In this document: one piece after another, positions 1 through 64,000 of the stretch
Layout: every line of letters starts with the position of its first letter
How positions within the stretch are numbered: position 1 is the first letter of the stretch
DNA from: a virus
Taxonomy: Duplodnaviria > Caudoviricetes
Strand: one strand, 5' to 3'
Length of the DNA: 64,000 bases
IMG/VR virus record: IMGVR_UViG_3300039189_000053
Span: 2,012 to 66,011 of that record
Notes under the pieces: generated by a model
Told to the model about the DNA's origin: nothing
The model's database searches: none
The model's input: only the letters and a program-made list of their open reading frames with translations
Translations under genes and position numbers: made by a program

Positions 1-176
1 GCATTGGTGCTGCGGTACACGTTTGTATACGCCACCGCAAAACTGTTGAGTTCCGGGTAAGTCCAAAACACATCAATACCACCAAACGCCGGTACCGCAT
101 TCAATATCGAGTTATTTAAATCAGGATCACCAGGCTGGGGAAAGTTACCCGTACCTGTTCCACAAAAACTAGCCAT
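1..176 (-). CDS. Tail fibre / tail protein, N-terminal part (runs off the window edge)
   Basis: Hand translation MASFCGTGTGNFPQPGDPDLNNSILNAVPAFGGIDVFWTYP resembles N-termini of N4-like tail-fibre proteins; on the late (-) strand. Confidence 0.65.
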   Translation of the reverse strand, partial: MASFCGTGTGNFPQPGDPDLNNSILNAVPAFGGIDVFWTYPELNSFAVAYTNVYRSTN

Positions 177-279
177 AAATAAACCCCAAATTCCTAAGAA
201 TGGGAAAAATTGTACTGATAAAGTACGCGACTTTTCTTATTTATTAACCCAACCAAAAAACTAACAGGACTCTATTTGT

Positions 280-1008
280 ATGAAAGCCGAACTCATTGAC
301 CACATGGGAAATGATTTAACCGTCGTCAACGCAGCCAGAGTATCGTTCTCTGCTGTTTCAAATGAACTCAGTGGGAAAGACATTGGCCTGATTAACTTCC
401 TGGCCCGTGGTTGTATGTCTGGTGACTGGAACAACATGCTTGATGCTGTAGAAGCTGGTATGACAGTGACTGAAGCAGAGGACTTGCTGAAGCACGTCAA
501 GAACATGCCCACCCATTGGACACCGTTCTCCCACGCCATGATTACCATGCGGGAAACCGTTCCGATCTTCATTGCACGCCAGCGCTTCAAGCACACGATC
601 GGCTTCACGTACAACGAAGTAAGTCGTCGTTATGTGGATGATGCTCCGGAGTTTCATACTCCCAAAGAGTGGCGTTCTCGTCCTGTTGGAGGCATTAAAC
701 AGGGTAGTGATGGCGTGCATCCAGATAATGATTATTTTCGTAGTCAATACGCAAGCTTTTCCGAAGCAGCACACACTCTGTATGCCAGCCTGATTGAAGA
801 CGGTGTAGCACCGGAACAAGCCCGTATGGTTCTACCCCAATCTATGCTCACCACTTACTGGGTCACCGGTTCGTTGTATGCTTGGGCCAACGCCTACATT
901 CAAAGAAGCGATCCCCACGCTCAAGTTGAAATACAGCAACTCGCTGCTCAATGGGACACGATCATAAAACCCCTCTTTCCAGAATCATGGAAAGCTTTAA
1001 CAAAGTAA
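280..1008 (+). CDS. thyX: Flavin-dependent thymidylate synthase
   Basis: VVNAARVSF, HWTPFSH, ARQRFKH...NEVSRRY, APEQARMVLPQS and HAQVEI motifs; RBS AGGA. Confidence 0.95.
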   Translation: MKAELIDHMGNDLTVVNAARVSFSAVSNELSGKDIGLINFLARGCMSGDWNNMLDAVEAGMTVTEAEDLLKHVKNMPTHWTPFSHAMITMRETVPIFIARQRFKHTIGFTYNEVSRRYVDDAPEFHTPKEWRSRPVGGIKQGSDGVHPDNDYFRSQYASFSEAAHTLYASLIEDGVAPEQARMVLPQSMLTTYWVTGSLYAWANAYIQRSDPHAQVEIQQLAAQWDTIIKPLFPESWKALTK

Positions 1009-1101
1009 TCCTCACAATAGGTTTTCAAAGTCGGTAGCCTTACTTCCCCCTTGAGATCAAGTAGCACTGATCTCAAGTTACATTCTGCATTAGGAGCTTT
1101 A

Positions 1102-2121
1102 ATGTCTACACCCAAAGTAAAAACTCAAATACGCACAAAGAAGACCGCATACACAGTGGATTACCCACAAGCAATAGCCGCCGCAAGGCGTCAGTTCTCC
1201 ACTTTGTGGAGTGCTGAAGAACTTGGCGTAGAGAAAGACGAAAACGACATCCGAACCATGATTACTGACGGCGAGCGTCACGGCATGATCACCGTACTCA
1301 AACTGTTTACCCAGTATGAGTTGGAGATTGGTGCCGAGTTTTGGTCGGGTAAGTTCACTCGCTTGTTCCCGCGTCCTGACATTCAACGTGCGGCCAATGC
1401 TTTTGCGTTTACAGAGTTGAACAGTCACGCACCGTTCTACGATCTCATCAACAAAACGCTGAACCTGGCAACCGATGAGTTCTACGACTCGTGGAAAGAA
1501 GACCCCGTACTGGCGGACCGTATCAACTTTGTAGAGGAACACTTGGAAACCCAAGACCCTTACAAGTGCCTGGCTGCGTTCAGCTTTATGGAAGGCGCAG
1601 TACTGTATTCCAGTTTTGCTTACCTCAAGTCATTCAACGTTGGCGGTCACAATATGATCCCTCACGTTGCAGCCGGCATTGATGCGTCGTGCAAAGAAGA
1701 ACACAGCCACTTTCAATTCAGTTCATGGACGTATCGCCAGCTCATGCTGGAAGAGACCGACCTTGGCTTGATTGGTGATGACGAAAAGGCTCACATGGAA
1801 ACCATGTGTCTTGACATAGCCCGCACCGTTTATGAACACGAACGCCTCATTGTTGACAAGATTTTTGAGCAAGGCGGTATCCGTACCATCACCAAAGAAG
1901 AAATCATGCACTTCATACGCAACCGCGTTGACGTGGTGTTGCAAGGACTTCACTGCCCCAAACTGTTTAACGACGAAGACGGTGTGGTTACCGAATGGTT
2001 TTACGATGCCCTATCCACGTACAAGTACGCCGATTTCTTTGCCAACAATCAGATCCAGTACGTCCGTAACTGGAATAAATCCGATCTAGTATTTCAATCC
2101 AACGCACTGGAGATGGTATGA
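1102..2121 (+). CDS. nrdB: Class I ribonucleotide reductase beta subunit
   Basis: Di-iron ligand motifs ELNSH, EGAVLYSSF and EEHSH; Tyr in HAPFY; AGGAG RBS before ATG 1102. Confidence 0.93.
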   Translation: MSTPKVKTQIRTKKTAYTVDYPQAIAAARRQFSTLWSAEELGVEKDENDIRTMITDGERHGMITVLKLFTQYELEIGAEFWSGKFTRLFPRPDIQRAANAFAFTELNSHAPFYDLINKTLNLATDEFYDSWKEDPVLADRINFVEEHLETQDPYKCLAAFSFMEGAVLYSSFAYLKSFNVGGHNMIPHVAAGIDASCKEEHSHFQFSSWTYRQLMLEETDLGLIGDDEKAHMETMCLDIARTVYEHERLIVDKIFEQGGIRTITKEEIMHFIRNRVDVVLQGLHCPKLFNDEDGVVTEWFYDALSTYKYADFFANNQIQYVRNWNKSDLVFQSNALEMV

Positions 2122-3809
2122 GCGTAACGTACGAACAGTTAAGCGCAGAACGCAAAGCAGGACAGGCCACAGGCACTTTCCCTGACTGGTACACCACACA
2201 AGCTTACCAAATGTTCCAAGCCAAGTACGCAGTGCCTGGTGAGAGTGGTTTACGTGACCGTCATCAAACGATCGCAAACACTCTATCCAAGTACATGCCT
2301 AACGCAGAAGCCTGGTCCAAGAGCTTTATGGAGATCATGTGGAAGGGCTGGTTCAGTCCTGCGTCACCTGTTCTGGCCAACACAGGTACAGACCGTGGTT
2401 TGGTCGTGTCCTGTTCTGGACAATACATCGGTGACTCTGTGGACAGTTTTTACACAAACGTCCACGAAGCCGCCATGTTGTCTAAGATGGGCTTTGGTTG
2501 CTCGGGCTACTTTGGAGATGTACGTCCCAGAGGCACTGACATCAGCGTAGGAGGCAAAGCGTCTGGCGTTGTGCCGGTTATACAAGACTTCGCCACCATG
2601 GCGTCCAAGGTCTCTCAGGGCAGTCAGCGACGAGGTAGCTTTGCGTCTTACCTTCCCATCGACCATGGCGACTTTCACGAGCTACTGGAACTGATGGAAG
2701 CTGAACCAGATGGCCTTAACCTGGGCTGGAATGTCTCAGACGCCTTTGTTGAACGTTTGAAGACCGGTGACAAAGACGCCAACGCCCGTCTGATTGCGGC
2801 GCTGTACGCCAAGCTGGTGACCGGCCGCGGTTATTTCTTCAAACCTGACGAAGCCAACCGGCACCGGCCGCAGGTGTACAAAGACCTGGGCCTGGACATC
2901 AAAGCCTCTAACCTGTGCAGTGAAATCATGCTGCACTCGTCAGAAGACCTGACGTACACCTGTGTACTGTCTTCGATGAACCTGGCCAAGTGGGACGAAT
3001 GGAAAGATACGGACGCTGTGTACATCGCTACGGTCTTTCTCGACTGCGTTGTGTCGTACTTCATGGATCAGAGTGAAGGCATCCCAGGCCTTGAGAAAGC
3101 CCGCAAGTTTACCGAGAAAGGTCGAGCCATTGGTTTGGGTGTCATGGGCTTCGGTACTTACCTACAGAGCCAGATGATTCCGTTTGAGTCTGTGCAAGCT
3201 CACATGCTGAACAACAAGATCTTCAAGAAGCTCCACGATGAGTCTCTGCGGGCCACACAGTTCCTGGCACAGACACTGGGCGAACCAGAGTGGTTGGTAG
3301 GGTATGGTCAACGAAACACACACAGGACAGCTCTGGCGCCCACAAAGTCCACAGCGTTGCTGATGGGTGGCGTATCCGAATCGGTCTTCCCAGACCCAGG
3401 CATGGTGTTTGAAATGGGGTCGTCTGCCGGTGGCATGAAACGCATCTCCAGTGTGTTTTACAAACTCATGAAAGAACGCGGGCAATACAGCAAGGAAGCC
3501 ATTAAAGATATAAACCAGAACATCGGATCAGTGCAGCATCTGAGCTGGCTTACGGATGACGAAAAGATGGTGTTCAGAACATCCTTTGAAGTGGATCAGG
3601 AAACCATTTTACGCTACGCGAGTATGCGCCAAAAGTGGATATGCCAAGGTCAGAGCCTGAACTTCTTCGTGTCGGAAGACGGAGATGAGAAACGGATTGC
3701 ACGTCTGCATTCCAAAGCTCTACTCGATCCAAACATTCTGAGCCTCTATTACATCTACTCACGCAGTGGTGTGGTGATTAACGATGAGTGTGTGGCCTGT
3801 GCTGCCTAA
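2118..3809 (+). CDS. nrdA: Class I ribonucleotide reductase alpha subunit (short, no ATP cone)
   Basis: SPASPVLAN, VSCSG, SNLCSEI, ALAPT, QGQSLN and C-terminal CVAC; ATGA overlap with nrdB. Confidence 0.95.
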   Translation: MSVTYEQLSAERKAGQATGTFPDWYTTQAYQMFQAKYAVPGESGLRDRHQTIANTLSKYMPNAEAWSKSFMEIMWKGWFSPASPVLANTGTDRGLVVSCSGQYIGDSVDSFYTNVHEAAMLSKMGFGCSGYFGDVRPRGTDISVGGKASGVVPVIQDFATMASKVSQGSQRRGSFASYLPIDHGDFHELLELMEAEPDGLNLGWNVSDAFVERLKTGDKDANARLIAALYAKLVTGRGYFFKPDEANRHRPQVYKDLGLDIKASNLCSEIMLHSSEDLTYTCVLSSMNLAKWDEWKDTDAVYIATVFLDCVVSYFMDQSEGIPGLEKARKFTEKGRAIGLGVMGFGTYLQSQMIPFESVQAHMLNNKIFKKLHDESLRATQFLAQTLGEPEWLVGYGQRNTHRTALAPTKSTALLMGGVSESVFPDPGMVFEMGSSAGGMKRISSVFYKLMKERGQYSKEAIKDINQNIGSVQHLSWLTDDEKMVFRTSFEVDQETILRYASMRQKWICQGQSLNFFVSEDGDEKRIARLHSKALLDPNILSLYYIYSRSGVVINDECVACAA

Positions 3810-3910
3810 CCCCTGATGAGTAACCCCGTAGCGGATTAGGCGCCAGCCGGTTCCGCGTTCGGGGTTAATTTATACGTTAATACGTATATATTGTATTTAC
3901 ACACGACTTA

Positions 3911-3931
3911 CCCTACGCCCTACGCCCTACG
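3911..3931 (+). repeat. Tandem repeat (CCCTACG)x3 inside the inverted repeat CACGACTTACC/GGTAAGTCGTG (3902-3958)
   Basis: Read directly from the sequence. Confidence 0.9.
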
Positions 3932-3948
3932 GCTACGCCTCGGGCTCG

Positions 3949-4170
3949 GTAAGTCGTGCCAAGAAGTTCGCCCGGAACTACTTTGACGACGACCTGCAAA
4001 CCATGACGGATTGCCTCAAGGACTGCTACAACCTGCACAAGTGGGAAACCATCAAGCTCACCCTTGAACCCATCAACTTCACCGAAGCCATGAGTAAACA
4101 GGAATACACGGAAGTGGCCACCATGGGCGCTCAAGCCTGTGCTGGTGGTTCCTGTGAAGTGGGCTTCTAA
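3949..4170 (+). pseudogene. nrdJ: C-terminal remnant of a class II (B12-dependent, NrdJ-type) ribonucleotide reductase
   Basis: Hand translation VSRAKKFARNYFDDDLQTMTDCLKDCYNLHKWE...EVATMGAQACAGGSCEVGF*; the terminal ACAGGxCE motif is typical of monomeric class II RNR; no N-terminal part present. Confidence 0.7.
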
Positions 4171-4564
4171 AAGGGAAACCGTTTTCACCCCACGCCACGA
4201 GTACCAAGGAGATGAGCGTAGCGAATCGACGCCGGTGCGGCTGTGGCGATGGGGTGGAAAAAACAATCAATGCAATACGTAGACTACCTACATTGTTTAC
4301 ATACCCTTTTTCTATACACTCCCCCGCCTTTCGCCCCTTGCCGGGTACTGGCGCCACCTCGCTACGCTGCGGTGGCTTGTACCCACGGGGCTCAAGTCGG
4401 GACCACACTTTAATTTCACGCACCGTCGGTGCTCTGTGGTTTTAGAAAGATTCACTAAAGTTCACTGAAGGGAATCAGGTAAGCCGGACGGTCCCCGCCA
4501 GGGGATCGGTCGGGTTACCCTTCTATATTAGGACGCTTTCAGCAAACTAGCGTAAGAGGCTGTT

Positions 4565-4978
4565 TTGACAGGTAATATCCCACCAATTGACCAGATGCCT
4601 GCATTAAAGGCACAGCTTGGAAAAGCAAGATCTGATCGCGTGCGTTACGCCGGTCAAGCCAACCCCACACCTCCCATTCGGGGAGCCAGTGTGACCAACA
4701 CCGTGATTGAACCCATGCAGTGCATCACACCTCACAAACCGAGTTGCCGTGTCTCTGATGTTCTGACTGGAGTAGCTCGACTTGATAGCACTCGTATCCC
4801 TTTGAGCATCGCTCGATTGTTTACCATGTTCCAATGTGTCCCAGAATTAAATACGAGGGAAATCATGAAAATGACTGGTTTAAATAATCGCCAAGCTCAG
4901 CGATACATGCGTGCTGTTAAAATCGCTCTACCCCACCTTGAACAAATATTTGTGCACGATATAAATTGGTTTGATTAA
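4565..4978 (+). CDS. Putative HTH DNA-binding protein
   Basis: C-terminal LNTREIMKMTGLNNRQAQRYMRAV looks like an HTH; GAGG before a TTG start, start uncertain. Confidence 0.55.
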   Translation: MTGNIPPIDQMPALKAQLGKARSDRVRYAGQANPTPPIRGASVTNTVIEPMQCITPHKPSCRVSDVLTGVARLDSTRIPLSIARLFTMFQCVPELNTREIMKMTGLNNRQAQRYMRAVKIALPHLEQIFVHDINWFD

Positions 4979-5018
4979 ATAATCGACCCACTATCCATAA
5001 ATAACGTAAAAGGTAACT

Positions 5019-5411
5019 ATGAAATCCTGCAAGACGATTGGATGTCACGCTACATTGGATACCCACACTGAAACGGATTTCTGCAATCGTTGCTTAGGCA
5101 GACCCTCTGCCAACGACGAAACGGTTCCCACAAAAACCGTAAACCAAACTTCATCCGGTAGTGATAACGACTATTGGCTCACAAAGATTACACACCCCAA
5201 ACGACTCGATCCTTACAAGGCCGAGTGTGAAGATCTCATCGAACATTTCCAAATGAGTTTCCAAGAAGGCGAAGCCTTTAAAGCCCTGTGGCGCAACGGA
5301 CAGATGCGTATAGGTAACGGCAAACCAGGAGATTCACACCTGCGAAATGCTCAGAAAGTCCGACACTTCGGCACTCGCATGGAAGTCCTAGAAAAGCGAG
5401 CCCTTGAATGA
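5019..5411 (+). CDS. DUF3310-like phage protein with N-terminal Cys pairs
   Basis: SGSDNDYW...ECEDLIE...FQEGEAFKALWR pattern. Confidence 0.6.
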   Translation: MKSCKTIGCHATLDTHTETDFCNRCLGRPSANDETVPTKTVNQTSSGSDNDYWLTKITHPKRLDPYKAECEDLIEHFQMSFQEGEAFKALWRNGQMRIGNGKPGDSHLRNAQKVRHFGTRMEVLEKRALE

Positions 5412-5659
5412 CCCACCCCCAAGAGAAACGGGACTGGCTCAAAATAATCTATTTGTGGTGGTACAAGTATTTTCCCAGGTTCACAACCGGTCTTTACTTG
5501 TACACACCGCCTACCCGAAATAACCCTCCAAACTGGCAATTCATATTGCCCGGGGATGATGTGACTTTAAGAAAGGATCAGTACCTGGTTGAAGTCGAAT
5601 TCTTAAACCTTTTCGGGTTGCATCTTTGTGCCAAGTTCATTTGTAAATATCACCTTTAA
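5408..5659 (+). CDS. Hypothetical protein
   Basis: ATGA-coupled ORF. Confidence 0.55.
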   Translation: MTHPQEKRDWLKIIYLWWYKYFPRFTTGLYLYTPPTRNNPPNWQFILPGDDVTLRKDQYLVEVEFLNLFGLHLCAKFICKYHL

Positions 5660-5709
5660 TATAACGGGATTCCCCGTTATTTATTTACCCACAACACACA
5701 GGAACCGTT

Positions 5710-6684
5710 ATGCGTAAGTATCTCAACGGGTCAGACATATCCCTGTCGATGGCCGTATTCCTGGCTTACGACGGTTACGATTACGAAGACAACACCGTCT
5801 CAGCTACTGCACTACTCAAACCTATTCGCCAGTTGATTCTGGCATCGCGCGTTCCACCCAGCCAAGCTCTGGTCGACGTAAGCGGACTGGTCAAATCCCG
5901 CATGGGCTCGGCCATTCACGACGCCATCGAGAAAGTCTGGCTCAACCATAAAGACGCCGCTATGGCCGCGTTGGGTTTTCCGGAGCGTGTCATCAAACGT
6001 ATTCGGGTCAATCCCGATCCAGACACCGTGGCCGAAGACGAGATTCCGGTGTACCTGGAGCAGCGGTCATACCGCACGATCATGGGCTACAAGATCTCTG
6101 GCAAGTTTGACTTTGTCGGTGATGGCTTCGTCGAAGACTTCAAGTTTACCGGCACCTTCACCTACATCAACGGCACCAAAGATAAAGACAACCAGCTTCA
6201 GGGGTCTATCTATCGTTGGCTCAATCCCAAGATCGTCACCCAGGACGAGATCAAAGTGAACATGACGTTCTGGGACTTTCAGCCTGCCCGGGCCATGACC
6301 GATCCCAAGTACCCACCACAGCAGTCACTGACCAAGCGAATTCCTCTGCTGTCATTGGACGAAACTGAAGCGTTCATCCGGAACAAGCTGACGCTCATTC
6401 AAAAGTATGAGAATGCGCCGCAAGAAGAATTGCCGCTGTGTACTGACGATGAGCTCTGGCGAAAGGCTCCGCATTGGAAGTATTACAAAAACCCCGAAAA
6501 AATGAGCCGCTCTACCAAAAACTTCGATTCACGCCAGGAAGCCTACACCCGTCTTGCGACAGACGGTGGAAAGGGCACGGTAGTTGAACACCCTGGTGAA
6601 GTCATGGCTTGCAAATACTGTCCCGCGTTCCCGATCTGCACTCAAAAAGACGATTTGATTGCAGCCGGTTCACTAAAAATTTAA
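5710..6684 (+). CDS. PD-(D/E)XK / Cas4-like exonuclease (N4 gp42-like)
   Basis: SATALL, GSAIH, ISGKFD...EDFK, Q..IY and C-terminal CKYCPAFPIC; N4 gene order. Confidence 0.85.
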   Translation: MRKYLNGSDISLSMAVFLAYDGYDYEDNTVSATALLKPIRQLILASRVPPSQALVDVSGLVKSRMGSAIHDAIEKVWLNHKDAAMAALGFPERVIKRIRVNPDPDTVAEDEIPVYLEQRSYRTIMGYKISGKFDFVGDGFVEDFKFTGTFTYINGTKDKDNQLQGSIYRWLNPKIVTQDEIKVNMTFWDFQPARAMTDPKYPPQQSLTKRIPLLSLDETEAFIRNKLTLIQKYENAPQEELPLCTDDELWRKAPHWKYYKNPEKMSRSTKNFDSRQEAYTRLATDGGKGTVVEHPGEVMACKYCPAFPICTQKDDLIAAGSLKI

Positions 6685-6693
6685 GGAGCATGT

Positions 6694-8847
6694 ATGTCGA
6701 AACTCGACTATGCGAATTTTAAACACCACCCCATGGCCGAACAAATTGTTCAGGTCATGAAAGACCGGTCCCAATCTGACCAGTCGCTGTTTTTCAGATT
6801 GATGGTTGCCAACTACTTCGCCATGGCCGCAGCGTCTATGCGAACCATGATCACTATGCCTGAAGGCAACAAAGTTCCAGTCAACATGTACAGCCTCAAT
6901 CTGGCTCCCTCTAACTTTGGCAAGACTCGTGCTGCACGGATCATGACCAAAGAGGTGCTGGACCAGTTTGAAACCGTGTTTACTGAGCAAACGTTTCCAC
7001 TACTGGCAGAGCGCAGTATTCCAGCCATGGCTCTCAAACGAGCCCGTCGCCGTGCATCGGATCCAGATACTGAACTGCAAAACGTTCAGCGTGAGTTCGA
7101 ACGCACCGGTGAGTTGCTCTTCTGTTTTGACTCCGGCACGGCCCCAGGCGCCAAACAGCTACGGCACAAACTGCTAATGGCTAACGCTGGCGCCATGAAC
7201 CTGGTCGTCGACGAGGTTGGCCTTCACATGGGCAAAAACAACGAGCTGCTTGAAACGTTCATGGAGCTGTATGACGGCGAAGTGGGTAACACCTTGAACA
7301 AGAACACCCAAGACAACCCACGAAACCAGAACATCAAAGGCACCACGCCTTCCAACATGCTGCTGTTTGGTACGTCTAACAAACTGCTCGACGGCGGCAA
7401 GATGGAAGAAGATCTTATGTCTTTGCTGGCCAGCGGCTACGCACGTCGTTGCTTCTTTGCGTTCGTCAATGTCATGAACAAAGCCAACAGCATCACACCA
7501 GAAGAAGCTTTGGAGATGGCCAGGCGGTCAAACCAGAGCACTCTGCTGAGTGACTTGTCCGATCGTATGCTGAATCTGGCTGACCAGATTAACAACGGCC
7601 GCACGCTTATGATCCCGGACGACACAGCGTTGCTGATGTACGCCTACAAGCTGGATTGCGAAGAACGTGCTAACGAGCTCAAGACCGCCGAAGACATTCG
7701 ACGTACTGAGATGCAAAGCCGTTTCTTCAAAACCATCAAGCTTGCAGGTGTGTACGCCTTTGTTGATGAAGCTACTGAAATCACTGAGGATCATCTGAAG
7801 GCTGCTATCAAAGTCGCTGAAGAGTCTGGTGAGGCGTTCCGTGGATTGCTCAAACGTGACAAGCCCCACGTCAAACTGGCCAAGCACATTGCCGATCTCG
7901 GTGAAGACGTGACCCACGCTGACCTGACCGAAGAGTTGACGTTCTACCCTAAAGCGGCCAACACCCGCACCGATATGCTGAACCTGGCAATCTCCTGGGG
8001 CTACAAGAACAACATCATCATCAAACGGGCATTTAGTGACGGTATCGAGTTTCTGCGGGGTGAGTCCCTTAAAGAAACCGATCTGGAAAACATGCCAGTG
8101 TCTGTCTCCGATCAGCTTGCTCATGGCTATGAGAATCACAACGCGCCCTGGGACAAGATGCATAAAATGACTCAGGCCGATGGCCTGCACTGGATCAATC
8201 ATCACCTCACCAACGGTCACCGCCAGGAAGACAACGTCATTCCCGGCTTCAACATGATCGTACTGGACGTGGAAAACAGCGTGCCGATGCCCGTAGCTCA
8301 AAAGCTACTTCAGGATTATCAGGCCCTGTTTTACACCACCAAGCGTCACACCGCCTCCGAGCACCGTTACCGCATCCTGTTGCCGATCAACTACGAGCTC
8401 AAACTCGACAAAGACGACTACAAGGAATTCATGCGGAACCTGTTCGAGTGGTTGCCTTTTGAGGTTGACGAGCAGACCAACCAGCGTGCCAAAAAGTGGC
8501 TCAGCCACGAAGCTCACTATGAGTATCAAGATGGTGACCTGCTGGACATACTGCCATTCATTCCGAAAACCAAAAAGAACGAGCAGCGTCGAGAAGCCGC
8601 CAAGTCCCAGCAATCGCTGGATAACCTGGAACGCTGGTTTGTAAACAACACCGGTGACGGTAACCGCAATAACCAGATCATGCGTTACGCCATGATTCTG
8701 GTAGATGCCGGTAAATCCTATGACGAAGTTCGACTCAAAGTGATGGAGCTTAACGACAAGCTGCCTGACAACCTCGATGAGAACGAAATCATGGGCACCA
8801 TCATGGTCACTGTTGGCCGAGAGATGAGTAAGCGCCAAGCCGCATAA
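6694..8847 (+). CDS. Primase (N4 gp43-like)
   Basis: N-terminal P-loop APSNFGKT and VVDEVG; LDVE and YTTKRH...HRYRILLP; PriCT-like GNRNNQ; gene order. Confidence 0.85.
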   Translation: MSKLDYANFKHHPMAEQIVQVMKDRSQSDQSLFFRLMVANYFAMAAASMRTMITMPEGNKVPVNMYSLNLAPSNFGKTRAARIMTKEVLDQFETVFTEQTFPLLAERSIPAMALKRARRRASDPDTELQNVQREFERTGELLFCFDSGTAPGAKQLRHKLLMANAGAMNLVVDEVGLHMGKNNELLETFMELYDGEVGNTLNKNTQDNPRNQNIKGTTPSNMLLFGTSNKLLDGGKMEEDLMSLLASGYARRCFFAFVNVMNKANSITPEEALEMARRSNQSTLLSDLSDRMLNLADQINNGRTLMIPDDTALLMYAYKLDCEERANELKTAEDIRRTEMQSRFFKTIKLAGVYAFVDEATEITEDHLKAAIKVAEESGEAFRGLLKRDKPHVKLAKHIADLGEDVTHADLTEELTFYPKAANTRTDMLNLAISWGYKNNIIIKRAFSDGIEFLRGESLKETDLENMPVSVSDQLAHGYENHNAPWDKMHKMTQADGLHWINHHLTNGHRQEDNVIPGFNMIVLDVENSVPMPVAQKLLQDYQALFYTTKRHTASEHRYRILLPINYELKLDKDDYKEFMRNLFEWLPFEVDEQTNQRAKKWLSHEAHYEYQDGDLLDILPFIPKTKKNEQRREAAKSQQSLDNLERWFVNNTGDGNRNNQIMRYAMILVDAGKSYDEVRLKVMELNDKLPDNLDENEIMGTIMVTVGREMSKRQAA

Positions 8848-8905
8848 CCAAGTACAGGGAGCGTTGCCGCTCTCTGTGAATCCTTTAATTTCACTGGAAG
8901 GTTCT

Positions 8906-9634
8906 ATGACCACACAAGTAAACGATCACCTGGTCCTGCTCAACGGTCCATCAGCCGCGGGTAAATCTGCATCTTTGATGGGCATTGAGAAGCCAGAAGG
9001 CGTTTGGTACTTCAACACCGAGTCCGGTAAGAAGCTACCATTCCGCGCCAAATTCCGAGAGTTTGTCATCACCGATCCGCTGCAAGTCTATGAAGGCTTT
9101 GACGCAGCAGAAGAGGATCCAAACTGTCACACCATCGTGATCGACTCTCTCACTTACCTGCTGGATATGTACGAGTCTATGTACGTACTCAACTCCAGTA
9201 ACACCATGAAGGCTTGGGGCGACTTTGCTCAGTATTTCAAAAAGCTCATGCAGCATTACGTTGCCCGTTCAACCAAGAACGTGGTCTTCATTGCCCACAC
9301 ACTGGACACGTTAAACGAAGCCGAACAAATTCGTGAAACCAAAGTGCCCGTGAAAGGTTCATTGAAGAACAACGGCATCGAGTCGTACTTCACCTGCGTG
9401 ATCGGCGCCAAGAAGCGCAAGCTCAAAGATCTCGAGAAGTATGGATCGGATCTGCTCAACATCACCGATGAAGAAGAAGCACTCGGCTTCAAATACGTGT
9501 TCCAAACCAAGCTCACGAAGGAAACCGTCAACGAACGGCTTCGTGGACCGCTAGGCCTGTGGGACACCAAAGAAACCTTCATCGACAACAACATGCAGAC
9601 GGTGTTTAACCGCCTGAAAGAATACTACGCCTGA
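8906..9634 (+). CDS. Sak4-like AAA ATPase (N4 gp44-like)
   Basis: Walker A GPSAAGKS, Walker B IVIDS, FIAH; gene order. Confidence 0.85.
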   Translation: MTTQVNDHLVLLNGPSAAGKSASLMGIEKPEGVWYFNTESGKKLPFRAKFREFVITDPLQVYEGFDAAEEDPNCHTIVIDSLTYLLDMYESMYVLNSSNTMKAWGDFAQYFKKLMQHYVARSTKNVVFIAHTLDTLNEAEQIRETKVPVKGSLKNNGIESYFTCVIGAKKRKLKDLEKYGSDLLNITDEEEALGFKYVFQTKLTKETVNERLRGPLGLWDTKETFIDNNMQTVFNRLKEYYA

Positions 9635-9696
9635 ACCCAGGCGTAGCCTCAAACCAACAAACCCTCATTACAACTGAACCAATAAGGAACTCTATC

Positions 9697-10458
9697 ATGG
9701 GTCTACTTAACAACCTCGTATCAGCACAAGACAAGTCCATCAACAACGAAAAAGACACCGTTGGCGCAAGCTACGGTCCTCTGGAATCCGGTCTGTACCC
9801 GGTCACCATCGACATTGCGTATGTCGAGAAGAAGAAAAGCGGTGCTTTGTTCCTCAACGTGGTCCTGAAAACCGATAACGGTCAGGAACACAAAGAAGGC
9901 TTGTGTGTCACATCCGGCGATGCCAAAGGCAACAAGTCGTACTACGAAAAAAACGGCGAGCGTTTCTTCCTGCCAGGCTTCAACCACGCCAACGCACTGG
10001 GCCTTCTGGCTGTCGGCAAAGAGTTGCAGGAGATGGACACTGAAACCAAGACCATCAAGCTGTACAACTACGAAGCTCAGAAAGAGCTGAACACCGACGT
10101 GGAAATGGTCACCGATCTGGTAGGCGAGCGTGTCATTGTTGGCCTGCAAAAGCAGATCGTCGACAAGAACCAGCAAGCTGACGACGGCTCTTACCAGCCC
10201 ACCGGTGAGACTCGTGAAACCAACGAGATCGACAAAGTGTTCCGTGAAAAGGACCACATGACCGTTGCTGAGATTCTGGCTCAGGAAGACGAAGCGGCGT
10301 TCTACGCAACGTGGGACAAGAAGAACACCGGCATTACTCGCAACAAAGCCAAAGGCGCTGTTAACGATGCCAACGGCGGTGTTGCAGCAGCAACGTCTGG
10401 TGCACCTGCAGCCCAAGGCGGCGGTGGTGCTGCTCAGCGCGGTTCACTGTTTAAGTAA
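9697..10458 (+). CDS. Single-stranded DNA-binding protein / late transcription activator (N4 gp45-like)
   Basis: LESGLY, SGA, LPGFN and TGETRETNEIDK motifs; flexible tail ending SLFK; gene order. Confidence 0.85.
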   Translation: MGLLNNLVSAQDKSINNEKDTVGASYGPLESGLYPVTIDIAYVEKKKSGALFLNVVLKTDNGQEHKEGLCVTSGDAKGNKSYYEKNGERFFLPGFNHANALGLLAVGKELQEMDTETKTIKLYNYEAQKELNTDVEMVTDLVGERVIVGLQKQIVDKNQQADDGSYQPTGETRETNEIDKVFREKDHMTVAEILAQEDEAAFYATWDKKNTGITRNKAKGAVNDANGGVAAATSGAPAAQGGGGAAQRGSLFK

Positions 10459-10516
10459 ACCGTTCGTCACACCCGGGGCTTCGGTCCCGGTCATCCATTG
10501 ATCTAAAGGACAGTAC

Positions 10517-10651
10517 ATGCCAAACGATCAAGCGATTGAAAACCAGATCAAAGCCAAAGGCTTGAATGCCCCACGCATCAGTCTGGCTCACGTACAGTCT
10601 ATGATGCTTCGAATTGGTTACCGGCTGTGGGCGGAGATGAACCATGGTTGA
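10517..10651 (+). pseudogene. Internally deleted N4 Gp49 / Sf6 gp66-family protein
   Basis: MPNDQAIENQIKAKGLNAPRIS matches the family N-terminus and GYRL the C-terminus, but the ORF is only 44 aa; RBS AAGGA. Confidence 0.55.
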
Positions 10652-10922
10652 TCGCATTAAGCATTATCAGTGCATCAAGCAGGTTCACGCTGAGCCCATG
10701 ACCTACGGCCATTTCAAATCGTCCATTCGCAATGTGCGGGACGTGAAAGGCATGGACCCAACTGCTCCGGGCTACCATGTGATCTACAGCAAAGGCACAG
10801 CCGATGAGTACCATTCGTGGTCACCCAAAGCTGTCTTTGAAGAAGGTTACATCGAGATCCCTGAAGGCAAGTCCGCCAAAGTCCGGTCTGGTATGCGCCA
10901 GGCTAAGGGCATGCTGTCGTGA
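10644..10922 (+). CDS. Conserved small phage protein (GYxVxY...SWSPKxVFExxY family)
   Basis: KQVHAEPM...GYHVIY...SWSPKAVFEEGY. Confidence 0.75.
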   Translation: MVDRIKHYQCIKQVHAEPMTYGHFKSSIRNVRDVKGMDPTAPGYHVIYSKGTADEYHSWSPKAVFEEGYIEIPEGKSAKVRSGMRQAKGMLS

Positions 10923-11524
10923 GCCAAGGCATTCCCGTACTGGGTATGGACCCATCGTTGAATAACTGGGGCCTGGCCTACGGGCTTTACCGTCCGGACA
11001 CCGGAGAACTCACTGTGAAAACGGTGCAGGTCATCCAACCACAATACGCAACCGGTAAACAGGTGCGGCAGAACTCCAAAGATCTGGAACGCGCCGAAGC
11101 CTTGTTTGCGGGAGCCATGGATGCCTGTAAAGGCGCCAAAGCTGTGTTTGTGGAAGTCCCGGTCGGTAGCCAGTCTGCCCGAGCTATGGCGTCTTACGGC
11201 GTCTGTGCGGGTGTGTTGGGATCGCTTCGTGCAGCCGGAGTGCCTTTCTTTGAGATCACACCCACTGAAGTAAAGCTGGCTACGGTTGGCAATAAAACCG
11301 CCAGTAAAGCTCAGATCATTGATCGAGCTATCCGGTACCACCCTGACGCCAACTGGCCCATGCAAACCAAAAACGGTGTGGTGTCTCCCATTGCCAGCAA
11401 GGCAGAGCACATGGCCGACGCCATCGGTGCAATCGAAGCCGGTGTTGATCTGCCGCAATTTAAACAAGCCATTCAATTTTTAACCAGGGCATACGCCCTG
11501 AACGCTGATAAGGAAACCCAATGA
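10919..11524 (+). CDS. RuvC-like Holliday junction resolvase (N4 gp46-like)
   Basis: VLGMDPSLNNWG, VFVEVP, PTEVKL, ASKAQI and HMADAIG. Confidence 0.85.
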   Translation: MSQGIPVLGMDPSLNNWGLAYGLYRPDTGELTVKTVQVIQPQYATGKQVRQNSKDLERAEALFAGAMDACKGAKAVFVEVPVGSQSARAMASYGVCAGVLGSLRAAGVPFFEITPTEVKLATVGNKTASKAQIIDRAIRYHPDANWPMQTKNGVVSPIASKAEHMADAIGAIEAGVDLPQFKQAIQFLTRAYALNADKETQ

Positions 11525-11922
11525 AAGTACAGATCCAACTGGAACAGGCCGACATTGAACAGGCCATCCGTGACTACGTTGCTGCCAACGGCATCTCCAG
11601 TCCGGTCAACGAAGTAAAGTTCAACGTCACCCGCAAAGGCGGCACAGGCATTGAAGCTGATGTTCAACTGGGCGATGCAGACGCTGCACAAACCGTTGAG
11701 CAAGCAGCACCGGCCAAGGTTGCTGATAGCACTAAGCCGTCCAAGCCAGCGCCCAAAAAGGCTGAGAAGCCTGCACCGACTCCTGAGCCAATCAAGGAAG
11801 AGGATGACAAGGTACCGTTCGATGCCGACGCCGAAGAGAAAACACCCTCTAAGGATACCGAGTCTGCAAACGATTCGACGGAAGCCGAGCCAACCAAAGA
11901 GAGCCGCAAGCTCTTCGGCTAA
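11521..11922 (+). CDS. Conserved N4-like protein with Pro/Lys/Glu-rich tail ending KLFG
   Basis: MKVQIQLEQADIEQAIRDYV N-terminus; gene order. Confidence 0.75.
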   Translation: MKVQIQLEQADIEQAIRDYVAANGISSPVNEVKFNVTRKGGTGIEADVQLGDADAAQTVEQAAPAKVADSTKPSKPAPKKAEKPAPTPEPIKEEDDKVPFDADAEEKTPSKDTESANDSTEAEPTKESRKLFG

Positions 11923-11934
11923 TAGGAGGTTCCT

Positions 11935-12108
11935 ATGGACCTTCTAAAGACGATAGGCAGAGGCATACTAGCCGGAATCATCACCTGTGCTCTCATAGGG
12001 TTGGGACTGGCCGTGGCTCTGTTTTCGTCGATTCTCTCAGTCCTGTTTACGATTGCGCTGATCTTCACCTGTGTCTGGTTCGTCCTGAGATGGATGGCAG
12101 ATCGGTAG
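11935..12108 (+). CDS. Small two-TM membrane protein (57 aa)
   Basis: Strong RBS AGGAGG; MDLLKTIGRGILAGIITCALIGLGLAVALFSSILSVLFTIALIFTCVWFVLRWMADR. Confidence 0.75.
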   Translation: MDLLKTIGRGILAGIITCALIGLGLAVALFSSILSVLFTIALIFTCVWFVLRWMADR

Positions 12109-12138
12109 CGGTCACAACACACTGAGTGATTGACCATG

Positions 12139-12167
12139 AAAAGCCCCCAGATTTTGGGGGCTTTTTT
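12139..12167. terminator. Bidirectional intrinsic terminator between middle genes and vRNAP
   Basis: AAAAGCCCCCAG...TTGGGGGCTTTTTT at the convergence point. Confidence 0.8.
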
Positions 12168-12210
12168 GGTGAATAGAAACAAGCCCCGGTGTTACGAGGC
12201 TTCTTTGTGT

Positions 12211-15200
12211 TTACCAGAGTTTCAACAGCATGTGGATCGGGAATATGGATTCCAGACCCTCACCGTAGTTCAGCACACCCGACTCCATTGGGTTGTTGAT
12301 ATCCGGTCCTGCTTCCACAAACGTGGGCAGGCCACCGAAATACTGATCCAACAGCACCATACTGATACCCCGGCCACCGCGTTCACGGAACAACCGCCAC
12401 AGCACTTTTTGTGCGCGTAGGTAGTATTTGGTGAAGAACACCAGGCCGGTATCGTTCAGATACTGCATGGCCTTGTGCGTGGGTACGTCGTAGTTAATGA
12501 ACGTATCCGAGATCACCTGCAATGCCGTTTCATGATCCATCGGTGCATCCTGGCGATTAACCAGTTCCTGGTACAGCGTGTATCGCGCCACAAAGTCACT
12601 CATCTGAGTGGCCCGGGACAACGTTTTGTACACCGCTGTGTCGTGAGTCATAAACAGGTTTTTGGTGACCGTCTTCACCCCTTTCGGAACATTCTCCGTG
12701 CGGGCGTCCAACCGCTTACGCAGCCGGCTGGTGAAGCTGTAATCACTGTCCGTTGTGTCCACGTCTTCCAGAATCGTCTGGAACATGCCTTCATCAATCA
12801 GCATTTTAACCGGGTTGCGGTCCATGCTGTCCTGCAGTTCGGCCATGGTTTGCTTCTGCTCTGACGTGGCCAGTCCAACACGATCCAGGCGAGCCAGTGT
12901 CTGCAGCTCGTCCTGATCCTTGGAATACTTCAACAATCCCTGCACGGCTTCTTTGTGACGTTGACTGATGTTCTCCAGGCTAACGCCCTGCCACACCAGA
13001 ATGCTGACGTTGGAGCCGATGTTATTGATCAGCGTGAACACGTTCTTGATTACCCAGGCATCTTTGATCTGCCGAATAATGTCCTGCCACGCATCTTCAA
13101 ACTGACGAACCCGCATCTTTGCCTGGGCCCGGGTTGTATCAACACCAATCTGCGGCAACCAGTCCATCAGGCCTTCCATAACCCCAACAAACGCACTTTC
13201 AAACCCATTACGATAATCGCTATGTTTATCCCAGATAGACGACAGGCTGTATTTCCGATACCCGAAAATCATGTTGTACACGTCGCGGCGAACATACAGT
13301 TTGCGTCGACCGTCTGCCCCGCGTAGCTGACGCTTCACGTCTTCTGGCAGCAACCGGTAATCTTCCTGAACCACTGGGTCCGGAGACACGGCACTGACTT
13401 CTATGAAGCGTTCTGGATGATCCGTCATTTCATCCATCTCCATCTGATGCAACGCGTCTAGTACCCGCTGGTTTTGCAGCGGTGACATTTGCTTATCAAA
13501 CGTGTTGCTCAGTGTGGCGCCCAACACTTCTTCCGCGCGGTTGTCTCGGTCCAGTACCGTATCCTTGGTGGATTCTTCCATCAGGTACCGGTAGTCCGTG
13601 ATGTTACCCTGCGGATCGTAGATCGGTGCCGTAAAGCCTTCACGAACATTGGCAGGCTCAAAGTTCTTGCCTTTGGCGCTGGCACTTTGAATGTAGTGTT
13701 GCCCTGTCCGATTCATCCGTGCCTTTTCCCGGTTACGCCGGGACAGGCTCGAGACTTCACCCAGTGACGATGTGCCTTTGCTCCGCTTGCCGGTCATTGA
13801 AAAAGACCCAGTCACTCGGCTCTGCATACCGCCATAGGGCATCATCATCATCACCTGATCTTCCCGATCTGTGCGTTCCATGGGATCGCGTGGCAGCTTG
13901 TCCGACACCAATACCCAACCTTTGGCCTGATAGCGTTCCATCTCTGACCGGGCCACCACGGTCACGTCCCGGTGTGGGTTGTAAAGCTCGCGGGTGTAGC
14001 CTTTGGCCATGAACGTTTTATCGCCGCCAAACACGGTGCTCAGTGCATCCTCTTTTGACGCCTTATGGGTCAGTAAGGTGTACAGCATCCCGCTTTTTTC
14101 GTTACGCAGATTCTCCCGACGAAACACTTCGGAAGTTCTGGTCCTGTCACTCTCACCGGTGTACGACAGAGCGTACAGCGACACCAGCGGATCCAGGACT
14201 TTCTCAGCCGCGTTGGCCTCGGCCTCCGTAACAGACGCATTATCCACCCCGTACAGACGGGACAGCGTGTAAGCGTTCTTGTTCAGGTGCGCCACTTTCA
14301 CCTTGCCGGTGGTCATGTGGTAACCCAACGCTTTGGCATACGCCAGGTAGTAGTCGGTGTGGTAGCCCAGATCCTGAAGCTGGGTTTCCCAGTCTTCAAT
14401 GGCTTGCTGTAGCCGCTGTGGGTCACGCACCATCGCTTCCAGGTCTTCCTGGCTGTAATGCTCAGCCAGTGATGACAGATCCGTTCTCAGGATCACCCGG
14501 GTAATGGACTCACTCTCTTCGTCCGTCAACGCATCAAAACTTCTGCGAATGTCCCGTGACGTTCCATCTTTGATGTGTTTGCGGTCCCGTTCGTTTTTGC
14601 CGGCCATTCGCAACAGTTTAAAAAACGCCTGCGTTTTGTCAGTCGCACCCAGCACTTCAGTAACCATTGACTGAAGCAGGTTCTGGCGCTCGGACTGCGT
14701 ATTGGTCCGGTAGTTGGCAAGGCTGTTAACCAGCTCTTCCACCCGTTTCTTCGCATCTTCACTGCGAACGCCAGTCAGTTTCTCAGCCACCGCGTCCTGT
14801 CCGATCGCACTCAGATCGTCAAACCAGTCAAAAGCACTGATACGTTCTTTTGAGAGCTCCGCTTTACGCTTGGCCTGAATGTCGGCCAGTCTCTGGCTCA
14901 GCTTCAGAATTCGGGCGTTGTCCGCCTGCTGTGCGTTGGTGTTGTTCATCCGGTCGCCCAAGCGACTGGTCACAGAATCAAACCAAGAATTGAATGTCTC
15001 ACCTTCTGCCGTGGACTTTTCCAGTGCCGCGTTCACCTTTGGGTGTACCAATGCCAGAGCCGCAAAGCGACTCAAATGACGGGTCCGGTTTTCACCCGGC
15101 TCCTGGGTAATGTCAAACAGGAAGTCGTACTGTGCCTGGGCTTGATCCGGGTCATTCGACAGATCGCTTGGATCAATCGAACGCTTTGCCCGTGAGAACG

Positions 15201-18200
15201 TGCGAACCAGTGCCTTATAGGCCGTAGTGTCTGTGGCCAGTGCCGCTTCGATAGAGACTTCGGCCTGCTCCAGTACAAACAGTTCCTGATCCGTTAGGTA
15301 GAATACCCCGCCTGCCTCTGTGGCAAACGGCATCTCACCGGACACAATCGCGTCAGTGTAAACCTCGGCCGGTGTTGCCAGACCGTCGTTCGCCACCCAT
15401 GCGCCATAGGGGCCATGTACCGTAGATACGATGGTTCGCAACACTTCCCTCAGTTGTGCGTCATTGGCCGTGCCTCGATCGCTGGCCAGTGCGTCATACA
15501 CCTGTTCGCTGGTCCACTGTGCCGCGGTATTACCGACACTGTCTTGCTGTTTGGCGGTGGCCTCGGTTGTGCGGGTACGTGCCTGCTTGGCTTCGTGCAT
15601 CAAACCAGCACCGTTCACAATGACCGCCTCCAGACCAGTGTCCTTGATCTTGCCAGCGTCTTGACCAAACAGCATGCCCTTGATCGCATCCACAAACGCC
15701 ATCAGTCCCTTGACCAGGCTTTTCTTGTTCCGTGTCTTGTACCGGACTTTTGACAACAGTTCCTGGAACTCGGGATTCGACAGACCCCAAGCCAGTAACT
15801 CGTGCTCGTTATCCAGTGCGTTGGTCTGCTCCCACCGGGCTTTCAGCTCGGCGTTCTCTGGCTTGTCCAGATAGACCTGAGTAGCCCGACGCAAAGACTC
15901 CAACTCTTTGGTGAACTTCTGGGCCTTGCGGCTCCCGTTCCCGTTCTGAGCATCGTCAACAACGTGATACAGCACACTGTGCAGCACCTCGTGAGTCACC
16001 ATTTCCGGGGTCAGCCCTGACTCAACAAAGTCCGGGCTCTTCAGGTAAATCTTCTCCACACCGTTGCGGAAGTTCCAGAACCCCTGAGCTTCGCTCACGT
16101 CTTCGTCGGGCATACCGTCAGTGGGTGTGTCTTTGGTGACGTACTGAATTTCAATGTCCGGATCCACCAGTTTCTGCAATGCTTGTGTCAGCTTGGTTCG
16201 TGGCAGTTGTGCCACCAGATCCCGTACCTTCATGTTCGGGTTGTTTGCCAGCAGACTTACCAATGCACTGTCACTGGTGTGTACCGGCGTACCGACGGTT
16301 CCCCACGCAGGTTCTGTTCCAGCAGACTCATCAATGTCAGGTTCAGCGGCTTCAGCCAGGGACTGTTCACGCAACGCCTGATCGCCCAGCACTCGCTGGG
16401 ATACCGTGGTCTTTGCACGCTCAGCAATGCGCGTATAGTCGGCATCAGTCAGTGTGTATTCACCGCCTTCCACGCCGTACTGATTCACAGTCTGCAGTGC
16501 TGCCAAAAGTGCCAGCTTATTCGCCTCGGCCTGATCGGCTGCCCGCAGAGCACTCATCAGATCCCCTTTTACATTCTCAATAGAACCGTTCAGCGCGTCT
16601 TTATAGGCTTTGCGGAACTCTGGATCCTGCTCCATTTCAAACAAGCGCCCTTCAAAGTCACGCAGCACACGGTAGCCCGTCTGCATGAAGGCTTCCGGTA
16701 GCGAGTAATTGACCAGGGCTTTCAGAGTCTCCTGGTTCATTCGCTCAGCAACGGTCTGCATTTCAGGAGCGGCCACAATCGCAGCATCGTGTACGTTCAG
16801 CGCCTGGAAGTTCGTGTACGTCCTTGACGCAATCGCACTGTCCAGAGCGTGCGCCGACATAATGAACGAACGGACGCCCGGGTCGCTGTATTCATGGGCT
16901 CTGCCGAAGCCGTTCAAAGCCGTGCGCTGACCCGAGTTATTCACCCGCTCGCGGTTTTTCTTGTCGGTCCAGCTTACGTCTGTGTCGCCGGTCACCGGTA
17001 TCGGCTGAGCGAACGTGCTCCCTACTTCAAACGCTGGATTGTCTTTTTGCACTTGCGACTCTATATCCGCCATGTGCAAACCAGCGCCCAATTCACTGCT
17101 GCGCTTAGACATAGCGGTGTGCATCACCGGCGTTGCCGCGCGGATACGTGCGTTCAACTCTTCTTCCTGGCGAGCCGTCAACGTCTGCAGCGGCTCACCC
17201 TGTTTGTTGGTTTTGATGTTCAGTTCTTTCAGGAACTTGCGTTTCTCAAAATTCCGAACCAGTTGGAACATGGAATAGCTGTGGCTGGCCACCCTATTCA
17301 TCTGGTCGCGGAACTCAATGAAATCACCAAACTGTTCTTTCAACGCGGTCTTAACGTGCTTGCCCAGGGTAATTTCAAACTGAGCCACGGCATGGTTGCG
17401 CTGCTCAGAAGTCAAGGTCAGTCGCTGTGCCTGAACCAGTGACGTAGGAATAGGCGCCTTCGCGTTCTTGGGCAGCAATGGATTCAATGTCTTGACCAGA
17501 CGCTGTGCGTCCTCAAGGCGATCGCTGTCAGGCTTGCCACTGTTAAGCGCGCCTTCAAGCTGCTCAAAAAACAGATCGACCATCTCCTGGCCCATGCTGT
17601 TAATGGCTTTGCCAATACCAGACCCGAACGCCATTGCAGTCAGCGGTGTCTTGACCCGCTTACGGCCGTCACCAGATACCGGACGTGGGCCATCAACCTC
17701 TTCATCGCGCTTTTGTGGCTCATTTGTAAACGAGCCCATCAGAGCAAACACGCTGGCGTACTTGGTCTTGCCTTCTGCCATAGCACGCTGATACGCCTTT
17801 CGGGCCAACTCATCCACCCGGACAGCCAGACTTTGATACAAGTCATTGTTGGCGTCGTCTTCTTGCCAGGCGCCGGCACTCTGATGCTTGGCACCTTTAC
17901 CAAAGAAGCCCATCTTCTCGACCAGAGTCAGGCCTGAGTCCACCGACTTCCAGGCACCGGACAAGATCGTTGCCAGGGCTGGGCCGTTGGTAATGCCGTC
18001 ACCTTCACGAACCAGAGTTGAGGTGAATTCACCGGCGCCGGTCTTTTTGGCAGTCTGCCACCGTGACAAGTTCACCAGCGCATCGAACGTATGGAACTGC
18101 TCCTTACGTCCAACAAAGTCAGCCAGTGCCGAGACTTCTTCCGGCGTGACTGTCTGGCCTGTGGTCAGTCTGGTGACGGTGTCAATGTGCGGCTGAGCCT

Positions 18201-21200
18201 GCTTCACTTCCTTGTCAAAGTGCTTCAAAGAACGCTCGTTGGTCTGTTTATCCACCGGCGCACCCAGGCCTTCCAGAACCGCCAACTTGAACTGGCGGAA
18301 GTTGTGCTGGGCTTTCTTGCTGATGCCTTTGCCTGCCCCTTTAACCGGTACGGTGTAAGACCATTCCGGCATTTGCAGCATAAACCGGTGCACTTTGCTG
18401 GTCAGCGGATTCACCGTGTTCGACAACATGCCGACTCGCTGGTTAACCCAGACAGACAGCGGAAAGTAGAACGGCTTGTTGGGCTCATCCACAAACTCTT
18501 CGCGGTTGTAGAAATCCAGTAAGTGATCCACTTCCCGGTACAACGCGTCGTTCTTACCGTCCACAGACGCCTTGTTGGTTGCCTGCACAATGTAATTGGT
18601 CAGGTCTTTTGCCCCGGCCATACGCGCCAGCAACTCCCGGCTCTGACCCGGCAGCATCAACTCCAGTTGCTCAACCAGTGCTTTCATATCCTGGCGAATC
18701 GTCCACTGTTTGGTGGCCATCTCGTTTTCCAGGATCTTCTTCTGCTCAGACGGAATGTTTTCATCCCGGCCCTTGGTGGTCTTTTGCGTCATCTTTGGTG
18801 GCTCAAACACCGGCCCCGTGGTTTCGTTTTCCACGGCAAACAGTTTGTTGCCAATCGACTTGCTGCCTTTACTGGCGTCGTACAGTTCAGCGGCACTGTC
18901 GACCGGTGTGCCGTCTTCATTACGAGCCAGTCGTGTGAACCAATGGATGGGTTTGGACGTGCGGTTTTCCGCTTTGGTGGCGTTCTCTTCTTTGAAGAAC
19001 TCACTGCGAACACCTTCCCGGATCAGGATTTCCTGACGGTACAGTGCCTGCAAAGCCGCGTGACCCAGTGCCAATTCCAGTTGAGCAACCGCGTTGTTCG
19101 GTGCGTCTTTGGAGGATTTCAATCCCAACGCCTCAATGGCTTTACGACCCAGATCGTGAACAATCACCGATTCGTAGCTGCCTTTGTCATACAACGCGTC
19201 GTATTCAGGACCGGTTACCTGCTCGGCCGACGACCTGTCCACCATGCTGGCGATCTGCTTGCGCGTGTTGTACTGATTTCCCGCGGCCAGATCCTGAACA
19301 AACTGGCTTGCCGCTACCGAAATTGCAGTCTGTACGTTCTCCGGCAAGTTGCCCTCGGCATCGGCAAAGAATTGCAGGAAGTCGTACCGACGACTGGTGT
19401 CTGTTGTCCGTTTCTTGAAACCGTCCGCCACTTTGGCATTGGTCGCTTCAATGAAGCGTGTCAGAGCTTTCAGGTAACGAACCTGTTGCGAGTCTTCCGC
19501 CTGATCCAGGTCTTTTACAAACGGCTCCAGGCCGGTCCCGTTGTTGGCCACAGCAGGCTGTAAGATTTCACTCAGGAAGTTTTCCCGCGTGGTCAACGGA
19601 TGCTTGGATCGGCCATCGTCGATGAGTTTACGGACAATGAAGTACGCTTCTATCAGGTTGGTCGAATCCAGCAAGTCCGGAGCCAGTTGCCCTTTCACCG
19701 GGGTAAATGTCAAACCATAGGCGGTGGCACTCTCATTGCCTGCATCGTTTTCACTGCGTCCTGGTGCAGTCTCTGATTCAGGCTGTCCAGAGTCTCGCCC
19801 ATCTCCAACAGGCTCTGCCACGTCTCTGGTGGTATCGGTAGGTGTTTGATCTCCGTCTGCCCCAACTTCAGCATCTTCGGTGGGTTTAGCGTCAGTTCTT
19901 GATTCATCTGCTGCTGGCGCCTCTGGTTCTGCTTGCGCTGTAGTTTCCGATTGTTCAGTTTCTTCTGGGCGTTGGTCAGCTTGCGTCTGGGCATCGGTGG
20001 TTCCCTGTGTAGTTGCAGTGTCTGGACGTTGGGCCACTTCAATAGCAGCACTCAATTCTTTACCGGTCGCAATGATTGCCTGAGCTTCCTGGGCAATGCG
20101 TTGAGCCAGCTTCTTGGAACCCGGCGCCTGTGAGAACTGCAGGCCGCCATTGGCACGCAGCAACGCATCGTCTGCCTTACCACGGCCTGGACGCTTCACC
20201 CACCCATCGGCGCTGCTCGGATCGGACCACAGGGCCATCTGCTGACCCGGGCGTGATTCAGCCTGAGCTTCTTTTGCCAGTCGGGCCTTGGCTTTGTGAC
20301 GTTTGGCAAAGGAACGTAGCTCGTTCAGGTACTCATTGGCTGAGTCGGTATCGCCGGCTTCCAGAGCCGCGTTTACCAGAGAACGGTATTCTGGCAGTGA
20401 ACGGAACCCGTCTTTGCCTTTCTCACTGAGTAGGTCATTGGTAGTGCCGTCTGTGCCTGTGAGCTTGCCTCTGGCTTTAGCAGCTTTGGACAAGGTCTTG
20501 AGATAGGTCTGTTCCTGGGAATCCAGCAAAGAGCCTGTGGACTCGTTCAGCGCGGTTACTGATTCATCCGGCAAGCTGCTGGTGTCTTTCATCAACAGAG
20601 TGACCGCACGTTTACCCGCACTTTTGCGAACGTCAGAGCCCTGATTGGCGTCTGTGGCCGTTTGCAGAAGTTTATCCACATCAACGTCCGTTTCTTCCTG
20701 AGACTTCAGAACACTGCGACGTTTGCGGATTACATCAAGAGCGCCCTGAAGCTCGGCACTCTTTTCCCGAACCCTGGCTTTCATATCCGGCGCGTTATCA
20801 AACGCACCCCGGACCTTGGCTTTCAATGCAGCCTGCTCTTCTTTCAAACGCTGGAGCCCGTCCTGGTCACCGGTCTGTCTTGCAGCCTTTGCCAATGACT
20901 TCAAGCGTTTCATCTGGCTTTTGACCGCTTCTTTGCCACGGGCCGTTGCCCCGGCAAACTGCGCTTCAGTCGCATCCAGTTGCTTGTTCAGCTTGGTTTC
21001 CAGTCGAGCCAGTGATTTCTTGCTCGCCTTACGGATCTTCTTGGGTAACTTCTTGTTGACCGCTGTTTTGTGCAGAGCAAAAGCAACCCGTTCGATCGGG
21101 AACGATTCGGTGTCTTCCAGAGTCTCGTAATCACCGTCAATGATTGCCTCGGCAATCTTGGTATCAACCTGGCGTGCTTCTTCGTTACGCACTTCCTGAC

Positions 21201-22347
21201 GTTCACTGGCTGCTTTAAGTTGCTCGCCTGGCTCTTTAATAGCGGCGCTACCCAGACCCAGAGAACCACCAAAACCAGCACCCAGTACCGCATCGGTAAA
21301 GGTATGGGCCGTCAGACTTTGATCATCACCAATGGCTGCGTTAGAAGCCGCTCGAGCAGCAACGCCTTCTGCGACTTCCTGTGTGCCTTCTTCTGCGGCG
21401 GATACTGCCGTTGTTCCGGCAATCCGACCTGCGGCCGTCTTGCCTATTTTCTTTCTCAAGGGTCCCAGAATTTTTGCCGTAGCGGCACCACCGATTGCAC
21501 CAATCGGCGCAGAACCCATAAAGGCTGCTTGACCCGACTCATCGCTGACAGCGTCCCGGGCCTCGGCCTCACTCATATCCTTCTTGTCTTGCAGCTCCAT
21601 GAACATATCCAGAGCCTGGAGCTCTTCATCGGACATATTCTGAATACGTTCTTCCGCATCCCGTGCCTGACTACCACCGGCTTGAAGACCACCAATAGTG
21701 GCCATGGCTGTGGCTACTGCTTTTGGACTGCGCATCATAAACGCAGCCGCCTGTGGTGCGAACGAACCAGCAAGACTGGCCGCCTGACCCAGGTAACCTT
21801 CTACCGATGGATCATCGCCAAAGCTCCAGCTTAAAGGGTCTGTCAGATCACCGGTCGGCGTGCTTCCTTGCACGGCCTTTTTAAACTCCGGATCCTGCAT
21901 TTGGTTAATTTGATCGCCGCCTTCATACATCCAATCTTCAAGACTTTGAAGCCATTCACTGGGGTCAGTAATACCCGCACTGTTCAATGCTTCATTGGCC
22001 GATTGGATCTCGTCATCAAGACCCAGTTTGCCCAGGCCTTTTTCGACAAGTTGCCCTCCAATGTTGACGATGTCTCCAATACCGCCCATGACAGCGCCGG
22101 TACTGTTCACCCCTACTTCCGTGAATTTCCGGGCGTAGTCCGAGTTTATTCCAAAACCAGACAGCGAACCGCCTGGTTGTTGGCGAGCTTTTAACGCAGC
22201 CCGTTTTTCATCGGCAGCCACTGCCACTTTGGATTGCTTGGTAGCCAGAGCGTCGTTCAGACGATCCCACTGAGACACACCATCATTGGCTGCCCCTACG
22301 GGGGCAGCCTTGTCGGCAAAGTATTGATTGGCGTCGAATTGACTCAT
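12211..22347 (-). CDS. Virion-encapsidated RNA polymerase (N4 gp50-like)
   Basis: 3378 aa; motif A REGDGITNGP, motif B RKRVKTPLTAMAFG and motif C LNVHDA; HEVLH zincin-like motif; no Cys found on reading; C-terminal FINYD...GLVFFTKYYLR. Confidence 0.97.
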   Translation of the reverse strand: MSQFDANQYFADKAAPVGAANDGVSQWDRLNDALATKQSKVAVAADEKRAALKARQQPGGSLSGFGINSDYARKFTEVGVNSTGAVMGGIGDIVNIGGQLVEKGLGKLGLDDEIQSANEALNSAGITDPSEWLQSLEDWMYEGGDQINQMQDPEFKKAVQGSTPTGDLTDPLSWSFGDDPSVEGYLGQAASLAGSFAPQAAAFMMRSPKAVATAMATIGGLQAGGSQARDAEERIQNMSDEELQALDMFMELQDKKDMSEAEARDAVSDESGQAAFMGSAPIGAIGGAATAKILGPLRKKIGKTAAGRIAGTTAVSAAEEGTQEVAEGVAARAASNAAIGDDQSLTAHTFTDAVLGAGFGGSLGLGSAAIKEPGEQLKAASERQEVRNEEARQVDTKIAEAIIDGDYETLEDTESFPIERVAFALHKTAVNKKLPKKIRKASKKSLARLETKLNKQLDATEAQFAGATARGKEAVKSQMKRLKSLAKAARQTGDQDGLQRLKEEQAALKAKVRGAFDNAPDMKARVREKSAELQGALDVIRKRRSVLKSQEETDVDVDKLLQTATDANQGSDVRKSAGKRAVTLLMKDTSSLPDESVTALNESTGSLLDSQEQTYLKTLSKAAKARGKLTGTDGTTNDLLSEKGKDGFRSLPEYRSLVNAALEAGDTDSANEYLNELRSFAKRHKAKARLAKEAQAESRPGQQMALWSDPSSADGWVKRPGRGKADDALLRANGGLQFSQAPGSKKLAQRIAQEAQAIIATGKELSAAIEVAQRPDTATTQGTTDAQTQADQRPEETEQSETTAQAEPEAPAADESRTDAKPTEDAEVGADGDQTPTDTTRDVAEPVGDGRDSGQPESETAPGRSENDAGNESATAYGLTFTPVKGQLAPDLLDSTNLIEAYFIVRKLIDDGRSKHPLTTRENFLSEILQPAVANNGTGLEPFVKDLDQAEDSQQVRYLKALTRFIEATNAKVADGFKKRTTDTSRRYDFLQFFADAEGNLPENVQTAISVAASQFVQDLAAGNQYNTRKQIASMVDRSSAEQVTGPEYDALYDKGSYESVIVHDLGRKAIEALGLKSSKDAPNNAVAQLELALGHAALQALYRQEILIREGVRSEFFKEENATKAENRTSKPIHWFTRLARNEDGTPVDSAAELYDASKGSKSIGNKLFAVENETTGPVFEPPKMTQKTTKGRDENIPSEQKKILENEMATKQWTIRQDMKALVEQLELMLPGQSRELLARMAGAKDLTNYIVQATNKASVDGKNDALYREVDHLLDFYNREEFVDEPNKPFYFPLSVWVNQRVGMLSNTVNPLTSKVHRFMLQMPEWSYTVPVKGAGKGISKKAQHNFRQFKLAVLEGLGAPVDKQTNERSLKHFDKEVKQAQPHIDTVTRLTTGQTVTPEEVSALADFVGRKEQFHTFDALVNLSRWQTAKKTGAGEFTSTLVREGDGITNGPALATILSGAWKSVDSGLTLVEKMGFFGKGAKHQSAGAWQEDDANNDLYQSLAVRVDELARKAYQRAMAEGKTKYASVFALMGSFTNEPQKRDEEVDGPRPVSGDGRKRVKTPLTAMAFGSGIGKAINSMGQEMVDLFFEQLEGALNSGKPDSDRLEDAQRLVKTLNPLLPKNAKAPIPTSLVQAQRLTLTSEQRNHAVAQFEITLGKHVKTALKEQFGDFIEFRDQMNRVASHSYSMFQLVRNFEKRKFLKELNIKTNKQGEPLQTLTARQEEELNARIRAATPVMHTAMSKRSSELGAGLHMADIESQVQKDNPAFEVGSTFAQPIPVTGDTDVSWTDKKNRERVNNSGQRTALNGFGRAHEYSDPGVRSFIMSAHALDSAIASRTYTNFQALNVHDAAIVAAPEMQTVAERMNQETLKALVNYSLPEAFMQTGYRVLRDFEGRLFEMEQDPEFRKAYKDALNGSIENVKGDLMSALRAADQAEANKLALLAALQTVNQYGVEGGEYTLTDADYTRIAERAKTTVSQRVLGDQALREQSLAEAAEPDIDESAGTEPAWGTVGTPVHTSDSALVSLLANNPNMKVRDLVAQLPRTKLTQALQKLVDPDIEIQYVTKDTPTDGMPDEDVSEAQGFWNFRNGVEKIYLKSPDFVESGLTPEMVTHEVLHSVLYHVVDDAQNGNGSRKAQKFTKELESLRRATQVYLDKPENAELKARWEQTNALDNEHELLAWGLSNPEFQELLSKVRYKTRNKKSLVKGLMAFVDAIKGMLFGQDAGKIKDTGLEAVIVNGAGLMHEAKQARTRTTEATAKQQDSVGNTAAQWTSEQVYDALASDRGTANDAQLREVLRTIVSTVHGPYGAWVANDGLATPAEVYTDAIVSGEMPFATEAGGVFYLTDQELFVLEQAEVSIEAALATDTTAYKALVRTFSRAKRSIDPSDLSNDPDQAQAQYDFLFDITQEPGENRTRHLSRFAALALVHPKVNAALEKSTAEGETFNSWFDSVTSRLGDRMNNTNAQQADNARILKLSQRLADIQAKRKAELSKERISAFDWFDDLSAIGQDAVAEKLTGVRSEDAKKRVEELVNSLANYRTNTQSERQNLLQSMVTEVLGATDKTQAFFKLLRMAGKNERDRKHIKDGTSRDIRRSFDALTDEESESITRVILRTDLSSLAEHYSQEDLEAMVRDPQRLQQAIEDWETQLQDLGYHTDYYLAYAKALGYHMTTGKVKVAHLNKNAYTLSRLYGVDNASVTEAEANAAEKVLDPLVSLYALSYTGESDRTRTSEVFRRENLRNEKSGMLYTLLTHKASKEDALSTVFGGDKTFMAKGYTRELYNPHRDVTVVARSEMERYQAKGWVLVSDKLPRDPMERTDREDQVMMMMPYGGMQSRVTGSFSMTGKRSKGTSSLGEVSSLSRRNREKARMNRTGQHYIQSASAKGKNFEPANVREGFTAPIYDPQGNITDYRYLMEESTKDTVLDRDNRAEEVLGATLSNTFDKQMSPLQNQRVLDALHQMEMDEMTDHPERFIEVSAVSPDPVVQEDYRLLPEDVKRQLRGADGRRKLYVRRDVYNMIFGYRKYSLSSIWDKHSDYRNGFESAFVGVMEGLMDWLPQIGVDTTRAQAKMRVRQFEDAWQDIIRQIKDAWVIKNVFTLINNIGSNVSILVWQGVSLENISQRHKEAVQGLLKYSKDQDELQTLARLDRVGLATSEQKQTMAELQDSMDRNPVKMLIDEGMFQTILEDVDTTDSDYSFTSRLRKRLDARTENVPKGVKTVTKNLFMTHDTAVYKTLSRATQMSDFVARYTLYQELVNRQDAPMDHETALQVISDTFINYDVPTHKAMQYLNDTGLVFFTKYYLRAQKVLWRLFRERGGRGISMVLLDQYFGGLPTFVEAGPDINNPMESGVLNYGEGLESIFPIHMLLKLW

Positions 22348-22356
22348 AGAAAGTCC

Positions 22357-23769
22357 TTACTGTCGGAATTTGGCCAGAGTGTTTTGGAACTGCTGAGTCA
22401 TTTCACGAAGTCCTGGTCCGCGGCCAAACTCTTGTTTACCGGACGTAGCTAGGGCCTCCCGGTCTTTTTTCCACTGCTGGTAGTTCTCATACTCTTTGGC
22501 CATCCGTGTGTTCCCTAAAATGGCTTCAATGTTTTCTTCAAGGTCAAGATCCCAGCCGCCGAAGTCATCAACCTCATAACCTTGCAGAGCCATCTCGAGG
22601 ATTTCCGGGGTTATTTTGAAGAGCTTATTGTCGACTTCGATTTCGGAGTTTGAGAACTGAGCAATCTCCTTCACCACATCACGCCGTTCGTCTGCGTTCA
22701 TCTTGTCGATGTTCGGTACTTTTTCGAGCAGACCTGCCGCTGTCATATCAGCAGGGCGATCCGGACGGTAGTACGGGTTGGACGTGATGCCCATAGAATC
22801 ATCCAGCTTCTTCTGACGAGACTCGATTTTTGCCTGATCCGTAGGTGCCAGTTGAGTGTTTCGAGTCAGTTGCTGATCCAGATATTGGATCATCTGCTGT
22901 TCTTGCTGAGGAGGCAGCTCGGGATACATTTCACGAATGGATGCCAGTTGTTTATTCCTGAACTGAGTATCGCTCACTGGCTTACTATTCAGGTGAGGTT
23001 CCAGCATTTTCAGTTGCACAGGCGTGGCTTTAGCAAAGTCAATCTGACCGTTGCTTTTCATGGGTACGTTGTTTTCCCTGGCAACGCTCAACGCTTTTTG
23101 CGTCCGGTCTTGGTACGCCTGGTCCCGTTGATTGATACCCGTACGCAGCGCGCCCCAAGCCAACTCGGCGTCTTCCTGTTCCTGGTAAGTGTTCTGAGTC
23201 TGGTCGAATTGCGTCTGCTGCTGATCTCGTAAATTCAGTGTGTGCTTGCGATCCACGGAATCCTGACTCGCTTGCTTCAGTTGTTGGGCCAGTTCGCCTC
23301 GGTTGGCTAACTCTGACTCGCCCAGGAACTTACCGGCCTCATCAAACTGATTACCGGCCAGCATGGACTGGAACCGATTCACGTCTTCACGTTCAGCCAG
23401 GGCCCGCTTCTTCTCGTCGTAGCCCAGCTTCGCCATTTCGTTTTCACGCATACCGGCCAGGCGGGTGCGAATAGCATCACCACTGGTTTGGTTTGTGTCG
23501 ATCAGCCCGTTGCCACTGAACTTTTCACGCAATGAAGCAATGTCACCGTTTTGCTGAGCTTCGGCCAATGCTTCGGGTGTGCGGTACTGGTTCATTTGGC
23601 TTAGGAAATCCTGAGTGTTGCGATCGGTGCGGCCTTCTTCATAGGTGTCTTTCGTCTGCCGGAGCGTATCAAACGCCCCTGACAGCGAACGGCCTGCCTG
23701 ATCCATGATCTGAGCAGCCCCACCAAAGCTGGGACTGTTGACGTTACGCCAAGTGATAGGTTGGACCAT
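22357..23769 (-). CDS. Internal virion / ejection protein (N4 gp51-like)
   Basis: PITWRNV N-terminus, Cys-free, next to vRNAP. Confidence 0.8.
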   Translation of the reverse strand: MVQPITWRNVNSPSFGGAAQIMDQAGRSLSGAFDTLRQTKDTYEEGRTDRNTQDFLSQMNQYRTPEALAEAQQNGDIASLREKFSGNGLIDTNQTSGDAIRTRLAGMRENEMAKLGYDEKKRALAEREDVNRFQSMLAGNQFDEAGKFLGESELANRGELAQQLKQASQDSVDRKHTLNLRDQQQTQFDQTQNTYQEQEDAELAWGALRTGINQRDQAYQDRTQKALSVARENNVPMKSNGQIDFAKATPVQLKMLEPHLNSKPVSDTQFRNKQLASIREMYPELPPQQEQQMIQYLDQQLTRNTQLAPTDQAKIESRQKKLDDSMGITSNPYYRPDRPADMTAAGLLEKVPNIDKMNADERRDVVKEIAQFSNSEIEVDNKLFKITPEILEMALQGYEVDDFGGWDLDLEENIEAILGNTRMAKEYENYQQWKKDREALATSGKQEFGRGPGLREMTQQFQNTLAKFRQ

Positions 23770-23770
23770 A

Positions 23771-24244
23771 TTATTTCACCCCATTCTGAGCCATGTATTC
23801 ATCCGGGCTTTGGTAATACCCCGGGTTTTCCGAGTACCGACGCCTCTGCCGATCACGGAGTTGGGTATTGGTGCGCTGACGTTGGGCGCTGTAGTTTTTG
23901 TTGAACGCTTTCTTCTGGAAATCCAGTTGGTCTTTGGCAACGCCCAGTTGTTTCAAGCCGGTGTATCCCTGGATACCCGCCTGAATGCCGCCCAGTGCCA
24001 GATTGCCCCAGCCATCTTTGCCCAACATGCCGTCAAAAATTCCACCGCCCTCTGGTGCTGTGCTTGCTCCCATAGAGTCAAACCCCGTGCCGGTCATCGC
24101 AGACGACGGACTACCAGGCTGGTAGTTGGTAAAGTTCAGGTCCAACCCAGGGTTTGGCATCATGCCCATCTGATTCAGGTCAATTCGTCCTGGCCGCATC
24201 CGACTGCCGGGTGTGTTAAAGTTCATCAGTTCAAAGCCGTCCAT
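23771..24244 (-). CDS. Internal virion / ejection protein (N4 gp52-like)
   Basis: Gly-rich segment followed by AKDQLDFQKKAFNKNY...N.QL.DRQ; gene order. Confidence 0.8.
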   Translation of the reverse strand: MDGFELMNFNTPGSRMRPGRIDLNQMGMMPNPGLDLNFTNYQPGSPSSAMTGTGFDSMGASTAPEGGGIFDGMLGKDGWGNLALGGIQAGIQGYTGLKQLGVAKDQLDFQKKAFNKNYSAQRQRTNTQLRDRQRRRYSENPGYYQSPDEYMAQNGVK

Positions 24245-26486
24245 AAAATGTCTCCCCTACTAGGTCATGGAACGTTGGAAGTTTCGTGTTAATCGCTACA
24301 TGCGATTCTATGAGGTCATACTGAAGAATGCCGGGATTTCCGACGTGTACCGTCCGGTCGTATAACGAAGACGGGTCTTCGCCCAATCGGATGGAAGGAA
24401 CCTGCCCAACAAACGAACGTGGATCGAGCAATTCATAGGAGTTCAACAGGTTGTCAATCTCTTCCAGCTCTTCCATTTTCTCGTCAGCCATTAACTGAAA
24501 TTCCTGGCTTTCTGAGCGGTACTCCGCAATCTGGCGCTGCATATCCACACCTGACGCGCTAACCAGCCCGTTTGCTGCTTGGATAGCGGCGAGTGCCCAA
24601 GTTGCTTCAGTGATGTTGCCGTACACCCCTGCTGCAAAGGCTACAACCGCCAGAACTATACCGACTTCGTACCCAAGTTCTTGAACCACTTCTTCAAGCA
24701 CTTTCGCCGCAATGACTTGAGTGACGATGCTGGTAACCACCGCCTGGAGAACCAGTAAAGCAACCGTTGCGTAGGCACCGGCTGCCCAGGCAGTGGCAAT
24801 CGGACCTGCTAAGCCCCCGCTAAATATCGTGATGACGATAGCGACAATGGCCATCACCACTTTAAATATCCCGGTTTCGTACCACTTCACGGTCTTCGTT
24901 ACTTTCGAGTTCATGACAAAGTGCATTGCCCGGTAATACAGGCGCTCTTTGCGATCGAACTTGAACGACCGGGCAATGTAGTAATCCAAAGGTATGAGCA
25001 GTTTGTCCGACCCGACGTTGGCCGTTACGCCTTTACTGCCATAGATGCTGTAACGCAGGCTCAGATCTTCAATCAAAATCTCATCGTAATGGGTGGCTGT
25101 TCGTTGGTAGACGTACTGCAAAACATCGACCGTGTAGGATTCAATAACGGTTTCGTATTCTCTATCATTGGGAGGTCCAACCGTTCGGCGGACTTTCCGT
25201 GTACGGACTTCCTGCACAATCTGGTGATGGTAAGTGCCTGGATCGCCTTTCACATCCGCCACGCGCTTACGCCGGATCTTGGAAAAGCTCAGCGTACTGT
25301 CGTAGTCCGAGTCTGCAATTCGGATAGCTTGCCCGGGACGGACCTGTTCCCCACCGGTTTGTCGGGTGGCGCCGCTTTGCTTATAAAGCCAGTCAAAAAA
25401 CTTGTACAGATACTCCTTGTCCACGCTGTCCTGTGAACTGGCTGGCACCCCAAACATCATGACGGCTTGTTCAAGTTTGTCCACATCGTCGTTGGCATGG
25501 ATTGAATCACTCAGCTCCTGATAATCCATCCCCAGCAAGTTCATTAGCTGAGCTGAGCTCTTATAGGCTTCCCCTTCCCGACGATGAGGTGCAGTCCAGT
25601 TCTGACCGTAATTGCGGAAAAATACAATCGGCAAAAATGAGCCATTTCCTAACACGTTACCGCTGTACAGCGAGTCCAGTCCCGGGTAAGCGCCTTGCTC
25701 GTTCTCGTAGGTAAAGTAGCCCACGGTTGTTTGGCCATTGTTGCTGTACCGATACTTGGCTTGGAATGCTTCGCCGTCGTCTTCAAAATGTTCCATGTTG
25801 AAAAACAATTCACTTTCTGTGCCGTTTTCGTCCACCAGTAAAGCAGTCACCCCATCAACCACCTGTTTGCCAAAATCCCAGACCGGCGTTTTTTCACTAC
25901 CGGTACGATAAGGTGTGTAACGATCCTGCGGGTGACGCTCCCACACAGCCAGTGTGCCTTCGTCAGGTGTACGCTCCTGTACTGTTTCCGCCGTAGCATC
26001 CGACATAATAGCCACGGTATTGATGTGACCTATCAGGTTTTTGACCCAGGTCTTCTTTCCTGTCTGCTGACTAATCGTGGTGACTTCGTTGGTACGTTCG
26101 TTGTAGCCATAGTCTTCCGTCAGTTTCTGCCAACCCACATGCAGATTGTTTGCCGGCGCAAAGTGGAAATAGTCCAGCGTCACGACTTGGCCCAGCTCCA
26201 GTTCGATGATGTTCTTTACCACGTCCCGGCCAGCACCAGCATTGATTACGTTGTGGTCTGGCGTGCCATAGTAATAGTCGCCTCGCTGAGCGTAGCGAAA
26301 GGCACGCTCCACTTTAATGGTGTGGCTTTTCAAACCGTTGTTAATAATGGTTCGGGTCAGGGTCCGATCTTTGAATATCGAGTCGATCAAGTTTTTCTGG
26401 TGTACATCGGGGATCTGATTGTCTTCCACCACACGGTTAACGCTGGTTGAAACGTAGGTTTTCTTCTTGCTGCTGAATAAGCCCAT
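24231..26486 (-). CDS. Structural protein with TM segments (N4 gp53-like)
   Basis: MGLFSSKKKTYV start; KWYETGIFK followed by a hydrophobic block. Confidence 0.85.
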   Translation of the reverse strand: MGLFSSKKKTYVSTSVNRVVEDNQIPDVHQKNLIDSIFKDRTLTRTIINNGLKSHTIKVERAFRYAQRGDYYYGTPDHNVINAGAGRDVVKNIIELELGQVVTLDYFHFAPANNLHVGWQKLTEDYGYNERTNEVTTISQQTGKKTWVKNLIGHINTVAIMSDATAETVQERTPDEGTLAVWERHPQDRYTPYRTGSEKTPVWDFGKQVVDGVTALLVDENGTESELFFNMEHFEDDGEAFQAKYRYSNNGQTTVGYFTYENEQGAYPGLDSLYSGNVLGNGSFLPIVFFRNYGQNWTAPHRREGEAYKSSAQLMNLLGMDYQELSDSIHANDDVDKLEQAVMMFGVPASSQDSVDKEYLYKFFDWLYKQSGATRQTGGEQVRPGQAIRIADSDYDSTLSFSKIRRKRVADVKGDPGTYHHQIVQEVRTRKVRRTVGPPNDREYETVIESYTVDVLQYVYQRTATHYDEILIEDLSLRYSIYGSKGVTANVGSDKLLIPLDYYIARSFKFDRKERLYYRAMHFVMNSKVTKTVKWYETGIFKVVMAIVAIVITIFSGGLAGPIATAWAAGAYATVALLVLQAVVTSIVTQVIAAKVLEEVVQELGYEVGIVLAVVAFAAGVYGNITEATWALAAIQAANGLVSASGVDMQRQIAEYRSESQEFQLMADEKMEELEEIDNLLNSYELLDPRSFVGQVPSIRLGEDPSSLYDRTVHVGNPGILQYDLIESHVAINTKLPTFHDLVGETFYGRL

Positions 26487-26505
26487 AACCGTGCCTCATT
26501 TAGAT

Positions 26506-26537
26506 ACAAAAAGAGGGAGCCAAAGCCCCCTCCCCCT
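26506..26537 (-). terminator. Intrinsic terminator after the gp54-like gene
   Basis: Minus strand GAGGGGGCTTTGGCTCCCTCTTTTT. Confidence 0.65.
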
Positions 26538-26561
26538 TATGCCTGTTGTGATGTGCTGCTA

Positions 26562-27410
26562 TTACGGCGCTGTCGAGGTAATCCCGTCCAGCAAGCGACC
26601 AACCGCCTCACCGATAAACTCATCAGACAGTTTGTTATCCTTGGTAGCCTCCGTGGTGTCGTCCATGGTTTTACGGACGTTCCAGGTGTCGACCAGCAGC
26701 TTGGCAGCCTTTTGTTCCGAGTCCCGGACATAGCCATTGCGCTGTGCTTCATACAGAGCCACCTGTTTATCAACCACACTATCCGGACCAATGGCAGCGC
26801 CATCCGTCTGTGCCCGCTCTGTGACCTTCTTCTGGCTTAGCAGTGCAGTCTCAGCGACCGTCTTGAGCTTCTGCTCCATGATCAGGTCGTACTCACCACG
26901 CAGCTTGCATTCCTGAGCGGTTAATACCGTGCCCTCAATGACTGCGTTGGCTTCTTGCTGTTTAACCAGGGAAGCCTGTGCATCGGTCTGTAGTTTCTGG
27001 GCCTGTAGGTTTGTTTTCTGCTGTAGCTGAACCTTTTCCTGGGCATCCAGCAACGCACCCTGTTTAGGTATGTTGAGAGCTTCAGCTACAAGGTTCGCTG
27101 TCTGCTGATCACTCAGCGCGGTCTGGGATTCAATCCCGGCACGCTCAGCAATGGTGTTCTGGATCTGTTCCTGAAGCAGTTGTGCTTCTAGGTCTGAACG
27201 TTGCTCTGACAGAATGAACTGCAGAGAGTGGGACATAACAGACTGCAGAGCACCAAGGTAGACCGTGGCATAGTCACCCCCTTTGATACGGCCCTTGGAA
27301 TACTCGCGCTCTACATGCGCTTCCATGGCCTTCATCAGGTGGTCAAAAATGCCAGTTCCGGCCAGGCTATTCTCACCGTCTGTGAGATCTGAAACTGTAA
27401 TCGCTGCCAT
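26562..27410 (-). CDS. Structural protein (N4 gp54-like)
   Basis: GTGIFDHLM...EYSKGRIKG.DYA and KQVALY..Q..GY.RDSEQKAAK. Confidence 0.85.
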   Translation of the reverse strand: MAAITVSDLTDGENSLAGTGIFDHLMKAMEAHVEREYSKGRIKGGDYATVYLGALQSVMSHSLQFILSEQRSDLEAQLLQEQIQNTIAERAGIESQTALSDQQTANLVAEALNIPKQGALLDAQEKVQLQQKTNLQAQKLQTDAQASLVKQQEANAVIEGTVLTAQECKLRGEYDLIMEQKLKTVAETALLSQKKVTERAQTDGAAIGPDSVVDKQVALYEAQRNGYVRDSEQKAAKLLVDTWNVRKTMDDTTEATKDNKLSDEFIGEAVGRLLDGITSTAP

Positions 27411-27436
27411 CGGTCTACCTCAGTGTTGCAGAAAAG

Positions 27437-28015
27437 TTACGCGCTTTTGCCTTGCGCCATGGCTTGACGTTGAGCCAGATCTTTCAGCTCAGACTCTGTC
27501 AGCGCGGGCAGAACAGCAATGTTGAACTCGTTGATCTGCTTGCCTTTACGCATCTGACGGCCTTTCTCGTCACGCTCGGTTACGAACACCTGGCACTTGC
27601 GGTCACGCAGCACGTTGTAGATGATGCGCGGGACGTGGTATTCCACACCGAACTTCACGAACTTGCGATGGGTACCCACCACACGGTTACCGGCTGTGAC
27701 GATTTCACCGTCCCACTCGGCTTTGTTCGGGTTCATACAGGTCACCTGGATCCGAACCAGTTCAGCCGCTTCTTTCTGCTTGCGTACCCGGCGTTGGTTT
27801 TCAGTCTCACCTTTAGGCGCCTTGGTATCTGCAAACTCACCGCTCACATTAGTGGCGGTTTCTTCGTCATTGGAAGCCTCTTTGTTTTCCAATACTTCGT
27901 TGATCTTTTTCCGCAGGTTCTCAGCGGTAATGTCTTTGCGGTACTTCAGGCCAATGGTGTCGGCCTTTGCTTTCAGCTCTGCCAGTTCATCGTACTGGGA
28001 GGTATCTTCGCTCAT
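27437..28015 (-). CDS. N4 gp55-like protein
   Basis: LVRIQVTCMNPNK and LPALTESELKDLAQRQ; gene order. Confidence 0.85.
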   Translation of the reverse strand: MSEDTSQYDELAELKAKADTIGLKYRKDITAENLRKKINEVLENKEASNDEETATNVSGEFADTKAPKGETENQRRVRKQKEAAELVRIQVTCMNPNKAEWDGEIVTAGNRVVGTHRKFVKFGVEYHVPRIIYNVLRDRKCQVFVTERDEKGRQMRKGKQINEFNIAVLPALTESELKDLAQRQAMAQGKSA

Positions 28016-28077
28016 CGTGCTACTCCAAAAGATTCAATAGGAAAGAGAAAAGGGAGGGGCGAACCCCTCCCGATTCA

Positions 28078-29247
28078 TTACATCGGTGCAGCAGTCTTGA
28101 TCAGACCAATGCGCTCACTACGTTCTAGCAGGAAGCCGTAGTACCACTTGATGGACATGAAGCCAGTCTCACCGTAAGGATCGGTGCGATCCGCGGTTTC
28201 TTCACCAGGCTTCTTGTGGGTAATCTTGAACTTCACTGTCTTGCCATCGGTCTGGAAACCAATGGTAGAGAATGAAGAGTCACCAACCACCAGCATCGGG
28301 AACACGTCAAACTTAGTGCCGGTGCTGTAGTGAGTTGAGTTACCAGTCGCGTCAGCGCCAGCACTTTCCCACTTCATCATCTCAGGCACCACGATCACGC
28401 GGAACCGTGCACAAGCACCGATCTCACCGGTCAGGGTGTTACCAGCGGCTGCGTACTTCTCAACCGGGATAAACGCCTTGTCACCGTGCAGGTCGGTCAT
28501 GCCTTCCAGCAGGGGCTGCAGCTCGGAACCCACGTACATCACACGGCAAGCCGGGATGGTGCGGGTGTCGATCATGCGAGTACCGGTAATCACCTTGGTG
28601 TGCTTCGGTGTGCGGTTGTTGTCCAGGTCGATCTGCAGACGCAGCAGGTCGTCGTAGGTCACTTCGTCAGCAGCATCCACTTCGACGTCAGCCGTCGCGT
28701 CGCCACCAAACTTCACAACACCACCGGAGTTCAGCAGGTCGATCTGAAGCAGATCTTCTGTGATCTCGTTGGCACCAGCGAGCATCTCGCGGTTAATGTG
28801 CATCATCAGATCAGCGTCAGTGTCGAAGTCCAGGGATTCCTGGGTGTATTCGTCAAAGAAGCCGAACTTGGCGATGGACCCTTCGATTTCCTTACGCTTG
28901 AAGCCAACGCGGTTAACGCGGCCACCAGCTTCGGAAAGCACTGGCATCTTGCCCGGGATAGAACCCACGTCTTTGCTGGAACCATAAAGGTTACCGTTAG
29001 CAATCGTGGCGCCGGTGGCGTCGATACCCTGGTCGTTGATGTTCGCGTCATCGAGCAGAGGCAAGTAGTGATACTTCTTGATCTTCTTGCCCATGTGCTT
29101 CGGTAGGTTGGTCACGTTCGCCAACTGTCCGAAATACTGCTCTTTACGCATCTCGATGAGTGCGCGCTTAATGTAGTGATCAGTACGAATCTGACCGCCG
29201 ATGTTAGACGGAGAGCCGCCTACCGGATCGTTATAGGATTGAGCCAT
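28078..29247 (-). CDS. Major capsid protein (N4 gp56 family)
   Basis: [39 protein letters not shown] and [15 protein letters not shown]. Confidence 0.97.
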
Positions 29248-29265
29248 ATACTACCCTCATTACTT

Positions 29266-30510
29266 TCACTGGAGATTTGAGTCGAACTGCTTCTCAAACT
29301 CTTCGTCTGACATACCCAGTGGGCTGTAATCAGTCGGAGCCGTCGAAGCGGGTTTGGTTTTGGTCGAGCTGGCTGCCCGCTTTTTCTCTTTCAACTTGGC
29401 ATCCGGCTTTTTGCGGCGTGTGCGTCGGGTAACGGGCTTCTCTTCGGGTGGTTTGTTCTGGTCAGTCTTCTCAGACCCCAGATCGTTAAACGCACCTTCT
29501 TGAGCCAGCCGATCACCGATCTGCTTATAAGCCTCAATGTCGGAAACACCACTCAACTGACCAAGCGCCTGCAGTCGCCGTACCTCTGTGCTGACCCGTC
29601 CGTAAACGCCAGTGGCCATCTGGTCGTTCAGAACCTCCAGTACACGGGGGTTATTAGCAATGATCTGCTTACTAGCGTCATCCCACTTATTACTGACGAG
29701 ATCCACGGTCTGCTGGTATGTCGGCGTGTCCTGGAGCGAATCCAGCACCTCATCCAGTTCCATTTCACGATCGTCAACATTGTAAGTGTTTGGTCGATAG
29801 TCACTTTCTTGATCGGAGTCCAGATCCATTGGATCCACTCCGCTATCTTTCAGCAGCTTCTGGATCGCGCCTTTATCCCCACGGGACAGGTCGATCAGGT
29901 GGCTGAGCTTGGATTCTTCATTCAGACCGTGCTTGTCTAAGAGTTTCACGGTCTTCAAAGACGGCTTTAATGCAGCCATCTTCTTGTTGTAGTTGGCACC
30001 CATCTGCATCAAGCGACGAACTTCGTCCGCGTTCTTGACTTGCATCTCATGGCCATTGGCCTTGAAAGGTGCCATCAGTTTTTCGTATTCGGCTTTGTAA
30101 TCCACCGCGTCATCGGAATCCTTGTCGTCTTCCTGATCGTCAGTGTCTTCGTCCGCCTCGTCATCGAGCTCTTCATCAGAATCCGACTCCGCATCTTCAT
30201 CGGCGGTGTCATCTTCTTCTGTGTCTTCGTCGTCCGCTTCTTCGGATTCGTCCGCCTGACCCTGCGGGTCGGCGTCCTCATCGTCATCAGCGTCGGTGTC
30301 TTCTGTAACGGCTTCGTCACCGGCTGTTTCGTCGTCGGTGTCACCTTCATCAGTCACGTCGTCAGTTTCGTCTGACGCCTGGGACTCATCACCGGCACCC
30401 TCTTCCAACTCGTCAAAGTAGGAAGGGTCCAGATCTGCAAACGCATCGTCTGACATAATCAGAGCGTCCTCCTGGGACGCCTGCTCAGTGGTCGGGTCGT
30501 TTAGGCTCAT
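29266..30510 (-). CDS. N4 gp57-like acidic protein (probable scaffold)
   Basis: Long D/E-rich N-terminus; PFKANG...LMQMGANY; position between portal and MCP. Confidence 0.85.
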   Translation of the reverse strand: MSLNDPTTEQASQEDALIMSDDAFADLDPSYFDELEEGAGDESQASDETDDVTDEGDTDDETAGDEAVTEDTDADDDEDADPQGQADESEEADDEDTEEDDTADEDAESDSDEELDDEADEDTDDQEDDKDSDDAVDYKAEYEKLMAPFKANGHEMQVKNADEVRRLMQMGANYNKKMAALKPSLKTVKLLDKHGLNEESKLSHLIDLSRGDKGAIQKLLKDSGVDPMDLDSDQESDYRPNTYNVDDREMELDEVLDSLQDTPTYQQTVDLVSNKWDDASKQIIANNPRVLEVLNDQMATGVYGRVSTEVRRLQALGQLSGVSDIEAYKQIGDRLAQEGAFNDLGSEKTDQNKPPEEKPVTRRTRRKKPDAKLKEKKRAASSTKTKPASTAPTDYSPLGMSDEEFEKQFDSNLQ

Positions 30511-30848
30511 TCTTCAGACTCCTGCTCCAGCTCTGCACGCAACTCTTCGCATTCGTTCAATGCGTCCCGAGCGGCATCTGCTTTCTGCATGATCAAGTCC
30601 AGAAACGCCGTAAAGTTTCCGATGCTGTCGATCTGTTTCACGATTCGGGCCTGCATGTGTTCATCCTGCATATTGGAATCTGCTTTCAGATGAACAAGAC
30701 GTACCGCTTCTTGTTCCAGGTACTCTTTTTCAATGACCTTTTTGAAGTCTTTATTCTTTCTCAACTTCATCAAGGATGATTCAAGATCAATCATCTCTTG
30801 CAGGTCTTTCATGTTGGCTTCGATTTCGTGTATTTCGTGCTGGCTCAT
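30507..30848 (-). CDS. N4 gp58-like protein
   Basis: LRKNKDFKKVI..EYL..EAVRLV; gene order. Confidence 0.8.
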   Translation of the reverse strand: MSQHEIHEIEANMKDLQEMIDLESSLMKLRKNKDFKKVIEKEYLEQEAVRLVHLKADSNMQDEHMQARIVKQIDSIGNFTAFLDLIMQKADAARDALNECEELRAELEQESEE

Positions 30849-30933
30849 ATAAGTCCCATATCAGTGCTTTGAAGTTAATAGGTTTTGACTTAGAGCGACC
30901 TTAAACAAATAAAAATTATTTATCACAACTTTT

Positions 30934-33075
30934 TTAGTCTTCGGCCGCATTTAAGTATTTGCGAAGTTCTTTTTTACGTTCCGCACCTTCTTTCATTTGG
31001 AACTCTTCGCGCTTCATTTCCATTTGAGACTCAGCTTGTTCACCAATCTTTTGCAAATCTCTTGCTTGTGTAACACCGCTCTCTTGTTCAACGTAATCAA
31101 GATTCTTTTTATCGGTGTCACTGTTCTTATTTTCAGCCGTTGCACGATCTACTTCTGCCTCTGCATAATTCTCGACAATCTTCGACTCGATCTCTTCAAT
31201 CTCTTTTTCGAGCTTCATTACTTCGAGTTCTTTAATGCGCTGTTCCATTGGATCAGGCTTGGGTTCATAGTCCTGAAGCTTCTTGGCCAGCTTGTGCATT
31301 TTCCGCAGACGGGCCACATCAGACAGGATGATCTTTCGCATACCTGGGTCTTCGTTGGGCCCGAGGGTTTGCAGCATGAACGCCAGTTGCTGGGCCTTGT
31401 TGTCGTCTTCTTCGGCGGTGGAAATATCCAACTGCAGGTCGTAGTGACCAGCCAGCTTGTCCCGGTTGATCACGGTGAATTCGTCATCGGTAATGCGAAC
31501 CACTTCTTCTTCATCTAGGAACTCTGCGTTCATGGACATAATCTTGCGGCCGATTTTGCACAGCCCGCTGGACAACCGACGCAGAATGCCCAACTCCCGT
31601 TTAGAGGCAGCGTCGAGAGCGCCTCGCACGCCGGCCGCTACATCACCCAATCCCTGGCCAGACACGCCCTGACTGTAGGAACGCACGCCTGTGAGCGACT
31701 CAGCCTCTTGATTCTGAGACTGCATCATCAACATGGCCGAATTGGGGATCTCCGGGAAGGTGTGCATGTACATCGCCTGGCGGGGATCAACGTGAGCGTT
31801 GTATTCATAGTGCTCACCGTTGCGCCAACGACGGCGGTTTACAGCGTCCAGAGCGTCTTTACGCATACCCATCTGGCCGTTGGCAGAGCGACCCATAATG
31901 TCGATCATGCCGCGCAGAGTGGCACCCATCACTTTCTGATTGTCGTCCAGCAGCGCACCGTCCGGTTCACCGTGAATGGATCGACGCTTTGGTAGGTAAG
32001 GTATAGTAACGAAAGGTATTTTCTTGTCGGGGAATGGGTTCTCTTCCATCCGGATCAGGGTGTCGCCTACCCATGCAGCTACAATAGGATTAACAACACC
32101 AGAACCATCAATATCCCAATATCCCCAGTATTCATAAACGACAACCTTCTTACGGGCTTCGTCAGAAAAAGTGAAATTTGTAGAATTTTCCGTTCCATGA
32201 TCAGGCTCCGCGAGCGGTGAACTGTTGTTGACGTTGATTTGCTTCAGGTTGGAATACTTCGGGTCTTTCTCCAGCTCTGCCATCGAAGATTCAAAATTGA
32301 AAACCACAAAGCTGGCTTTGTCGATATTGCCTTTACAGGTGGGATCAATAATGACGTTGCGGTAGTCGCACACTTCAACCGTTGGGCGGTTGATCAATGT
32401 CCGGGATTTCATCTGCGTTTCGCCTTCGATCATTACCGGGACGTGGGGTATCCCTGTTTCTTTGGTAATGTCGTGCGCGTCACGCAACTCTTCTGGCACC
32501 TCGGCGTAATACTCGGCCGGGTTGCGCCCGTAGATCTCAGCAATCTCCTGGTGGAGCTGCATCGACTCGGGCGCTTCTTCAAACTCAAAGACTGGCGCTT
32601 CGTATTCTTCTTCGTCGAACTCCCATCCGACCTTACAGATGATCGTGCCTTCGTCGACACCGGTGCGGACGTACTCATCAATAAACGCGACTTTATCAAT
32701 GTCGAAATTAAATTGACTGTTCAAAACCGTTTGGTTTTGAATAGCCCCTTCTTTATCGGCCCAAGTCACAGGCTTGGCGGTAAATAAATCGTCGGTACTT
32801 AAAAACGGTTCCGACAATGCGGCGTAACGCCATTCCGCTTGTTTGCGGATAAGTTTGGGAACCATACGTGAACGGCCCTTTGGGGCATTCACTTTGGCTG
32901 ACCCTGTGACATACAGATTATCGAGATACTCGTTAACCCTACTTATCTGATCCTGATGATCAGTATGGGCTTCTGTAATGTCTTTCTTTAAATCGCGAAC
33001 GGATGGTTCTTGTTTCCATTTCGTAAGCGGTTTATTGGTTGCGTCCATATCAAGACTTTGTTCAGTTTGTTCCAT
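30934..33075 (-). CDS. Portal protein (N4 gp59-like)
   Basis: PKLIRKQAEWRY.ALSEPFL, VVYEYWG and RGALDAASKRE. Confidence 0.95.
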   Translation of the reverse strand: MEQTEQSLDMDATNKPLTKWKQEPSVRDLKKDITEAHTDHQDQISRVNEYLDNLYVTGSAKVNAPKGRSRMVPKLIRKQAEWRYAALSEPFLSTDDLFTAKPVTWADKEGAIQNQTVLNSQFNFDIDKVAFIDEYVRTGVDEGTIICKVGWEFDEEEYEAPVFEFEEAPESMQLHQEIAEIYGRNPAEYYAEVPEELRDAHDITKETGIPHVPVMIEGETQMKSRTLINRPTVEVCDYRNVIIDPTCKGNIDKASFVVFNFESSMAELEKDPKYSNLKQINVNNSSPLAEPDHGTENSTNFTFSDEARKKVVVYEYWGYWDIDGSGVVNPIVAAWVGDTLIRMEENPFPDKKIPFVTIPYLPKRRSIHGEPDGALLDDNQKVMGATLRGMIDIMGRSANGQMGMRKDALDAVNRRRWRNGEHYEYNAHVDPRQAMYMHTFPEIPNSAMLMMQSQNQEAESLTGVRSYSQGVSGQGLGDVAAGVRGALDAASKRELGILRRLSSGLCKIGRKIMSMNAEFLDEEEVVRITDDEFTVINRDKLAGHYDLQLDISTAEEDDNKAQQLAFMLQTLGPNEDPGMRKIILSDVARLRKMHKLAKKLQDYEPKPDPMEQRIKELEVMKLEKEIEEIESKIVENYAEAEVDRATAENKNSDTDKKNLDYVEQESGVTQARDLQKIGEQAESQMEMKREEFQMKEGAERKKELRKYLNAAED

Positions 33076-33140
33076 AAGTCTTTAACCCCGGTCATGTATA
33101 ATTGAATACATGGTATTTAAATAAAATCAGGAGTGCAGGA

Positions 33141-33569
33141 ATGAATATCAAACCAATCCACAAAGACTTTATTTGTCCCACCCGTGGTACCGATAAATCC
33201 GGTGCATACGACTTATTTATGCCCGAAGCGGGTTATATCGAACCTCAAGCCGATGCAGGTAAGATGATTGGTTTAGGTTTTGCCGCGGCTATTCCGGAAG
33301 GGTATGTCGCCAAGATCTATCCAAGATCCGGTAAAGGCGTGAAGAACGGACTGGCCCTTAACAACACGGTCGGCATTATTGATGCTGACTACCGTGGTGA
33401 ATGGATGGCGTGTCTGCGAATCCATAACGGTGTGGGTCTGTCCTGGGAAGCCGGCGAACGCTTGCTTCAATACGTCATTGTCAAAGCTGAGCAGTTTGAT
33501 CCCGTTGTCGTTGACACGCTCGATGACACGGAACGCGGTGACGGCGGGTTTGGGAGCACAGGCGTATGA
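33141..33569 (+). CDS. dut: Trimeric dUTPase
   Basis: GAYDL, PRSG, GIIDADYRGE and RGDGGFGSTG motifs. Confidence 0.95.
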   Translation: MNIKPIHKDFICPTRGTDKSGAYDLFMPEAGYIEPQADAGKMIGLGFAAAIPEGYVAKIYPRSGKGVKNGLALNNTVGIIDADYRGEWMACLRIHNGVGLSWEAGERLLQYVIVKAEQFDPVVVDTLDDTERGDGGFGSTGV

Positions 33570-33718
33570 GCTTCAAGAACTATCACAGTAATCCCGTAAC
33601 CCGTCAGGCGCATGAAATACAAAAAGGCAATGTCATCACATCACTCGCTTTTGGCGACTTTGAGACTGTTATCGCTAACGACAAGAACGGTGGCCGTAAA
33701 CTGGTTACCAAACTGTAA
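33566..33718 (+). CDS. Small hypothetical protein (50 aa)
   Basis: ATGA-coupled to dut; followed by hairpin GGCCCC-GTAA-GGGGCC. Confidence 0.5.
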   Translation: MSFKNYHSNPVTRQAHEIQKGNVITSLAFGDFETVIANDKNGGRKLVTKL

Positions 33719-33749
33719 AGGAGAGGCCCCGTAAGGGGCCGTTCCCGTT

Positions 33750-34388
33750 TTACACCCAACCTGCCGAATGAAACGTGTCTTCGTTGTCATATCGGTCCAG
33801 ATCGTAATTCTGAGTTTCCAATAGGCGACACGCTTGCTCGTACTTAGATGCGTAGTTGTTCCCTTCGTGTATCCCGTCTGTTGCACCCATCGGATTCAAG
33901 AATCGACTGGCAATAAACAGACTCAACGCCTCGGCGTACATTGGCGGCAAATCAATCTGAATGTTATCCGGGTATTTGTACCCATCCGTCTTTGTGAGCT
34001 TGGTCGGTCCCGCACGGTAAGTCACCACAAGTGTTATCGGGTCCATATTGACCGGCGTTTTCAGCGTTGTCAGGTTCTTACGCATCAAGGATTCTGGCTC
34101 GTCCTCTACATCAAGCAACAACTCATCGTCTTTAATGGTTTTCACCTGCTCAATCCGCAGAACGTCAGCGTTTTGCAGTGGATAGGTGTAGACACCCTCT
34201 ACCATATTGATAATTTCGGTACCTTCCTTCAGAAAGAACCGGTTGTACAGCAGTTGCAGACCCAGGTTCAGTTGGGGAATCAGTTTCATGCGCGATGCCT
34301 GGTCAATTTCCTGGGTATCCGCGTCAAAGTCGAACAGATTCGAGAGCTCTGAACCAGAAAGCTGGTTGATTAGGTCGGTTAACGTCAT
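33750..34388 (-). CDS. Head-tail adaptor (N4 gp67-like)
   Basis: L.GSELSN, NLGL.LLY.RF and NNYASKYEQAC; ends GWV. Confidence 0.85.
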   Translation of the reverse strand: MTLTDLINQLSGSELSNLFDFDADTQEIDQASRMKLIPQLNLGLQLLYNRFFLKEGTEIINMVEGVYTYPLQNADVLRIEQVKTIKDDELLLDVEDEPESLMRKNLTTLKTPVNMDPITLVVTYRAGPTKLTKTDGYKYPDNIQIDLPPMYAEALSLFIASRFLNPMGATDGIHEGNNYASKYEQACRLLETQNYDLDRYDNEDTFHSAGWV

Positions 34389-34400
34389 AGTGCTGCCTCT

Positions 34401-36014
34401 TTAAACAATGTATGAGCCCATCGGGTCGTCGTCGTCGTACTCTTCTTCTTCCATTTCCCACAGGCCGGTACCGTCATCCGGCATAACCTCGGCACTTTCC
34501 GAAGGTTTCCAGGCCTTCATAAGAGGCAACTGACTGATTGTGTCCAGGAAGTCGTCGTGCTTGGACCGGAATCCCGATACCGCGGCAAGGGAAATCTCAT
34601 TCAGGAACTCTTTAATAGGCCCAGTAGTCTTGGCCTCTATCGGGAAGTACATTTTCCCAGATTTGAACAGCGGCTGAACCACGTTAAAACGTTCCAGCTT
34701 GTTGGTGGCCGGCCGTAACCCGGGCTGTCCGGAGTTATTCTCACTGGTCAGTGTGAAATACTGGTTCCGAACCATCATTTGATCTTGAATCCAGGGTATG
34801 AAACCGCCCTGCTGGCCGCTGACTTCGATGCCCACACCTTGCGGCTTGTACATTTGGGCAAACCTGAACAGGTCATTGATATTCTGATCCATCAACTGAC
34901 GCTTACAGATCCCGTCCACCCAGAACCAATCCCCTACGTTGTTGTAGGCCCACACGCTTATAACGCTGTAGTCACTGGATTCTTTTTGACTGGTGGCAAA
35001 GTCGGTGGTGATGTAGAAGTTGAACAGTGCTTTGTTATCCAGCACGTTCCGGATCTTGTACCAGCGGATCTCATTGTCCTGAACCAGACGGTCTTCGTCA
35101 GACATAATCCGCAGCATCAATTCCTGGTTAAAGGTTTCGATCTTGCCCAGCATGATGGCACGGTCGTACTGCTGTTTGACGTACTCATAGGGAAACCGGT
35201 CTGGCCAGGAACCACGAAACTCTTCTTTGGTACAGGGAAACTGCTCGCATACCGGGAACACGTTGACCGCCCAGGCCCCGGACTCGACTGCCTTGTACAG
35301 TGGATCTTTCGCGTTAAACGGAGTACCCGACCAGATCATCATGTTCTTCTTCGGATGTAGCGCGTATTCCACCGCCTTATAAACCGTGTCTTCCACAGCG
35401 GCGATGACGGTCGCGGAGCGGGCGTCTTCGTCCGAAATCAAGTCGTCCATGACCGCCAACTGCGGGCGTTTACCCATTTCTTTCGCACCACGGACACCGG
35501 TCTTGGCGCCATAGCCTTTGACGATAAAGATTTTGCCGTCTGCGTTGTGGAACTCCCAACGAATGTCGGTGAACTTGGCCACGGGAATGTACTTCTGCAG
35601 AAACTCCGAATCGTGCCAGCGGAACTCCAGGTTCTTCCGCATGTTCTTCACACCGTTCTCAATGGAGTCCGACACATACAGAGACAGATCCACCACACCA
35701 AAGCTGGGCAGCTCGCCATAGCAGGCGATGTACAGAAACAGGTACTCACCCATTACGGTGGTTTTCGCAATACCCCGGTGACACAGGTTAGCAATGCGCC
35801 GGCCACCATCTGCGATGGTGTCCAGCATGTAGTAGTGAACCAGCGGCGTCAGGTTCTCTTCCCCGGCACCACCGTTCACCAGCTTGATAAACGTCACAAA
35901 CTCCAGGGCAAAACCACTGGGCACGTAATTGGGGTCTACCTGGTAGTCACACGCATTCAGGTAGTCATCGACCCCAATGACCTCCCGCATCACCTCATCG
36001 ACGGCATCCCTCAT
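34401..36014 (-). CDS. terL: Terminase large subunit (N4 gp68-like)
   Basis: HRGIAKTT, AVMDD, SGTPFN, TTDFATS and HDDFLD. Confidence 0.95.
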   Translation of the reverse strand: MRDAVDEVMREVIGVDDYLNACDYQVDPNYVPSGFALEFVTFIKLVNGGAGEENLTPLVHYYMLDTIADGGRRIANLCHRGIAKTTVMGEYLFLYIACYGELPSFGVVDLSLYVSDSIENGVKNMRKNLEFRWHDSEFLQKYIPVAKFTDIRWEFHNADGKIFIVKGYGAKTGVRGAKEMGKRPQLAVMDDLISDEDARSATVIAAVEDTVYKAVEYALHPKKNMMIWSGTPFNAKDPLYKAVESGAWAVNVFPVCEQFPCTKEEFRGSWPDRFPYEYVKQQYDRAIMLGKIETFNQELMLRIMSDEDRLVQDNEIRWYKIRNVLDNKALFNFYITTDFATSQKESSDYSVISVWAYNNVGDWFWVDGICKRQLMDQNINDLFRFAQMYKPQGVGIEVSGQQGGFIPWIQDQMMVRNQYFTLTSENNSGQPGLRPATNKLERFNVVQPLFKSGKMYFPIEAKTTGPIKEFLNEISLAAVSGFRSKHDDFLDTISQLPLMKAWKPSESAEVMPDDGTGLWEMEEEEYDDDDPMGSYIV

Positions 36015-36256
36015 GCGCCCATACCAAAGTATTTAATCTGAGCATTGGGCGCTTCATTGGCCAGGATCATGATCAACTCACGGTTGCCGGCCACCTGATA
36101 AGGCACATGGATCGTTGATGGTTTCTCCCCACGGAACGCCACCCGCAGCCGGGTAAGGTCTACGCCCTTATCAACGCCATGCAGGTACAGATTCTCCCGG
36201 CGCATATTCCCGGAAGGAAAGTCCAGATACAGGTATTCCTTGTTCTTTGCGCTCAT
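36011..36256 (-). CDS. Hypothetical protein inserted between the gp69-like gene and terL
   Basis: ATGA overlaps on both sides. Confidence 0.65.
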   Translation of the reverse strand: MSAKNKEYLYLDFPSGNMRRENLYLHGVDKGVDLTRLRVAFRGEKPSTIHVPYQVAGNRELIMILANEAPNAQIKYFGMGA

Positions 36257-36945
36257 ACTTGATCCCCGCTGTCGTTGTCGTACACCACTTTGCTGTGGGC
36301 CACTTCTTGAGCATTCATTGAGCCGGACTGCACATTCAGCTTCTGTTGGGCAACCAGTTCTTGTGTGGCTTGACGCAAATCGGAAATAACACTGGACTCT
36401 TCCATGCCCATAGAGAGCTCGAGCTTCTGGGTTTCCGGCTGCTTGAGATGCGTCAGAATGGAGTTGGCGGCCTGCATACGGACCATTTCACTTCTGGCCC
36501 CGTTCATCAGTTCCACTTGGGTATTGATCGCTTCCTGGAAGTGGTCCTGGTTCAGCAACCACGTCGGCACAATCGCCTGTTCCATAATCAACGTGACCAG
36601 CTTGGTCTTGTTGTAGGCGGTGATGTAACTGGCCTGATCTTTAGGAGCGACACCACGCACAGCCCAATCCTGCATCTTGTCGGGGAACGATGCGCCATAC
36701 GCATCCTTCATGGTCTTCCCCATTAAACGCTGGCTCACGTACTTCACAGCGTCGATGTAACTCGACAGCTTGAACTTCCCTTCTTTCATGATCTGGGTGT
36801 AGCTGAGCAGGTTCTCCCGATACATTTCTTGCATATCAGGATCAGCCAATAACGCATTCATCTTATCGACCAGGGGCTGATCAACAGATTTACGAATACC
36901 GGCAGGTAATGCAGACTTGAATTGATCGACTGTGAAATCGCTCAT
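36253..36945 (-). CDS. N4 gp69-like protein (probable terminase small subunit)
   Basis: YIDAVKYVS and SEMVRMQAANSILTHLK; GAGGA RBS before ATG 36945. Confidence 0.85.
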   Translation of the reverse strand: MSDFTVDQFKSALPAGIRKSVDQPLVDKMNALLADPDMQEMYRENLLSYTQIMKEGKFKLSSYIDAVKYVSQRLMGKTMKDAYGASFPDKMQDWAVRGVAPKDQASYITAYNKTKLVTLIMEQAIVPTWLLNQDHFQEAINTQVELMNGARSEMVRMQAANSILTHLKQPETQKLELSMGMEESSVISDLRQATQELVAQQKLNVQSGSMNAQEVAHSKVVYDNDSGDQV

Positions 36946-37073
36946 GTGTTCCTCGATAAATAATTCAACTATCGACGGACTATAAGCAACACAGTTATTT
37001 ATTGCAGAGAAAAAAGAGCCCCACAAACAGTGAGGCTAAAATCAGTTCCATGGCAAGGAACTAAACCAATATA

Positions 37074-37529
37074 TCAGAGCCACTCAGGAAAGTAAGAACG
37101 AATATCCAATGTCCAGGCGTTGTAACAGTCCATAAGTTCCATTACTTGTCGGAACGCTTCTCTTGAACTGGTTACTGTGTTTGTCATTTTGCCCTGACGA
37201 TTCTGATAGATACCAAAGCCCAAACCAACAGCAATGCAGCCTTCCACGTCACCCGGCCAGTTACCAGGATGGATCATGATGTACTCACGGTTATGTACAT
37301 CAATCACTTCCCAGCCTTCTGTAAACTCACCGGCACTGGTTGTACGCACAACCGGTGAATGACGTTGCTCTAAATAATAAACACCAGTAGGAATACAAGA
37401 CTTGAATGGTTTGTTATTCAGCCAAGGTTTCTCAACGGTATAAAACGTTTCACCTGTAGGAAAGATTAAACGACCGAACACACCGTCAGGTAACCAGGCA
37501 AAACGTTCAAGAATTAAGTTGTTACTCAT
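37074..37529 (-). CDS. DUF5675-like protein, candidate endolysin
   Basis: GRL...YTVE.PW..N...SCIP.G.Y...IMIHPGN...EGCIAVG. Confidence 0.75.
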   Translation of the reverse strand: MSNNLILERFAWLPDGVFGRLIFPTGETFYTVEKPWLNNKPFKSCIPTGVYYLEQRHSPVVRTTSAGEFTEGWEVIDVHNREYIMIHPGNWPGDVEGCIAVGLGFGIYQNRQGKMTNTVTSSREAFRQVMELMDCYNAWTLDIRSYFPEWL

Positions 37530-37931
37530 TACAGCCCCTACATTAGAAATGGTTGAAGCCTTTTAAGTAACAAACTTAAAATATTATTTCAGAAGTAAAT
37601 ATGGAATCGCATATAGTCAAAATTATGCTGGTCATTTTTTGAACACTATATAGAGGGGGTAATAATTGGGTACGAGTTCATATCTGACAGGCAGGGAACG
37701 AAAAAACGAAAGGCCCCCCCGGGTAGGTTCGTTGATATACGAGTGACGGGTAGGCCCTGTCTAACTGGGGGGGGGGTGATCGACGAGCTACACGATAGTC
37801 GAGTGGGATTGCAGCAGCAACACACCAACACAGCAACAACACTGAGCATCAGACCAACACACCACGAGCATAGCGAGTGAGTGAGGCGAGAAAGAAAGAC
37901 CTTCAGGCGAAGCATATACAAATCACAGGTC

Positions 37932-37953
37932 GTGCGTTTCACGCACTCTGTGA
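37932..37953 (+). promoter_or_regulatory. Class B hairpin motif (stem-TTC-stem-TCTGTGA)
   Basis: GTGCGT-TTC-ACGCAC-TCTGTGA; related copies at 4420, 8859, 43625, 46311 and 56389. Confidence 0.6.
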
Positions 37954-37994
37954 GTCTCTATAGGTATTAGGACGCTTTCACAGGAGTACACCGT

Positions 37995-38246
37995 ATGACA
38001 ACGACCAACACACCAACACCCAAGCTATGGCCCATCGTGGGCATCAATATGTACGAGCTACCATTCCCTGAGATGGTCGAGCAGTTCAAGCACGCAGTGA
38101 ATGACAGTGAGTATCCTGAGCATCTCTATAAGGGACAGGTGAAGCAGGAGTCTCAATCTACCTATAATCAATCTAATCAATCTAATGTTTCATCCCATTC
38201 CGATACACCAACAGTAGTAGCACTCCATCCGATACGTGACCGATAG
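37995..38246 (+). CDS. Early hypothetical protein
   Basis: RBS AGGAG; first ORF after the strand switch. Confidence 0.6.
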   Translation: MTTTNTPTPKLWPIVGINMYELPFPEMVEQFKHAVNDSEYPEHLYKGQVKQESQSTYNQSNQSNVSSHSDTPTVVALHPIRDR

Positions 38247-38260
38247 GCTAACTACTTCAC

Positions 38261-38276
38261 CAGCTCTGCTGTTGAG
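38261..38276 (+). promoter_or_regulatory. vRNAP-type hairpin promoter (class A)
   Basis: CAGC-TCT-GCTG-TTGAG. Confidence 0.7.
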
Positions 38277-38306
38277 TTGGAATCAATTCAACTTCGGAGT
38301 AATCCT

Positions 38307-38462
38307 ATGAGTATGCCAATCAACTCAAACCTGCTCGTCAACAGCTCTGAATCAGACGCGCTTGTTGAGTATGTACCAGCCTCAAACCTCCAAGGTGAGG
38401 TTGTGTGGATTGACCTACGGATCTCAGAGTCTATCGACTTTGAACTGACCCTCCCATTCTGA
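38307..38462 (+). CDS. Early hypothetical protein
   Basis: GGAG RBS; lies between a hairpin promoter and a terminator. Confidence 0.65.
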   Translation: MSMPINSNLLVNSSESDALVEYVPASNLQGEVVWIDLRISESIDFELTLPF

Positions 38463-38486
38463 ACCCTTCGGGGTTCAGTGTTTTTT
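38459..38486 (+). terminator. Intrinsic terminator (TTCG loop)
   Basis: CTGAACCC-TTCG-GGGTTCAG followed by a T tract. Confidence 0.85.
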
Positions 38487-38489
38487 CAT

Positions 38490-38506
38490 ACGGCTTTGCC
38501 GTTGAG
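38490..38506 (+). promoter_or_regulatory. vRNAP-type hairpin promoter (class A)
   Basis: ACGGC-TTT-GCCGT-TGAG. Confidence 0.7.
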
Positions 38507-38535
38507 ACAGAGTCAATTCAACTCAGGAGTCCGTT

Positions 38536-38760
38536 ATGTCACGTCGTAAAATCAAGCAGTGTGCTGTTCTTGAAAAGAACAGTACCTTCATCGTAGGTGT
38601 GAACCTTAAAACATCTCAGGGTGCATTCAAGCATCACGTTGTCTTCGCCAACTTTGAAGCTGCTGCACAGATGTGTCGTGCAGTTGCTGCCAAAGAGTGG
38701 GTCAACCTTGACCACTGGCAAGCATTCAATCGCGATGGCTGGAAAGCTCATCGTGTCTGA
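38536..38760 (+). CDS. Early hypothetical protein
   Basis: AGGAG RBS. Confidence 0.7.
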   Translation: MSRRKIKQCAVLEKNSTFIVGVNLKTSQGAFKHHVVFANFEAAAQMCRAVAAKEWVNLDHWQAFNRDGWKAHRV

Positions 38761-38811
38761 CCGTTCGCTTGGCTGCATTCGCAGCCAGGCTCTCTATCTT
38801 GGAGTATCCGT

Positions 38812-39021
38812 ATGAAACTGATCTACAAAACCAGAGCAACCAAGCGTGCTCGCTTTGGTCTGTTCCTCGCTCACTGGTGTGGCCTGCTCGACAGCCTCAT
38901 CGGTATCTTCACCTTTGGCATTATCAACGCACGCTTTCGCACTGCGTATCTCAGCAGTGACCTCTCTGAGCGTGTTGAGCAACTGCCAGCACCAAAGCCA
39001 CTCAGGCTTGGGAGTAAATAA
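38812..39021 (+). CDS. Early hypothetical protein with a hydrophobic segment
   Basis: GGAG RBS. Confidence 0.7.
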   Translation: MKLIYKTRATKRARFGLFLAHWCGLLDSLIGIFTFGIINARFRTAYLSSDLSERVEQLPAPKPLRLGSK

Positions 39022-39032
39022 GACAAACCACT

Positions 39033-39059
39033 AGGCACCTTCGGGTGCCTTTTCTTTTT
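39033..39059 (+). terminator. Intrinsic terminator (TTCG loop)
   Basis: AGGCACC-TTCG-GGTGCCT-TTTCTTTTT. Confidence 0.85.
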
Positions 39060-39073
39060 CAACTACCAACACA

Positions 39074-39091
39074 AACGGCTCTGCCGTTGAA
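39074..39091 (+). promoter_or_regulatory. vRNAP-type hairpin promoter (class A)
   Basis: AACGGC-TCT-GCCGTT-GAA. Confidence 0.7.
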
Positions 39092-39131
39092 GGGACTGCA
39101 TTGGGGCAGTTCACAACTGTGGAGAAAACCT

Positions 39132-39323
39132 ATGAGCCGTCAATCACCTTTCGAGTCTGTCTATCACGTTCGCATCTTCGATGAGTCTGGTGCTCAGCTC
39201 GACATTAACAACCTCACTCGTGATGAGTTGTCTGATTTCAACGAGAGCCACGAGACTGATGATCTCAACTACTCAGTGACTGCTGATCGTCCACGTCCTG
39301 TCAGGGTTCGTGGGTATGCCTGA
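39132..39323 (+). CDS. Early hypothetical protein
   Basis: GGAG RBS before ATG 39132. Confidence 0.65.
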   Translation: MSRQSPFESVYHVRIFDESGAQLDINNLTRDELSDFNESHETDDLNYSVTADRPRPVRVRGYA

Positions 39324-39438
39324 GTGGTGGATAAACCTGCCTACAGGCATGGCTGACGCCATTGTAGTGGTCGGTGGTATGAGCATCTTGGGTGCTTATG
39401 CTGCCGTCGCACAGTGGTGGGAGACGCGTGCTAAATGA
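39316..39438 (+). CDS. Small single-TM protein (40 aa)
   Basis: MPEWWINLPTGMADAIVVVGGMSILGAYAAVAQWWETRAK; followed by a TTCG-loop hairpin. Confidence 0.55.
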   Translation: MPEWWINLPTGMADAIVVVGGMSILGAYAAVAQWWETRAK

Positions 39439-39599
39439 CCACCTTCGGGTGGTCTGTTCTTTATCGAGTGCACCGATAGTTGCGAAGTTTTTATTCAATA
39501 AAACCAGTTGAACATCACCTTTCTGTCATTAAACTGCACGCCTGTCGATAAATGTGACATCTATCACAAAACGACAGGCTCTTATCTGGAGCCACCTCT

Positions 39600-39737
39600 A
39601 TGAGCAATTACTTGTTCATCAATTACTTTTGTCCTGTCTGCGGTTACTCGTGGGAAAACAACATGCCATACGGGACAGTCGCTGGTCCCTGTGAATGTCC
39701 GAACTGTGAAGAGCCTGTTCAGGGAACGGTCAGGTAA
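39600..39737 (+). CDS. Small zinc-ribbon protein (45 aa)
   Basis: CPVC...CPNC; GGAG RBS. Confidence 0.65.
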   Translation: MSNYLFINYFCPVCGYSWENNMPYGTVAGPCECPNCEEPVQGTVR

Positions 39738-39743
39738 AGAAAC

Positions 39744-39759
39744 ACAGCTCTGCTGTTAC
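39744..39759 (+). promoter_or_regulatory. vRNAP-type hairpin promoter (class A)
   Basis: ACAGC-TCT-GCTGT upstream of the gp2-like gene. Confidence 0.65.
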
Positions 39760-39823
39760 ACGGACAAGACCACGGCATTCCGTCGTGGCACTGCTTAATA
39801 CCCTCAAAATTTGGAGAAATATC

Positions 39824-40120
39824 ATGGCCTTTACCTCATCGAACTCAAACCTCCGCTCAATGAACGGCGGCGCTGCAAACAACGAGAACAAGCCAGACGC
39901 GTACCTGAACGTGTATCTGCCCAAGCGTGGCGGTCAGCGTGCCAAACTGGGTGCGTTCAAGCTCTGGCTGAACAAGAAGACCGATGGCCAGATCATCGAG
40001 CATCTGCGTAACGCGCCGAACCTCGAAGAAGCTCTGGAACAGATGAAAGAGCGTCTGGAATTGGACTTCTACTTCGTGACTGACGAAGTGACTCAAGAAG
40101 ACGAACTCATGCTGGGCTAA
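39824..40120 (+). CDS. ssDNA-binding RNAP II activator (N4 gp2 / Drc-like)
   Basis: MAF...KPDAYLNVYLP..GG.RAKLG pattern; early position. Confidence 0.8.
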   Translation: MAFTSSNSNLRSMNGGAANNENKPDAYLNVYLPKRGGQRAKLGAFKLWLNKKTDGQIIEHLRNAPNLEEALEQMKERLELDFYFVTDEVTQEDELMLG

Positions 40121-40256
40121 AAACCCTTCGCGATCACCCATTCGGGTGGTCGCTTCTTCTTTCCCTACACGTTAAACGATCACTGGTGCCCAGGCAGACA
40201 GGTGTGCATCTGTACGCCGCTGGCGTCATAGGGATTCATTCACTTGGGAGAACTCT

Positions 40257-40700
40257 ATGCCTGTCTTTATGACTGGAGATATGTGGAGTGTGTTCGATGA
40301 AGTTGATTACTTCGTCATCACCACCAACGCCATTATTAAGCGCAATGGCGCTGTTGTTATGGGTGCTGGCATTGCCAAACAGATGCGGGACAAGTATCCC
40401 GGCATCGACGTTGAAATTGGTAAACGCATCAAAGCCGAGTGCGGTTCTGGCGGTGAGTACGGCCTGTTGCTAGGCAACAAAGTCGGTGCCTTTCAGGTGA
40501 AGCATCACTACAAAGATATGGCCAACCTGTACCTGATCAAGATGGCTGCAACCAGTCTTGACCAGGAAGCCAGAGCCAATCCCGATAAGACCTATGCCCT
40601 GAACTATCCCGGCATTGGTAACGGTGGCCTAGCTCCATGGGCTGTTGCTCCGTTGCTTCAGAACCTTCCCGACAATGTCCAGATCTGGACTTTCAAATAG
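40257..40700 (+). CDS. Macro-domain (ADP-ribose binding/hydrolase) protein
   Basis: GDMW, ITTN, VMGAGIA and PGIGNGGL. Confidence 0.85.
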   Translation: MPVFMTGDMWSVFDEVDYFVITTNAIIKRNGAVVMGAGIAKQMRDKYPGIDVEIGKRIKAECGSGGEYGLLLGNKVGAFQVKHHYKDMANLYLIKMAATSLDQEARANPDKTYALNYPGIGNGGLAPWAVAPLLQNLPDNVQIWTFK

Positions 40701-40708
40701 GAACTTTC

Positions 40709-41644
40709 ATGACCGCACAAATGCTGCCGCATGACGCTCAGCTCGCCATTGAGCACACGTATTCACGCAAGTTCATTGATATTTACATTGATCAGGAGAT
40801 TCGCAACAACCCAGACAGCGAAGCCAAAGTTCATCAGGGCGTGCAACTGCTGGAAGCCTTCCGTAACACGCACCACACCACAACCCGTCAGGGTGAGGTA
40901 GTGGAATTCAAATCAAAGAATGACCGTATGGCCCAGATTCAGTATCTGGAGTTAGAGCCATTGGTCCGTCAGATCTTCATTGGTGTCTGCTACTGCCAGA
41001 TCCCTGAACTGTTCACCAATATCACCGCTCAACTGGCTGATCGTCTGTCATTTGATGACAAGCGTGACTCCATCATGACCATTGGAGAAATGGTCGCTGT
41101 GCTGTGCCAGACCGACGCGTTTGACATTATCAAGCCCAGTCAAGAAGCCAGTCTGATCATTCAGTCCAACATGGTGCTGTCCAATCAACTGTTGGACTGC
41201 ATCGAACGTTCCAACTACCTGCCACCCATGATCTGTCCGCCACAGGTCGTCACCAACAACTTTGAAAGTGGGTATCTCACTCACAACGACTGCCTGATTC
41301 TAGGCAAGAAGAACGGTCACAACGACGATATTTGTCTGGACGTGATCAACAAGCAAAACCAAATCCCACTCAAACTTGATCTGAAGTTTCTGTCTACCGT
41401 GGAGGAAGAACCCACGTTTAATTTGGACACACAAGACAAGATCCAGAACTGGAGCGCGTTTAAACATCAATCCTATGAGATGTATCGGCTGATCAAAGAC
41501 CGTGAGTTCTACCTGACCAACAAGGTCGACAAGCGCGGTCGTGGCTACGCGCAGGGGTACCACATATCAACCCAAGCAGTGGCTTTTAAGAAGGCCATGA
41601 TTGAATTTGCAGACGAGGAGATCGTCGAGGGAGTCCCTACATGA
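40709..41644 (+). CDS. RNA polymerase II subunit 1 (N4 gp15-like)
   Basis: YLPPMICPP, NFESGYL and VDKRGRGYAQGYH (DxRGR motif). Confidence 0.93.
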   Translation: MTAQMLPHDAQLAIEHTYSRKFIDIYIDQEIRNNPDSEAKVHQGVQLLEAFRNTHHTTTRQGEVVEFKSKNDRMAQIQYLELEPLVRQIFIGVCYCQIPELFTNITAQLADRLSFDDKRDSIMTIGEMVAVLCQTDAFDIIKPSQEASLIIQSNMVLSNQLLDCIERSNYLPPMICPPQVVTNNFESGYLTHNDCLILGKKNGHNDDICLDVINKQNQIPLKLDLKFLSTVEEEPTFNLDTQDKIQNWSAFKHQSYEMYRLIKDREFYLTNKVDKRGRGYAQGYHISTQAVAFKKAMIEFADEEIVEGVPT

Positions 41645-41913
41645 CTGAAACAACTCCGTTATATCTGTGGCTGGTTATCCGTACTGCCCAACCATGGTCG
41701 CCAGTATATGACATGTACGACTCAATGGTGGTTGCCGCCTATACCGAGTCTGAAGCCCAGTACACGCACCCAGAGGGCAAATCCATGCCCTTCCCATTCG
41801 ATGAGTTTGACCCATGGACGGGTGATCCAAACCACGTCTCTGTTGCCCGTATTGGCTTAGCCGATCCAGACATAAATCCCGGAATCATTTTCAAATCTTT
41901 TAACGCTGGATAA
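41641..41913 (+). CDS. Hypothetical phage protein
   Basis: YDMYDSMVVAAYTESEA..THP...SFNAG pattern common in small phage ORFs. Confidence 0.7.
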   Translation: MTETTPLYLWLVIRTAQPWSPVYDMYDSMVVAAYTESEAQYTHPEGKSMPFPFDEFDPWTGDPNHVSVARIGLADPDINPGIIFKSFNAG

Positions 41914-41924
41914 GGCATACCAAT

Positions 41925-42050
41925 ATGAGCATCACGCCCATGACTTAAGAGGAAATGATGGAAGGTCCAGTTCCCGAATGGGCCATCGACCGTGCCAAAG
42001 GCAAATTTGTCCTTGGCGCTCAACTACCAACCCGAGACCTAAAACTATGA
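41925..42050 (+). pseudogene. Degraded small ORF
   Basis: MSITPMT*EEMMEGPVPEWAIDRAKGKFVLGAQLPTRDLKL*, with an in-frame TAA at 41946. Confidence 0.4.
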
Positions 42051-42334
42051 AACTGTACCACTGGAGCTCCAAAGTTCTCTCGGCCTACAGCGATGGCGAT
42101 ATTGTCGTCATGGCTGAGAGCGTGGAACAGGCCCGAGACAAGGTCTACGCCCAATTCAAACCACTGGACGACGGCAACCCGTTCGAGGATCACTACTTGT
42201 CCTGCCTGCATCAATCCGGGGATGCGGACTACGCAGACGAATACGACAAGAAACTCAGTGTTTTACGGGAAGACCTGAACCAAGAACCCACCGTCATTGA
42301 AAACGGTGTGGTGTGTATTCGCGGATCTGATTAA
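42047..42334 (+). CDS. Hypothetical protein
   Basis: Phage-like ORF MKLYHW...GDIVVMAESVEQAR. Confidence 0.65.
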   Translation: MKLYHWSSKVLSAYSDGDIVVMAESVEQARDKVYAQFKPLDDGNPFEDHYLSCLHQSGDADYADEYDKKLSVLREDLNQEPTVIENGVVCIRGSD

Positions 42335-42358
42335 AAACAAACAACTGGGAGAGAACTC

Positions 42359-43606
42359 ATGCAGCTATTCACTGGATATGAGTACCTGCTCATCGACGCA
42401 GGCAACCACTTCGGACTGGACAAAGAGAACTTTGAAAATCGAATCCAGTACATGGAAACGTACATCGACGATCTCGAGAGCCTGACCGATCAAGCCGATG
42501 AGCCTGAACTGTACGCCAAAGCTGTCGCGGCCATTCGTCGCGCACAGGCTGGCGAAGCCATTGGCCACATGGTGGGCTTTGACTCTGTGTGCTCTGGTAT
42601 GCAGATCATGTCGGCTATTACTGGCTGTGAAGCCGGGGCTGACGCCACTGGACTGATTGATCCCAATCGCCGTGCTGACGCTTACACCGACTGCACTGGC
42701 ATCATGCGTCGCTTCATTCCCGGGCTACCGGACTCCAAGCGTGACAACGTCAAGAATGCCGTGATGACGAGCCTGTACGGTTCAATGGCCGAGCCAAAGA
42801 AAGAATTTGGCGATGGTACAGCCGAACTCAATGCCTTTTACAAGGCTATGTACATACTCGCTCCCGGTGCCGTGGAGCTGCTGGATGACCTTCTCAAGTC
42901 GTGGAAGCCTTACGCTTTGGCTCACCAATGGACACTGCCTGACGGCTTTGTGGCCAACGTGAAAGTCATCGCTGAAGTCGAGAAGCGCATTGATTTGGAC
43001 GAGTTGGGTGGCGCCAGCTTCACCTATCACTACCGTGAAAACGCGGGCTGTGAGTACGACCGGAAGAACGCAGCCAACGTGGTGCACAGCATTGACGCTT
43101 ACGTGCTGCGGAGCCTGATCCGTCGCTGCAACTATGACCGTGAACAGGCTGAATGGGCTTACAACTACATTGAGATGATGCTATCGGAGCGTCACATGGG
43201 TGTGAGCCATCAGGTCGACACGTTCTGGCTGAACGAGGACTTTCAGCGCCTGCAACAGCGGTACAACGAGACTGGTATGCCTGACATTCGGATTCTGGAT
43301 TACGTCCAAAAGTTTGAGATGAGAGCCATGAGCACTCAGCACCTCAAGCAACTGAAGCGTATCCTGAACCAGATGCTGGAACACAAACCGTTCCCGATCA
43401 TCGCGGTACACGATGAGTTCAAGTGCCACCCGAACCACATGAACTACCTTCGGGCGCACTACATCGAGATCATGGCTGGCCTTGCCGAGTCCGTGATCCT
43501 CGATGACATACTGAACACGTTGTATGAAACCACCGGTGGCACCTTCCCGAAGAAGTCCAAGGATCTTGCCAGCAAGATTCGCAAATCCAACTACGCCATC
43601 TGTTAA
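42359..43606 (+). CDS. RNA polymerase II subunit 2 (N4 gp16-like)
   Basis: DSVCSGMQI (A), RDNVKNAVMTSLYG (B), ANVVHSIDA and VHDEF (C). Confidence 0.95.
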   Translation: MQLFTGYEYLLIDAGNHFGLDKENFENRIQYMETYIDDLESLTDQADEPELYAKAVAAIRRAQAGEAIGHMVGFDSVCSGMQIMSAITGCEAGADATGLIDPNRRADAYTDCTGIMRRFIPGLPDSKRDNVKNAVMTSLYGSMAEPKKEFGDGTAELNAFYKAMYILAPGAVELLDDLLKSWKPYALAHQWTLPDGFVANVKVIAEVEKRIDLDELGGASFTYHYRENAGCEYDRKNAANVVHSIDAYVLRSLIRRCNYDREQAEWAYNYIEMMLSERHMGVSHQVDTFWLNEDFQRLQQRYNETGMPDIRILDYVQKFEMRAMSTQHLKQLKRILNQMLEHKPFPIIAVHDEFKCHPNHMNYLRAHYIEIMAGLAESVILDDILNTLYETTGGTFPKKSKDLASKIRKSNYAIC

Positions 43607-43624
43607 TTACATAACAAGTTACAC

Positions 43625-43697
43625 GCGCCATTCTGGCGCTCTGTGAAGGCTTCGCCTTTAAGTTCAGTCCCTAACGGGGCTGGACTTCATTTTTTCT
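43625..43697 (+). promoter_or_regulatory. Class B hairpin, then a canonical GAA-loop hairpin, then a terminator
   Basis: GCGCCA-TTC-TGGCGC-TCTGTG, AAGGC-TTC-GCCTT and AAGTTCAGTCCC-TAAC-GGGGCTGGACTT with a T tract. Confidence 0.6.
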
Positions 43698-43878
43698 CAC
43701 TTCTTCCCAGTGAACTTCCCCAGTCGCTTGGTCACCTGAACAGACGGTGACCAGGCTCCCTATTCCGTGCTGATCCGCAAATCTGTGGGCCAGACAGTCA
43801 GACAGTCATGTTTGACAAACCGATAGCCTAAGTTCCCCAAAAACGCACTTTCCCACTATATGTTACCGAGGTATTACT

Positions 43879-44295
43879 ATGTCCCGTTCAACCGCCCTGA
43901 ACTTGCAAGAGAAGCGTGAGATTGCTCACAAATACAGCACCGGTGAAGTCAGTCAAACTGACCTGGCCAGTGAGTTTTTCACTTCCAGACGTACTGTTCA
44001 GCGTGCCCTGATCGACATGGGTGTTATCAGTCAGTACAACGAAAAGAAACCACGCCTGGTCACCGCTGAAGAAGAAGAGATACTGGCTCGCGTTAAACGC
44101 CGGGGCCTGAATCCTCCTGCACTGGAACGTGCATTGAACTCCCCGGCCATGACCAAAGACAACGTTCGACTGTTCCTCAGTCGCATGGAACCGGTCGACT
44201 TTGCAGACACGCTGTACGTCGTGGGTTATTTGCGAGTGCAGACTATCTCCAAAGAACTCAACGACCGTAAGCAACAAGAGGCTGCCAATGGCTAA
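43879..44295 (+). CDS. HTH DNA-binding protein
   Basis: SQTDLASEFFTSRRTVQRAL. Confidence 0.8.
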   Translation: MSRSTALNLQEKREIAHKYSTGEVSQTDLASEFFTSRRTVQRALIDMGVISQYNEKKPRLVTAEEEEILARVKRRGLNPPALERALNSPAMTKDNVRLFLSRMEPVDFADTLYVVGYLRVQTISKELNDRKQQEAANG

Positions 44296-44464
44296 TCAAG
44301 CTGTACAGCCCAAGACGCTGTATCCCCGAAAAGACACGGTTGAAGAAGCTGTGCAGTACATCAGTGCTCAGCTTCCAATCACCAGTAACAACGAACTCAC
44401 TGCGGCCCTGGCGCTGTATCACAACAGCCTGCTGCATGAGCTTCAAGAGGAAGCCAATGACTGA
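44288..44464 (+). CDS. Hypothetical protein
   Basis: Coupled ORF; LPIT..NEL.A.L..YHNSLL. Confidence 0.65.
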   Translation: MANQAVQPKTLYPRKDTVEEAVQYISAQLPITSNNELTAALALYHNSLLHELQEEAND

Positions 44465-44696
44465 CCACGAAGCCCTACTGGCTATCCAGGAACAACTGGA
44501 CGGCGTGGAATGGGACAGTGAAACCGTCGTAACCATTGCCGCCATCGAAGAAAACTACGTCAACAACACACTGGGCGCACGGTTGATTACAACCTTGTTG
44601 CACCAGTACTTCATTCACGGGGGTCTCCCGAAGCCCGAGGTTAAAAAAACCTCCTTCCAGAAAACCCTCAGTCTTAAAGAGGAGAAAGCGGCGTGA
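44457..44696 (+). CDS. Hypothetical protein
   Basis: GAGGA RBS; coupled ORF. Confidence 0.6.
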   Translation: MTDHEALLAIQEQLDGVEWDSETVVTIAAIEENYVNNTLGARLITTLLHQYFIHGGLPKPEVKKTSFQKTLSLKEEKAA

Positions 44697-44863
44697 CCCC
44701 GGAACAAACAAAAACCGTCAATGAACTCCGTTCTGAAGGTTACGCCATAGCTGCTTTTACTCCTGATGAAATCGGTAAAGCAGATACCGGCACCCTCGAA
44801 GACATTATGGTTGAGCGCGGATGGAACTACATCAATTACGCACAAATACAAGAAGAAGAATAA
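44693..44863 (+). CDS. Hypothetical protein (56 aa)
   Basis: GTG start with AGGAG RBS; MTPEQTKTVNELRSEGYAIAAFTPDEIG. Confidence 0.65.
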   Translation: MTPEQTKTVNELRSEGYAIAAFTPDEIGKADTGTLEDIMVERGWNYINYAQIQEEE

Positions 44864-45201
44864 TGGACATTACAGAAGCAACCGCAGAAGACTTTATCTC
44901 CTTTGTTACCCGTATCGCAGCAGAAACACCTGACCGACCCATTGATCATTGGGGCGGTTGGAATCGTTGTGTAGTTGGTGACTTTGCTCTTGAAGCGTGT
45001 GATCCCGTGGAGGATGAGATTGATATTGGTGACGAGCCCTACCGATTTCTTAACTACGCCGCCCATGAAGACAGAGATGTAGAAGAAGAGTCTTCCCTAT
45101 ATCATATCGTAAATGACTGTACATCAAGCCTCGTAACCTACGGCACATTTGCAGTAGCGGTCACAGCGGCCTACGAAGAGGACAAACGACATGGCTGGTA
45201 A
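44863..45201 (+). CDS. Hypothetical acidic protein
   Basis: TAATG-coupled ORF. Confidence 0.6.
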   Translation: MDITEATAEDFISFVTRIAAETPDRPIDHWGGWNRCVVGDFALEACDPVEDEIDIGDEPYRFLNYAAHEDRDVEEESSLYHIVNDCTSSLVTYGTFAVAVTAAYEEDKRHGW

Positions 45202-46303
45202 TTTCATCAAGTTGTATCAGAACCACGGCGGAACCATTGGCTACTGGTCAGCCTGGGTTGAAGAAGGCGGCCGTGTCTTTGTTCAGTACGCCAAAACTCT
45301 GGACGGTAAACCCGTTCGCAAAGAGTATCAGGCGTACGCCAAGAACGAAGGCCGAGCCAATGCGACCACACCTTTTGAACAGGGTTGCCTGGAAGTAGAC
45401 AGCAAAGCCCGTCTGAAAATGGACAAAGGCTATGTGAAGACCCCGGCTGAAGCAGAGGCACCCAGCACCAATAGCCTGGGCCTACTCAAGCCCATGCTGG
45501 CCACACCCATAGAGAAGATCAAGCCAGAGAAGATCGACTGGGATGACGCCTTCGTACAGCCCAAGCTGGATGGTCACCGGGCATTGTTCACAGACGGTGT
45601 CCTGTACTCCCGCCAGGGTAAGGTACTGGATCTACCCCACATCGTTGAGGCGATTGAAGCAGCCGGCATCGAAGACATGCACCTAGATGGGGAACTGTAC
45701 ATCCATGGCAAGTCCTTACAGGAAATGTCGAAGCTCATCAAAAAGCACCGGCCCGAGTCCTTGGACATTGAGTACCACATCTATGACCAGATCCTGGACG
45801 AACCCTTCCTAACGCGAATCTGCCGATTAGGGAATTCCGTGTCTCATTGGCCGGCAAGCTCACCCCTCAAAGCTGTACCCACTCACAAAGTGGAGTCCAT
45901 GGAACAGTTGATGGAGTTCCACGCGCATTACCGTGAAGCAGGTTACGAAGGTACCATGATTCGTTTTGGCAAAGAGCATTACCGGGACGGCAAACGTTCA
46001 CGGACTCTGCTCAAGATGAAAGAGTTCCAGGACGAAGAGTTCTGTATTGTCGGTGTCCGAGAAGGCAAACCTTACGTCACTGACAAGGGAACCTTTCAGG
46101 TACCGGTCTGGGTGTGCTGTCTCAAAGATGATGCCAGCAAAACATTCACCGTGACTGCTGCAGGCACCATGCAGGAAAAGCATGACCAGTGGGTAAACCA
46201 GGATGACCACCTGTACAAATTTCTCACTGTGAAATTCCACTACTACAGCAGTGATGGCATTCCTCAACTACCAATAGCTCTGCGCTTCCAAGAACTCGTT
46301 TGA
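45191..46303 (+). CDS. ATP-dependent DNA ligase with N-terminal WGR-like domain
   Basis: PMLA, QPKLDGHR, LDGELY, YEGTMIR and LLKMK. Confidence 0.93.
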   Translation: MAGNFIKLYQNHGGTIGYWSAWVEEGGRVFVQYAKTLDGKPVRKEYQAYAKNEGRANATTPFEQGCLEVDSKARLKMDKGYVKTPAEAEAPSTNSLGLLKPMLATPIEKIKPEKIDWDDAFVQPKLDGHRALFTDGVLYSRQGKVLDLPHIVEAIEAAGIEDMHLDGELYIHGKSLQEMSKLIKKHRPESLDIEYHIYDQILDEPFLTRICRLGNSVSHWPASSPLKAVPTHKVESMEQLMEFHAHYREAGYEGTMIRFGKEHYRDGKRSRTLLKMKEFQDEEFCIVGVREGKPYVTDKGTFQVPVWVCCLKDDASKTFTVTAAGTMQEKHDQWVNQDDHLYKFLTVKFHYYSSDGIPQLPIALRFQELV

Positions 46304-46310
46304 TTCACAC

Positions 46311-46332
46311 GCGCCGTCCCGGCGCTCAGTGA
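46311..46332 (+). promoter_or_regulatory. Class B hairpin motif
   Basis: GCGCCG-TCC-CGGCGC-TCAGTGA. Confidence 0.6.
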
Positions 46333-46363
46333 TTTTTCTAACACCACCAAAAGGATTTAACTC

Positions 46364-47389
46364 ATGGCATTTGAAGTCAGCTTGTCGCAAGCCAAGCAAA
46401 TGGTTACCGACTGTCTGTTCGCAAAACTCGTTCCCATGGTTACCGGATCACCCGGCATGGGCAAATCAGCCATCTTTCACCAGATCGCTAAAGAACTGAA
46501 CCTAAAAACCATCGACGTTCGCCTGGCACAGTGCGATCCAACTGACCTTTTGGGCTTTCCCAGTGTTGATGAGGCAACCGGCAAAGCCTTTTACCGCCCA
46601 ATGGACATATTCCCATTGGAAGGCGATCCCATTCCAGAAGGCTACGACGGCTGGCTAATTATCATGGATGAGATGAACAGTGCCGATAAGGACGTTCAGA
46701 AGGCCTGCTACAAAACCATCTATGACCAGATGGTGGGCAACACACCGTTGCACCCCAACTGTGTCATTGGTGCAGCCGGCAACCTGGATACCGATAACGC
46801 TATCGTTGAGGAATTGTCCACAGCGTTGCAGTCACGCATGATCCACATTCAAACCACCGTGAATCTCCAAGAGTGGTTGGATTGGTCATCAGAAGCCGGT
46901 ATTGATTACCGCGTGCGGTCTTACCTGAAGTTTGAGCCAAAGAACCTGTTCAACTTCAATCCAGATCACGATGACAAAACGTTCGCGTGCCCACGGACCT
47001 GGGAATTTGTTTCACGGCTGATCCAGCGTAAAGACAAACTCACCTTTACGGATCGTGCATTGCTGGGCGGTACTGTAGGTGAAGGCGTAGGCCGAGTATT
47101 CGCAGGCTTCTGCGATATGATCGACCGGCTTCCCACCATCGACCAGATCACTCGAGATCCAGAAGGCATCACTGTGCCTACAGAACCTTCTGTGCAATGG
47201 GCCACAGCCGGCATGGTGGGTGCTTACGCCAGCAAGGACAACATCAGCAACTTGATGAAGTTCGTCCTACGACTGCCAAAAGAGTTCCAAGTGTTCTCAT
47301 TGCGTGACGCCGTTTGCCGGGACGAGAGTCTGAAAGAAACTCAGGCCCTGCAAGAATGGATCATGCACAACGCCGCTGAGCTGTTCTAA
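46364..47389 (+). CDS. MoxR-like AAA+ ATPase (N4 gp24-like)
   Basis: GSPGMGKS, DPTDLLG, IMDEMN, AAGN and CPRTWE. Confidence 0.9.
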   Translation: MAFEVSLSQAKQMVTDCLFAKLVPMVTGSPGMGKSAIFHQIAKELNLKTIDVRLAQCDPTDLLGFPSVDEATGKAFYRPMDIFPLEGDPIPEGYDGWLIIMDEMNSADKDVQKACYKTIYDQMVGNTPLHPNCVIGAAGNLDTDNAIVEELSTALQSRMIHIQTTVNLQEWLDWSSEAGIDYRVRSYLKFEPKNLFNFNPDHDDKTFACPRTWEFVSRLIQRKDKLTFTDRALLGGTVGEGVGRVFAGFCDMIDRLPTIDQITRDPEGITVPTEPSVQWATAGMVGAYASKDNISNLMKFVLRLPKEFQVFSLRDAVCRDESLKETQALQEWIMHNAAELF

Positions 47390-47422
47390 ATGAACAGCTT
47401 TAGCTGCTAACAGGAGAAACCA

Positions 47423-47935
47423 ATGGCCACGCTGGTTGAATACGCTGCCATTTTCAGTAAAGCCACACACATGGCCGTTGGACAGGTACGCAAGTACACC
47501 GGCGAGCCATACCACACTCACCCCGTCGAAGTTGCCAAGATGGTGGATCGAGTGGGCGGAAATAAATACATGATTGCTGCCGCTCTGCTACATGACGTGG
47601 TAGAAGACACGCACCTAACCCTTCATCAAATCCGTGAAACGTTTGGACCACTGGTAGCGCAATACGTTTACTGGCTCTCCGACCTTCAAACCCCGGAAGA
47701 CGGTAACCGTGCCACCCGTAAGCAACGCGAACGGGAAAAGCTGGCCAAAGCACCGCCCGAGGCCCAAACCATTAAATTGGCCGATCTTATTCACAACAGC
47801 CAATCCATCTTCCAACACGACCCAGACTTTGCACGCGTCTATCTCAAAGAGAAGCGAGCCATTCTGAAAGTGATGACTAAGGGCAACGAACAGTTGTACC
47901 TCAAGGCCTGGGAGATCGTAAACCAACAGGAGTAA
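47423..47935 (+). CDS. Stand-alone HD-domain hydrolase (SpoT-HD / Mesh1-like)
   Basis: H..QVRKYTGEPY..HP, AALLHDVVEDT and IKLADLIHN. Confidence 0.88.
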   Translation: MATLVEYAAIFSKATHMAVGQVRKYTGEPYHTHPVEVAKMVDRVGGNKYMIAAALLHDVVEDTHLTLHQIRETFGPLVAQYVYWLSDLQTPEDGNRATRKQREREKLAKAPPEAQTIKLADLIHNSQSIFQHDPDFARVYLKEKRAILKVMTKGNEQLYLKAWEIVNQQE

Positions 47936-47937
47936 GT

Positions 47938-49047
47938 ATGTCCGTTCACCAGAAGGCTTTGGACAAAGCCAAAATCCAACTCATGATGACGCCGGACTCA
48001 GCCTTCTTTACCACGGTCTGCTTCTCCATGAAGCACATCTGGGATGAGTCCATCCCAACCGCCTGTACCAACGGCACCGAAATCCGGTATTTACCAGAAT
48101 TCTTCATGGCTCAGAGCCCTGCAGAGCAACTGTTTCTGATCCTGCATGAAACTCTGCACGTTGCTTTGCAACACGTTACCCGTCGTGGTGACCGTGACCC
48201 GCAGAAATGGAACATCGCCGCCGATTACGTCATCAACTATATCCTGGTCAAAGCTGGCTTCAAGATGCCTCAAGGCGGTCTGTACGACAAAAAGTACGCT
48301 GGGATGAACACGGACAACGTGTACGATCTGTTGCCCGATGAAGAGTCAGGCGGTCTGCCAATGCTTCCAATGGACGACATTCGGGAAGCAGGTGACGATG
48401 CTACGCAACAGGAAACGGCCGAGAAAATCGACGACATTCTGGTGCAGGCTTCTCTGCACTCCAAAATGGCCGGCGATAAAGCAGGCAGCATTCCCGGGGA
48501 AATCGACTTCTACATTCAGAAACTGATCGCTCCCAAACTGCCTTGGGATCGAATCCTGAAGTCGTTCTTCAGTAAAACCATCAAGCAAGGCTACACACTC
48601 CGGCGCCCCAATCGTCGGTTCTGGCCAGATCACTATCTGCCGTCACGCAATTCCAAGGCTTTGTGCCACATTGCGGTGGCCATTGATACGTCTGGATCGG
48701 TGTCCGATGACGAGTTCGCGCGTTTTGCATCAGAAGTCTACTCGATCATGAAGCGGCAAAAACCAACCCAGCTCACTCTGATCCAGTTCGACACCACCAT
48801 TAAAACCATCAGTGAAATCCGCTCAGCTAAAGACCTGCTCTCCACAGAGTTCCACGGCCGAGGCGGTACCCACATTGAGCCTGTGATGGACTGGGCAGCA
48901 AAAAACAAACCCACCGTTCTACTGGTATTCAGTGACGGGCATTTCCGAAACGAGTTCCCCAACCCCAAAGTGCCCATTGTCTGGTTGATCAACGACAACC
49001 CTGGCTATCAGGCACGTTATGGGAAGGTCATCAAATACGAGGCGTAA
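47938..49047 (+). CDS. Metallopeptidase plus vWA domain protein (N4 gp25-like)
   Basis: HETLH...WNIAADYVIN; MIDAS DTSGS, GRGGT and VFSDG. Confidence 0.9.
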   Translation: MSVHQKALDKAKIQLMMTPDSAFFTTVCFSMKHIWDESIPTACTNGTEIRYLPEFFMAQSPAEQLFLILHETLHVALQHVTRRGDRDPQKWNIAADYVINYILVKAGFKMPQGGLYDKKYAGMNTDNVYDLLPDEESGGLPMLPMDDIREAGDDATQQETAEKIDDILVQASLHSKMAGDKAGSIPGEIDFYIQKLIAPKLPWDRILKSFFSKTIKQGYTLRRPNRRFWPDHYLPSRNSKALCHIAVAIDTSGSVSDDEFARFASEVYSIMKRQKPTQLTLIQFDTTIKTISEIRSAKDLLSTEFHGRGGTHIEPVMDWAAKNKPTVLLVFSDGHFRNEFPNPKVPIVWLINDNPGYQARYGKVIKYEA

Positions 49048-49050
49048 CCT

Positions 49051-49281
49051 ATGACACCCTCACTCAAAACCGCCCTGTTCAGGGCGGGCAAGTACACCCT
49101 GCACGAAGCGCCTATGACGGACACCTGGAGTTGGTCTGAAGGCCAATGGATCAACTGGATTGATCAGCACGGTAAGTGGATAAACCCCATTGCTACTTCA
49201 AACACCGTTCGACTGGCCTTCGGCCATCAATGGGTTCAAGACCCTCACACCGGTAAACACCGACTCAAACTCTCTGCATAA
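49051..49281 (+). CDS. Hypothetical Trp-rich protein
   Basis: ORF fills the gap between neighbours; GAGG RBS. Confidence 0.55.
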   Translation: MTPSLKTALFRAGKYTLHEAPMTDTWSWSEGQWINWIDQHGKWINPIATSNTVRLAFGHQWVQDPHTGKHRLKLSA

Positions 49282-49294
49282 AGGACAATGCCAC

Positions 49295-50542
49295 ATGAGC
49301 ATTACACTGACTGAAGGCCAGCAAGCGGCTTATGTGGCCTTCCAACGCTTTATCACCAACCCGGCGCCAGGCCCATTCGTTATTCAAGGCTTTAGCGGCA
49401 CTGGTAAATCCACGCTTGTTGAGCACCTGCTTAACAGCCTCAACAGCGTCATGAAAACAGCCAAATTGCTGGACTCAGAACGTTTTGTACAACGCGACGT
49501 TGTCATGACAGCGACAACCAACCAGGCTGCTGACACGTTTGCCAAAATCACTGGCCAGGACGTTCGCACTATCCATTCTGCACTGGGCCTGCGAGTTCAA
49601 AAAGACTATGCCACTGGCAAAAGCACACTGGTTCCCCGAAGCAATGCTGATCCCATCGAAGACTGTATCGTGTTCATTGACGAAGCCAGTTACATGGACA
49701 AAGAACTGCTGCAATTGGTGTTCAAACGATGCATCAACTGCAAGATTGTGTTCATCGGTGACCCGGCTCAGCTACTGAACGTGGGTTCTCGTTATGCACC
49801 AGTCTTCCAGGCAGGTTTCCCTACCGCCAAGCTGACAGAAGTGGTTCGCCAGGCAAAAGGCAATCCTATTGTGGATTTGTCTACTGCGTTCCGTGACATG
49901 GTCAACACCGGCGAATTCTTCGCGTTCTCACCCGACAACCAGGCTATTCAGCACATGGATCGGAGTACGTTTGAAGACAAGATTATCGCGGAATTCAACG
50001 ACCCCAACTGGCACCATGCTCAATCCAAAGTGTTGGCGTGGACTAACAAGACCGTCATTGCTTACAACAAAGCCATCCGAGCCAATATCAAGGGTGAGCC
50101 AGAGTTAAAAGAAGGCGATTTTGCAGTGTGCAATCATTTTGTGCAGAACGGTAGCCAGGCACTCAAAACTGACCAGATCGTTCGAGTCACCAAGATTTGC
50201 GGCCCTTACACAGTGTTTGGCGTCGACGGCGCTCATTACTCACTGGACGGCCGGCCTGAAGTCTTCATGCCACACAACTGGAACGAAGCCAAAGTACGTC
50301 TGAAAGCCGCCCGCCAAAAACAAGAGTGGTCAATTGTCCGAACCATTGAAGACAAGTGGGCCGATTTGCGAGCGGCATTCTCATGCACCATCAATAAATC
50401 CCAGGGCTCTACTTATGATCGAGTGTTTGTAGACCTGGACGACGTTAAGAAGTGCCACAACAACAACCAACTGGCTCGCATGTTGTACGTTGCTGTAAGC
50501 CGCGCCAGAGAAACGGTGTACTTAACAGGAGATTTGGTATGA
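49295..50542 (+). CDS. SF1 Dda/RecD-like DNA helicase
   Basis: GFSGTGKS, FIDEAS, IGDPAQL, TINKSQGST and YVAVSRA. Confidence 0.93.
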   Translation: MSITLTEGQQAAYVAFQRFITNPAPGPFVIQGFSGTGKSTLVEHLLNSLNSVMKTAKLLDSERFVQRDVVMTATTNQAADTFAKITGQDVRTIHSALGLRVQKDYATGKSTLVPRSNADPIEDCIVFIDEASYMDKELLQLVFKRCINCKIVFIGDPAQLLNVGSRYAPVFQAGFPTAKLTEVVRQAKGNPIVDLSTAFRDMVNTGEFFAFSPDNQAIQHMDRSTFEDKIIAEFNDPNWHHAQSKVLAWTNKTVIAYNKAIRANIKGEPELKEGDFAVCNHFVQNGSQALKTDQIVRVTKICGPYTVFGVDGAHYSLDGRPEVFMPHNWNEAKVRLKAARQKQEWSIVRTIEDKWADLRAAFSCTINKSQGSTYDRVFVDLDDVKKCHNNNQLARMLYVAVSRARETVYLTGDLV

Positions 50543-51060
50543 CCGAGGAATTGGTCTATGACCCCAAAAGCAAACAGTTGATCAAGGATGCGATCTACGG
50601 TCATTTGTACATGCCGGTAAAACGTAACTTTCAAAAACGGTTAGATACGCTGATCCAAAAGAATTCTGAGCTGCACCGCAATAAGCAGCGTCGGTTAATG
50701 TACAAGACCGAAATCTATGAAATGGACGAAGCAGGCCCATTTAACCGTCCTATCAATCAAGTTCATGCAGACCTCAAGCCGCTCATGCAAGAATACATTG
50801 AAGACTTGCAGAAGCTGAACAACCAGGAGTTGCCCTACGTGCTGGGTTTCATTAACCAGGTGCTGAACAGCTCCAACTCCATTCAAGATTATTTTAAAGT
50901 GTTCCCGGAATCCTTACATGGCCCGATCCAGAAATTGATTGATCAGTGTGGATGCCGTACCGAGCACTTACAGCCTGAAACTGTAGAGCGCCTGCAAAAC
51001 CGTAACAAAATCCCCATTGACCTGATGAAACAACGCATGGTTATGAATCTACTGCTCTAG
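50539..51060 (+). CDS. Conserved N4-like hypothetical protein
   Basis: AGGAG RBS; lies between helicase and polymerase. Confidence 0.75.
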   Translation: MTEELVYDPKSKQLIKDAIYGHLYMPVKRNFQKRLDTLIQKNSELHRNKQRRLMYKTEIYEMDEAGPFNRPINQVHADLKPLMQEYIEDLQKLNNQELPYVLGFINQVLNSSNSIQDYFKVFPESLHGPIQKLIDQCGCRTEHLQPETVERLQNRNKIPIDLMKQRMVMNLLL

Positions 51061-51068
51061 GAGCCAAT

Positions 51069-53069
51069 ATGCGCCACATAGTCTATCAACAGTCGGACAC
51101 CTACCCGATTGCACTGCTTATCAAAAACACTGCATTCAGTGCCGACGAGATCCGCAAAGCCTATGTGGAGCCGTTGGCCAAACGCGGTGTTGATGAAGAA
51201 GACCTGCTGGTTATGGACCTGTATTACAACGCGTCCAACAAAGCACCTACCAGCGTCGTTAAAGAGTATCTGGCCAATCTCATGCCAGAGCTCGCTGCCG
51301 TTAATACCAAGCTCATCTACTGTGCTGATGCTGCCTACTTTCGTGAACTCACGAAAAACAAAGGCAAAGCTGAAGCTCACTTGGGCTATGTACTGCCCTG
51401 CGCCATGGAAGGCTACGAACACATGGAAGTGATTCTGGGTGTCAATCACAAATCACTGATGTACAACCCCAACAACGAGCCCAAGCTGCGTATGTCCCTG
51501 GACACACTCGGCAACAAAGCCGTGGGTAACTACGAAGCCCCGGGCAAAAACATCATCCATTCAGAAAATTATCCAACCGGTGCCTGGGCTATTCAGGATG
51601 CCTTAAACGATCTGCACCAGTACGACACGCTGGCCTGTGACATTGAGACTTTCTCACTGGATTTCGACAAAGCTGGTGTTGGCACCGTTACTTTCTGCTG
51701 GTCCCAGCACGAAGGCATTGCCTTTCCTGTGGACTACGTGGAGATGGATGAGCCAGTAGACAATCTTTACGGCAAGCAGATCGACAACCAGCAAGTGAAA
51801 GTTATGCTGCGTGAGTTCTTTGAAACGTACACCGGCACCATCATCTGGCAAAACTGTCCGTTCGATACCAAGGTGTTTATCTACAACCTGTGGATGGACG
51901 ACCTGCTGGATACCAAAGGGTTGCTCACTGGCTTGGACATTCTGCACAGGCGGATCCACGACACCAAGATCATTGCCTATCTGTCTCTGAACAGTTGCGC
52001 TGGTAACAAGCTCAGCCTAAAAGACCTGGCCCACGAGTTTGCTGGCAACTACGCACAGGAAGACATTAAAGACATTCGCAAGATCCCACTGGCTCAGTTG
52101 CTCAAGTACAACCTGATCGACGGTCTGTGTACCTGGTTTGTGTTCAACAAATACTACCCAATCATGGTGGCTGAACAGCAGGAACCTCTGTATCACGATC
52201 TGATGATGCCAAGCCAAAAAGTCATTACCCAGATCGAGCTCACCGGTATGCCCATGAGTCCCACTCGTGTGCAAAAAGCCCGGGCAAAGCTGGAACAGAT
52301 CCTGGAAGAGCACAAAAATGTGTTGTTTTCCAAACGCATCATTCGAAAACTCGAAAACCAATTGACTCACGAAGCTTGGCATAAGGATTACACCGACCGT
52401 CGTGACAAAGCCAAAAACCCAGACAAGATCTTTCCTAAAGACAAAGCCAAGTTCCCGCAGACTCAGTTCAACCCGAACTCGGGTCCGCAAAATCAAAAGC
52501 TTTTGTACGATCTGATGGACTTGCCAGTGCTTGATCTCACCGATTCCAAGCAGCCGGCAACGGGTGGCGACACGTTGGACAAACTGGTTTTCCACACGGA
52601 CGATCAGGACTACAAAGACATTCTCAATGCGCTTGTAGGCTACGGAAAAGCTGCCAAGATTCTTTCGTCATTCATTCCTGCGTTCGAAAAAGCCATTGAT
52701 AAAGAAGATGGCGTGGTGTATCTGCATGGCTCATTCAATCTGGGCGGTACCAAGTCCGGTCGACTGAGCAGCTCCGATCCCAACCTGCAGAACATTCCAG
52801 CCGGTTCGGTCTATGGCAAGCTGATCAAAGAATGCTTTGTACCACCAGATGGTTTCCTGTTTGCAGGTGCTGACTTCAACTCGCTGGAAGATTACATCAG
52901 TGCCCTGACCACCAAAGACCCAAACAAGCTGAAGGTCTACCAAGGACATGAGGTGTTCGAAGTAACTATAAATAACTCCACACATCATATCCGAGAGGAT
53001 GCTACGGTTGTTTATCAAGGTAAACACTATACAGGGAAAGAGTTTTATGAAACCTATAGCGTATTATGA
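51069..53069 (+). CDS. Family A DNA polymerase, N-terminal part (exonuclease domain through motif A)
   Basis: CDIETF, YNLIDG, TKSGRLSSSDPNLQNIP and motif A GADFNSLED; ends with about 40 non-polymerase residues. Confidence 0.93.
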   Translation: MRHIVYQQSDTYPIALLIKNTAFSADEIRKAYVEPLAKRGVDEEDLLVMDLYYNASNKAPTSVVKEYLANLMPELAAVNTKLIYCADAAYFRELTKNKGKAEAHLGYVLPCAMEGYEHMEVILGVNHKSLMYNPNNEPKLRMSLDTLGNKAVGNYEAPGKNIIHSENYPTGAWAIQDALNDLHQYDTLACDIETFSLDFDKAGVGTVTFCWSQHEGIAFPVDYVEMDEPVDNLYGKQIDNQQVKVMLREFFETYTGTIIWQNCPFDTKVFIYNLWMDDLLDTKGLLTGLDILHRRIHDTKIIAYLSLNSCAGNKLSLKDLAHEFAGNYAQEDIKDIRKIPLAQLLKYNLIDGLCTWFVFNKYYPIMVAEQQEPLYHDLMMPSQKVITQIELTGMPMSPTRVQKARAKLEQILEEHKNVLFSKRIIRKLENQLTHEAWHKDYTDRRDKAKNPDKIFPKDKAKFPQTQFNPNSGPQNQKLLYDLMDLPVLDLTDSKQPATGGDTLDKLVFHTDDQDYKDILNALVGYGKAAKILSSFIPAFEKAIDKEDGVVYLHGSFNLGGTKSGRLSSSDPNLQNIPAGSVYGKLIKECFVPPDGFLFAGADFNSLEDYISALTTKDPNKLKVYQGHEVFEVTINNSTHHIREDATVVYQGKHYTGKEFYETYSVL

Positions 53070-53586
53070 AAACCGTTACTTGATTGGGGAAGATGGAAGT
53101 ATTTTAAATCTGGCCAACAATACCAGACTAACTCCCTCAGAAAATCCAAATGGGTATTTAAAAGTCTCGCTGGCTAATGGTGACGGAACGTCTACACAAC
53201 AAAGTATTCATCGCCTTGTCGCTTTGCACTACGTACCTAACCCTTACGGTTATACTCAAGTTAACCATAAAAACGGTAATAAAAAACACAACCAAGACAC
53301 AAATCTTGAATGGTGTGACCCGTCATACAACATAAACCACGCCTTTAAAACAGGGGTACGTAAGGGGTATATGTCTGCCGATGATAAAGAACATCACTTA
53401 CACCAAGTTCTAAATGGTGCTCAAGTTAATGACATCGCCGTACAAATCAGTAGACGGCCTGAAACACTACATAAGATGTTAAGGGAGACATCAAAAAGAT
53501 TAGGTATACACGATCAATGGCAGGCCGTAATGAAGGAGAACCGTAAAAATGCAGCCATTCGGAACCTTACAAAAGTCAACTCTTGA
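53047..53586 (+). mobile_element. HNH homing endonuclease inserted into the DNA polymerase gene
   Basis: NGYLKVSL...IHRLVA..YVPNP....VNHKNGNKKHN...NLEWC...NINHA; AT-rich insert that overlaps both polymerase halves. Confidence 0.92.
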
Positions 53587-54418
53587 AATACCTGACGGAG
53601 CTGATTTCAGTATTAAACACGTAGGAAGTACCGGAGGTTACGATGGTCACAGTCTGCGTGCGTTCACCTATTGGCCTGAAAAATTCCCCTGGGACGAGCT
53701 CACACCTGAGCGAAGCCATGAGGTGAAGAAGGATAAAGGCGATTTGGGCAAAGCCCGTAGCGATTCTAAAGGACCGACGTTTGCACTGACCTATCAGGGC
53801 ACCTGGCACACGTTGGTTAAAAACCTGGGCTTCGCTAAAGCAGACGCACTGCGGATTGAAGAAAACTACCACGAGCTCTACAAAGTCTCAGACGAGTGGG
53901 TGCGCCAACAGTTAGAAGAAGCTTCTCGTGTTGGTCACGTTAGCATTGCGTTTGGTCTGCGGTTGAGAACACCGCTATTGGCCAAAACGTACCGCAACAA
54001 GTCCAGCACACCGTATGAAGCTGAAGCCGAGGGTCGTACCGCTGGTAACGCACTGGGCCAGTCCTATGGCTTGCTAACCAACCGCTCTATAAACGAGTTC
54101 ATGCAGAAAGTCTGGCAATCACGGTTCCGCTACGACATTAAACCAGTGGCCATGATCCACGACGCCAATTACCTGCTCATCAAAGACGACATTGAAGTAG
54201 TCGAGTGGGTAAACCGGGAGCTGATCAAATCCATGGAATGGCAAGATCTGCCGGAGCTGCATCACCCCACGGTGAAGCTGGGCGCTGCATTGGACATTTT
54301 CTATCCATCTTGGGCCGAGGAATGTACTCTGCCCAACTACGCTGACCAGGAGGAAATCCGTGCTACTTGCGCGGACTTTCAAGCTGAGCTGGCCGAGAAG
54401 CAAAAGGACGCTGCATGA
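53549..54418 (+). CDS. Family A DNA polymerase, C-terminal part (motifs B and C)
   Basis: GYDGHSLRA, RSDSKGPTFALTYQG, NALGQS and MIHDA; own RBS AAGGAG at 53533-53538. Confidence 0.92.
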   Translation: MQPFGTLQKSTLEIPDGADFSIKHVGSTGGYDGHSLRAFTYWPEKFPWDELTPERSHEVKKDKGDLGKARSDSKGPTFALTYQGTWHTLVKNLGFAKADALRIEENYHELYKVSDEWVRQQLEEASRVGHVSIAFGLRLRTPLLAKTYRNKSSTPYEAEAEGRTAGNALGQSYGLLTNRSINEFMQKVWQSRFRYDIKPVAMIHDANYLLIKDDIEVVEWVNRELIKSMEWQDLPELHHPTVKLGAALDIFYPSWAEECTLPNYADQEEIRATCADFQAELAEKQKDAA

Positions 54419-54461
54419 ACAATGATCTCACCAATCCCGGCACTCCGTTGAAGGAATAGCT

Positions 54462-54935
54462 ATGCCAATCACCCCACTGCACTTCGCAGCCCTGGCGCCG
54501 GTGAATTACCTGTTCCCAGGTAAGGTCAATCTGGTGTCATTCACCCTGATTAACCTCTGGATGGATGGTAACGCCATTCTGTACTTTGCCTTTGGGCTTG
54601 ATCGTCCGGAGCTTCACGCACCCACCACACACAGCCTGCTGGCTGCTTTGGTGTTGGCCAACATTGTAGCTGTGTGTGGGTTTCGGTCACGCAAGTGGGT
54701 GATTGGCGCGTTCTACGGCGGGATAACCCATGTGGTGCTGGATATGCTGGTACACGCAGAGATGCAGCCACTGTATCCGATCCACTGGAACCCATTTTAC
54801 GTGGGATTCATGGAGCCCCTGTCACTGGTCTTACTGCCCTTCATGGTCTGGTTTATCTTTCAGACCGTGTCATATAGCCGCGACTGGTTCCAAAAACACT
54901 GGGCGGCTCAGTCGTCCGAGCACGGTCAGCCATAG
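54462..54935 (+). CDS. DUF4184-like membrane metal-dependent hydrolase
   Basis: MPITPLH, D, THS and HVVLDMLVH motifs with TM segments. Confidence 0.75.
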   Translation: MPITPLHFAALAPVNYLFPGKVNLVSFTLINLWMDGNAILYFAFGLDRPELHAPTTHSLLAALVLANIVAVCGFRSRKWVIGAFYGGITHVVLDMLVHAEMQPLYPIHWNPFYVGFMEPLSLVLLPFMVWFIFQTVSYSRDWFQKHWAAQSSEHGQP

Positions 54936-55317
54936 CTTTCAGACGATTGACAAGCCGTTTCTGAGTGTCGTTATCTATTGCGATTGCGGCACCCAGGGCA
55001 TTGGCATTCAAGTCGTGCCGGGTATCATTCCGGTGGTCCTCAGAGTTGAGGAAATCCAGAGCCCCCATACCTTCCCATAGGTAGCCTGCACCTTTTGCAG
55101 CGGTACTACCGAACCAACCACCGCCCAGTTCCTTGGCCAGCATCCCTGTGCCGAGTGCGTGTCTGAACGCATTTTTGGTACTGGCGTCCCGGGCACTGTC
55201 CGGGTATTCCCTTTCTGCGATCGCATCAGCCCGTCTTCCTGTTGAGGTGATTGCTTCCAATTTACGAGACATAGACTCAGGCAAATTCTTGATTGAGTCG
55301 AAAAAGTCGTCGGCCAT
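54853..55317 (-). CDS. DUF6973-like protein (NAFRH...DLxxN)
   Basis: NAFRHALG...DLNANALG; perfect RBS GGAGGT; -10-like TACAAT upstream. Confidence 0.7.
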   Translation of the reverse strand: MADDFFDSIKNLPESMSRKLEAITSTGRRADAIAEREYPDSARDASTKNAFRHALGTGMLAKELGGGWFGSTAAKGAGYLWEGMGALDFLNSEDHRNDTRHDLNANALGAAIAIDNDTQKRLVNRLKAMADRARTTEPPSVFGTSRGYMTRSER

Positions 55318-55386
55318 AAGACCTCCCGTTGCAATTTTCTCCGATTGTACCGGGCAGGCAGGCCCTTTTCTTATTAAAGGTGAACC

Positions 55387-55776
55387 ATGCGTGCTTTGCT
55401 AATTGATAAAACCGGCGTTCGTGAAGTCGTGGTCGGTACCCAGTGGGAAAAGATGCAAGCGTTGCTTGAAAATCGCCAACCGGACAAAGACAACGACCAC
55501 CATCTGAAGTCTTACTACTACTACATGGGTTGTTCGACCATCACCGCAGCCGGTGAACTGGACGCCCATCACGTTTGCTACGCCGATGATGAGGCCCTGC
55601 TCAAACTCCAGGACGGTGACCAAGTCACCCGAGTGGATTGGTACCCACAGGAGCTTGTTGGCAAATTGCTGATCACAGGCTTTGACGCCAACTCAGGTGA
55701 TACCCGCCCAGCCACACTGTCTATACCCGAAGTAGAAAGAAGGATCATCCAGACCGGGGAGCTTCGTCATGTATGA
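55387..55776 (+). CDS. DUF3846-like protein
   Basis: YADDEALL...LVGKLLITG. Confidence 0.65.
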   Translation: MRALLIDKTGVREVVVGTQWEKMQALLENRQPDKDNDHHLKSYYYYMGCSTITAAGELDAHHVCYADDEALLKLQDGDQVTRVDWYPQELVGKLLITGFDANSGDTRPATLSIPEVERRIIQTGELRHV

Positions 55777-55868
55777 GGAAGTTCTAGCCGGCGCCGGAGT
55801 GATTCTACTTTTCTTCATAGGCCTGGGCGTTTGCCACTGGCTCGCTGAACCAGAGGACGACTGAAACC

Positions 55869-56387
55869 ATGATTAACCCACACAAACCCAAGTACCATTC
55901 ACTGTACTGGTCCATGGTCGAAGCCGCGGCTGACCAAACTGTAGCAACCCGGCACCAAGTAGGGGCTATTGTCGTTACACCCACTGGTATGATCAGTGTC
56001 GGCTGGAACGGGATGCCGGCCGGTATGGATAACAACTGTGAAAGCACCATGGTACCTGTGTACAAATTTGGTGACATTACACCCTCAAGTTTTCGTCCCA
56101 AAACCAACCCAGAAGTCATCCACGCTGAGCGTAACGCCATCGACAAGATGACCCGTCAAGGTGTACCTACACAAGGCTCCATCCTGTTCGTGTCTCGTGC
56201 GCCGTGCTTTGAATGTTCCAAGGCGTTACACGGTTTGGACCTCAACGCGATTTATTATCGTGAACGGCACGACGATATGCGCGGTGTCAAAATGCTTCAG
56301 GAAATGGGCATTGTTGTTCAGCAGCACTTCACTGTCGAAAAGATTCAGGAACTGAATCAGTATTACAAGCGAGGTGCAGTCGACTAA
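55869..56387 (+). CDS. dCMP deaminase family protein
   Basis: VGAIVV, GWNG, HAERNAI and PCFEC. Confidence 0.92.
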   Translation: MINPHKPKYHSLYWSMVEAAADQTVATRHQVGAIVVTPTGMISVGWNGMPAGMDNNCESTMVPVYKFGDITPSSFRPKTNPEVIHAERNAIDKMTRQGVPTQGSILFVSRAPCFECSKALHGLDLNAIYYRERHDDMRGVKMLQEMGIVVQQHFTVEKIQELNQYYKRGAVD

Positions 56388-56388
56388 G

Positions 56389-56409
56389 CAGGCCTCCGGC
56401 CTGTCTGTG
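56389..56409 (+). promoter_or_regulatory. Class B hairpin motif
   Basis: CAGGCC-TCC-GGCCTG-TCTGTG. Confidence 0.6.
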
Positions 56410-56434
56410 GTCTTTTAAACATTCAGGAGGTCAC

Positions 56435-56668
56435 ATGGTTTTTGATACCACCGTGGCCGGTATCCCATGCCAATGCCTGGTCACCAGCTATCATCCGGCT
56501 GTGCCCATGCGAATCACTGGCAGCGGCTTTGGCGATGCCGAGCCACCAGAAGCGGAAGAATTTGAATTCCGCATTATGGATCGCAAAGGTTATCCAGCGC
56601 CCTGGCTGGAAAGGAAACTCGACAAGGAAGACAACGAACGTTTATTAAGAGAGTTTCACGCGTTATGA
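56435..56668 (+). CDS. Conserved phage hypothetical protein
   Basis: AGGAGG RBS; VAGIPC...DRKGYPAPWLERK. Confidence 0.8.
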   Translation: MVFDTTVAGIPCQCLVTSYHPAVPMRITGSGFGDAEPPEAEEFEFRIMDRKGYPAPWLERKLDKEDNERLLREFHAL

Positions 56669-56874
56669 CATTGCTCGAAATGTTGACCCAAATAAGGACA
56701 ATAATTCGTTCTGCTTGTTTCACAGATATTGTTGAACAAACCGGCGTATCAGAATCAACGGTTTCACAGTGGCGTAATGAGCCTCCTGCATTACCCTCAC
56801 TCAGTGTATTTTGTAAGTTGGCACGTTATTGTGGTTTAAACCCATCCATTAAACAGTTGGAGCAGTTATTTTGA
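56665..56874 (+). CDS. XRE/Cro-type HTH regulator
   Basis: IVEQTGVSESTVSQWRN...PSLSVFCKLARYCG. Confidence 0.75.
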   Translation: MTLLEMLTQIRTIIRSACFTDIVEQTGVSESTVSQWRNEPPALPSLSVFCKLARYCGLNPSIKQLEQLF

Positions 56875-57137
56875 ATTTACTTTCTCCGTTAATTAAAACC
56901 ACGCAACTCGTTGGTAAAACGTTTCAACTTGTAGAAGACTTCCTGGATTACAGAGAAGCAGCAAATAACCCGTCATATAAAGACGGAAACCAACCCAGTG
57001 AGTTTGTCATTGAGCTAGCCCAACGCCTGGAAGAACTCTTTGAAGAAGTTCCAACAGGAGAATCCCTCACCATAACGCTCATGAAAGAATACGATTCTGA
57101 TGATGAGCCTGATCCGGATGAAGTAAGGCTTCATTAG
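56871..57137 (+). CDS. Hypothetical protein
   Basis: Coupled ORF with TTG start. Confidence 0.5.
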   Translation: MNLLSPLIKTTQLVGKTFQLVEDFLDYREAANNPSYKDGNQPSEFVIELAQRLEELFEEVPTGESLTITLMKEYDSDDEPDPDEVRLH

Positions 57138-57229
57138 TAATAGCTGATATAAATTGTAATCTGTCTATTTAATAGCAGCTTACTATCATGTATTATCTCT
57201 TCCTTACATAAATAGCGGAGAAGTGATAC

Positions 57230-57454
57230 ATGGCAATATCCATTCCTGAAAAACACGACGCGTATAACCCAAATGATATTCGAGCAGGTGAAGCTGAAAT
57301 TAAATCACAGACGGTTCGCGGCCAAGTTCAATGGGAATTACCTGGTGGAGTTGTTACTACATCAAAACAGTATGCACAAGGATATGCTGAACGCTTAAAT
57401 AAACTCATTCAAGTAAACAAAAAACGATTCAATCGTTCACTTCTCTGGTCATAA
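57230..57454 (+). CDS. Hypothetical protein
   Basis: GGAG RBS after an AT-rich promoter-like spacer. Confidence 0.65.
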   Translation: MAISIPEKHDAYNPNDIRAGEAEIKSQTVRGQVQWELPGGVVTTSKQYAQGYAERLNKLIQVNKKRFNRSLLWS

Positions 57455-57518
57455 ATCCCCGCAATAAATAACGGCGCCCCTTACAATGAGCCAACTAACT
57501 TTTGTGGGGGGCTCCGCC

Positions 57519-57839
57519 ATGTCATTTGATAAACCAGGATTCCTAGATCTGTTCGGTGCTTTCATTGTCAGCATCGTTTCAGGCTTTATCTCAATATCTC
57601 GACGGGTCGTTAACGGCCACGATTGGTCACTCATGTGGGTGATAAGCGAGTTCTTGACTGCCATTCTGTGCGGTTATCTCATGTTCACCGCCTACCCCCA
57701 AATATCGGACAGCTTGCCCAAGTGGTTCACGCTACCGATTGCCGTCGCTTTCTCAGCGCATGTGGGTGGCAAAGTCTTCCAAGAGGTAGAAAATGAATTG
57801 GTTAAACGTTATACCTCAATCTTTCATTCCAAAGACTGA
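57519..57839 (+). CDS. Putative holin (three TM segments, charged C-terminus)
   Basis: Hydropathy pattern; similar in layout to LydA-type holins. Confidence 0.65.
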   Translation: MSFDKPGFLDLFGAFIVSIVSGFISISRRVVNGHDWSLMWVISEFLTAILCGYLMFTAYPQISDSLPKWFTLPIAVAFSAHVGGKVFQEVENELVKRYTSIFHSKD

Positions 57840-57840
57840 G

Positions 57841-58008
57841 ATGGCACCGTTCGCTATCGTGGCTGGACGCGCGGAACAAGACTGGCGCCAAGGCCTGTCA
57901 ATCGACGAGAATCCCTATCCCCCAGGAACCGTCGACCACAAAATCTACCACGATACCTTTGATCTGTTGATCATCGAAGAAACCAAACGGGAACTGTCTG
58001 CCCCGTAA
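57841..58008 (+). CDS. Hypothetical protein
   Basis: G.S.DENPYPPGT pattern seen in small phage ORFs. Confidence 0.55.
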   Translation: MAPFAIVAGRAEQDWRQGLSIDENPYPPGTVDHKIYHDTFDLLIIEETKRELSAP

Positions 58009-58016
58009 GCAGACAG

Positions 58017-58399
58017 CATCGGAAAGAGCGCGGGCGTGAAAAACCGAACTCGGTCAGTGCAAGGGTAGGCACCCCTTCTCCAGCGTAATCCCGGATACGT
58101 GCATGTACGGCGGAAGGTCCGCTCTTTTTCCGATGGGGATACCCATCATTCAACTCACCCGTTCTGTAGGAGGGGCGGGATTGTTGTCTCAAGATCGGCC
58201 GGCTTCGGCCACATCAGCACTGGATCTATTCCGCTGCTGGGAGAAAGTCAGGATACTGCCCTGGCGCCGGTCACCTAAGTATTCAATCTATTGATGAGGG
58301 TTCTGGGATCTATAAGCGATAGTGAATTGGTCTCCATACCTCAAGGGGAACCAATCTTAAGTAAGAGGTTTCCTCCCAGAGCCTTCTTCAATAGATTGA
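58017..58399 (+). ncRNA. Cluster of structured ncRNA candidates
   Basis: Closing stems 58017-30/58120-35 and 58283-308/58374-99, the second with G-U pairs; many internal hairpins. Confidence 0.6.
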
Positions 58400-58410
58400 T
58401 CCAACCACAC

Positions 58411-58436
58411 ACCCGCTTCGGCGGGTTTTCTGTTTT
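58411..58436 (+). terminator. Intrinsic terminator
   Basis: ACCCGC-TTCG-GCGGGT-TTTCTGTTTT. Confidence 0.85.
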
Positions 58437-58449
58437 ATAAGGAGCTCAC

Positions 58450-59379
58450 ATGGAATTCGCTAAGTACCCAAGTCTTGAAAACGCTTACCGCGAGAAGTAC
58501 GTCAACGCCTGCCGAAACCTGGGTATCCGTGAGTGGGTAGCCACTGAGAAACTGGATGGCTCCAACTTCATGATGGCCAGTGACGGTCACGACCTCATGG
58601 TGGCCAGTCGCAATCAGGTTATTCCCCTAAGCCCGGAAGGTATTTATGAATTCCAGGGATGTACTCTTGTCGTCAACAGATATGCCTCTGACGTGATCCA
58701 GCTTGCCAAGCATATTGGTGCCACTGTTTATGTTTACGGGGAACTTTACGGTCAAGGTATTCAGCGTCGTATCAACTACGGTGACAAAGACTTTGCAGCC
58801 TTCGACATTATGACGGAGGACGGTACCTTCTTACCGTGGGATGAAATGGCAACACTGTGTGCTGCGTTTGAGCTGCCTATCGTTCCCGAACTGCGTCGTG
58901 GTTCGATTGAAAACCTACTGACTATGTCACCTGAGTTCAACAGCTACTTGAGTTCAGATCGCGCAGAAGGCTTCACGATCAAACCAGTCAGCTCTCAAGC
59001 TCGACTACCCACCGGAAGTCGTCCGGTCATCAAGTCCAAGAGCCAGGCCTTTAGTGAGATCAAGCCTAAGAGATCCAAGCAACCCACGACACTAGGTGCT
59101 GTTGAAGCGCAAGCCTTGGAGGACTTCACCGGCTACCTCACGGAGAACCGCCTGCATAACGTCCTGAGCAAAGAGACTGCTATCAAGCAGTCTGACTTCG
59201 GGCGAATCACCGGACTGCTGATCCAGGATGCCCTGACAGAGTTCACACGTGACGCCTACCTTATTGACAAGGACACCTGGAAAGTCATCAAGAAACCTGT
59301 TGGCGCTGAGGCCAGTAAGGTCATCCGGGCGCAGTGGTTGAACATCCTTGACTCTTTTACCAATGAGGTACCTGCATGA
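58450..59379 (+). CDS. RNA ligase, Rnl2 family
   Basis: F.KYPSLEN, ATEKLDGSNF, GELYG, FAAFDI, EGFTIKP, IKSK..FSE and C-terminal RL.NVLSK. Confidence 0.92.
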   Translation: MEFAKYPSLENAYREKYVNACRNLGIREWVATEKLDGSNFMMASDGHDLMVASRNQVIPLSPEGIYEFQGCTLVVNRYASDVIQLAKHIGATVYVYGELYGQGIQRRINYGDKDFAAFDIMTEDGTFLPWDEMATLCAAFELPIVPELRRGSIENLLTMSPEFNSYLSSDRAEGFTIKPVSSQARLPTGSRPVIKSKSQAFSEIKPKRSKQPTTLGAVEAQALEDFTGYLTENRLHNVLSKETAIKQSDFGRITGLLIQDALTEFTRDAYLIDKDTWKVIKKPVGAEASKVIRAQWLNILDSFTNEVPA

Positions 59380-59558
59380 GTAACCCAAACGATGTATTCA
59401 CCGTGGCTCTAAGCCGCAGCCAGATCAATGAAATTCTGGCCCACACCAATGTGGTCAATCCACCGCCTGGACTCCAGGAAGGTCGCAATGTTTTGCGACG
59501 TGCCGTTCGTGAGCCGACCGCGGTCAATGACCCAGAACCCGTCAAGCAGAGGGCTTAA
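59376..59558 (+). CDS. Hypothetical protein
   Basis: GAGGT RBS; coupled ORF. Confidence 0.55.
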   Translation: MSNPNDVFTVALSRSQINEILAHTNVVNPPPGLQEGRNVLRRAVREPTAVNDPEPVKQRA

Positions 59559-59684
59559 TGGGCCGAGAAGAGAAGCTGAAGAAACAGCAAGCCACCAACG
59601 TCCGTGAACAGATCCTACGCCAGTTCAGCGTCAGCAGTGTTGCCGGATTGTTGAGCAACGAACCCACCGACCAGGGGGCCAGCA

Positions 59685-60116
59685 ATGCCTAAGTCACGCG
59701 CTATCAGGGCAGATACAATCAACCGTCACCTGAAGGCCTACAAAGACTTGAGAGAGCAGCTCAGTGTTGACCCAAAAATCAACAACAAGGCTTTTACCCA
59801 AAAGCATCGGGTGTCTGCAGGCTTTATTGGAGAGCTTTGCCGTGAGGAGTATTTATCCCACATCGGCGTTTCCGCTTACTCACCCACCAACAAGATACTC
59901 ACCGCTGACGGTCTGAGGGACTTGTTGCGAAAGCGGGAAGGTAAACGCCATCTCGATCCGAACCGGACGTCAAATGACCCGGGGCCGTCTGAAGATCCGA
60001 AAGCGATCGCTGAACAGATTCGCCCCAGTGCCTTTGTACCCTTGGCTGATTACGAGGCTTTGGAGCGCCGTGTATCCGCACTGGAACAACTGATCATTCG
60101 TAAAGGAGTGGCATGA
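59685..60116 (+). CDS. Hypothetical protein
   Basis: Coupled ORF with a C-terminal coiled coil. Confidence 0.65.
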   Translation: MPKSRAIRADTINRHLKAYKDLREQLSVDPKINNKAFTQKHRVSAGFIGELCREEYLSHIGVSAYSPTNKILTADGLRDLLRKREGKRHLDPNRTSNDPGPSEDPKAIAEQIRPSAFVPLADYEALERRVSALEQLIIRKGVA

Positions 60117-60204
60117 CACTGGGTCTGGACGCCGATCCCATTCGCATCAAGTAACCAATAAACGGTAGCCGGGGGAAAACCTCGACTTCCATCAGGAGAA
60201 TGCT

Positions 60205-60597
60205 ATGACTGTTTCATCCGACGAGTTCGATAACGATTTCCGGGGACCACTGTACGAGCTTCGTGACAAGCTCTATGACGACATTCCTTCTGATCAGCAG
60301 GTAGAGGACTTCCGGACCGGTCTGAATAATCTCATTGGCCTGGCAGACGATTACCGTGTTGAGCTTCTGGATCAAGAAGACAAGGCCGAGAAATATTTCA
60401 ACGCCCGCCCCGCGCCCGCTGATCAGGGCGACACATGCACATGGGAGCTGGACCACGGCGATTCCGCTTGGGCGGGAAAGTGCGGTATCTACTGGTCTTT
60501 TATTGATGATGGGCCACAGGAAAACGGGGTTAAGTTTTGCCCAAAATGCGGCAAGTCGTGCGTTTTTGTTGAGACGAACCAGGAGCAAGATCAATGA
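60205..60597 (+). CDS. Hypothetical protein with C-terminal Zn ribbon
   Basis: AGGAG RBS; CTW...W...CG...FCPKCGK. Confidence 0.75.
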   Translation: MTVSSDEFDNDFRGPLYELRDKLYDDIPSDQQVEDFRTGLNNLIGLADDYRVELLDQEDKAEKYFNARPAPADQGDTCTWELDHGDSAWAGKCGIYWSFIDDGPQENGVKFCPKCGKSCVFVETNQEQDQ

Positions 60598-61058
60598 ATA
60601 AACTTTACGCAGAACGCGACATTATTGAGCAAGGCGACTACTACTCTCGTCATACGTCAGCCATGACAGGTGAAGACCTTCACAGTAAATCAGACATTGC
60701 TGCTGAACTGGCTCACCGGGATATTGAAATTGATAAGCTAAAGGCGAGAGTGGCTGCACAGCAGTCGGCTCTTAACTCAATATGCACGTGCTCATGGGGG
60801 GCGGCGGAGTTTTTTGACGTAGGGAAGGCCGCAAGTTGGATGCAGAAAATTGCTTATGATGCACTTGACGAAGTTCCGTCAACCGAAGCCTTCATTCTGC
60901 GGAAGCAGGGAGCTGCAGTAGAATCTGAAATTGTAAATTTGTGTAGTGAGCTTAGAAAATCAGGATATAGCGGTATCAGTGTAAAAGAACTTTTGCACGA
61001 ATCCATAAGCAGATCTTCAAGAATTATAAACGAAGCTAAAAAGTTTGATGACCAATGA
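60594..61058 (+). CDS. Hypothetical protein of the temperate-phage accessory type
   Basis: YAERDI...YY.RH.SAMT.E.LHSKSDIAAELAHRD. Confidence 0.75.
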   Translation: MNKLYAERDIIEQGDYYSRHTSAMTGEDLHSKSDIAAELAHRDIEIDKLKARVAAQQSALNSICTCSWGAAEFFDVGKAASWMQKIAYDALDEVPSTEAFILRKQGAAVESEIVNLCSELRKSGYSGISVKELLHESISRSSRIINEAKKFDDQ

Positions 61059-61180
61059 GCAAACGAGCTTGGTATCGCTGCAACGAACGTAAAGCCAAAT
61101 CCTTAATAGAGCAGGGAATAAAAGTACGGCTTGAAAATGGGGTTTGGTATTACAAACGAAGAGTAGTTCAACGAAATTGA
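61055..61180 (+). CDS. Small basic protein (41 aa)
   Basis: ATGA-coupled; MSKRAWYRCNERKAKSLIEQGIKVRLENGVWYYKRRVVQRN. Confidence 0.55.
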   Translation: MSKRAWYRCNERKAKSLIEQGIKVRLENGVWYYKRRVVQRN

Positions 61181-61220
61181 TACAAGGCAACTCATTTGGC
61201 CTTAACAAGTGAGCACTGAT

Positions 61221-61334
61221 TAGGATTCTGAGTTGTGCGTGAGGGTTAATCGCCAACGAGAGTCGGCATAGGCTGATTACCTAGCTGAACCACAACAGGT
61301 ACATTAGCAGGGTTCAATTCCCGCCAGAGTCCTA
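61221..61334 (+). ncRNA. tRNA-like structured RNA (acceptor-like stem plus T-arm, no CCA)
   Basis: TAGGATTCTG/CAGAGTCCTA stem abutting GCAGGG-TTCAATT-CCCGC. Confidence 0.55.
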
Positions 61335-61337
61335 TTC

Positions 61338-61482
61338 AGTGTGGTGAGGGTGCTATTAAGCACATATTGATACCTCGTATCAGAGGGTTAAATTTCGCAA
61401 ACACACTCAACTGATGTTTTAAAGGTGCAACCTTTCGGGCGATGTCACCATAAACACTGGCTGGAATGCTAGTCACCACACT
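61338..61482 (+). ncRNA. Multibranch structured RNA candidate
   Basis: Perfect 10-bp closing stem AGTGTGGTGA/TCACCACACT enclosing 5-6 hairpins. Confidence 0.55.
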
Positions 61483-61506
61483 CCTAATTTTATAAAGGAA
61501 CAAACC

Positions 61507-62064
61507 ATGAGTTATGTATTCCCAAGCGATCAAGACCGTGCTGACGACGATCAGCTTAATGAAGCATGTGAACGTATTGAAGAGTTAATGGATCAACTGG
61601 TCAGCCGCCAGGGGGTTGAGGGTGAGCCGGTGGCGGTAGTTGATCGAGTCGGAATCATGCAGCGGCTTTCCCCATACACCAATCTGCCAGAAGGCACAAA
61701 GCTTTACACCCACCCTGCCAGCCGCCAGGCGCTTGAGGGTAAGCCGTTTACGTGGGTTTTCACGGATGTTAACGGTGAGGCCAAGGAAATTGCAGGCGAC
61801 CCAGTACATAGAAGCCCGCAAGACTTGAGGATATACACGGCGCTCTACACCCACCCTGCAAGCGCCGATAAGCAGGCTGTGAGTGTGCCGGATGGCCGAT
61901 CAAATGAGTGGCTGAAAACCCTTGACCGCTGGATTGACTTGATGGATCGCTTGGAGGGGGAGCCAATAAACACTTCAGTGCAGCGAGAAATTTATCGAGT
62001 TAAAACAGAGGTAATGCGTTACCGCAAACATAAAGTAGCGCCAAAGCAGGAGCAAGACCAATGA
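61507..62064 (+). CDS. Modular hypothetical protein with internal repeats
   Basis: AAGGA RBS; two copies each of SRQxxEGxP and LYTHPAS. Confidence 0.7.
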   Translation: MSYVFPSDQDRADDDQLNEACERIEELMDQLVSRQGVEGEPVAVVDRVGIMQRLSPYTNLPEGTKLYTHPASRQALEGKPFTWVFTDVNGEAKEIAGDPVHRSPQDLRIYTALYTHPASADKQAVSVPDGRSNEWLKTLDRWIDLMDRLEGEPINTSVQREIYRVKTEVMRYRKHKVAPKQEQDQ

Positions 62065-62291
62065 ATAAAGACGTTATTAACCCTGCCTATGTGCAGATCA
62101 GCAAAAAACAAGCTGCGTCTATTCTCGGCTTCAGCGAACGGGAACTAGATAACCGCCGCAAGAATGACAAACGCTGTCCCAAAGGCTTCAAGGAATACGA
62201 CACTCGCTCATCGCCGGTGCGTTTCCGTCTGTCCGACATTTACACGTACAGTGAAGCCATTATGAACGACGCCATGGAAGCGACAGGCTAG
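62061..62291 (+). CDS. xis: Excisionase / AlpA-like recombination directionality factor
   Basis: ISKKQAASILGFSERELDNRRK...PKG...VRFRLSDI winged HTH; convergent with the integrase. Confidence 0.8.
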   Translation: MNKDVINPAYVQISKKQAASILGFSERELDNRRKNDKRCPKGFKEYDTRSSPVRFRLSDIYTYSEAIMNDAMEATG

Positions 62292-63478
62292 GATTTCTCC
62301 AGCTTGTCCAGGTAGTCCGCATACCATTGCATCATCTTTTTCCGCTGCTCCAGGTAGACAGCCTTGTTGTATACCCCGGCCACACCCTGCACTTTATGCG
62401 CCAACTGAGCCTCGATCACATGGTGGTCCCAGCCATGTTCGTGCAGCAACGTAGAGGCCGTGTGCCGGCAACCATGGCCCACCAGCTTGTCTCTGTATCC
62501 CACAGACTGCAGGGCCTTATTGATGGCCACTTCGCTGATCACAGCGTTCTGCCCGCTGCCGGGGAAAACATACTGGTTCAAGCCAGTACGCTCATGGAGC
62601 TTGCGGAGTTCTTCAACCGTTTGCTGAGCCAGAGGAACAACATGGGCTACCCGTGTTTTCATCTTTGGCGCCGGTATCGTCCACACTCCATTGTCCAAAT
62701 CCATCTCCGACCATTCGGCCCTACGGGCCGAGCCTGGCCGGGATGCCGTTCTTAACACCAACCGAACCAGTGTCAGAGTGATGATGGTTCCTCTTGAACG
62801 CCGCAGGGCCTTCAGGAAAGCCGGTAGCTCGTCTTCCAATAGATGAGGGTACTGTTTTTCTTTAATGCCTTCCTGAGCGATCTGACGCAGTTCACTGGCT
62901 GGATTCAATTCCAACAGGCCTTGGCCAATGGCCAGTGAGAATATCTGTGTCAGCCATCGCCGTATCTTGGCCGCAATTACATACGAGCCACGCGCCTCAA
63001 GGTTCGCCTGGATCTTGGCACAGTCGGCCCGGGTGATCTGTTTCAGTCCCAGGTCACCAAGCACTGGGTAAATGTCTTTTTCCAAGTAGCCTTTGTACTG
63101 CTTCAGGCTCCCGTGTGACCGGCCGGCCACAACTTTGCGCCGATACCAGTCATCCCCTACGGTGCGGAACAACACATCGTCACTGGCGGGGTTGTTTGCC
63201 GGTTTGGCTATGTCTACCCCATTGGACAAGTCTTTCAGTATCTGGTGTGCCTTCTCTCGCGCTATTTTGCCGGATACTGACGGGAAGCCACCCAGGCCTT
63301 TCCAGGCCCAAGAACCGTTGGGTCGTTTGTATCGCAGCATCCATGACTTGGTGCCGTTGGGCTTCACGCGGAAATACAGGTTAGGGCTGTCTTTCTCCTG
63401 ATACTCCTTAGCGTCAGGCTCAAGGTTCGTCAGAACGCTGTCTGCGAGCGGCCTGCGCTTGATTTGAGATCGTTTCAT
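62288..63478 (-). CDS. int: Tyrosine recombinase integrase (P4-like, with arm-binding domain)
   Basis: N-terminal LYFRVKPNGTKSW; catalytic R (TASRP), K (MKTR), HGCRH, H (QLAH) and Y (GVYN). Confidence 0.96.
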   Translation of the reverse strand: MKRSQIKRRPLADSVLTNLEPDAKEYQEKDSPNLYFRVKPNGTKSWMLRYKRPNGSWAWKGLGGFPSVSGKIAREKAHQILKDLSNGVDIAKPANNPASDDVLFRTVGDDWYRRKVVAGRSHGSLKQYKGYLEKDIYPVLGDLGLKQITRADCAKIQANLEARGSYVIAAKIRRWLTQIFSLAIGQGLLELNPASELRQIAQEGIKEKQYPHLLEDELPAFLKALRRSRGTIITLTLVRLVLRTASRPGSARRAEWSEMDLDNGVWTIPAPKMKTRVAHVVPLAQQTVEELRKLHERTGLNQYVFPGSGQNAVISEVAINKALQSVGYRDKLVGHGCRHTASTLLHEHGWDHHVIEAQLAHKVQGVAGVYNKAVYLEQRKKMMQWYADYLDKLEKS

Positions 63479-63722
63479 GTCTACCTCCCGTGTCTACCGC
63501 GCCAATGATACAAGCAGGTAGACAAGGAATGCACGTATAACCTTTCCAATGATTGCGGAAGACTGCTAAAGAAATTCTCAGAAACTCAGTGTTTATGCGG
63601 CTCTGTGGGAAAGATTGCGGAAGATTACAAATCGAAATGGTGCCCGGGGCCGGATCTAAACTCCCTGTAACCGTGCGGTCTGTAGCGGGTATCACGCCCA
63701 GGTAGACAAGCAGGTATACAAG
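63478..63722. other. attP-like site: tRNA-Leu 3'-end core (63638-63654) with arm-type repeats on both sides
   Basis: Minus strand TCCGGCCCCGGGCACCA; GGTAGACA repeats at 63478 and 63491 (inverted), 63515 and 63699, plus a variant at 63711. Confidence 0.8.
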
Positions 63723-63754
63723 AAAACCGATGCTGCTACGGCGTTTGTACACAC

Positions 63755-63782
63755 AAAAAAGCCCACTCAGTGGTGGGCTTTT
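63755..63782. terminator. Bidirectional terminator
   Basis: AAAAAAGCCCAC-TCAGTG-GTGGGCTTTT. Confidence 0.8.
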
Positions 63783-63809
63783 CTAATTTAAGTGGGGGTG
63801 CTCCCGAGG

Positions 63810-63998
63810 TCAACCAGGGCCGGAAGGATCACTTCCAGCTATCACCATCTCTGTTGCTGCATCGACACCGTCCTCAATAGGAACGCCCCGGTTCAACAGT
63901 ATCTGCGTTTGACGGTCAATCATAGCCATATCCTCGGCATTGGCAATCGCTTTGATATTCTCCCATGTCTTCGCACAACACCAGAGTTTCAGTGTGGT
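63810..63998 (-). CDS. 3' end of a late-strand gene (partial)
   Basis: Only minus-strand frame open from the edge; stops just before the terminator. Confidence 0.4.
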   Translation of the reverse strand, partial: TTLKLWCCAKTWENIKAIANAEDMAMIDRQTQILLNRGVPIEDGVDAATEMVIAGSDPSGPG

Positions 63999-64000
63999 AC

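Follow-up and report, generated by a model that had tools for sequence, protein, structure and literature searches.

The DNA polymerase gene of this N4-like phage, which encodes a family A enzyme, is interrupted by a predicted homing endonuclease cassette, and its product is best read as an unspliced two-chain polymerase reassembled with tails that the element itself carries, a reading we consider fairly likely. Within the window (the whole stretch of 64,000 nt that was analysed), a 695-nt low-GC cassette separates KVY from GYDGH in the polymerase gene. It contains a 42-codon tail on the N-terminal half (N-tail), a free-standing NUMOD4/HNH gene and, on the C-terminal half, a 29-codon leader (C-leader) that brings a start codon and a ribosome-binding site of its own. 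These short tails probably hold the polymerase halves together without splicing.

The anatomy of three open reading frames (ORFs), all on the plus strand, bears out the initial annotation of a polymerase gene split by a free-standing HNH gene; every coordinate given there was reproduced, base for base, in the ORF list and the sequence. The N-half ORF (51069-53069, 666 aa) reaches ...DPNKLKVY and then continues with QG, 40 foreign residues and a stop. Its native part (51069..52940) comprises the 3'-5' exonuclease domain together with the polymerase domain as far as motif A and ends in DPNKLKVY; it matches Pfam DNA_pol_A (E 5.8e-26) and DNA_pol_A_exo1, is ~50% identical to N4-like phage polymerases and is modelled by AF2 with a mean pLDDT of 91. 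The N-tail (52941..53069, 42 foreign codons and the stop) forms the C terminus of this half and shares its final 23 nt with the endonuclease gene (53047..53586, 179 aa; NUMOD4-like N terminus and HNH motif). The start of the latter is most likely 53047, 5 nt 3' of a purine-rich Shine-Dalgarno-like stretch read from the sequence (53034..53042); a longer ORF from ATG 52999 is also open. Inside the HNH gene lies the AAGGAG ribosome-binding site (53533..53538) of the C-half ORF (53549-54418, 289 aa), which opens at ATG 53549 with the 29 foreign codons of the C-leader (53549..53635, the first 38 nt overlapping the HNH gene end) ahead of GYDGHSLRA. The native C-half (53636..54418) carries motifs B and C and covers DNA_pol_A profile positions 205-364.

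Because the three ORFs, each in a different reading frame, overlap (53047-53069 and 53549-53586), every base of the insert is coding, as originally claimed. The proposed excision of 52947-53635 likewise checks out: it removes 689 nt, a GGA codon precedes both junctions and the frame is restored. The foreign block itself is best set at ~52941-53635, its exact edge being able to shift by a few bases, since many relatives retain a native Thr-Asp on the C-half side (TD directly precedes GYDGH in 11 of 23). GC content drops from 0.497 in the native N-half to 0.372 in the N-tail, 0.402 in the HNH gene and 0.425 in the C-leader, and is 0.527 in the native C-half. The window region had no megablast match among phage records. 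By its catalytic motif and family match, the product of 53047..53586 classifies as a putative HNH homing endonuclease: it matches PHROG phrog_59 'HNH endonuclease' (E 5.1e-34), with Pfam HNH_3 and NUMOD4 below their cut-offs (17.9 bits each), and shares 60-63% identity with its counterparts at this site in Pollock, Pylas, VEc25 and SP5M, the His/Asn motif columns being invariant across the five sequences aligned.

The arms are foreign in origin and travel together with the HNH gene. Comparison with uninterrupted N4-like polymerases, which the initial annotation had called for, found both extensions absent there: Salmonella phage SP-058, Erwinia phage MIF8, Klebsiella phage P184 and phage N4 have no insert and read KVY-TD-GYDGH or KV[YF]-TD-GFDGH. 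The tails also have the GC content of the element (0.37-0.43) as opposed to that of the native halves (0.50 and 0.53). The site is polymorphic within a single species group, KVY-TD-GYDGH being uninterrupted in N4 and two sister isolates, with a 695-nt insertion at N4's empty site in VEc25 and 11 other records. Since N4 lacks the cassette and the near-identical VEc25 has it, the tails and the HNH gene move as one unit. Of the 27 mismatches between N4 and VEc25 upstream of the insertion, 15 fall within the last 137 columns before it; downstream there are only 8 over 669 columns. Presence/absence polymorphism together with flank mismatches clustered next to the insertion would fit homing.

The cassette is widespread. 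N-halves ending in the conserved tail account for 115 of the best 120 among 653 metagenomic matches, and the KVY-to-GYDGH spacing is 695 or 701 nt in all 13 phage or viral loci examined; the arrangement is far beyond chance. A tail-pattern search returned 20 metagenome loci, all of them the polymerase gene and 17 with an HNH-like ORF and a C-half. The cassette is also present in viable cultured phages, four genera of which carry it at the same site (Pollock, Pylas and VEc25 among them). A second break point lies ~25 codons downstream and bears a similar tail (P0114, P0115, P0116, P0120 and the locus pair L024/L025), with a related HNH gene in L024 (52% identical); the tail therefore goes with the element, not with the target. 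The search for the extension pair at other loci, suggested by the initial annotation, yielded this second site within the polymerase gene and no other gene. With tblastn against phage records, 19 of 21 tail matches were the polymerase site and the other two were noise (E 8). The tail profile, run against 1.84 billion representatives, gave 42 matches; none of the 16 fetched lay outside the polymerase gene, 14 having the motif A context and 2 being fragments. We had considered the tail as a general-purpose module used in other genes and rejected this, polymerase contexts being the only ones among the fetched profile matches and the tblastn matches above noise. ESM Atlas held no usable match, and a word-index search for more contiguous or C-half relatives returned the query itself or one relative only.

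The catalytic residues of the polymerase are distributed over the two halves. The acidic residues D602 and E607 are invariant in 109 N-halves, and K74, Y82, G84 and H204-D205 in 10 C-halves; we take D602/E607, K74/Y82 and H204-D205 to represent motifs A, B and C, respectively, of family A polymerases. These data bear on the simplest alternative, that the gene is just broken and the phage depends on a host or other polymerase. The interruption itself speaks for it and nothing more, whereas across more than 100 phages each half is an intact ORF that retains its invariant catalytic motifs, and the arrangement is found in cultured plaque-forming phages of several genera. We find this alternative scarcely credible.

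Both extensions look like translated protein. Across 11 distinct elements, N-tail mean pairwise differences at codon positions 1, 2 and 3 are 0.26, 0.28 and 0.50, third positions being about twice as variable as first and second, with pN/pS of 0.44; these comparisons indicate selection on the N-tail at the protein level. Constraint is weaker in the C-leader (0.53, 0.37 and 0.67; pN/pS 0.62), whose first 12 codons are under additional constraint from the HNH frame that they overlap. The leader has a conserved pattern, h-P-x-G-A-x-h-x-h-K-x-h-G-x-T. Comparison of the loci indicates that the initiation signals of the C-half are conserved: a start codon (ATG, GTG or TTG) stands 28-31 codons ahead of GYDGH in all 27, the C-half frame is closed ~5 codons further upstream in 22 and an SD-like motif precedes the start in 23, even though the overlapping HNH residues vary by subtype. 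From these start codons and motifs the two halves are predicted to be translated separately. The net charge of the N-tail is negative in 24 of 24 relatives and that of the C-leader positive in 20 of 23; in the window the leader is at -1, against the family trend. The initial view of the extensions as real stands: they are selected, have conserved C-half start signals, travel with the endonuclease and are predicted to form β-strands.

Group I introns with an HNH ORF occur in the polymerase genes of T7-like phages, and the present element has itself been called one: a self-splicing intron encoding the endonuclease, whose spliced mRNA would give full-length polymerase. The Pollock genome announcement speaks of an 'intron-encoded HNH endonuclease' (PMC4319500), a report on N4-like phages of Vibrio makes the same suggestion (PMC3670811) and the Pylas record merges both halves into one CDS; the passages of these papers that use the term give no splicing data. 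Removal of 689 nt does restore the frame, and phage group I introns are able to overlap their ORFs. The rule of a U before the 5' cut and a G at the intron end can be satisfied, yet it is uninformative, being obeyed by 56 of 987 frame-restoring cut pairs; the sole one that keeps the native spacing (52936/53625) removes the invariant Tyr of KVY. The claim that the insert lacks a group I core held up in covariance-model scans. Rfam, which can miss introns with large ORFs, gave no group I match in window positions 52600-54000 at E <= 10, nor in the cassettes of Pollock, Pylas, VEc25 and L024 at E <= 1. The same scan did register a sub-threshold Intron_gpI signal (24 bits, E 0.033) in a different HNH insertion, that of Shigella phage B2. 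There, too, a family A polymerase gene is broken at a conserved motif by an HNH gene, but in B2 this gene lies between non-coding flanks of 89 and 73 nt and comes with no tails, whereas the cassette has neither non-coding flanks nor an Intron_gpI match. Moreover, only 49 nt of the cassette remain beyond the HNH stop, the C-half start codon is kept in every locus and protein-level selection on the N-tail is unexpected for an efficiently spliced intron. Taken from sequence as they are, these observations argue against the published intron annotation, which we regard as improbable.

Could the tails instead belong to a degenerate split intein, one still able to join the halves by trans-splicing, with unusual chemistry? 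The architecture matches that of the 'fractured genes' (Dassa et al. 2009, PMC2677866), and the best PDB match of the N-tail profile is 9HTH (E 0.16), the Aes123 PolB1 split intein (PMC11923092), with a second stretch near the C terminus of 9HTH. This match is not significant, however, and the tails total ~70 residues against the 130-150 of a Hint fold (PMC11923092). The first tail residue is Met (13), Thr (7) or Gln (4) in 24 relatives and never Cys or Ser, the last two C-leader residues are never His-Asn in 23 and the residue that follows is Gly, so that the nucleophile at tail position 1, the terminal His-Asn and Cys/Ser/Thr at +1 are all absent. Pfam and NCBIfam intein models do not match the tails at E <= 10. 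The initial annotation's verdict that there is no working intein chemistry thus agrees with ours, and trans-splicing is in our estimate highly improbable. Its proposed resemblance to Hint-domain strands was not upheld: beyond the 9HTH match, none of Pfam, NCBIfam, Foldseek and VIA-align returned any Hint-type match, and the C-leader profile had no match in the PDB. Derivation of the tails from a Hint domain may serve as a lead. The HHIRDD motif was also considered as a catalytic relic and set aside, the pattern [IVL]R[DE][DE] occurring in only 87 of 115 tails and not universally.

We return to a polymerase of two unspliced chains and to the structure of its tails. In the AF2 prediction the N-tail folds into four strands and a helix (pLDDT 66-85). 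A contiguous homologue, P0117, contains both tail-like and leader-like parts, modelled as strands (pLDDT 77-90) around a low-confidence linker; the segment corresponding to the C-leader forms two predicted strands (pLDDT 87-90). The alignment underlying the P0117 model is imperfect at the N-tail end, which MAFFT repeatedly aligned to the native GYDGH helix. The leader profile aligns at the expected place in P0117, weakly (E 0.038). An origin of the linker as a remnant of the HNH N terminus was dropped, being unsupported by hhalign. The initial annotation had reasoned that extensions found in an uninterrupted homologue would count against its proposal. This does occur, once, P0117 being one of the 120 best matches and a singleton in its own search, and we read it not as a refutation but as showing that the two tails form one structural unit.

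Complex modelling, another suggestion of the initial annotation, was carried out on the tails alone. It predicts contact, with an ipSAE of 0.32 against 0.01 for the best control, run agreement of at least 82% of contacts and partner pLDDT of at least 54, and is a weak pass only (verdict 'weak support'). In the tool's calibration, 58 of 80 solved complexes and 2 of 110 mismatched pairs attained this mark; passes at or below 0.60 came from only 7 of the 80 and from both mismatches, such that a weak pass errs more often than it is correct, except where the guess is already likely. The prediction was built on custom alignments, with 10 rows only on the C side.

That weak score lends something to a further alternative, in which the gene is split and unspliced, the halves meet through the ordinary polymerase interface and the tails are kept for some other reason, such as translational coupling or HNH control, protection of the chain ends, or contact with DNA or a replication protein. 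The palm domain, split between the halves, should leave a large native interface, judging from family A structures, and the fragments of Aeh1 NrdA associate even when their tails are missing (Crona et al. 2010, PMC3045599). In addition, the 3' end of the N-tail overlaps the HNH start, as does the 5' end of the C-leader the HNH end. Yet the selected portion of the N-tail lies upstream of that overlap, the N-tail is predicted to fold, and its counterpart and that of the leader are both confident strands in contiguous P0117. Opposite tail charges across the family and recurrence of the same tail type at a second site with different flanks also speak against this alternative, which we judge unlikely.

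For the two-chain polymerase held together by its tails, we propose the following sequence of events. An HNH cassette flanked by two short coding arms would have inserted between the KVY and TD-GYDGH codons. Gene continuity would not be restored by splicing; instead, one message would yield three proteins: the N-half, bearing motif A and ending in an acidic tail of 42 residues, the endonuclease, and the C-half with motifs B and C, translated from its own ATG and ribosome-binding site and led by 29 residues that are basic in most relatives. The arms, belonging to the cassette and not to the polymerase, may together form a small β-sheet unit that ties or positions both chains to create a composite active site. 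As the arms would reunite the chains, the insertion would be harmless to the phage and the endonuclease could live in an essential gene. We infer that the tails bind one another, that assembly or activity requires them and that spliced RNA or protein does not exist. A stronger version, which we hold as possible though somewhat doubtful, is that the tails are halves of a self-contained, transferable heterodimerisation domain, possibly a half-Hint relic, serving the HNH lineage as an antidote to its own damage.

Comparable splits are known in other phage genes. In Aeromonas phages 25 and 44RR, Petrov, Karam and co-workers reportedly found gene 43, encoding a family B polymerase, as two cistrons around a homing endonuclease gene, and the split enzyme is said to work as two chains. 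As with the cassette, a homing endonuclease gene thus lies between two cistrons of a phage replicative polymerase, but the polymerase family and break point differ; we know of no description of a conserved tail pair for split gene 43. In phage Aeh1, the order nrdA-a, mobE, nrdA-b is said to have been described by Friedrich et al. in 2007. This system resembles the cassette in that an essential replication-related gene is split by a free-standing gene for an HNH-type homing endonuclease, which overlaps the downstream half, each half is translated on its own and two chains contribute to the active site (here predicted), foreign low-GC tails of opposite charge occupy the new C and N termini, and neither RNA nor protein splicing takes place (here inferred).

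According to Crona et al. (2010, PMC3045599), the element-derived Aeh1 tails are essential for activity, with the same predicted for other fractured genes; they are dispensable for binding of the fragments to each other and needed only at a later assembly step. Two-chain reassembly by element-borne tails thus already has a published precedent, and it concerns the same Aeh1 case that the initial annotation cited while being aware of no module dedicated to reassembly. In Aeh1 the host gene is a ribonucleotide reductase, here a family A DNA polymerase, and tail polarity is reversed, the Aeh1 N-fragment tail being basic (PMC3045599) and the N-half tail here acidic. Whereas the Aeh1 tails are described as unique and expected to vary case by case (PMC3045599), here one tail pair is conserved over more than 100 phages and two sites, selected and predicted to form β-strands. 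The fractured genes of Dassa et al. (2009, PMC2677866) share with the cassette the order of N-part plus extension, endonuclease gene, extension plus C-part, and their location in phage DNA-metabolism genes. They carry complete split inteins with catalytic residues and GIY-YIG or Vsr-like endonucleases; the cassette's extensions are half the size and without any splicing residue, and its endonuclease is HNH.

Crona et al. (PMC3045599) suggest, from the one case studied, that element-borne tails could generally neutralise gene fragmentation. The cassette extends this single precedent to a conserved, selected tail pair that accompanies a single endonuclease lineage across more than 100 phages and two sites, which renders the idea testable in cultured coliphages. 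If the tails are indeed a heterodimerisation domain, this would be a third way for a mobile element to reside inside a coding sequence, neither RNA nor protein splicing, one that works at more than one insertion site and still folds after loss of the endonuclease, as in contiguous P0117. Should the tails bind on their own, they would make a small natural split-protein tag. N4, without the cassette, and VEc25, with it, are almost isogenic. Finally, genome papers and records call the element an intron; the evidence presented here suggests that the replicative polymerase of many N4-like phages is a two-chain enzyme.

The window spans most of a 66-kb virus record, and its genes are those of an N4-like podophage: among others, an ORF of 3378 residues (the size of a virion RNA polymerase), a portal of SU10 type, part of an RNA polymerase and a ribonucleotide reductase. 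Its family A DNA polymerase, ~50% identical to known Schitoviridae polymerases, is encoded by two ORFs with a third in between. The N-half (51069–53069, + strand, 666 aa) contains the exonuclease domain and motif A. It is followed by an HNH gene (53047–53586, +, 179 aa), which matches phrog_59 (E 5e-34) and, only below cut-off, Pfam HNH_3 and NUMOD4, and then by the C-half (53549–54418, +, 289 aa). The coordinates of the initial annotation are all correct, both for the 689-nt interval, with a GGA codon ahead of each junction, and for the signals of the C-half, AAGGAG at 53533–53538 and ATG at 53549. Elsewhere in the window, 58450–59376 (+) and 45191–46300 (+) encode a T4 Rnl2-like RNA ligase (RNA_ligase, E 3e-23, plus T4_Rnl2_C) and an ATP-dependent DNA ligase. 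A tyrosine integrase lies near the genome end (62291–63478, –; Phage_integrase, E 1.6e-23, Arm-DNA-bind_3 and Phage_int_M). N4-like phages are usually held to be virulent, and this genome may be that of a temperate relative or a prophage end.

The extensions at the break are foreign to the polymerase. The uninterrupted relatives SP-058, MIF8, P184 and N4 read KVY-TD-GYDGH, with no residues between; in the window, KVY is followed by a tail of 42 other residues and a stop, and a 29-residue leader precedes GYDGH. The tail has a GC content of 0.372, the HNH gene 0.402 and the leader 0.425, against 0.497 and 0.527 in the native halves.

The extensions also move with the endonuclease. The insert is held by 17 of 23 matching phage records (at least 80% of a 1401-nt stretch covered), and three further records, cut by the record end, still hold the HNH gene of this stretch; N4, 3HA13 and OLB145 give two-piece matches spanning only 706 nt of it. 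VEc25 is of the same species as N4, and direct alignment of the two reveals a clean 695-nt insertion in VEc25, with the two native codons altered. Upstream, 15 of 27 mismatches fall within the last 137 columns before the insertion, and downstream there are only 8 in 669 columns; such crowding at the upstream edge is what homing with flank co-conversion would be expected to leave. The same cassette, with like tail and leader, occurs in Pollock, Pylas, SP5M and PD205 (four genera), and in 13 of 13 loci KVY and GYDGH lie 695 or 701 nt apart.

The cassette is currently annotated as an intron, probably wrongly. That label was given to it in the Pollock paper (PMC4319500) and for Vibrio N4-like phages (PMC3670811), the available text of which offers no data behind it, and the Pylas record joins both polymerase halves as one CDS. 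Rfam searches for a group I intron returned no match at E ≤ 10 in the cassette region of the window and none at E ≤ 1 in Pollock, Pylas, VEc25 or the related locus L024; the group I splice-site rule does not discriminate for the cassette. Shigella phage B2 serves both as a partial positive control for the scan and as a contrast case. Its different HNH insertion (L004, 4157–4865) lies in the same polymerase gene between SSSKP and NMQQIP, is flanked by non-coding stretches of 89 and 73 nt, lacks tails, gives a sub-threshold Intron_gpI match at 4561–4812 (24 bits, E 0.033) and is probably a true group I intron.

An intein was likewise rejected. The three ORFs lie in different frames, with stops; the tails together amount to ~70 residues; the catalytic residues are absent, the first tail residue being Met, Thr or Gln, the leader end never His-Asn and the next residue Gly; and no intein model in Pfam or NCBIfam matched at E ≤ 10. 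The initial annotation had likened the extensions to Hint-domain strands and suggested that they may be a splicing-dead module; a Hint origin is a tentative lead. The best match of the tail profile in the PDB, not significant (E 0.32, then 0.16), is 9HTH, the Aes123 PolB1 split intein (PMC11923092). It matches in one stretch near the N terminus and a second, weaker one near the C terminus, and is notable because the intein idea had been put forward beforehand and inteins make up a small, uncounted share of the PDB. Fold searches with the sole single-chain model available gave no match.

Coding statistics bear the marks of selection. Over the 33 tail codons that precede the overlap with the HNH gene, differences at codon positions 1, 2 and 3 average 0.26, 0.28 and 0.50 among 11 distinct elements, and pN/pS is 0.44 with pS near saturation; this pattern indicates translation of the tail and selection on its amino-acid sequence. 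Constraint on the leader is weaker, with position differences of 0.53, 0.37 and 0.67 and a pN/pS of 0.62 over the 16 codons past the HNH stop. The start codon of the C-half lies 28–31 codons ahead of GYDGH in 27 of 27 loci and is preceded by a Shine–Dalgarno-like motif in 23, even in loci with different overlapping HNH residues (KE versus RR subtypes); in 22 of the 27 the frame is closed ~five codons further upstream.

AlphaFold2 modelling of the N-half from 109 sequences (mean pLDDT 91) predicts a tail of four strands (629–634, 637–642, 646–649 and 652–655) and a helix (656–663) at pLDDT 66–85; with the partner chain absent, pLDDT falls to ~55 around motif A. P0117, a full-length polymerase of 927 aa, has tail-like and leader-like parts joined by ~25 residues without an HNH gene, and is a singleton in its own search. 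A model of a 152-residue piece of it (mean pLDDT 72, pTM 0.62), built from an alignment that is imperfect at the tail end, has three strands in the tail-like part (pLDDT 77–89) and two in the leader-like part (pLDDT 87–90), with a low-confidence linker at the position of the HNH gene in other elements. The tails-only complex (N-half 618–666 with C-half 1–40) reached an ipSAE of 0.32 (median of three runs; best control 0.01), with at least 82% of contacts agreeing between runs and partner pLDDT of at least 54, and was graded as weak support. In calibration, 58 of the 80 solved complexes and 2 of the 110 mismatched pairs had attained this mark, passes at 0.60 or under comprising only 7 of the 80 solved complexes and both mismatches. 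The net charge of the tail is below zero in 24 of 24 relatives (mean −4.9) and that of the leader above zero in 20 of 23 (mean +2.35), the leader of the window being at −1.

The best reading, and one we hold to be fairly probable, is that the gene is split without splicing and that the tails have a role; the interpretation in the initial annotation is in part supported. The endonuclease would cut the empty allele and the whole cassette would be copied in by repair, the polymerase thereafter being made as two chains, one carrying the motif A acidic residues, the second motifs B and C. Invariant columns, which we take to be these motifs, comprise the acidic residues of motif A in N-halves and the motif B and C residues in C-halves. 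The break separates the motif A helix from the conserved GYDGH, and aligns between LLNQ and GRDLH of the solved polymerase 7R0K. At this point the tail, which is acidic, would pair with the leader, which is mostly basic, in a small sheet that would tether or orient the halves. P0146 (90 aa) is a tail fused in frame to what appears, by eye only, to be an HNH C-terminal end; it and P0117 may be cassettes that lost the endonuclease. Such degenerate forms are consistent with a homing cycle that retains the tails while the endonuclease decays.

A second insertion site bears on what the tail would contact. Four proteins (P0114, P0115, P0116 and P0120) and the locus pair L024/L025 read on through GYDGH for ~25 residues before a tail of like pattern, made up of a pair of short strands, a turn that is acidic, and DG-x-x-Y-[ST]-G-x-x-F-Y. 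Downstream of the tail, L024 has an HNH gene, 52% identical to the cassette HNH family, and a C-part whose start overlaps the HNH end. A like tail beside different polymerase sequence argues that it would pair with the opposite arm of the cassette rather than with any one polymerase surface.

A database search scored on N-half residues 600–666 gave 653 proteins at E ≤ 0.001; among the best 120, 115 are N-halves ending 36–54 residues past KVY with this tail, four are broken at the second site and in one, a full-length polymerase, the insertion is contiguous. Scanning metagenomes by tail pattern gave 20 loci, all within the polymerase gene, 17 of them with an HNH-like ORF and then a leader-bearing C-half; two others run off the contig, and L044 has neither. 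In L044 the tail (2501–2635) is followed by ~900 nt lacking the HNH gene and C-half, an unrelated 726-residue ORF coming next, which may reflect rearrangement or an assembly chimera. A 24-tail profile run against 1.84 billion representative proteins gave 42 matches at E ≤ 0.001. Of the 16 fetched, 14 have the motif A context immediately before the tail and the other 2 are fragments; a further seven of the 42 are N-halves already in the 653-protein search, and two long repeat proteins align to only 15 profile positions. Against 50,697 phage records, the tail found 19 N4-like polymerase sites and two chance matches at E 8. From these contexts in the phage records and the fetched profile matches, the tail pair is specific to this cassette lineage and this gene, and is not a module common to many genes.

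Related polymerases carry further irregularities. The P0096 N-half (954 aa) has a real intein between SSS and DPN (Pfam Hint_2, Cys start, HN-S end) plus the HNH-cassette tail; two kinds of element have struck one polymerase gene. The C-half changes frame between PTF and ALTYQG at the same place in six loci of three phage lineages (L011 and L039, both 959–979; L034, 1546–1566; L024 and L025, 3138–3158; L042, 3334–3354), each with one extra base in a TTT-C context; the window is in frame at this site. The one-base change recurs at one conserved codon, which makes a programmed +1 shift on UUU-C seem likelier than sequencing error. In the metagenome contig L031 an in-frame TAG interrupts the conserved ALTYQG motif (~1200–1230; ALT-stop-TYQG), and the N-half is likewise out of frame, upstream of KVY.

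The closest known case, cited in the initial annotation, is NrdA-a/NrdA-b of phage Aeh1 with mobE. According to Crona et al. (2010; PMC3045599), its oppositely charged tails arrived with the mobE insertion and are essential for activity, being needed at a later assembly step and not for fragment binding; tails were proposed as a general antidote to fragmentation, expected to vary case by case. The concept of element-borne tails is already known: this paper goes further than the initial annotation, which knew of no dedicated reassembly module of the kind. The 'fractured genes' of Dassa et al. (2009; PMC2677866) have a gene order like that of the cassette but use complete split inteins. No description of tails on N4-like polymerase halves was found in the open-access articles searched. 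What is new is a conserved, selected and, by prediction, structured tail pair tied to one HNH lineage, which sits in the replicative polymerase of many N4-like phages at two sites.

Follow-up and report, generated by a model that had tools for sequence, protein, structure and literature searches.

The virus record IMGVR_UViG_3300039189_000053 is, by its gene content, a genuine N4-like (LUZ7-like) phage, and it likely carries a functional P4-type integration module consisting of an integrase (Int), a winged-helix directionality factor and a phage attachment site (attP), with a Marinobacter-like gammaproteobacterium as the probable host. The window referred to throughout is the 64,000-nt stretch of this record that we analyzed. 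N4 is the textbook phage whose earliest transcription is carried out by an RNA polymerase that is injected along with the phage DNA, and the N4 family has long been treated as strictly lytic. An earlier note on the same DNA had proposed that the present phage is temperate. It probably is, with indirect support from a related provirus, G1079, that is opened at attP and from related cassettes joined to tRNA-Leu genes in bacterial chromosomes.

An N4-like genome with an integrase and a convergent small gene

The assignment to the N4-like phages, also made in the earlier note, is borne out by a full-length virion RNA polymerase (vRNAP), both RNAPII subunits and N4-type capsid and portal genes in the window. 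A script called 88 ORFs, of which 47 were compared with Pfam and 49 with PHROGs. It is because of its vRNAP that the phage is counted as N4-like, and packaging of this protein in the virion is predicted.

12211..22347, minus strand: vRNAP, 3378 aa (phrog_2206, 1629.8 bits)

The vRNAP ORF covers positions 236-3398 of the 3406 in the phrog_2206 profile and matches the solved N4 vRNAP chains at E 6e-45. Matches to phrog_2166, phrog_2051, phrog_1357, phrog_1216 and others identified the two-subunit RNAPII and the N4-type capsid, portal and replication genes, which stand in N4 order and are syntenic with LUZ7. LUZ7 is among the closest isolates by capsid protein (MCP, 67.5%). At the DNA level no isolate is close: when 24 kb of the window was compared by megablast with 50,697 phage records, a single 109-nt match resulted. 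The record is linear, permuted and 89% complete, and has no end repeat; the ends of one relative, G003, overlap by 127 bp. The GC content of the window is unremarkable, Rfam at the gathering threshold found nothing in the whole window, and a structured spacer at 61170-61500 gave no tRNA when ARAGORN was run allowing introns and at relaxed thresholds.

The integration module and its surroundings lie near the end of the window, where the plus-strand middle and replication genes converge on a minus-strand lysis and tail-fiber block, and by this position the module interrupts no operon.

62061..62291, plus strand: winged-helix protein, 76 aa, putative excisionase or recombination directionality factor (fold and gene linkage)
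62288..63478, minus strand: P4-type tyrosine integrase, 396 aa (Pfam PF13356, PF22022, PF00589)
63478..63526, minus strand: int-proximal arm sites, comprising two inverted GGTAGACA, one direct CAGGTAGACAAG and a degenerate neighbor (motif scan)
63551-63562 and 63613-63624, minus strand: second 12-nt motif GATTGCGGAAGA, two direct copies in the P arm (exact repeat)
63638..63654, minus strand: attP core, 17 nt, TCCGGCCCCGGGCACCA, equal to the tRNA-Leu 3' end from the last T-loop base through CCA
63699..63722, minus strand: distal arm, two tandem direct sites CAGGTAGACAAG and CAGGTATACAAG, at -84 and -72 from the core 3' end
63757..63782, no strand assigned: hairpin with a perfect 10-bp stem, flanked on each side by A and T runs (inverted-repeat listing)
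63810..64000, minus strand: small membrane-protein gene, 3' part, truncated by the end of the record; phage DNA by its continuation in contig L192

The integrase is apparently intact, as had been claimed, with Arm-DNA-bind_3, Phage_int_M and Phage_integrase domains and the catalytic residues kept. The matches cover the arm-binding N-terminal domain (PF13356, E 7.7e-14), the central SAM-like domain (PF22022, E 1.6e-14) and the catalytic domain (PF00589, E 1.6e-23). Residues R247, K274, H335, R338, H361, and Y370 are invariant in a 20-sequence alignment and align with those of P4 Int, which has the same domain architecture and is 31% identical to the window Int over 394 aa (E 3e-55). The three domains, the R-K-H-R-H-Y set, the homology to P4 Int and the adjoining attP with arms on both sides identify the protein as a P4-type tyrosine integrase. 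Its nearest phage counterparts are from Pseudomonas phages (52.8%), and the named integrase relatives at 53-61% are mostly from Marinobacter, Halomonadaceae, and Halovibrio.

The 76-aa ORF is convergent with int, the two stop codons overlapping, and closes the plus-strand middle-gene block with a start that overlaps the stop of the ORF before it. It has 26 homologues, all metagenomic, some on contigs of 67-74 kb. The protein was not placed in a curated excisionase sequence family: no Pfam family matched at E<=10 apart from a chance match, and NCBIfam models applied to 24 members gave Xis_Gifsy_1 in 2 (best E 0.088) and antitoxin-type HTH models in 14 (best E 1.3e-4), all far below the cut-offs. 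The family profile had no meaningful match among PDB sequences (uL29, E 0.058) and no similarity to P4 Vis (hhalign probability 0.1).

The AF2 model of the 76-aa protein (pLDDT 88.6) has the order strand-helix-helix-strand-strand-helix, a small MerR-like winged helix-turn-helix (wHTH) fold. Foldseek ranked the RdfS excisionase 8dgl first (E 0.018, TM 0.49-0.55), with no match at E<=0.001, and the closest structure cluster in the ESM Atlas is Phage_AlpA (TM 0.84). VIA-align superposed the model on the MerR-type wHTH of CarH (Z 7.1, rmsd 2.3, 64 aligned), on RdfS (Z 6.5, rmsd 4.0, 61 aligned) and on Pukovnik Xis (Z 5.8, rmsd 2.6, 54 aligned), all fold Z-scores being below 8. The wHTH fold is common to many regulators, so the fold is no proof of excisionase function. 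The gene is linked in a conserved manner to the integrase and att site, with a convergent homologue after int in four of five N4-like relatives and at 5 of the 8 chromosomal loci described below; in relative G002 no xis homologue was found. The earlier description of a convergent excisionase thus holds for the convergent ORF, the wHTH fold and the linkage to int but not for an excisionase family match, and we regard the protein as a putative excisionase on the basis of modeled fold and gene linkage.

The attachment site and its tRNA-Leu target

A 17-nt core on the minus strand had been described before and is present, although about 2 nt from the position that the earlier text implied. The match to tRNA had been said to stop at the T-loop, and it does truly end there, since ARAGORN calls no tRNA in the window. 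Among the matches listed from bacterial genomes (80 loci), 57 of 82 exact copies of the core form the 3' end of an ARAGORN tRNA-Leu, with anticodons taa (43), caa (13), and gag (1), which answers the proposed check against tRNA-Leu genes. In the Marinobacter genome G006 the window core is the end of tRNA-Leu(gag), and the 27-nt core of L003 is the end of tRNA-Leu(caa). The 14-nt core common to L003, L004, and L005 was discarded as a tRNA tag: it matched in 32 of 401 gammaproteobacterial genomes with a tRNA at 1 of the 30 loci listed, and the rest of these matches look like chance because a reversed-pattern control matched at a similar rate. The core lies upstream of int, with 159 nt between the core end and the int ATG in the window and 159-166 nt across the relatives.

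Both flanks of the core are occupied by arm-type repeats, as the earlier note had it, but there are five sites rather than three. The two inverted copies of GGTAGACA lie at 63491-63498 and 63478-63485, the latter overlapping the int start codon, and the direct proximal copy of CAGGTAGACAAG lies at 63515-63526. The longer motif CAGGTA(G/T)ACAAG occurs three times in the 64-kb window (63515, 63699, and 63711), compared with 0.47 expected when up to one mismatch is allowed, and 1 of 100 shuffles reached three. Five 8-mer arm sites in the 434-nt region were reached in none of 2000 shuffles. In four N4-like relatives the proximal arm sites keep the window's distances from the core (+113 to +154), while the motif varies between phages; the relatives' motifs are TGTCTACC, TGTATACC, and TGTATCCC. 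The numbers of 8-mer sites, with the shuffles of 2000 that reached them, were seven in L054 (0), five in L004 (1), three in L005 (7), and two in L003 (90). At the offsets of the distal pair, L004 and L054 have exact pairs, while L003 and L005 have variant TGTACA/TGTATG pairs that were recognized by eye.

The second repeat previously placed at 63551 and 63613 was recovered as two exact copies of GATTGCGGAAGA, at -146 and -84 from the int ATG on the int strand. A third copy, with one mismatch, is found at 53082; 0.46 copies were expected, and none of 100 shuffles reached three. L003 has another exact 12-mer, at -146 and -72, and for the P-arm pair of both the window and L003 none of 500 shuffles reached the observed match; L004, L005, and L054 have no significant P-arm repeat pair. 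The GATTGCGGAAGA pair is a candidate for binding sites of the excisionase or another accessory protein. An IHF consensus scan of the window attP gave no site, and a crude sigma-70 scan placed no promoter between the core and int, its sites being no commoner than in shuffles. The hairpin at 63757..63782 is likely a bidirectional terminator that would close the minus-strand lysis and tail-fiber block and insulate attP and int; against leader RNA models only its terminator part matched, and the weak Rfam matches within 61-64 kb were terminator look-alikes.

These parts suggest how the module would work. After injection the genome would circularize, the N-terminal domain of Int would bind the five arm-type sites while the catalytic domains bind the core, and strand exchange would take place within the 17-nt identity with the tRNA-Leu 3' end. 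The phage-borne 17 nt would restore the tRNA and leave int ~160 nt downstream of it, where read-through from the tRNA could express int after integration. Int might also regulate its own gene through the arm site that covers the int start codon, as described for P4. The 76-aa protein, co-transcribed with the lytic middle genes, would tilt the reaction toward excision. We infer that Int recombines attP with attB, for which a related attL in L249 and the provirus G1079 offer indirect support from sequence.

Relatives, integrated forms and alternative readings

Searches of IMG/VR with single proteins, Int and an RNA ligase, gave no match, and the IMG/VR relatives were then retrieved with an alignment query. 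Four N4-like records (G001-G004) have an MCP 72-82% identical to that of the window and an int 58-65% identical in the same genomic place, and four N4-like relatives share the attP layout at that place, with varying arm motifs and tRNA-Leu cores. The fifth relative, G1079, is classed as a provirus; it is 73,086 bp long, 99% complete, and its MCP is 83% identical to that of the window. One end of its record is the stop codon of the holin-like gene and the other is the int ATG, so that the genome as a whole is opened at attP. The exact G1079 Int occurs on 10 contigs, the longest of which (405,366 bp) is named uncultured Marinobacter sp., and this close relative appears to be an integrated prophage of Marinobacter. 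The provirus status of G1079 rests on the IMG/VR label, the start and end of the record and the size of the 405-kb contig.

In chromosomes of the family of Marinobacter genome G006, too, the int/xis/P-arm cassette is present and adjoins complete tRNA-Leu genes. Of 263 genomes of this family, 8 gave Int homologues at E<=1e-100, and the best three of the eight lie 164-172 nt downstream of a tRNA-Leu. The tRNA-to-int spacer of L249 and the P arm of G003 share 78% identity (130/166), other pairs reaching 59-67%. The proposed check for integrated relatives thus returned the G1079 provirus and the chromosomal cassettes at tRNA-Leu but no integrated copy of the window phage itself: its core/P-arm junction was found in three metagenome contigs, all in the attP form, and had no match in IMG/VR. 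In the same 263 genomes the vRNAP profile, used to find N4-like prophages, gave two weak N-terminal matches to 2100-aa ORFs, and an N4-type capsid query found nothing in five genomes with the core or in five with a related cassette.

That the site is attP, rather than attL or attR, had been argued in the earlier note from its two-sided arms, and the flanks agree with this. Int does adjoin a tRNA-like 3' end, oriented as in integrated elements of the P4 type, as would be expected if the site were one end of an integrated prophage with host DNA beyond 63.7 kb; this reading is nevertheless exceedingly improbable and is refuted by the missing tRNA body upstream of the core, the arm sites on both sides of it and the phage genes distal to it. 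Metagenome contig L192 (98.6% identical) continues past the end of the window with an 80-aa ORF and then a 133-aa holin-like ORF whose product is 73% identical to that of the gene adjoining attP in G003. The distal flank therefore leads into the conserved holin-like gene and the tail-fiber block, the tail-fiber gene at the start of the record being 40% identical to LUZ7 gp059, and both flanks are phage DNA, syntenic with the relatives and with LUZ7. The sequence across attP and on into phage genes also recurs in three independent metagenome contigs at 98% identity. With phage genes as flanks and the attP form in three contigs, the stretch is neither host DNA nor a chimera. A foreign origin, through mis-assembly at a contig end or capture of a P4-like satellite or island, could be suspected because the module lies within 2 kb of the end of a linear record that is 89% complete and because the four ORFs 5' of xis (59685-62064) lack homologues both in G001-G004 and in LUZ7 1-45 kb, with a sole, weak match in G1079 (29% identity to 59685-60116). 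We consider this very improbable, and it is essentially rejected by the three other assemblies that join the same sequences on either side of attP, by the presence of int at the same place in five N4-like records, among them the 100%-complete G003 with the module internal to the genome, and by the synteny of the flanks with the lytic isolate LUZ7. The shared part is moreover confined to int, xis and attP with no satellite genes, and an inserted island would be expected to show an attL/attR pair rather than attP.

It is harder to dismiss, though still unlikely, that the module is real and does not serve stable lysogeny. The phage would then be effectively lytic or pseudolysogenic, with an acquired passenger that allows rare, abortive or transient integration or acts in, for example, multimer resolution. 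In favor of this reading, the 47 window ORFs compared with Pfam include neither a CI-type repressor nor a recognized immunity module, all three environmental copies are in the attP form, and the 263 genomes yielded no N4-like prophage. The same cassette also occurs in non-N4-like elements, from which it follows that the cassette moves horizontally. N4-like phages have, in addition, been reported to enter carrier or pseudolysogenic states. A 2023 survey likewise records such states for N4-like phages (PMC10654107). Against a passenger stands the conservation of the module at one place down to 72% MCP and 58% Int identity; this fixed place, together with the co-varying arms and cores re-targeted among tRNA-Leu genes, points to selection on integration itself. 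G1079, moreover, is structured as an integrated, complete prophage. We therefore favor a functional integration module.

Known integration systems and the start of transcription

The closest known counterpart is the system of P4, with its Int, an attP at the tRNA-Leu gene leuX, and Vis. In both cases int reads away from an attP directly upstream, with the core ~150 nt upstream in P4, and the cores, 20 nt in P4 and 17 nt here, are alike in sequence and match a tRNA-Leu 3' end. The arms are likewise arranged as in the annotated attP of P4: a tandem pair of 12-nt repeats on the far side of the core, a further two in the stretch that separates it from int, and one inverted copy covering the int start codon. 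The arm motif of P4 differs from that of the window, however, and P4 is an 11.6-kb satellite whereas the carrier here is a 74-kb-class N4-like virus. Vis has no sequence similarity to the 76-aa wHTH protein and is encoded elsewhere in the P4 genome rather than convergent to int, and the window phage has none of the P4 immunity and helper-exploitation genes. LUZ7 (Luzseptimavirus, Schitoviridae), a lytic isolate, has the same backbone, including the minus-strand lysis and tail-fiber block inside the replication region, but where its gp051 and gp052 converge it lacks int, xis and attP. The F116-like temperate podoviruses have a P4-type integrase (that of phiC725A is 36% identical to the window Int) and capsid and transcription genes that are not N4-like. 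In the published account of phiC725A a 17-bp attP upstream of int matches a tRNA locus, maintenance is both integrated and episomal, and the genome map marks lysogeny-control genes (PMC5217972). The same account ascribes to F116-like phages a giant virion protein that has one domain resembling the terminal domain of N4 gp50, and a methylase-like center where gp50 has its polymerase domain (PMC5217972).

Integrase-bearing N4-like viruses and proviruses have already been reported, a point of which the earlier note took no account. Zheng et al. (2023, mSystems; PMC10654107) describe N4-like IMG/VR genomes that encode integrases, 14 of them marine, which they read as evidence of lysogeny, along with 40 integrated N4-like proviral regions, mostly in Moraxella. 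These integrase-bearing N4-like UViGs are, as described there, the same kind of object as the window phage, and our record may be among the 54 genomes of that study. Its main text contains no attP, attachment site, excisionase, Marinobacter, induction or repressor (PMC10654107); relative to that text, the present analysis adds the anatomy of the att sites, their target in tRNA-Leu, the P4-type arrangement, the place of insertion in a LUZ7-like genome and the likely host. In an independent confirmation, we found vRNAP genes inside Mb-size Moraxellaceae contigs, with matches in 15 of 401 genomes. Since P4-type integrases were not adjacent to vRNAP in any of five Moraxellaceae genomes examined, those N4-like prophages probably use another recombinase.

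How a prophage of this type would be controlled and started bears on two further sets of features.

38261..39757, plus strand: four hairpin motifs C(A/G)GC-T(C/T)T-GC(T/C)G-TT, starting at 38261, 38491, 39076, and 39745, candidate vRNAP early promoters
56665..56874, plus strand: Cro/CI-type HTH protein, 69 aa (Pfam HTH_5 6e-6, HTH_3 3e-5)

The four hairpin matches, compared with 0.01 expected, all lie on the plus strand in the early region, and the stem co-varies (CAGC/GCTG and CGGC/GCCG) around a 3-nt loop. Hairpins with a 3-nt loop are features of the N4 early promoters used by vRNAP. The exact motif of the window is absent from the relatives. The promoter-like hairpins suggest that early transcription still depends on vRNAP, and this makes the puzzle of induction a real one: by logical argument, an induced prophage would have to start its program without the virion polymerase.

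No CI-type repressor (HTH and S24) was found in the 47 of 88 window ORFs compared with Pfam, and PHROGs named none among 49. Neither a CI/LexA-type repressor nor a recognizable immunity region was thus detected, and absence from these libraries does not exclude a repressor. The 69-aa protein is the only HTH regulator detected among the 47 Pfam-scanned ORFs. It is present in G001, G002, G003, and G1079 and was not found in G004, LUZ7 1-45 kb or the 50,697 phage records; as a clade-specific protein it might be a candidate, if a weak one, for lysogeny control.

We put forward tentatively, and with less than even confidence, that this clade would be the first in which true lysogeny is shown to go together with a lytic program started by a virion polymerase, and that the prophage is off by default because its early hairpin promoters would have no polymerase to read them. 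If so, the default-off state would explain why no CI-type repressor is seen, and two new points of control would be needed. One would have to stop the program of the injected vRNAP at infection so that Int can act, and the other would be a route dependent on host RNAP that makes vRNAP or RNAPII de novo at induction. The 69-aa HTH protein and read-through from the tRNA-Leu promoter into int are candidate players in such control.

The module and G1079 turn the survey-level statement of 2023 into a testable system, with a defined attP, an attB at the tRNA-Leu 3' end, Marinobacter as a likely cultivable host genus, and a sharp question, namely how a prophage starts its program without the virion polymerase. 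N4-like phages are favored for therapy and biocontrol on the assumption that they are unable to lysogenize, and lysogeny in N4-like phages bears on that practice.

The module and its N4-like genome

All elements of the module listed in the earlier note (an integrase gene, a small convergent ORF, a core, arm repeats and a GATTGCGGAAGA pair) are present in the sequence, and the phage is a genuine N4-like phage, with vRNAP, RNAPII and capsid, portal and replication genes in N4 order. The vRNAP ORF of 3378 aa (12211-22347, minus strand) scores 1629.8 bits to phrog_2206 with nearly the whole profile covered, and solved N4 vRNAP chains match it at E 6e-45. Two RNAPII subunits were found in the window, together with the N4-type major head protein, portal, large terminase, primase, SSB and other replication genes. 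By capsid protein, the lytic LUZ7-like Pseudomonas phages are among the closest isolates (67.5%). The source record, of linear class, has 66,011 bp and a CheckV completeness of 89%; it is permuted relative to N4, and the window covers its bases 2012-66011, up to the record end.

Gene map of the window and features of the integration module
12-37.5 kb, minus strand: late genes
about 37.5-40.2 kb: early region
40-62 kb, continuing at 0.3-12 kb: middle genes
62061-62291, convergent with int: xis (putative excisionase gene), 76-aa ORF; the stop codons of xis and int overlap
62288-63478, minus strand: int, with arm-binding, central and catalytic domains
63478-63485: inverted arm 8-mer, covering the A of the int ATG
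63491-63498: inverted arm 8-mer
63515-63722: region holding all three copies of the 12-nt arm motif, the sole occurrences in 64 kb
63551 and 63613, P arm (between core and int): exact pair of GATTGCGGAAGA
63638-63654, minus strand: attP core, 17 nt (position recounted from the printed sequence)

With at most one mismatch, 0.47 matches to the arm motif are expected, and three were reached in 1 of 100 shuffles; five 8-mer arm sites within 434 nt were reached by none of 2000. GC content around the module is ordinary, ARAGORN calls no tRNA anywhere in the window, and a promoter scan found no consensus match to a host promoter for int.

Four ORFs lie directly upstream of xis (143, 130, 154 and 185 aa; 59685-62064, plus strand). 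They have no homologue in four related N4-like records (G001-G004) or in LUZ7 1-45 kb, and the N4-like relative G1079 gives a single weak match, at 29% identity to 59685-60116; this is a variable cargo region beside the integration module. A 330-nt spacer preceding the last ORFs on this side of xis (61170-61500, plus strand) has a fold z of -3.0, with 0 of 100 shuffles as stable. It contains a tRNA-like T-arm, GGGTTCAATTCCC, and a possible acceptor pairing of 61222-61228 with 61329-61335, and has no ARAGORN or Rfam match.

Elsewhere in the window, the DNA polymerase (51069-54418, plus strand) consists of two ORFs (666 and 289 aa) split by an HNH endonuclease gene at 52999-53586. It is a single ORF of 885-886 aa in G001 and G003 and is split in G002 too, a pattern that suggests an intron or the insertion of a mobile endonuclease. 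The large terminase ORF has 537 aa in the window (34401-36014) vs 871-1214 aa in three relatives, which suggests inteins or other insertions in the following ORFs.

Long terminase ORFs of relatives
G003:C1:23886-27530
G002:C1:17261-19876
G004:C1:32300-34957

An attP site of conserved plan

The earlier note read the site as attP, in an unintegrated genome, rather than attL or attR, and this reading holds, as there is phage DNA on both flanks. The junction of core and P arm is present on three metagenome contigs with 98.2-98.6% identity to the window, all of which run on through the distal arm, on the other side of the core, beyond the record end. One of them, L192, has an 80-aa ORF next, followed by a holin-like ORF of 133 aa whose product is 73% identical to that of the gene adjoining attP in G003. 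Just outside the window, a minus-strand tail-fibre protein homologous to proteins of G003, G001 and LUZ7 (gp059, 40%) is encoded in the record's first 2.2 kb. The possibility that the DNA beyond 63.7 kb is host was ruled out, since the DNA on that side carries the phage's own holin-like and tail-fibre genes. In LUZ7, too, two plus-strand blocks enclose a lysis and tail-fibre block on the minus strand (gp052-gp059), but int, xis and attP are absent from the convergent junction, where the window has all three. The flanking genes and this LUZ7-like layout indicate that the record is broken inside the lysis and tail-fibre block, with roughly 7 kb missing. By gene order, the module interrupts no operon at this junction.

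Two short contigs carry copies of the window Int at 98% identity, and contigs of 67-74 kb encode homologues that are 58-70% identical to it; scanning IMG/VR with an alignment yielded 53 loci. Of the first five records tested, four (G001-G004, of which G003 is 100% complete) have an N4-type capsid gene that shares 72-82% identity with the window's. In all four, int adjoins counterparts of the genes that flank it in the window; xis has a homologue in G001, G003 and G004, and none was found in G002.

The attP plan was compared between the window and four relatives (loci L003, L004, L005 and L054). In all five, the core end lies 159-166 nt upstream of the int ATG; counted from that end, a tandem pair of direct sites occupies -84 and -72 in the distal arm. 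On the int side, direct arm sites, one or two in number, lie at +113 to +128; inverted ones, again one or two, lie at +139 to +154 and extend to the int ribosome site. The arm motif itself changes with the phage: the window has TGTCTACC, L003-L005 have TGTATACC or TGTACAC, and L054 has TGTATCCC. Against shuffles, the arm sites of the window, L004 and L054 are strongly significant, those of L005 moderately so and those of L003, with the exact motif, weakly. L003, L004 and L005 have the core GCCCGCCGCTACCA in common, and that of L054 is a different tRNA-like end, presumably resembling tRNA-Leu(gag). A working attP would be expected to keep its positions fixed while motifs, integrases and targets co-vary, as seen here. 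P4 shares this plan in its annotated attP: the 20-nt core is about 150 nt upstream of the int start, with one tandem repeat pair 54-77 nt past the core, a second pair 16-40 nt ahead of the int start, and an inverted arm repeat covering that start; P4 Int is 31% identical to the window Int (E 3e-55).

The tRNA-Leu target and probably integrated relatives

When the core was searched against one genome per bacterial species, at least 120 matching stretches were found, of which 82 matches in 80 loci were listed. The proposal that the core represents the end of a tRNA-Leu gene was borne out: among the matches listed, 57 of 82 are the 3' end of an ARAGORN tRNA-Leu (43 taa, 13 caa, 1 gag), one ends a tRNA-Phe and one a tRNA called SeC. 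The other 23 matches listed have no tRNA call, and 18 of these have a GGTTC T-arm directly upstream when the flanks are read by eye. The tRNA-Leu(gag) match belongs to a Marinobacter genome, G006, and its identity to the window is exactly 17 nt; the L003 core matches the tRNA-Leu(caa) of G006 over 27 nt. Non-tRNA-like sequence precedes the core in three bacterial loci (L122 1298-1314, L098 6852-6868 and L118 4248-4264), being GTTTAGAT in L122, close to GTTTAGA of the window. Such copies may be remnants of attR, or they may serve other elements as att sites.

Metagenome contigs and IMG/VR yielded no integrated copy of this phage; evidence of integration comes from its relatives. A scan by xis alignment found G1079 (73,086 bp, 99% complete), which IMG/VR classes as a provirus. 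It is the closest relative found, with a capsid gene 83% identical to that of the window and synteny throughout. It begins with the stop codon of the holin-like gene and ends with the int start codon, so it is a complete genome opened exactly at attP; a prophage cut back to its outermost genes would be expected to have such ends. The identical Int protein occurs on 10 contigs, the longest of which (405,366 bp) is named uncultured Marinobacter sp. by one source.

Among 263 genomes of the family of G006, eight carry Int homologues at E<=1e-100. For the three best of the eight, a co-oriented tRNA-Leu lies 164-172 nt upstream of int; of the remaining five, two neighbour tRNA-Gly(ccc) and three are at loci without a tRNA. 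At the chromosomal locus L249, on a contig of >1.7 Mb, the spacer from tRNA to int is 78% identical (130/166) to the P arm of G003, all other pairs giving 59-67%. Judged by this alignment, the L249 junction is an attL that would derive from a G003-type attP. The 263 genomes gave no strong vRNAP match. With this query, no N4-type capsid gene was found in five genomes carrying a related cassette, indicating that the cassette is common to other mobile elements. The earlier interpretation of an N4-like phage with a complete int/xis/attP module aimed at tRNA-Leu is largely right, and the finding is real.

Excision, induction and the place of this phage among relatives

The 76-aa protein, a putative excisionase, stayed below every curated family threshold and had no similarity to P4 Vis at profile level. 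Its AlphaFold model (pLDDT 88.6) has the order strand-helix-helix-strand-strand-helix of MerR-type winged-helix proteins. The best-ranked Foldseek hit was the RdfS excisionase (E 0.018), and no hit reached E<=0.001. VIA-align Z was 7.1 for MerR-type domains, 6.5 for RdfS and 5.8 for Pukovnik Xis, values that shared fold alone could explain. The nearest structural cluster in the ESM Atlas was Phage_AlpA (TM 0.84). Homologues of xis are convergent after int in 5 of the 8 chromosomal loci from the family of G006 and in 4 of 5 N4-like relatives. A role as excisionase or directionality factor is supported by the model fold, the fold matches and, most strongly, the gene linkage. The P-arm 12-mer pair, GATTGCGGAAGA at -146 and -84 from the int ATG in the window and a different exact 12-mer at -146 and -72 in L003, may provide binding sites for this protein.

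No CI-type repressor was found, Pfam having been run on 47 of the 88 called window ORFs. The sole HTH protein detected is a 69-aa Cro/CI-type ORF (56665-56874), common to G001-G003 and G1079 and not found in G004, LUZ7 1-45 kb or 50,697 phage records. It is the second of an overlapping gene pair (56435-56874, plus strand), after a 77-aa YuA_Gp49-family protein that is present in lytic LUZ7-like isolates too; the pair may be regulatory or a toxin-antitoxin system.

The N4 vRNAP recognizes small hairpins as its promoters, and four hairpins of such kind are confined to the early region.

Hairpin motifs C(A/G)GC-T(C/T)T-GC(T/C)G-TT, with a 3-nt loop (0.01 expected in the window)
38261-38273, plus strand
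38491-38503, plus strand
39076-39088, plus strand
39745-39757, plus strand

The stem changes among them are compensatory, and the exact motif was not found in relatives. By analogy with N4, the four hairpins are likely early promoters of the vRNAP, and the phage thus probably still starts infection with injected vRNAP. A prophage would be without it, and the question raised in the earlier note, how its programme starts at induction, is therefore well posed.

Integrase-bearing N4-like phages are already known at survey level, and this one is newly well resolved. Zheng et al. 2023 (PMC10654107) describe 54 N4-like UViGs or proviruses with lysogeny genes, 14 of them marine, and 40 integrated proviral regions, mostly in Moraxella; their main text does not mention attP, attachment site, excisionase, Marinobacter, induction or repressor. 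In literature searches on temperate or integrase-bearing Schitoviridae, Marinobacter N4-like phages and vRNAP prophages, no listed title or abstract described this module. In Moraxellaceae, 15 of 401 genomes have vRNAP profile matches, several inside Mb-size contigs, and in the five genomes checked no P4-type integrase adjoins the vRNAP gene. In G355, a 305-aa recombinase frame lies just after vRNAP.

Moraxellaceae vRNAP matches, among others
G460:C1:2018898-2027147
G429:C1:121751-132949
G463:C3:1111950-1122515
G355:C1:1991599-1999023

F116-like temperate podoviruses (PMC5217972) resemble the window in that their integrase is related and their attP, of 17 bp, lies at a tRNA locus, but they differ in a giant virion protein with a methylase-like centre. 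Several temperate-looking records of 57-64 kb (G1072-G1075, of loci L018, L023, L052 and L010, with G203:C27 and G020:C137) carry related integrases and giant ORFs of 2249-3737 aa. These ORFs match the vRNAP profile only at about 180-530 (E 1e-11 to 1e-16) and resemble the F116-type giant virion protein of PMC5217972. With the module of this phage resolved, lysogeny of N4-like phages and the vRNAP problem at induction become experimentally approachable.
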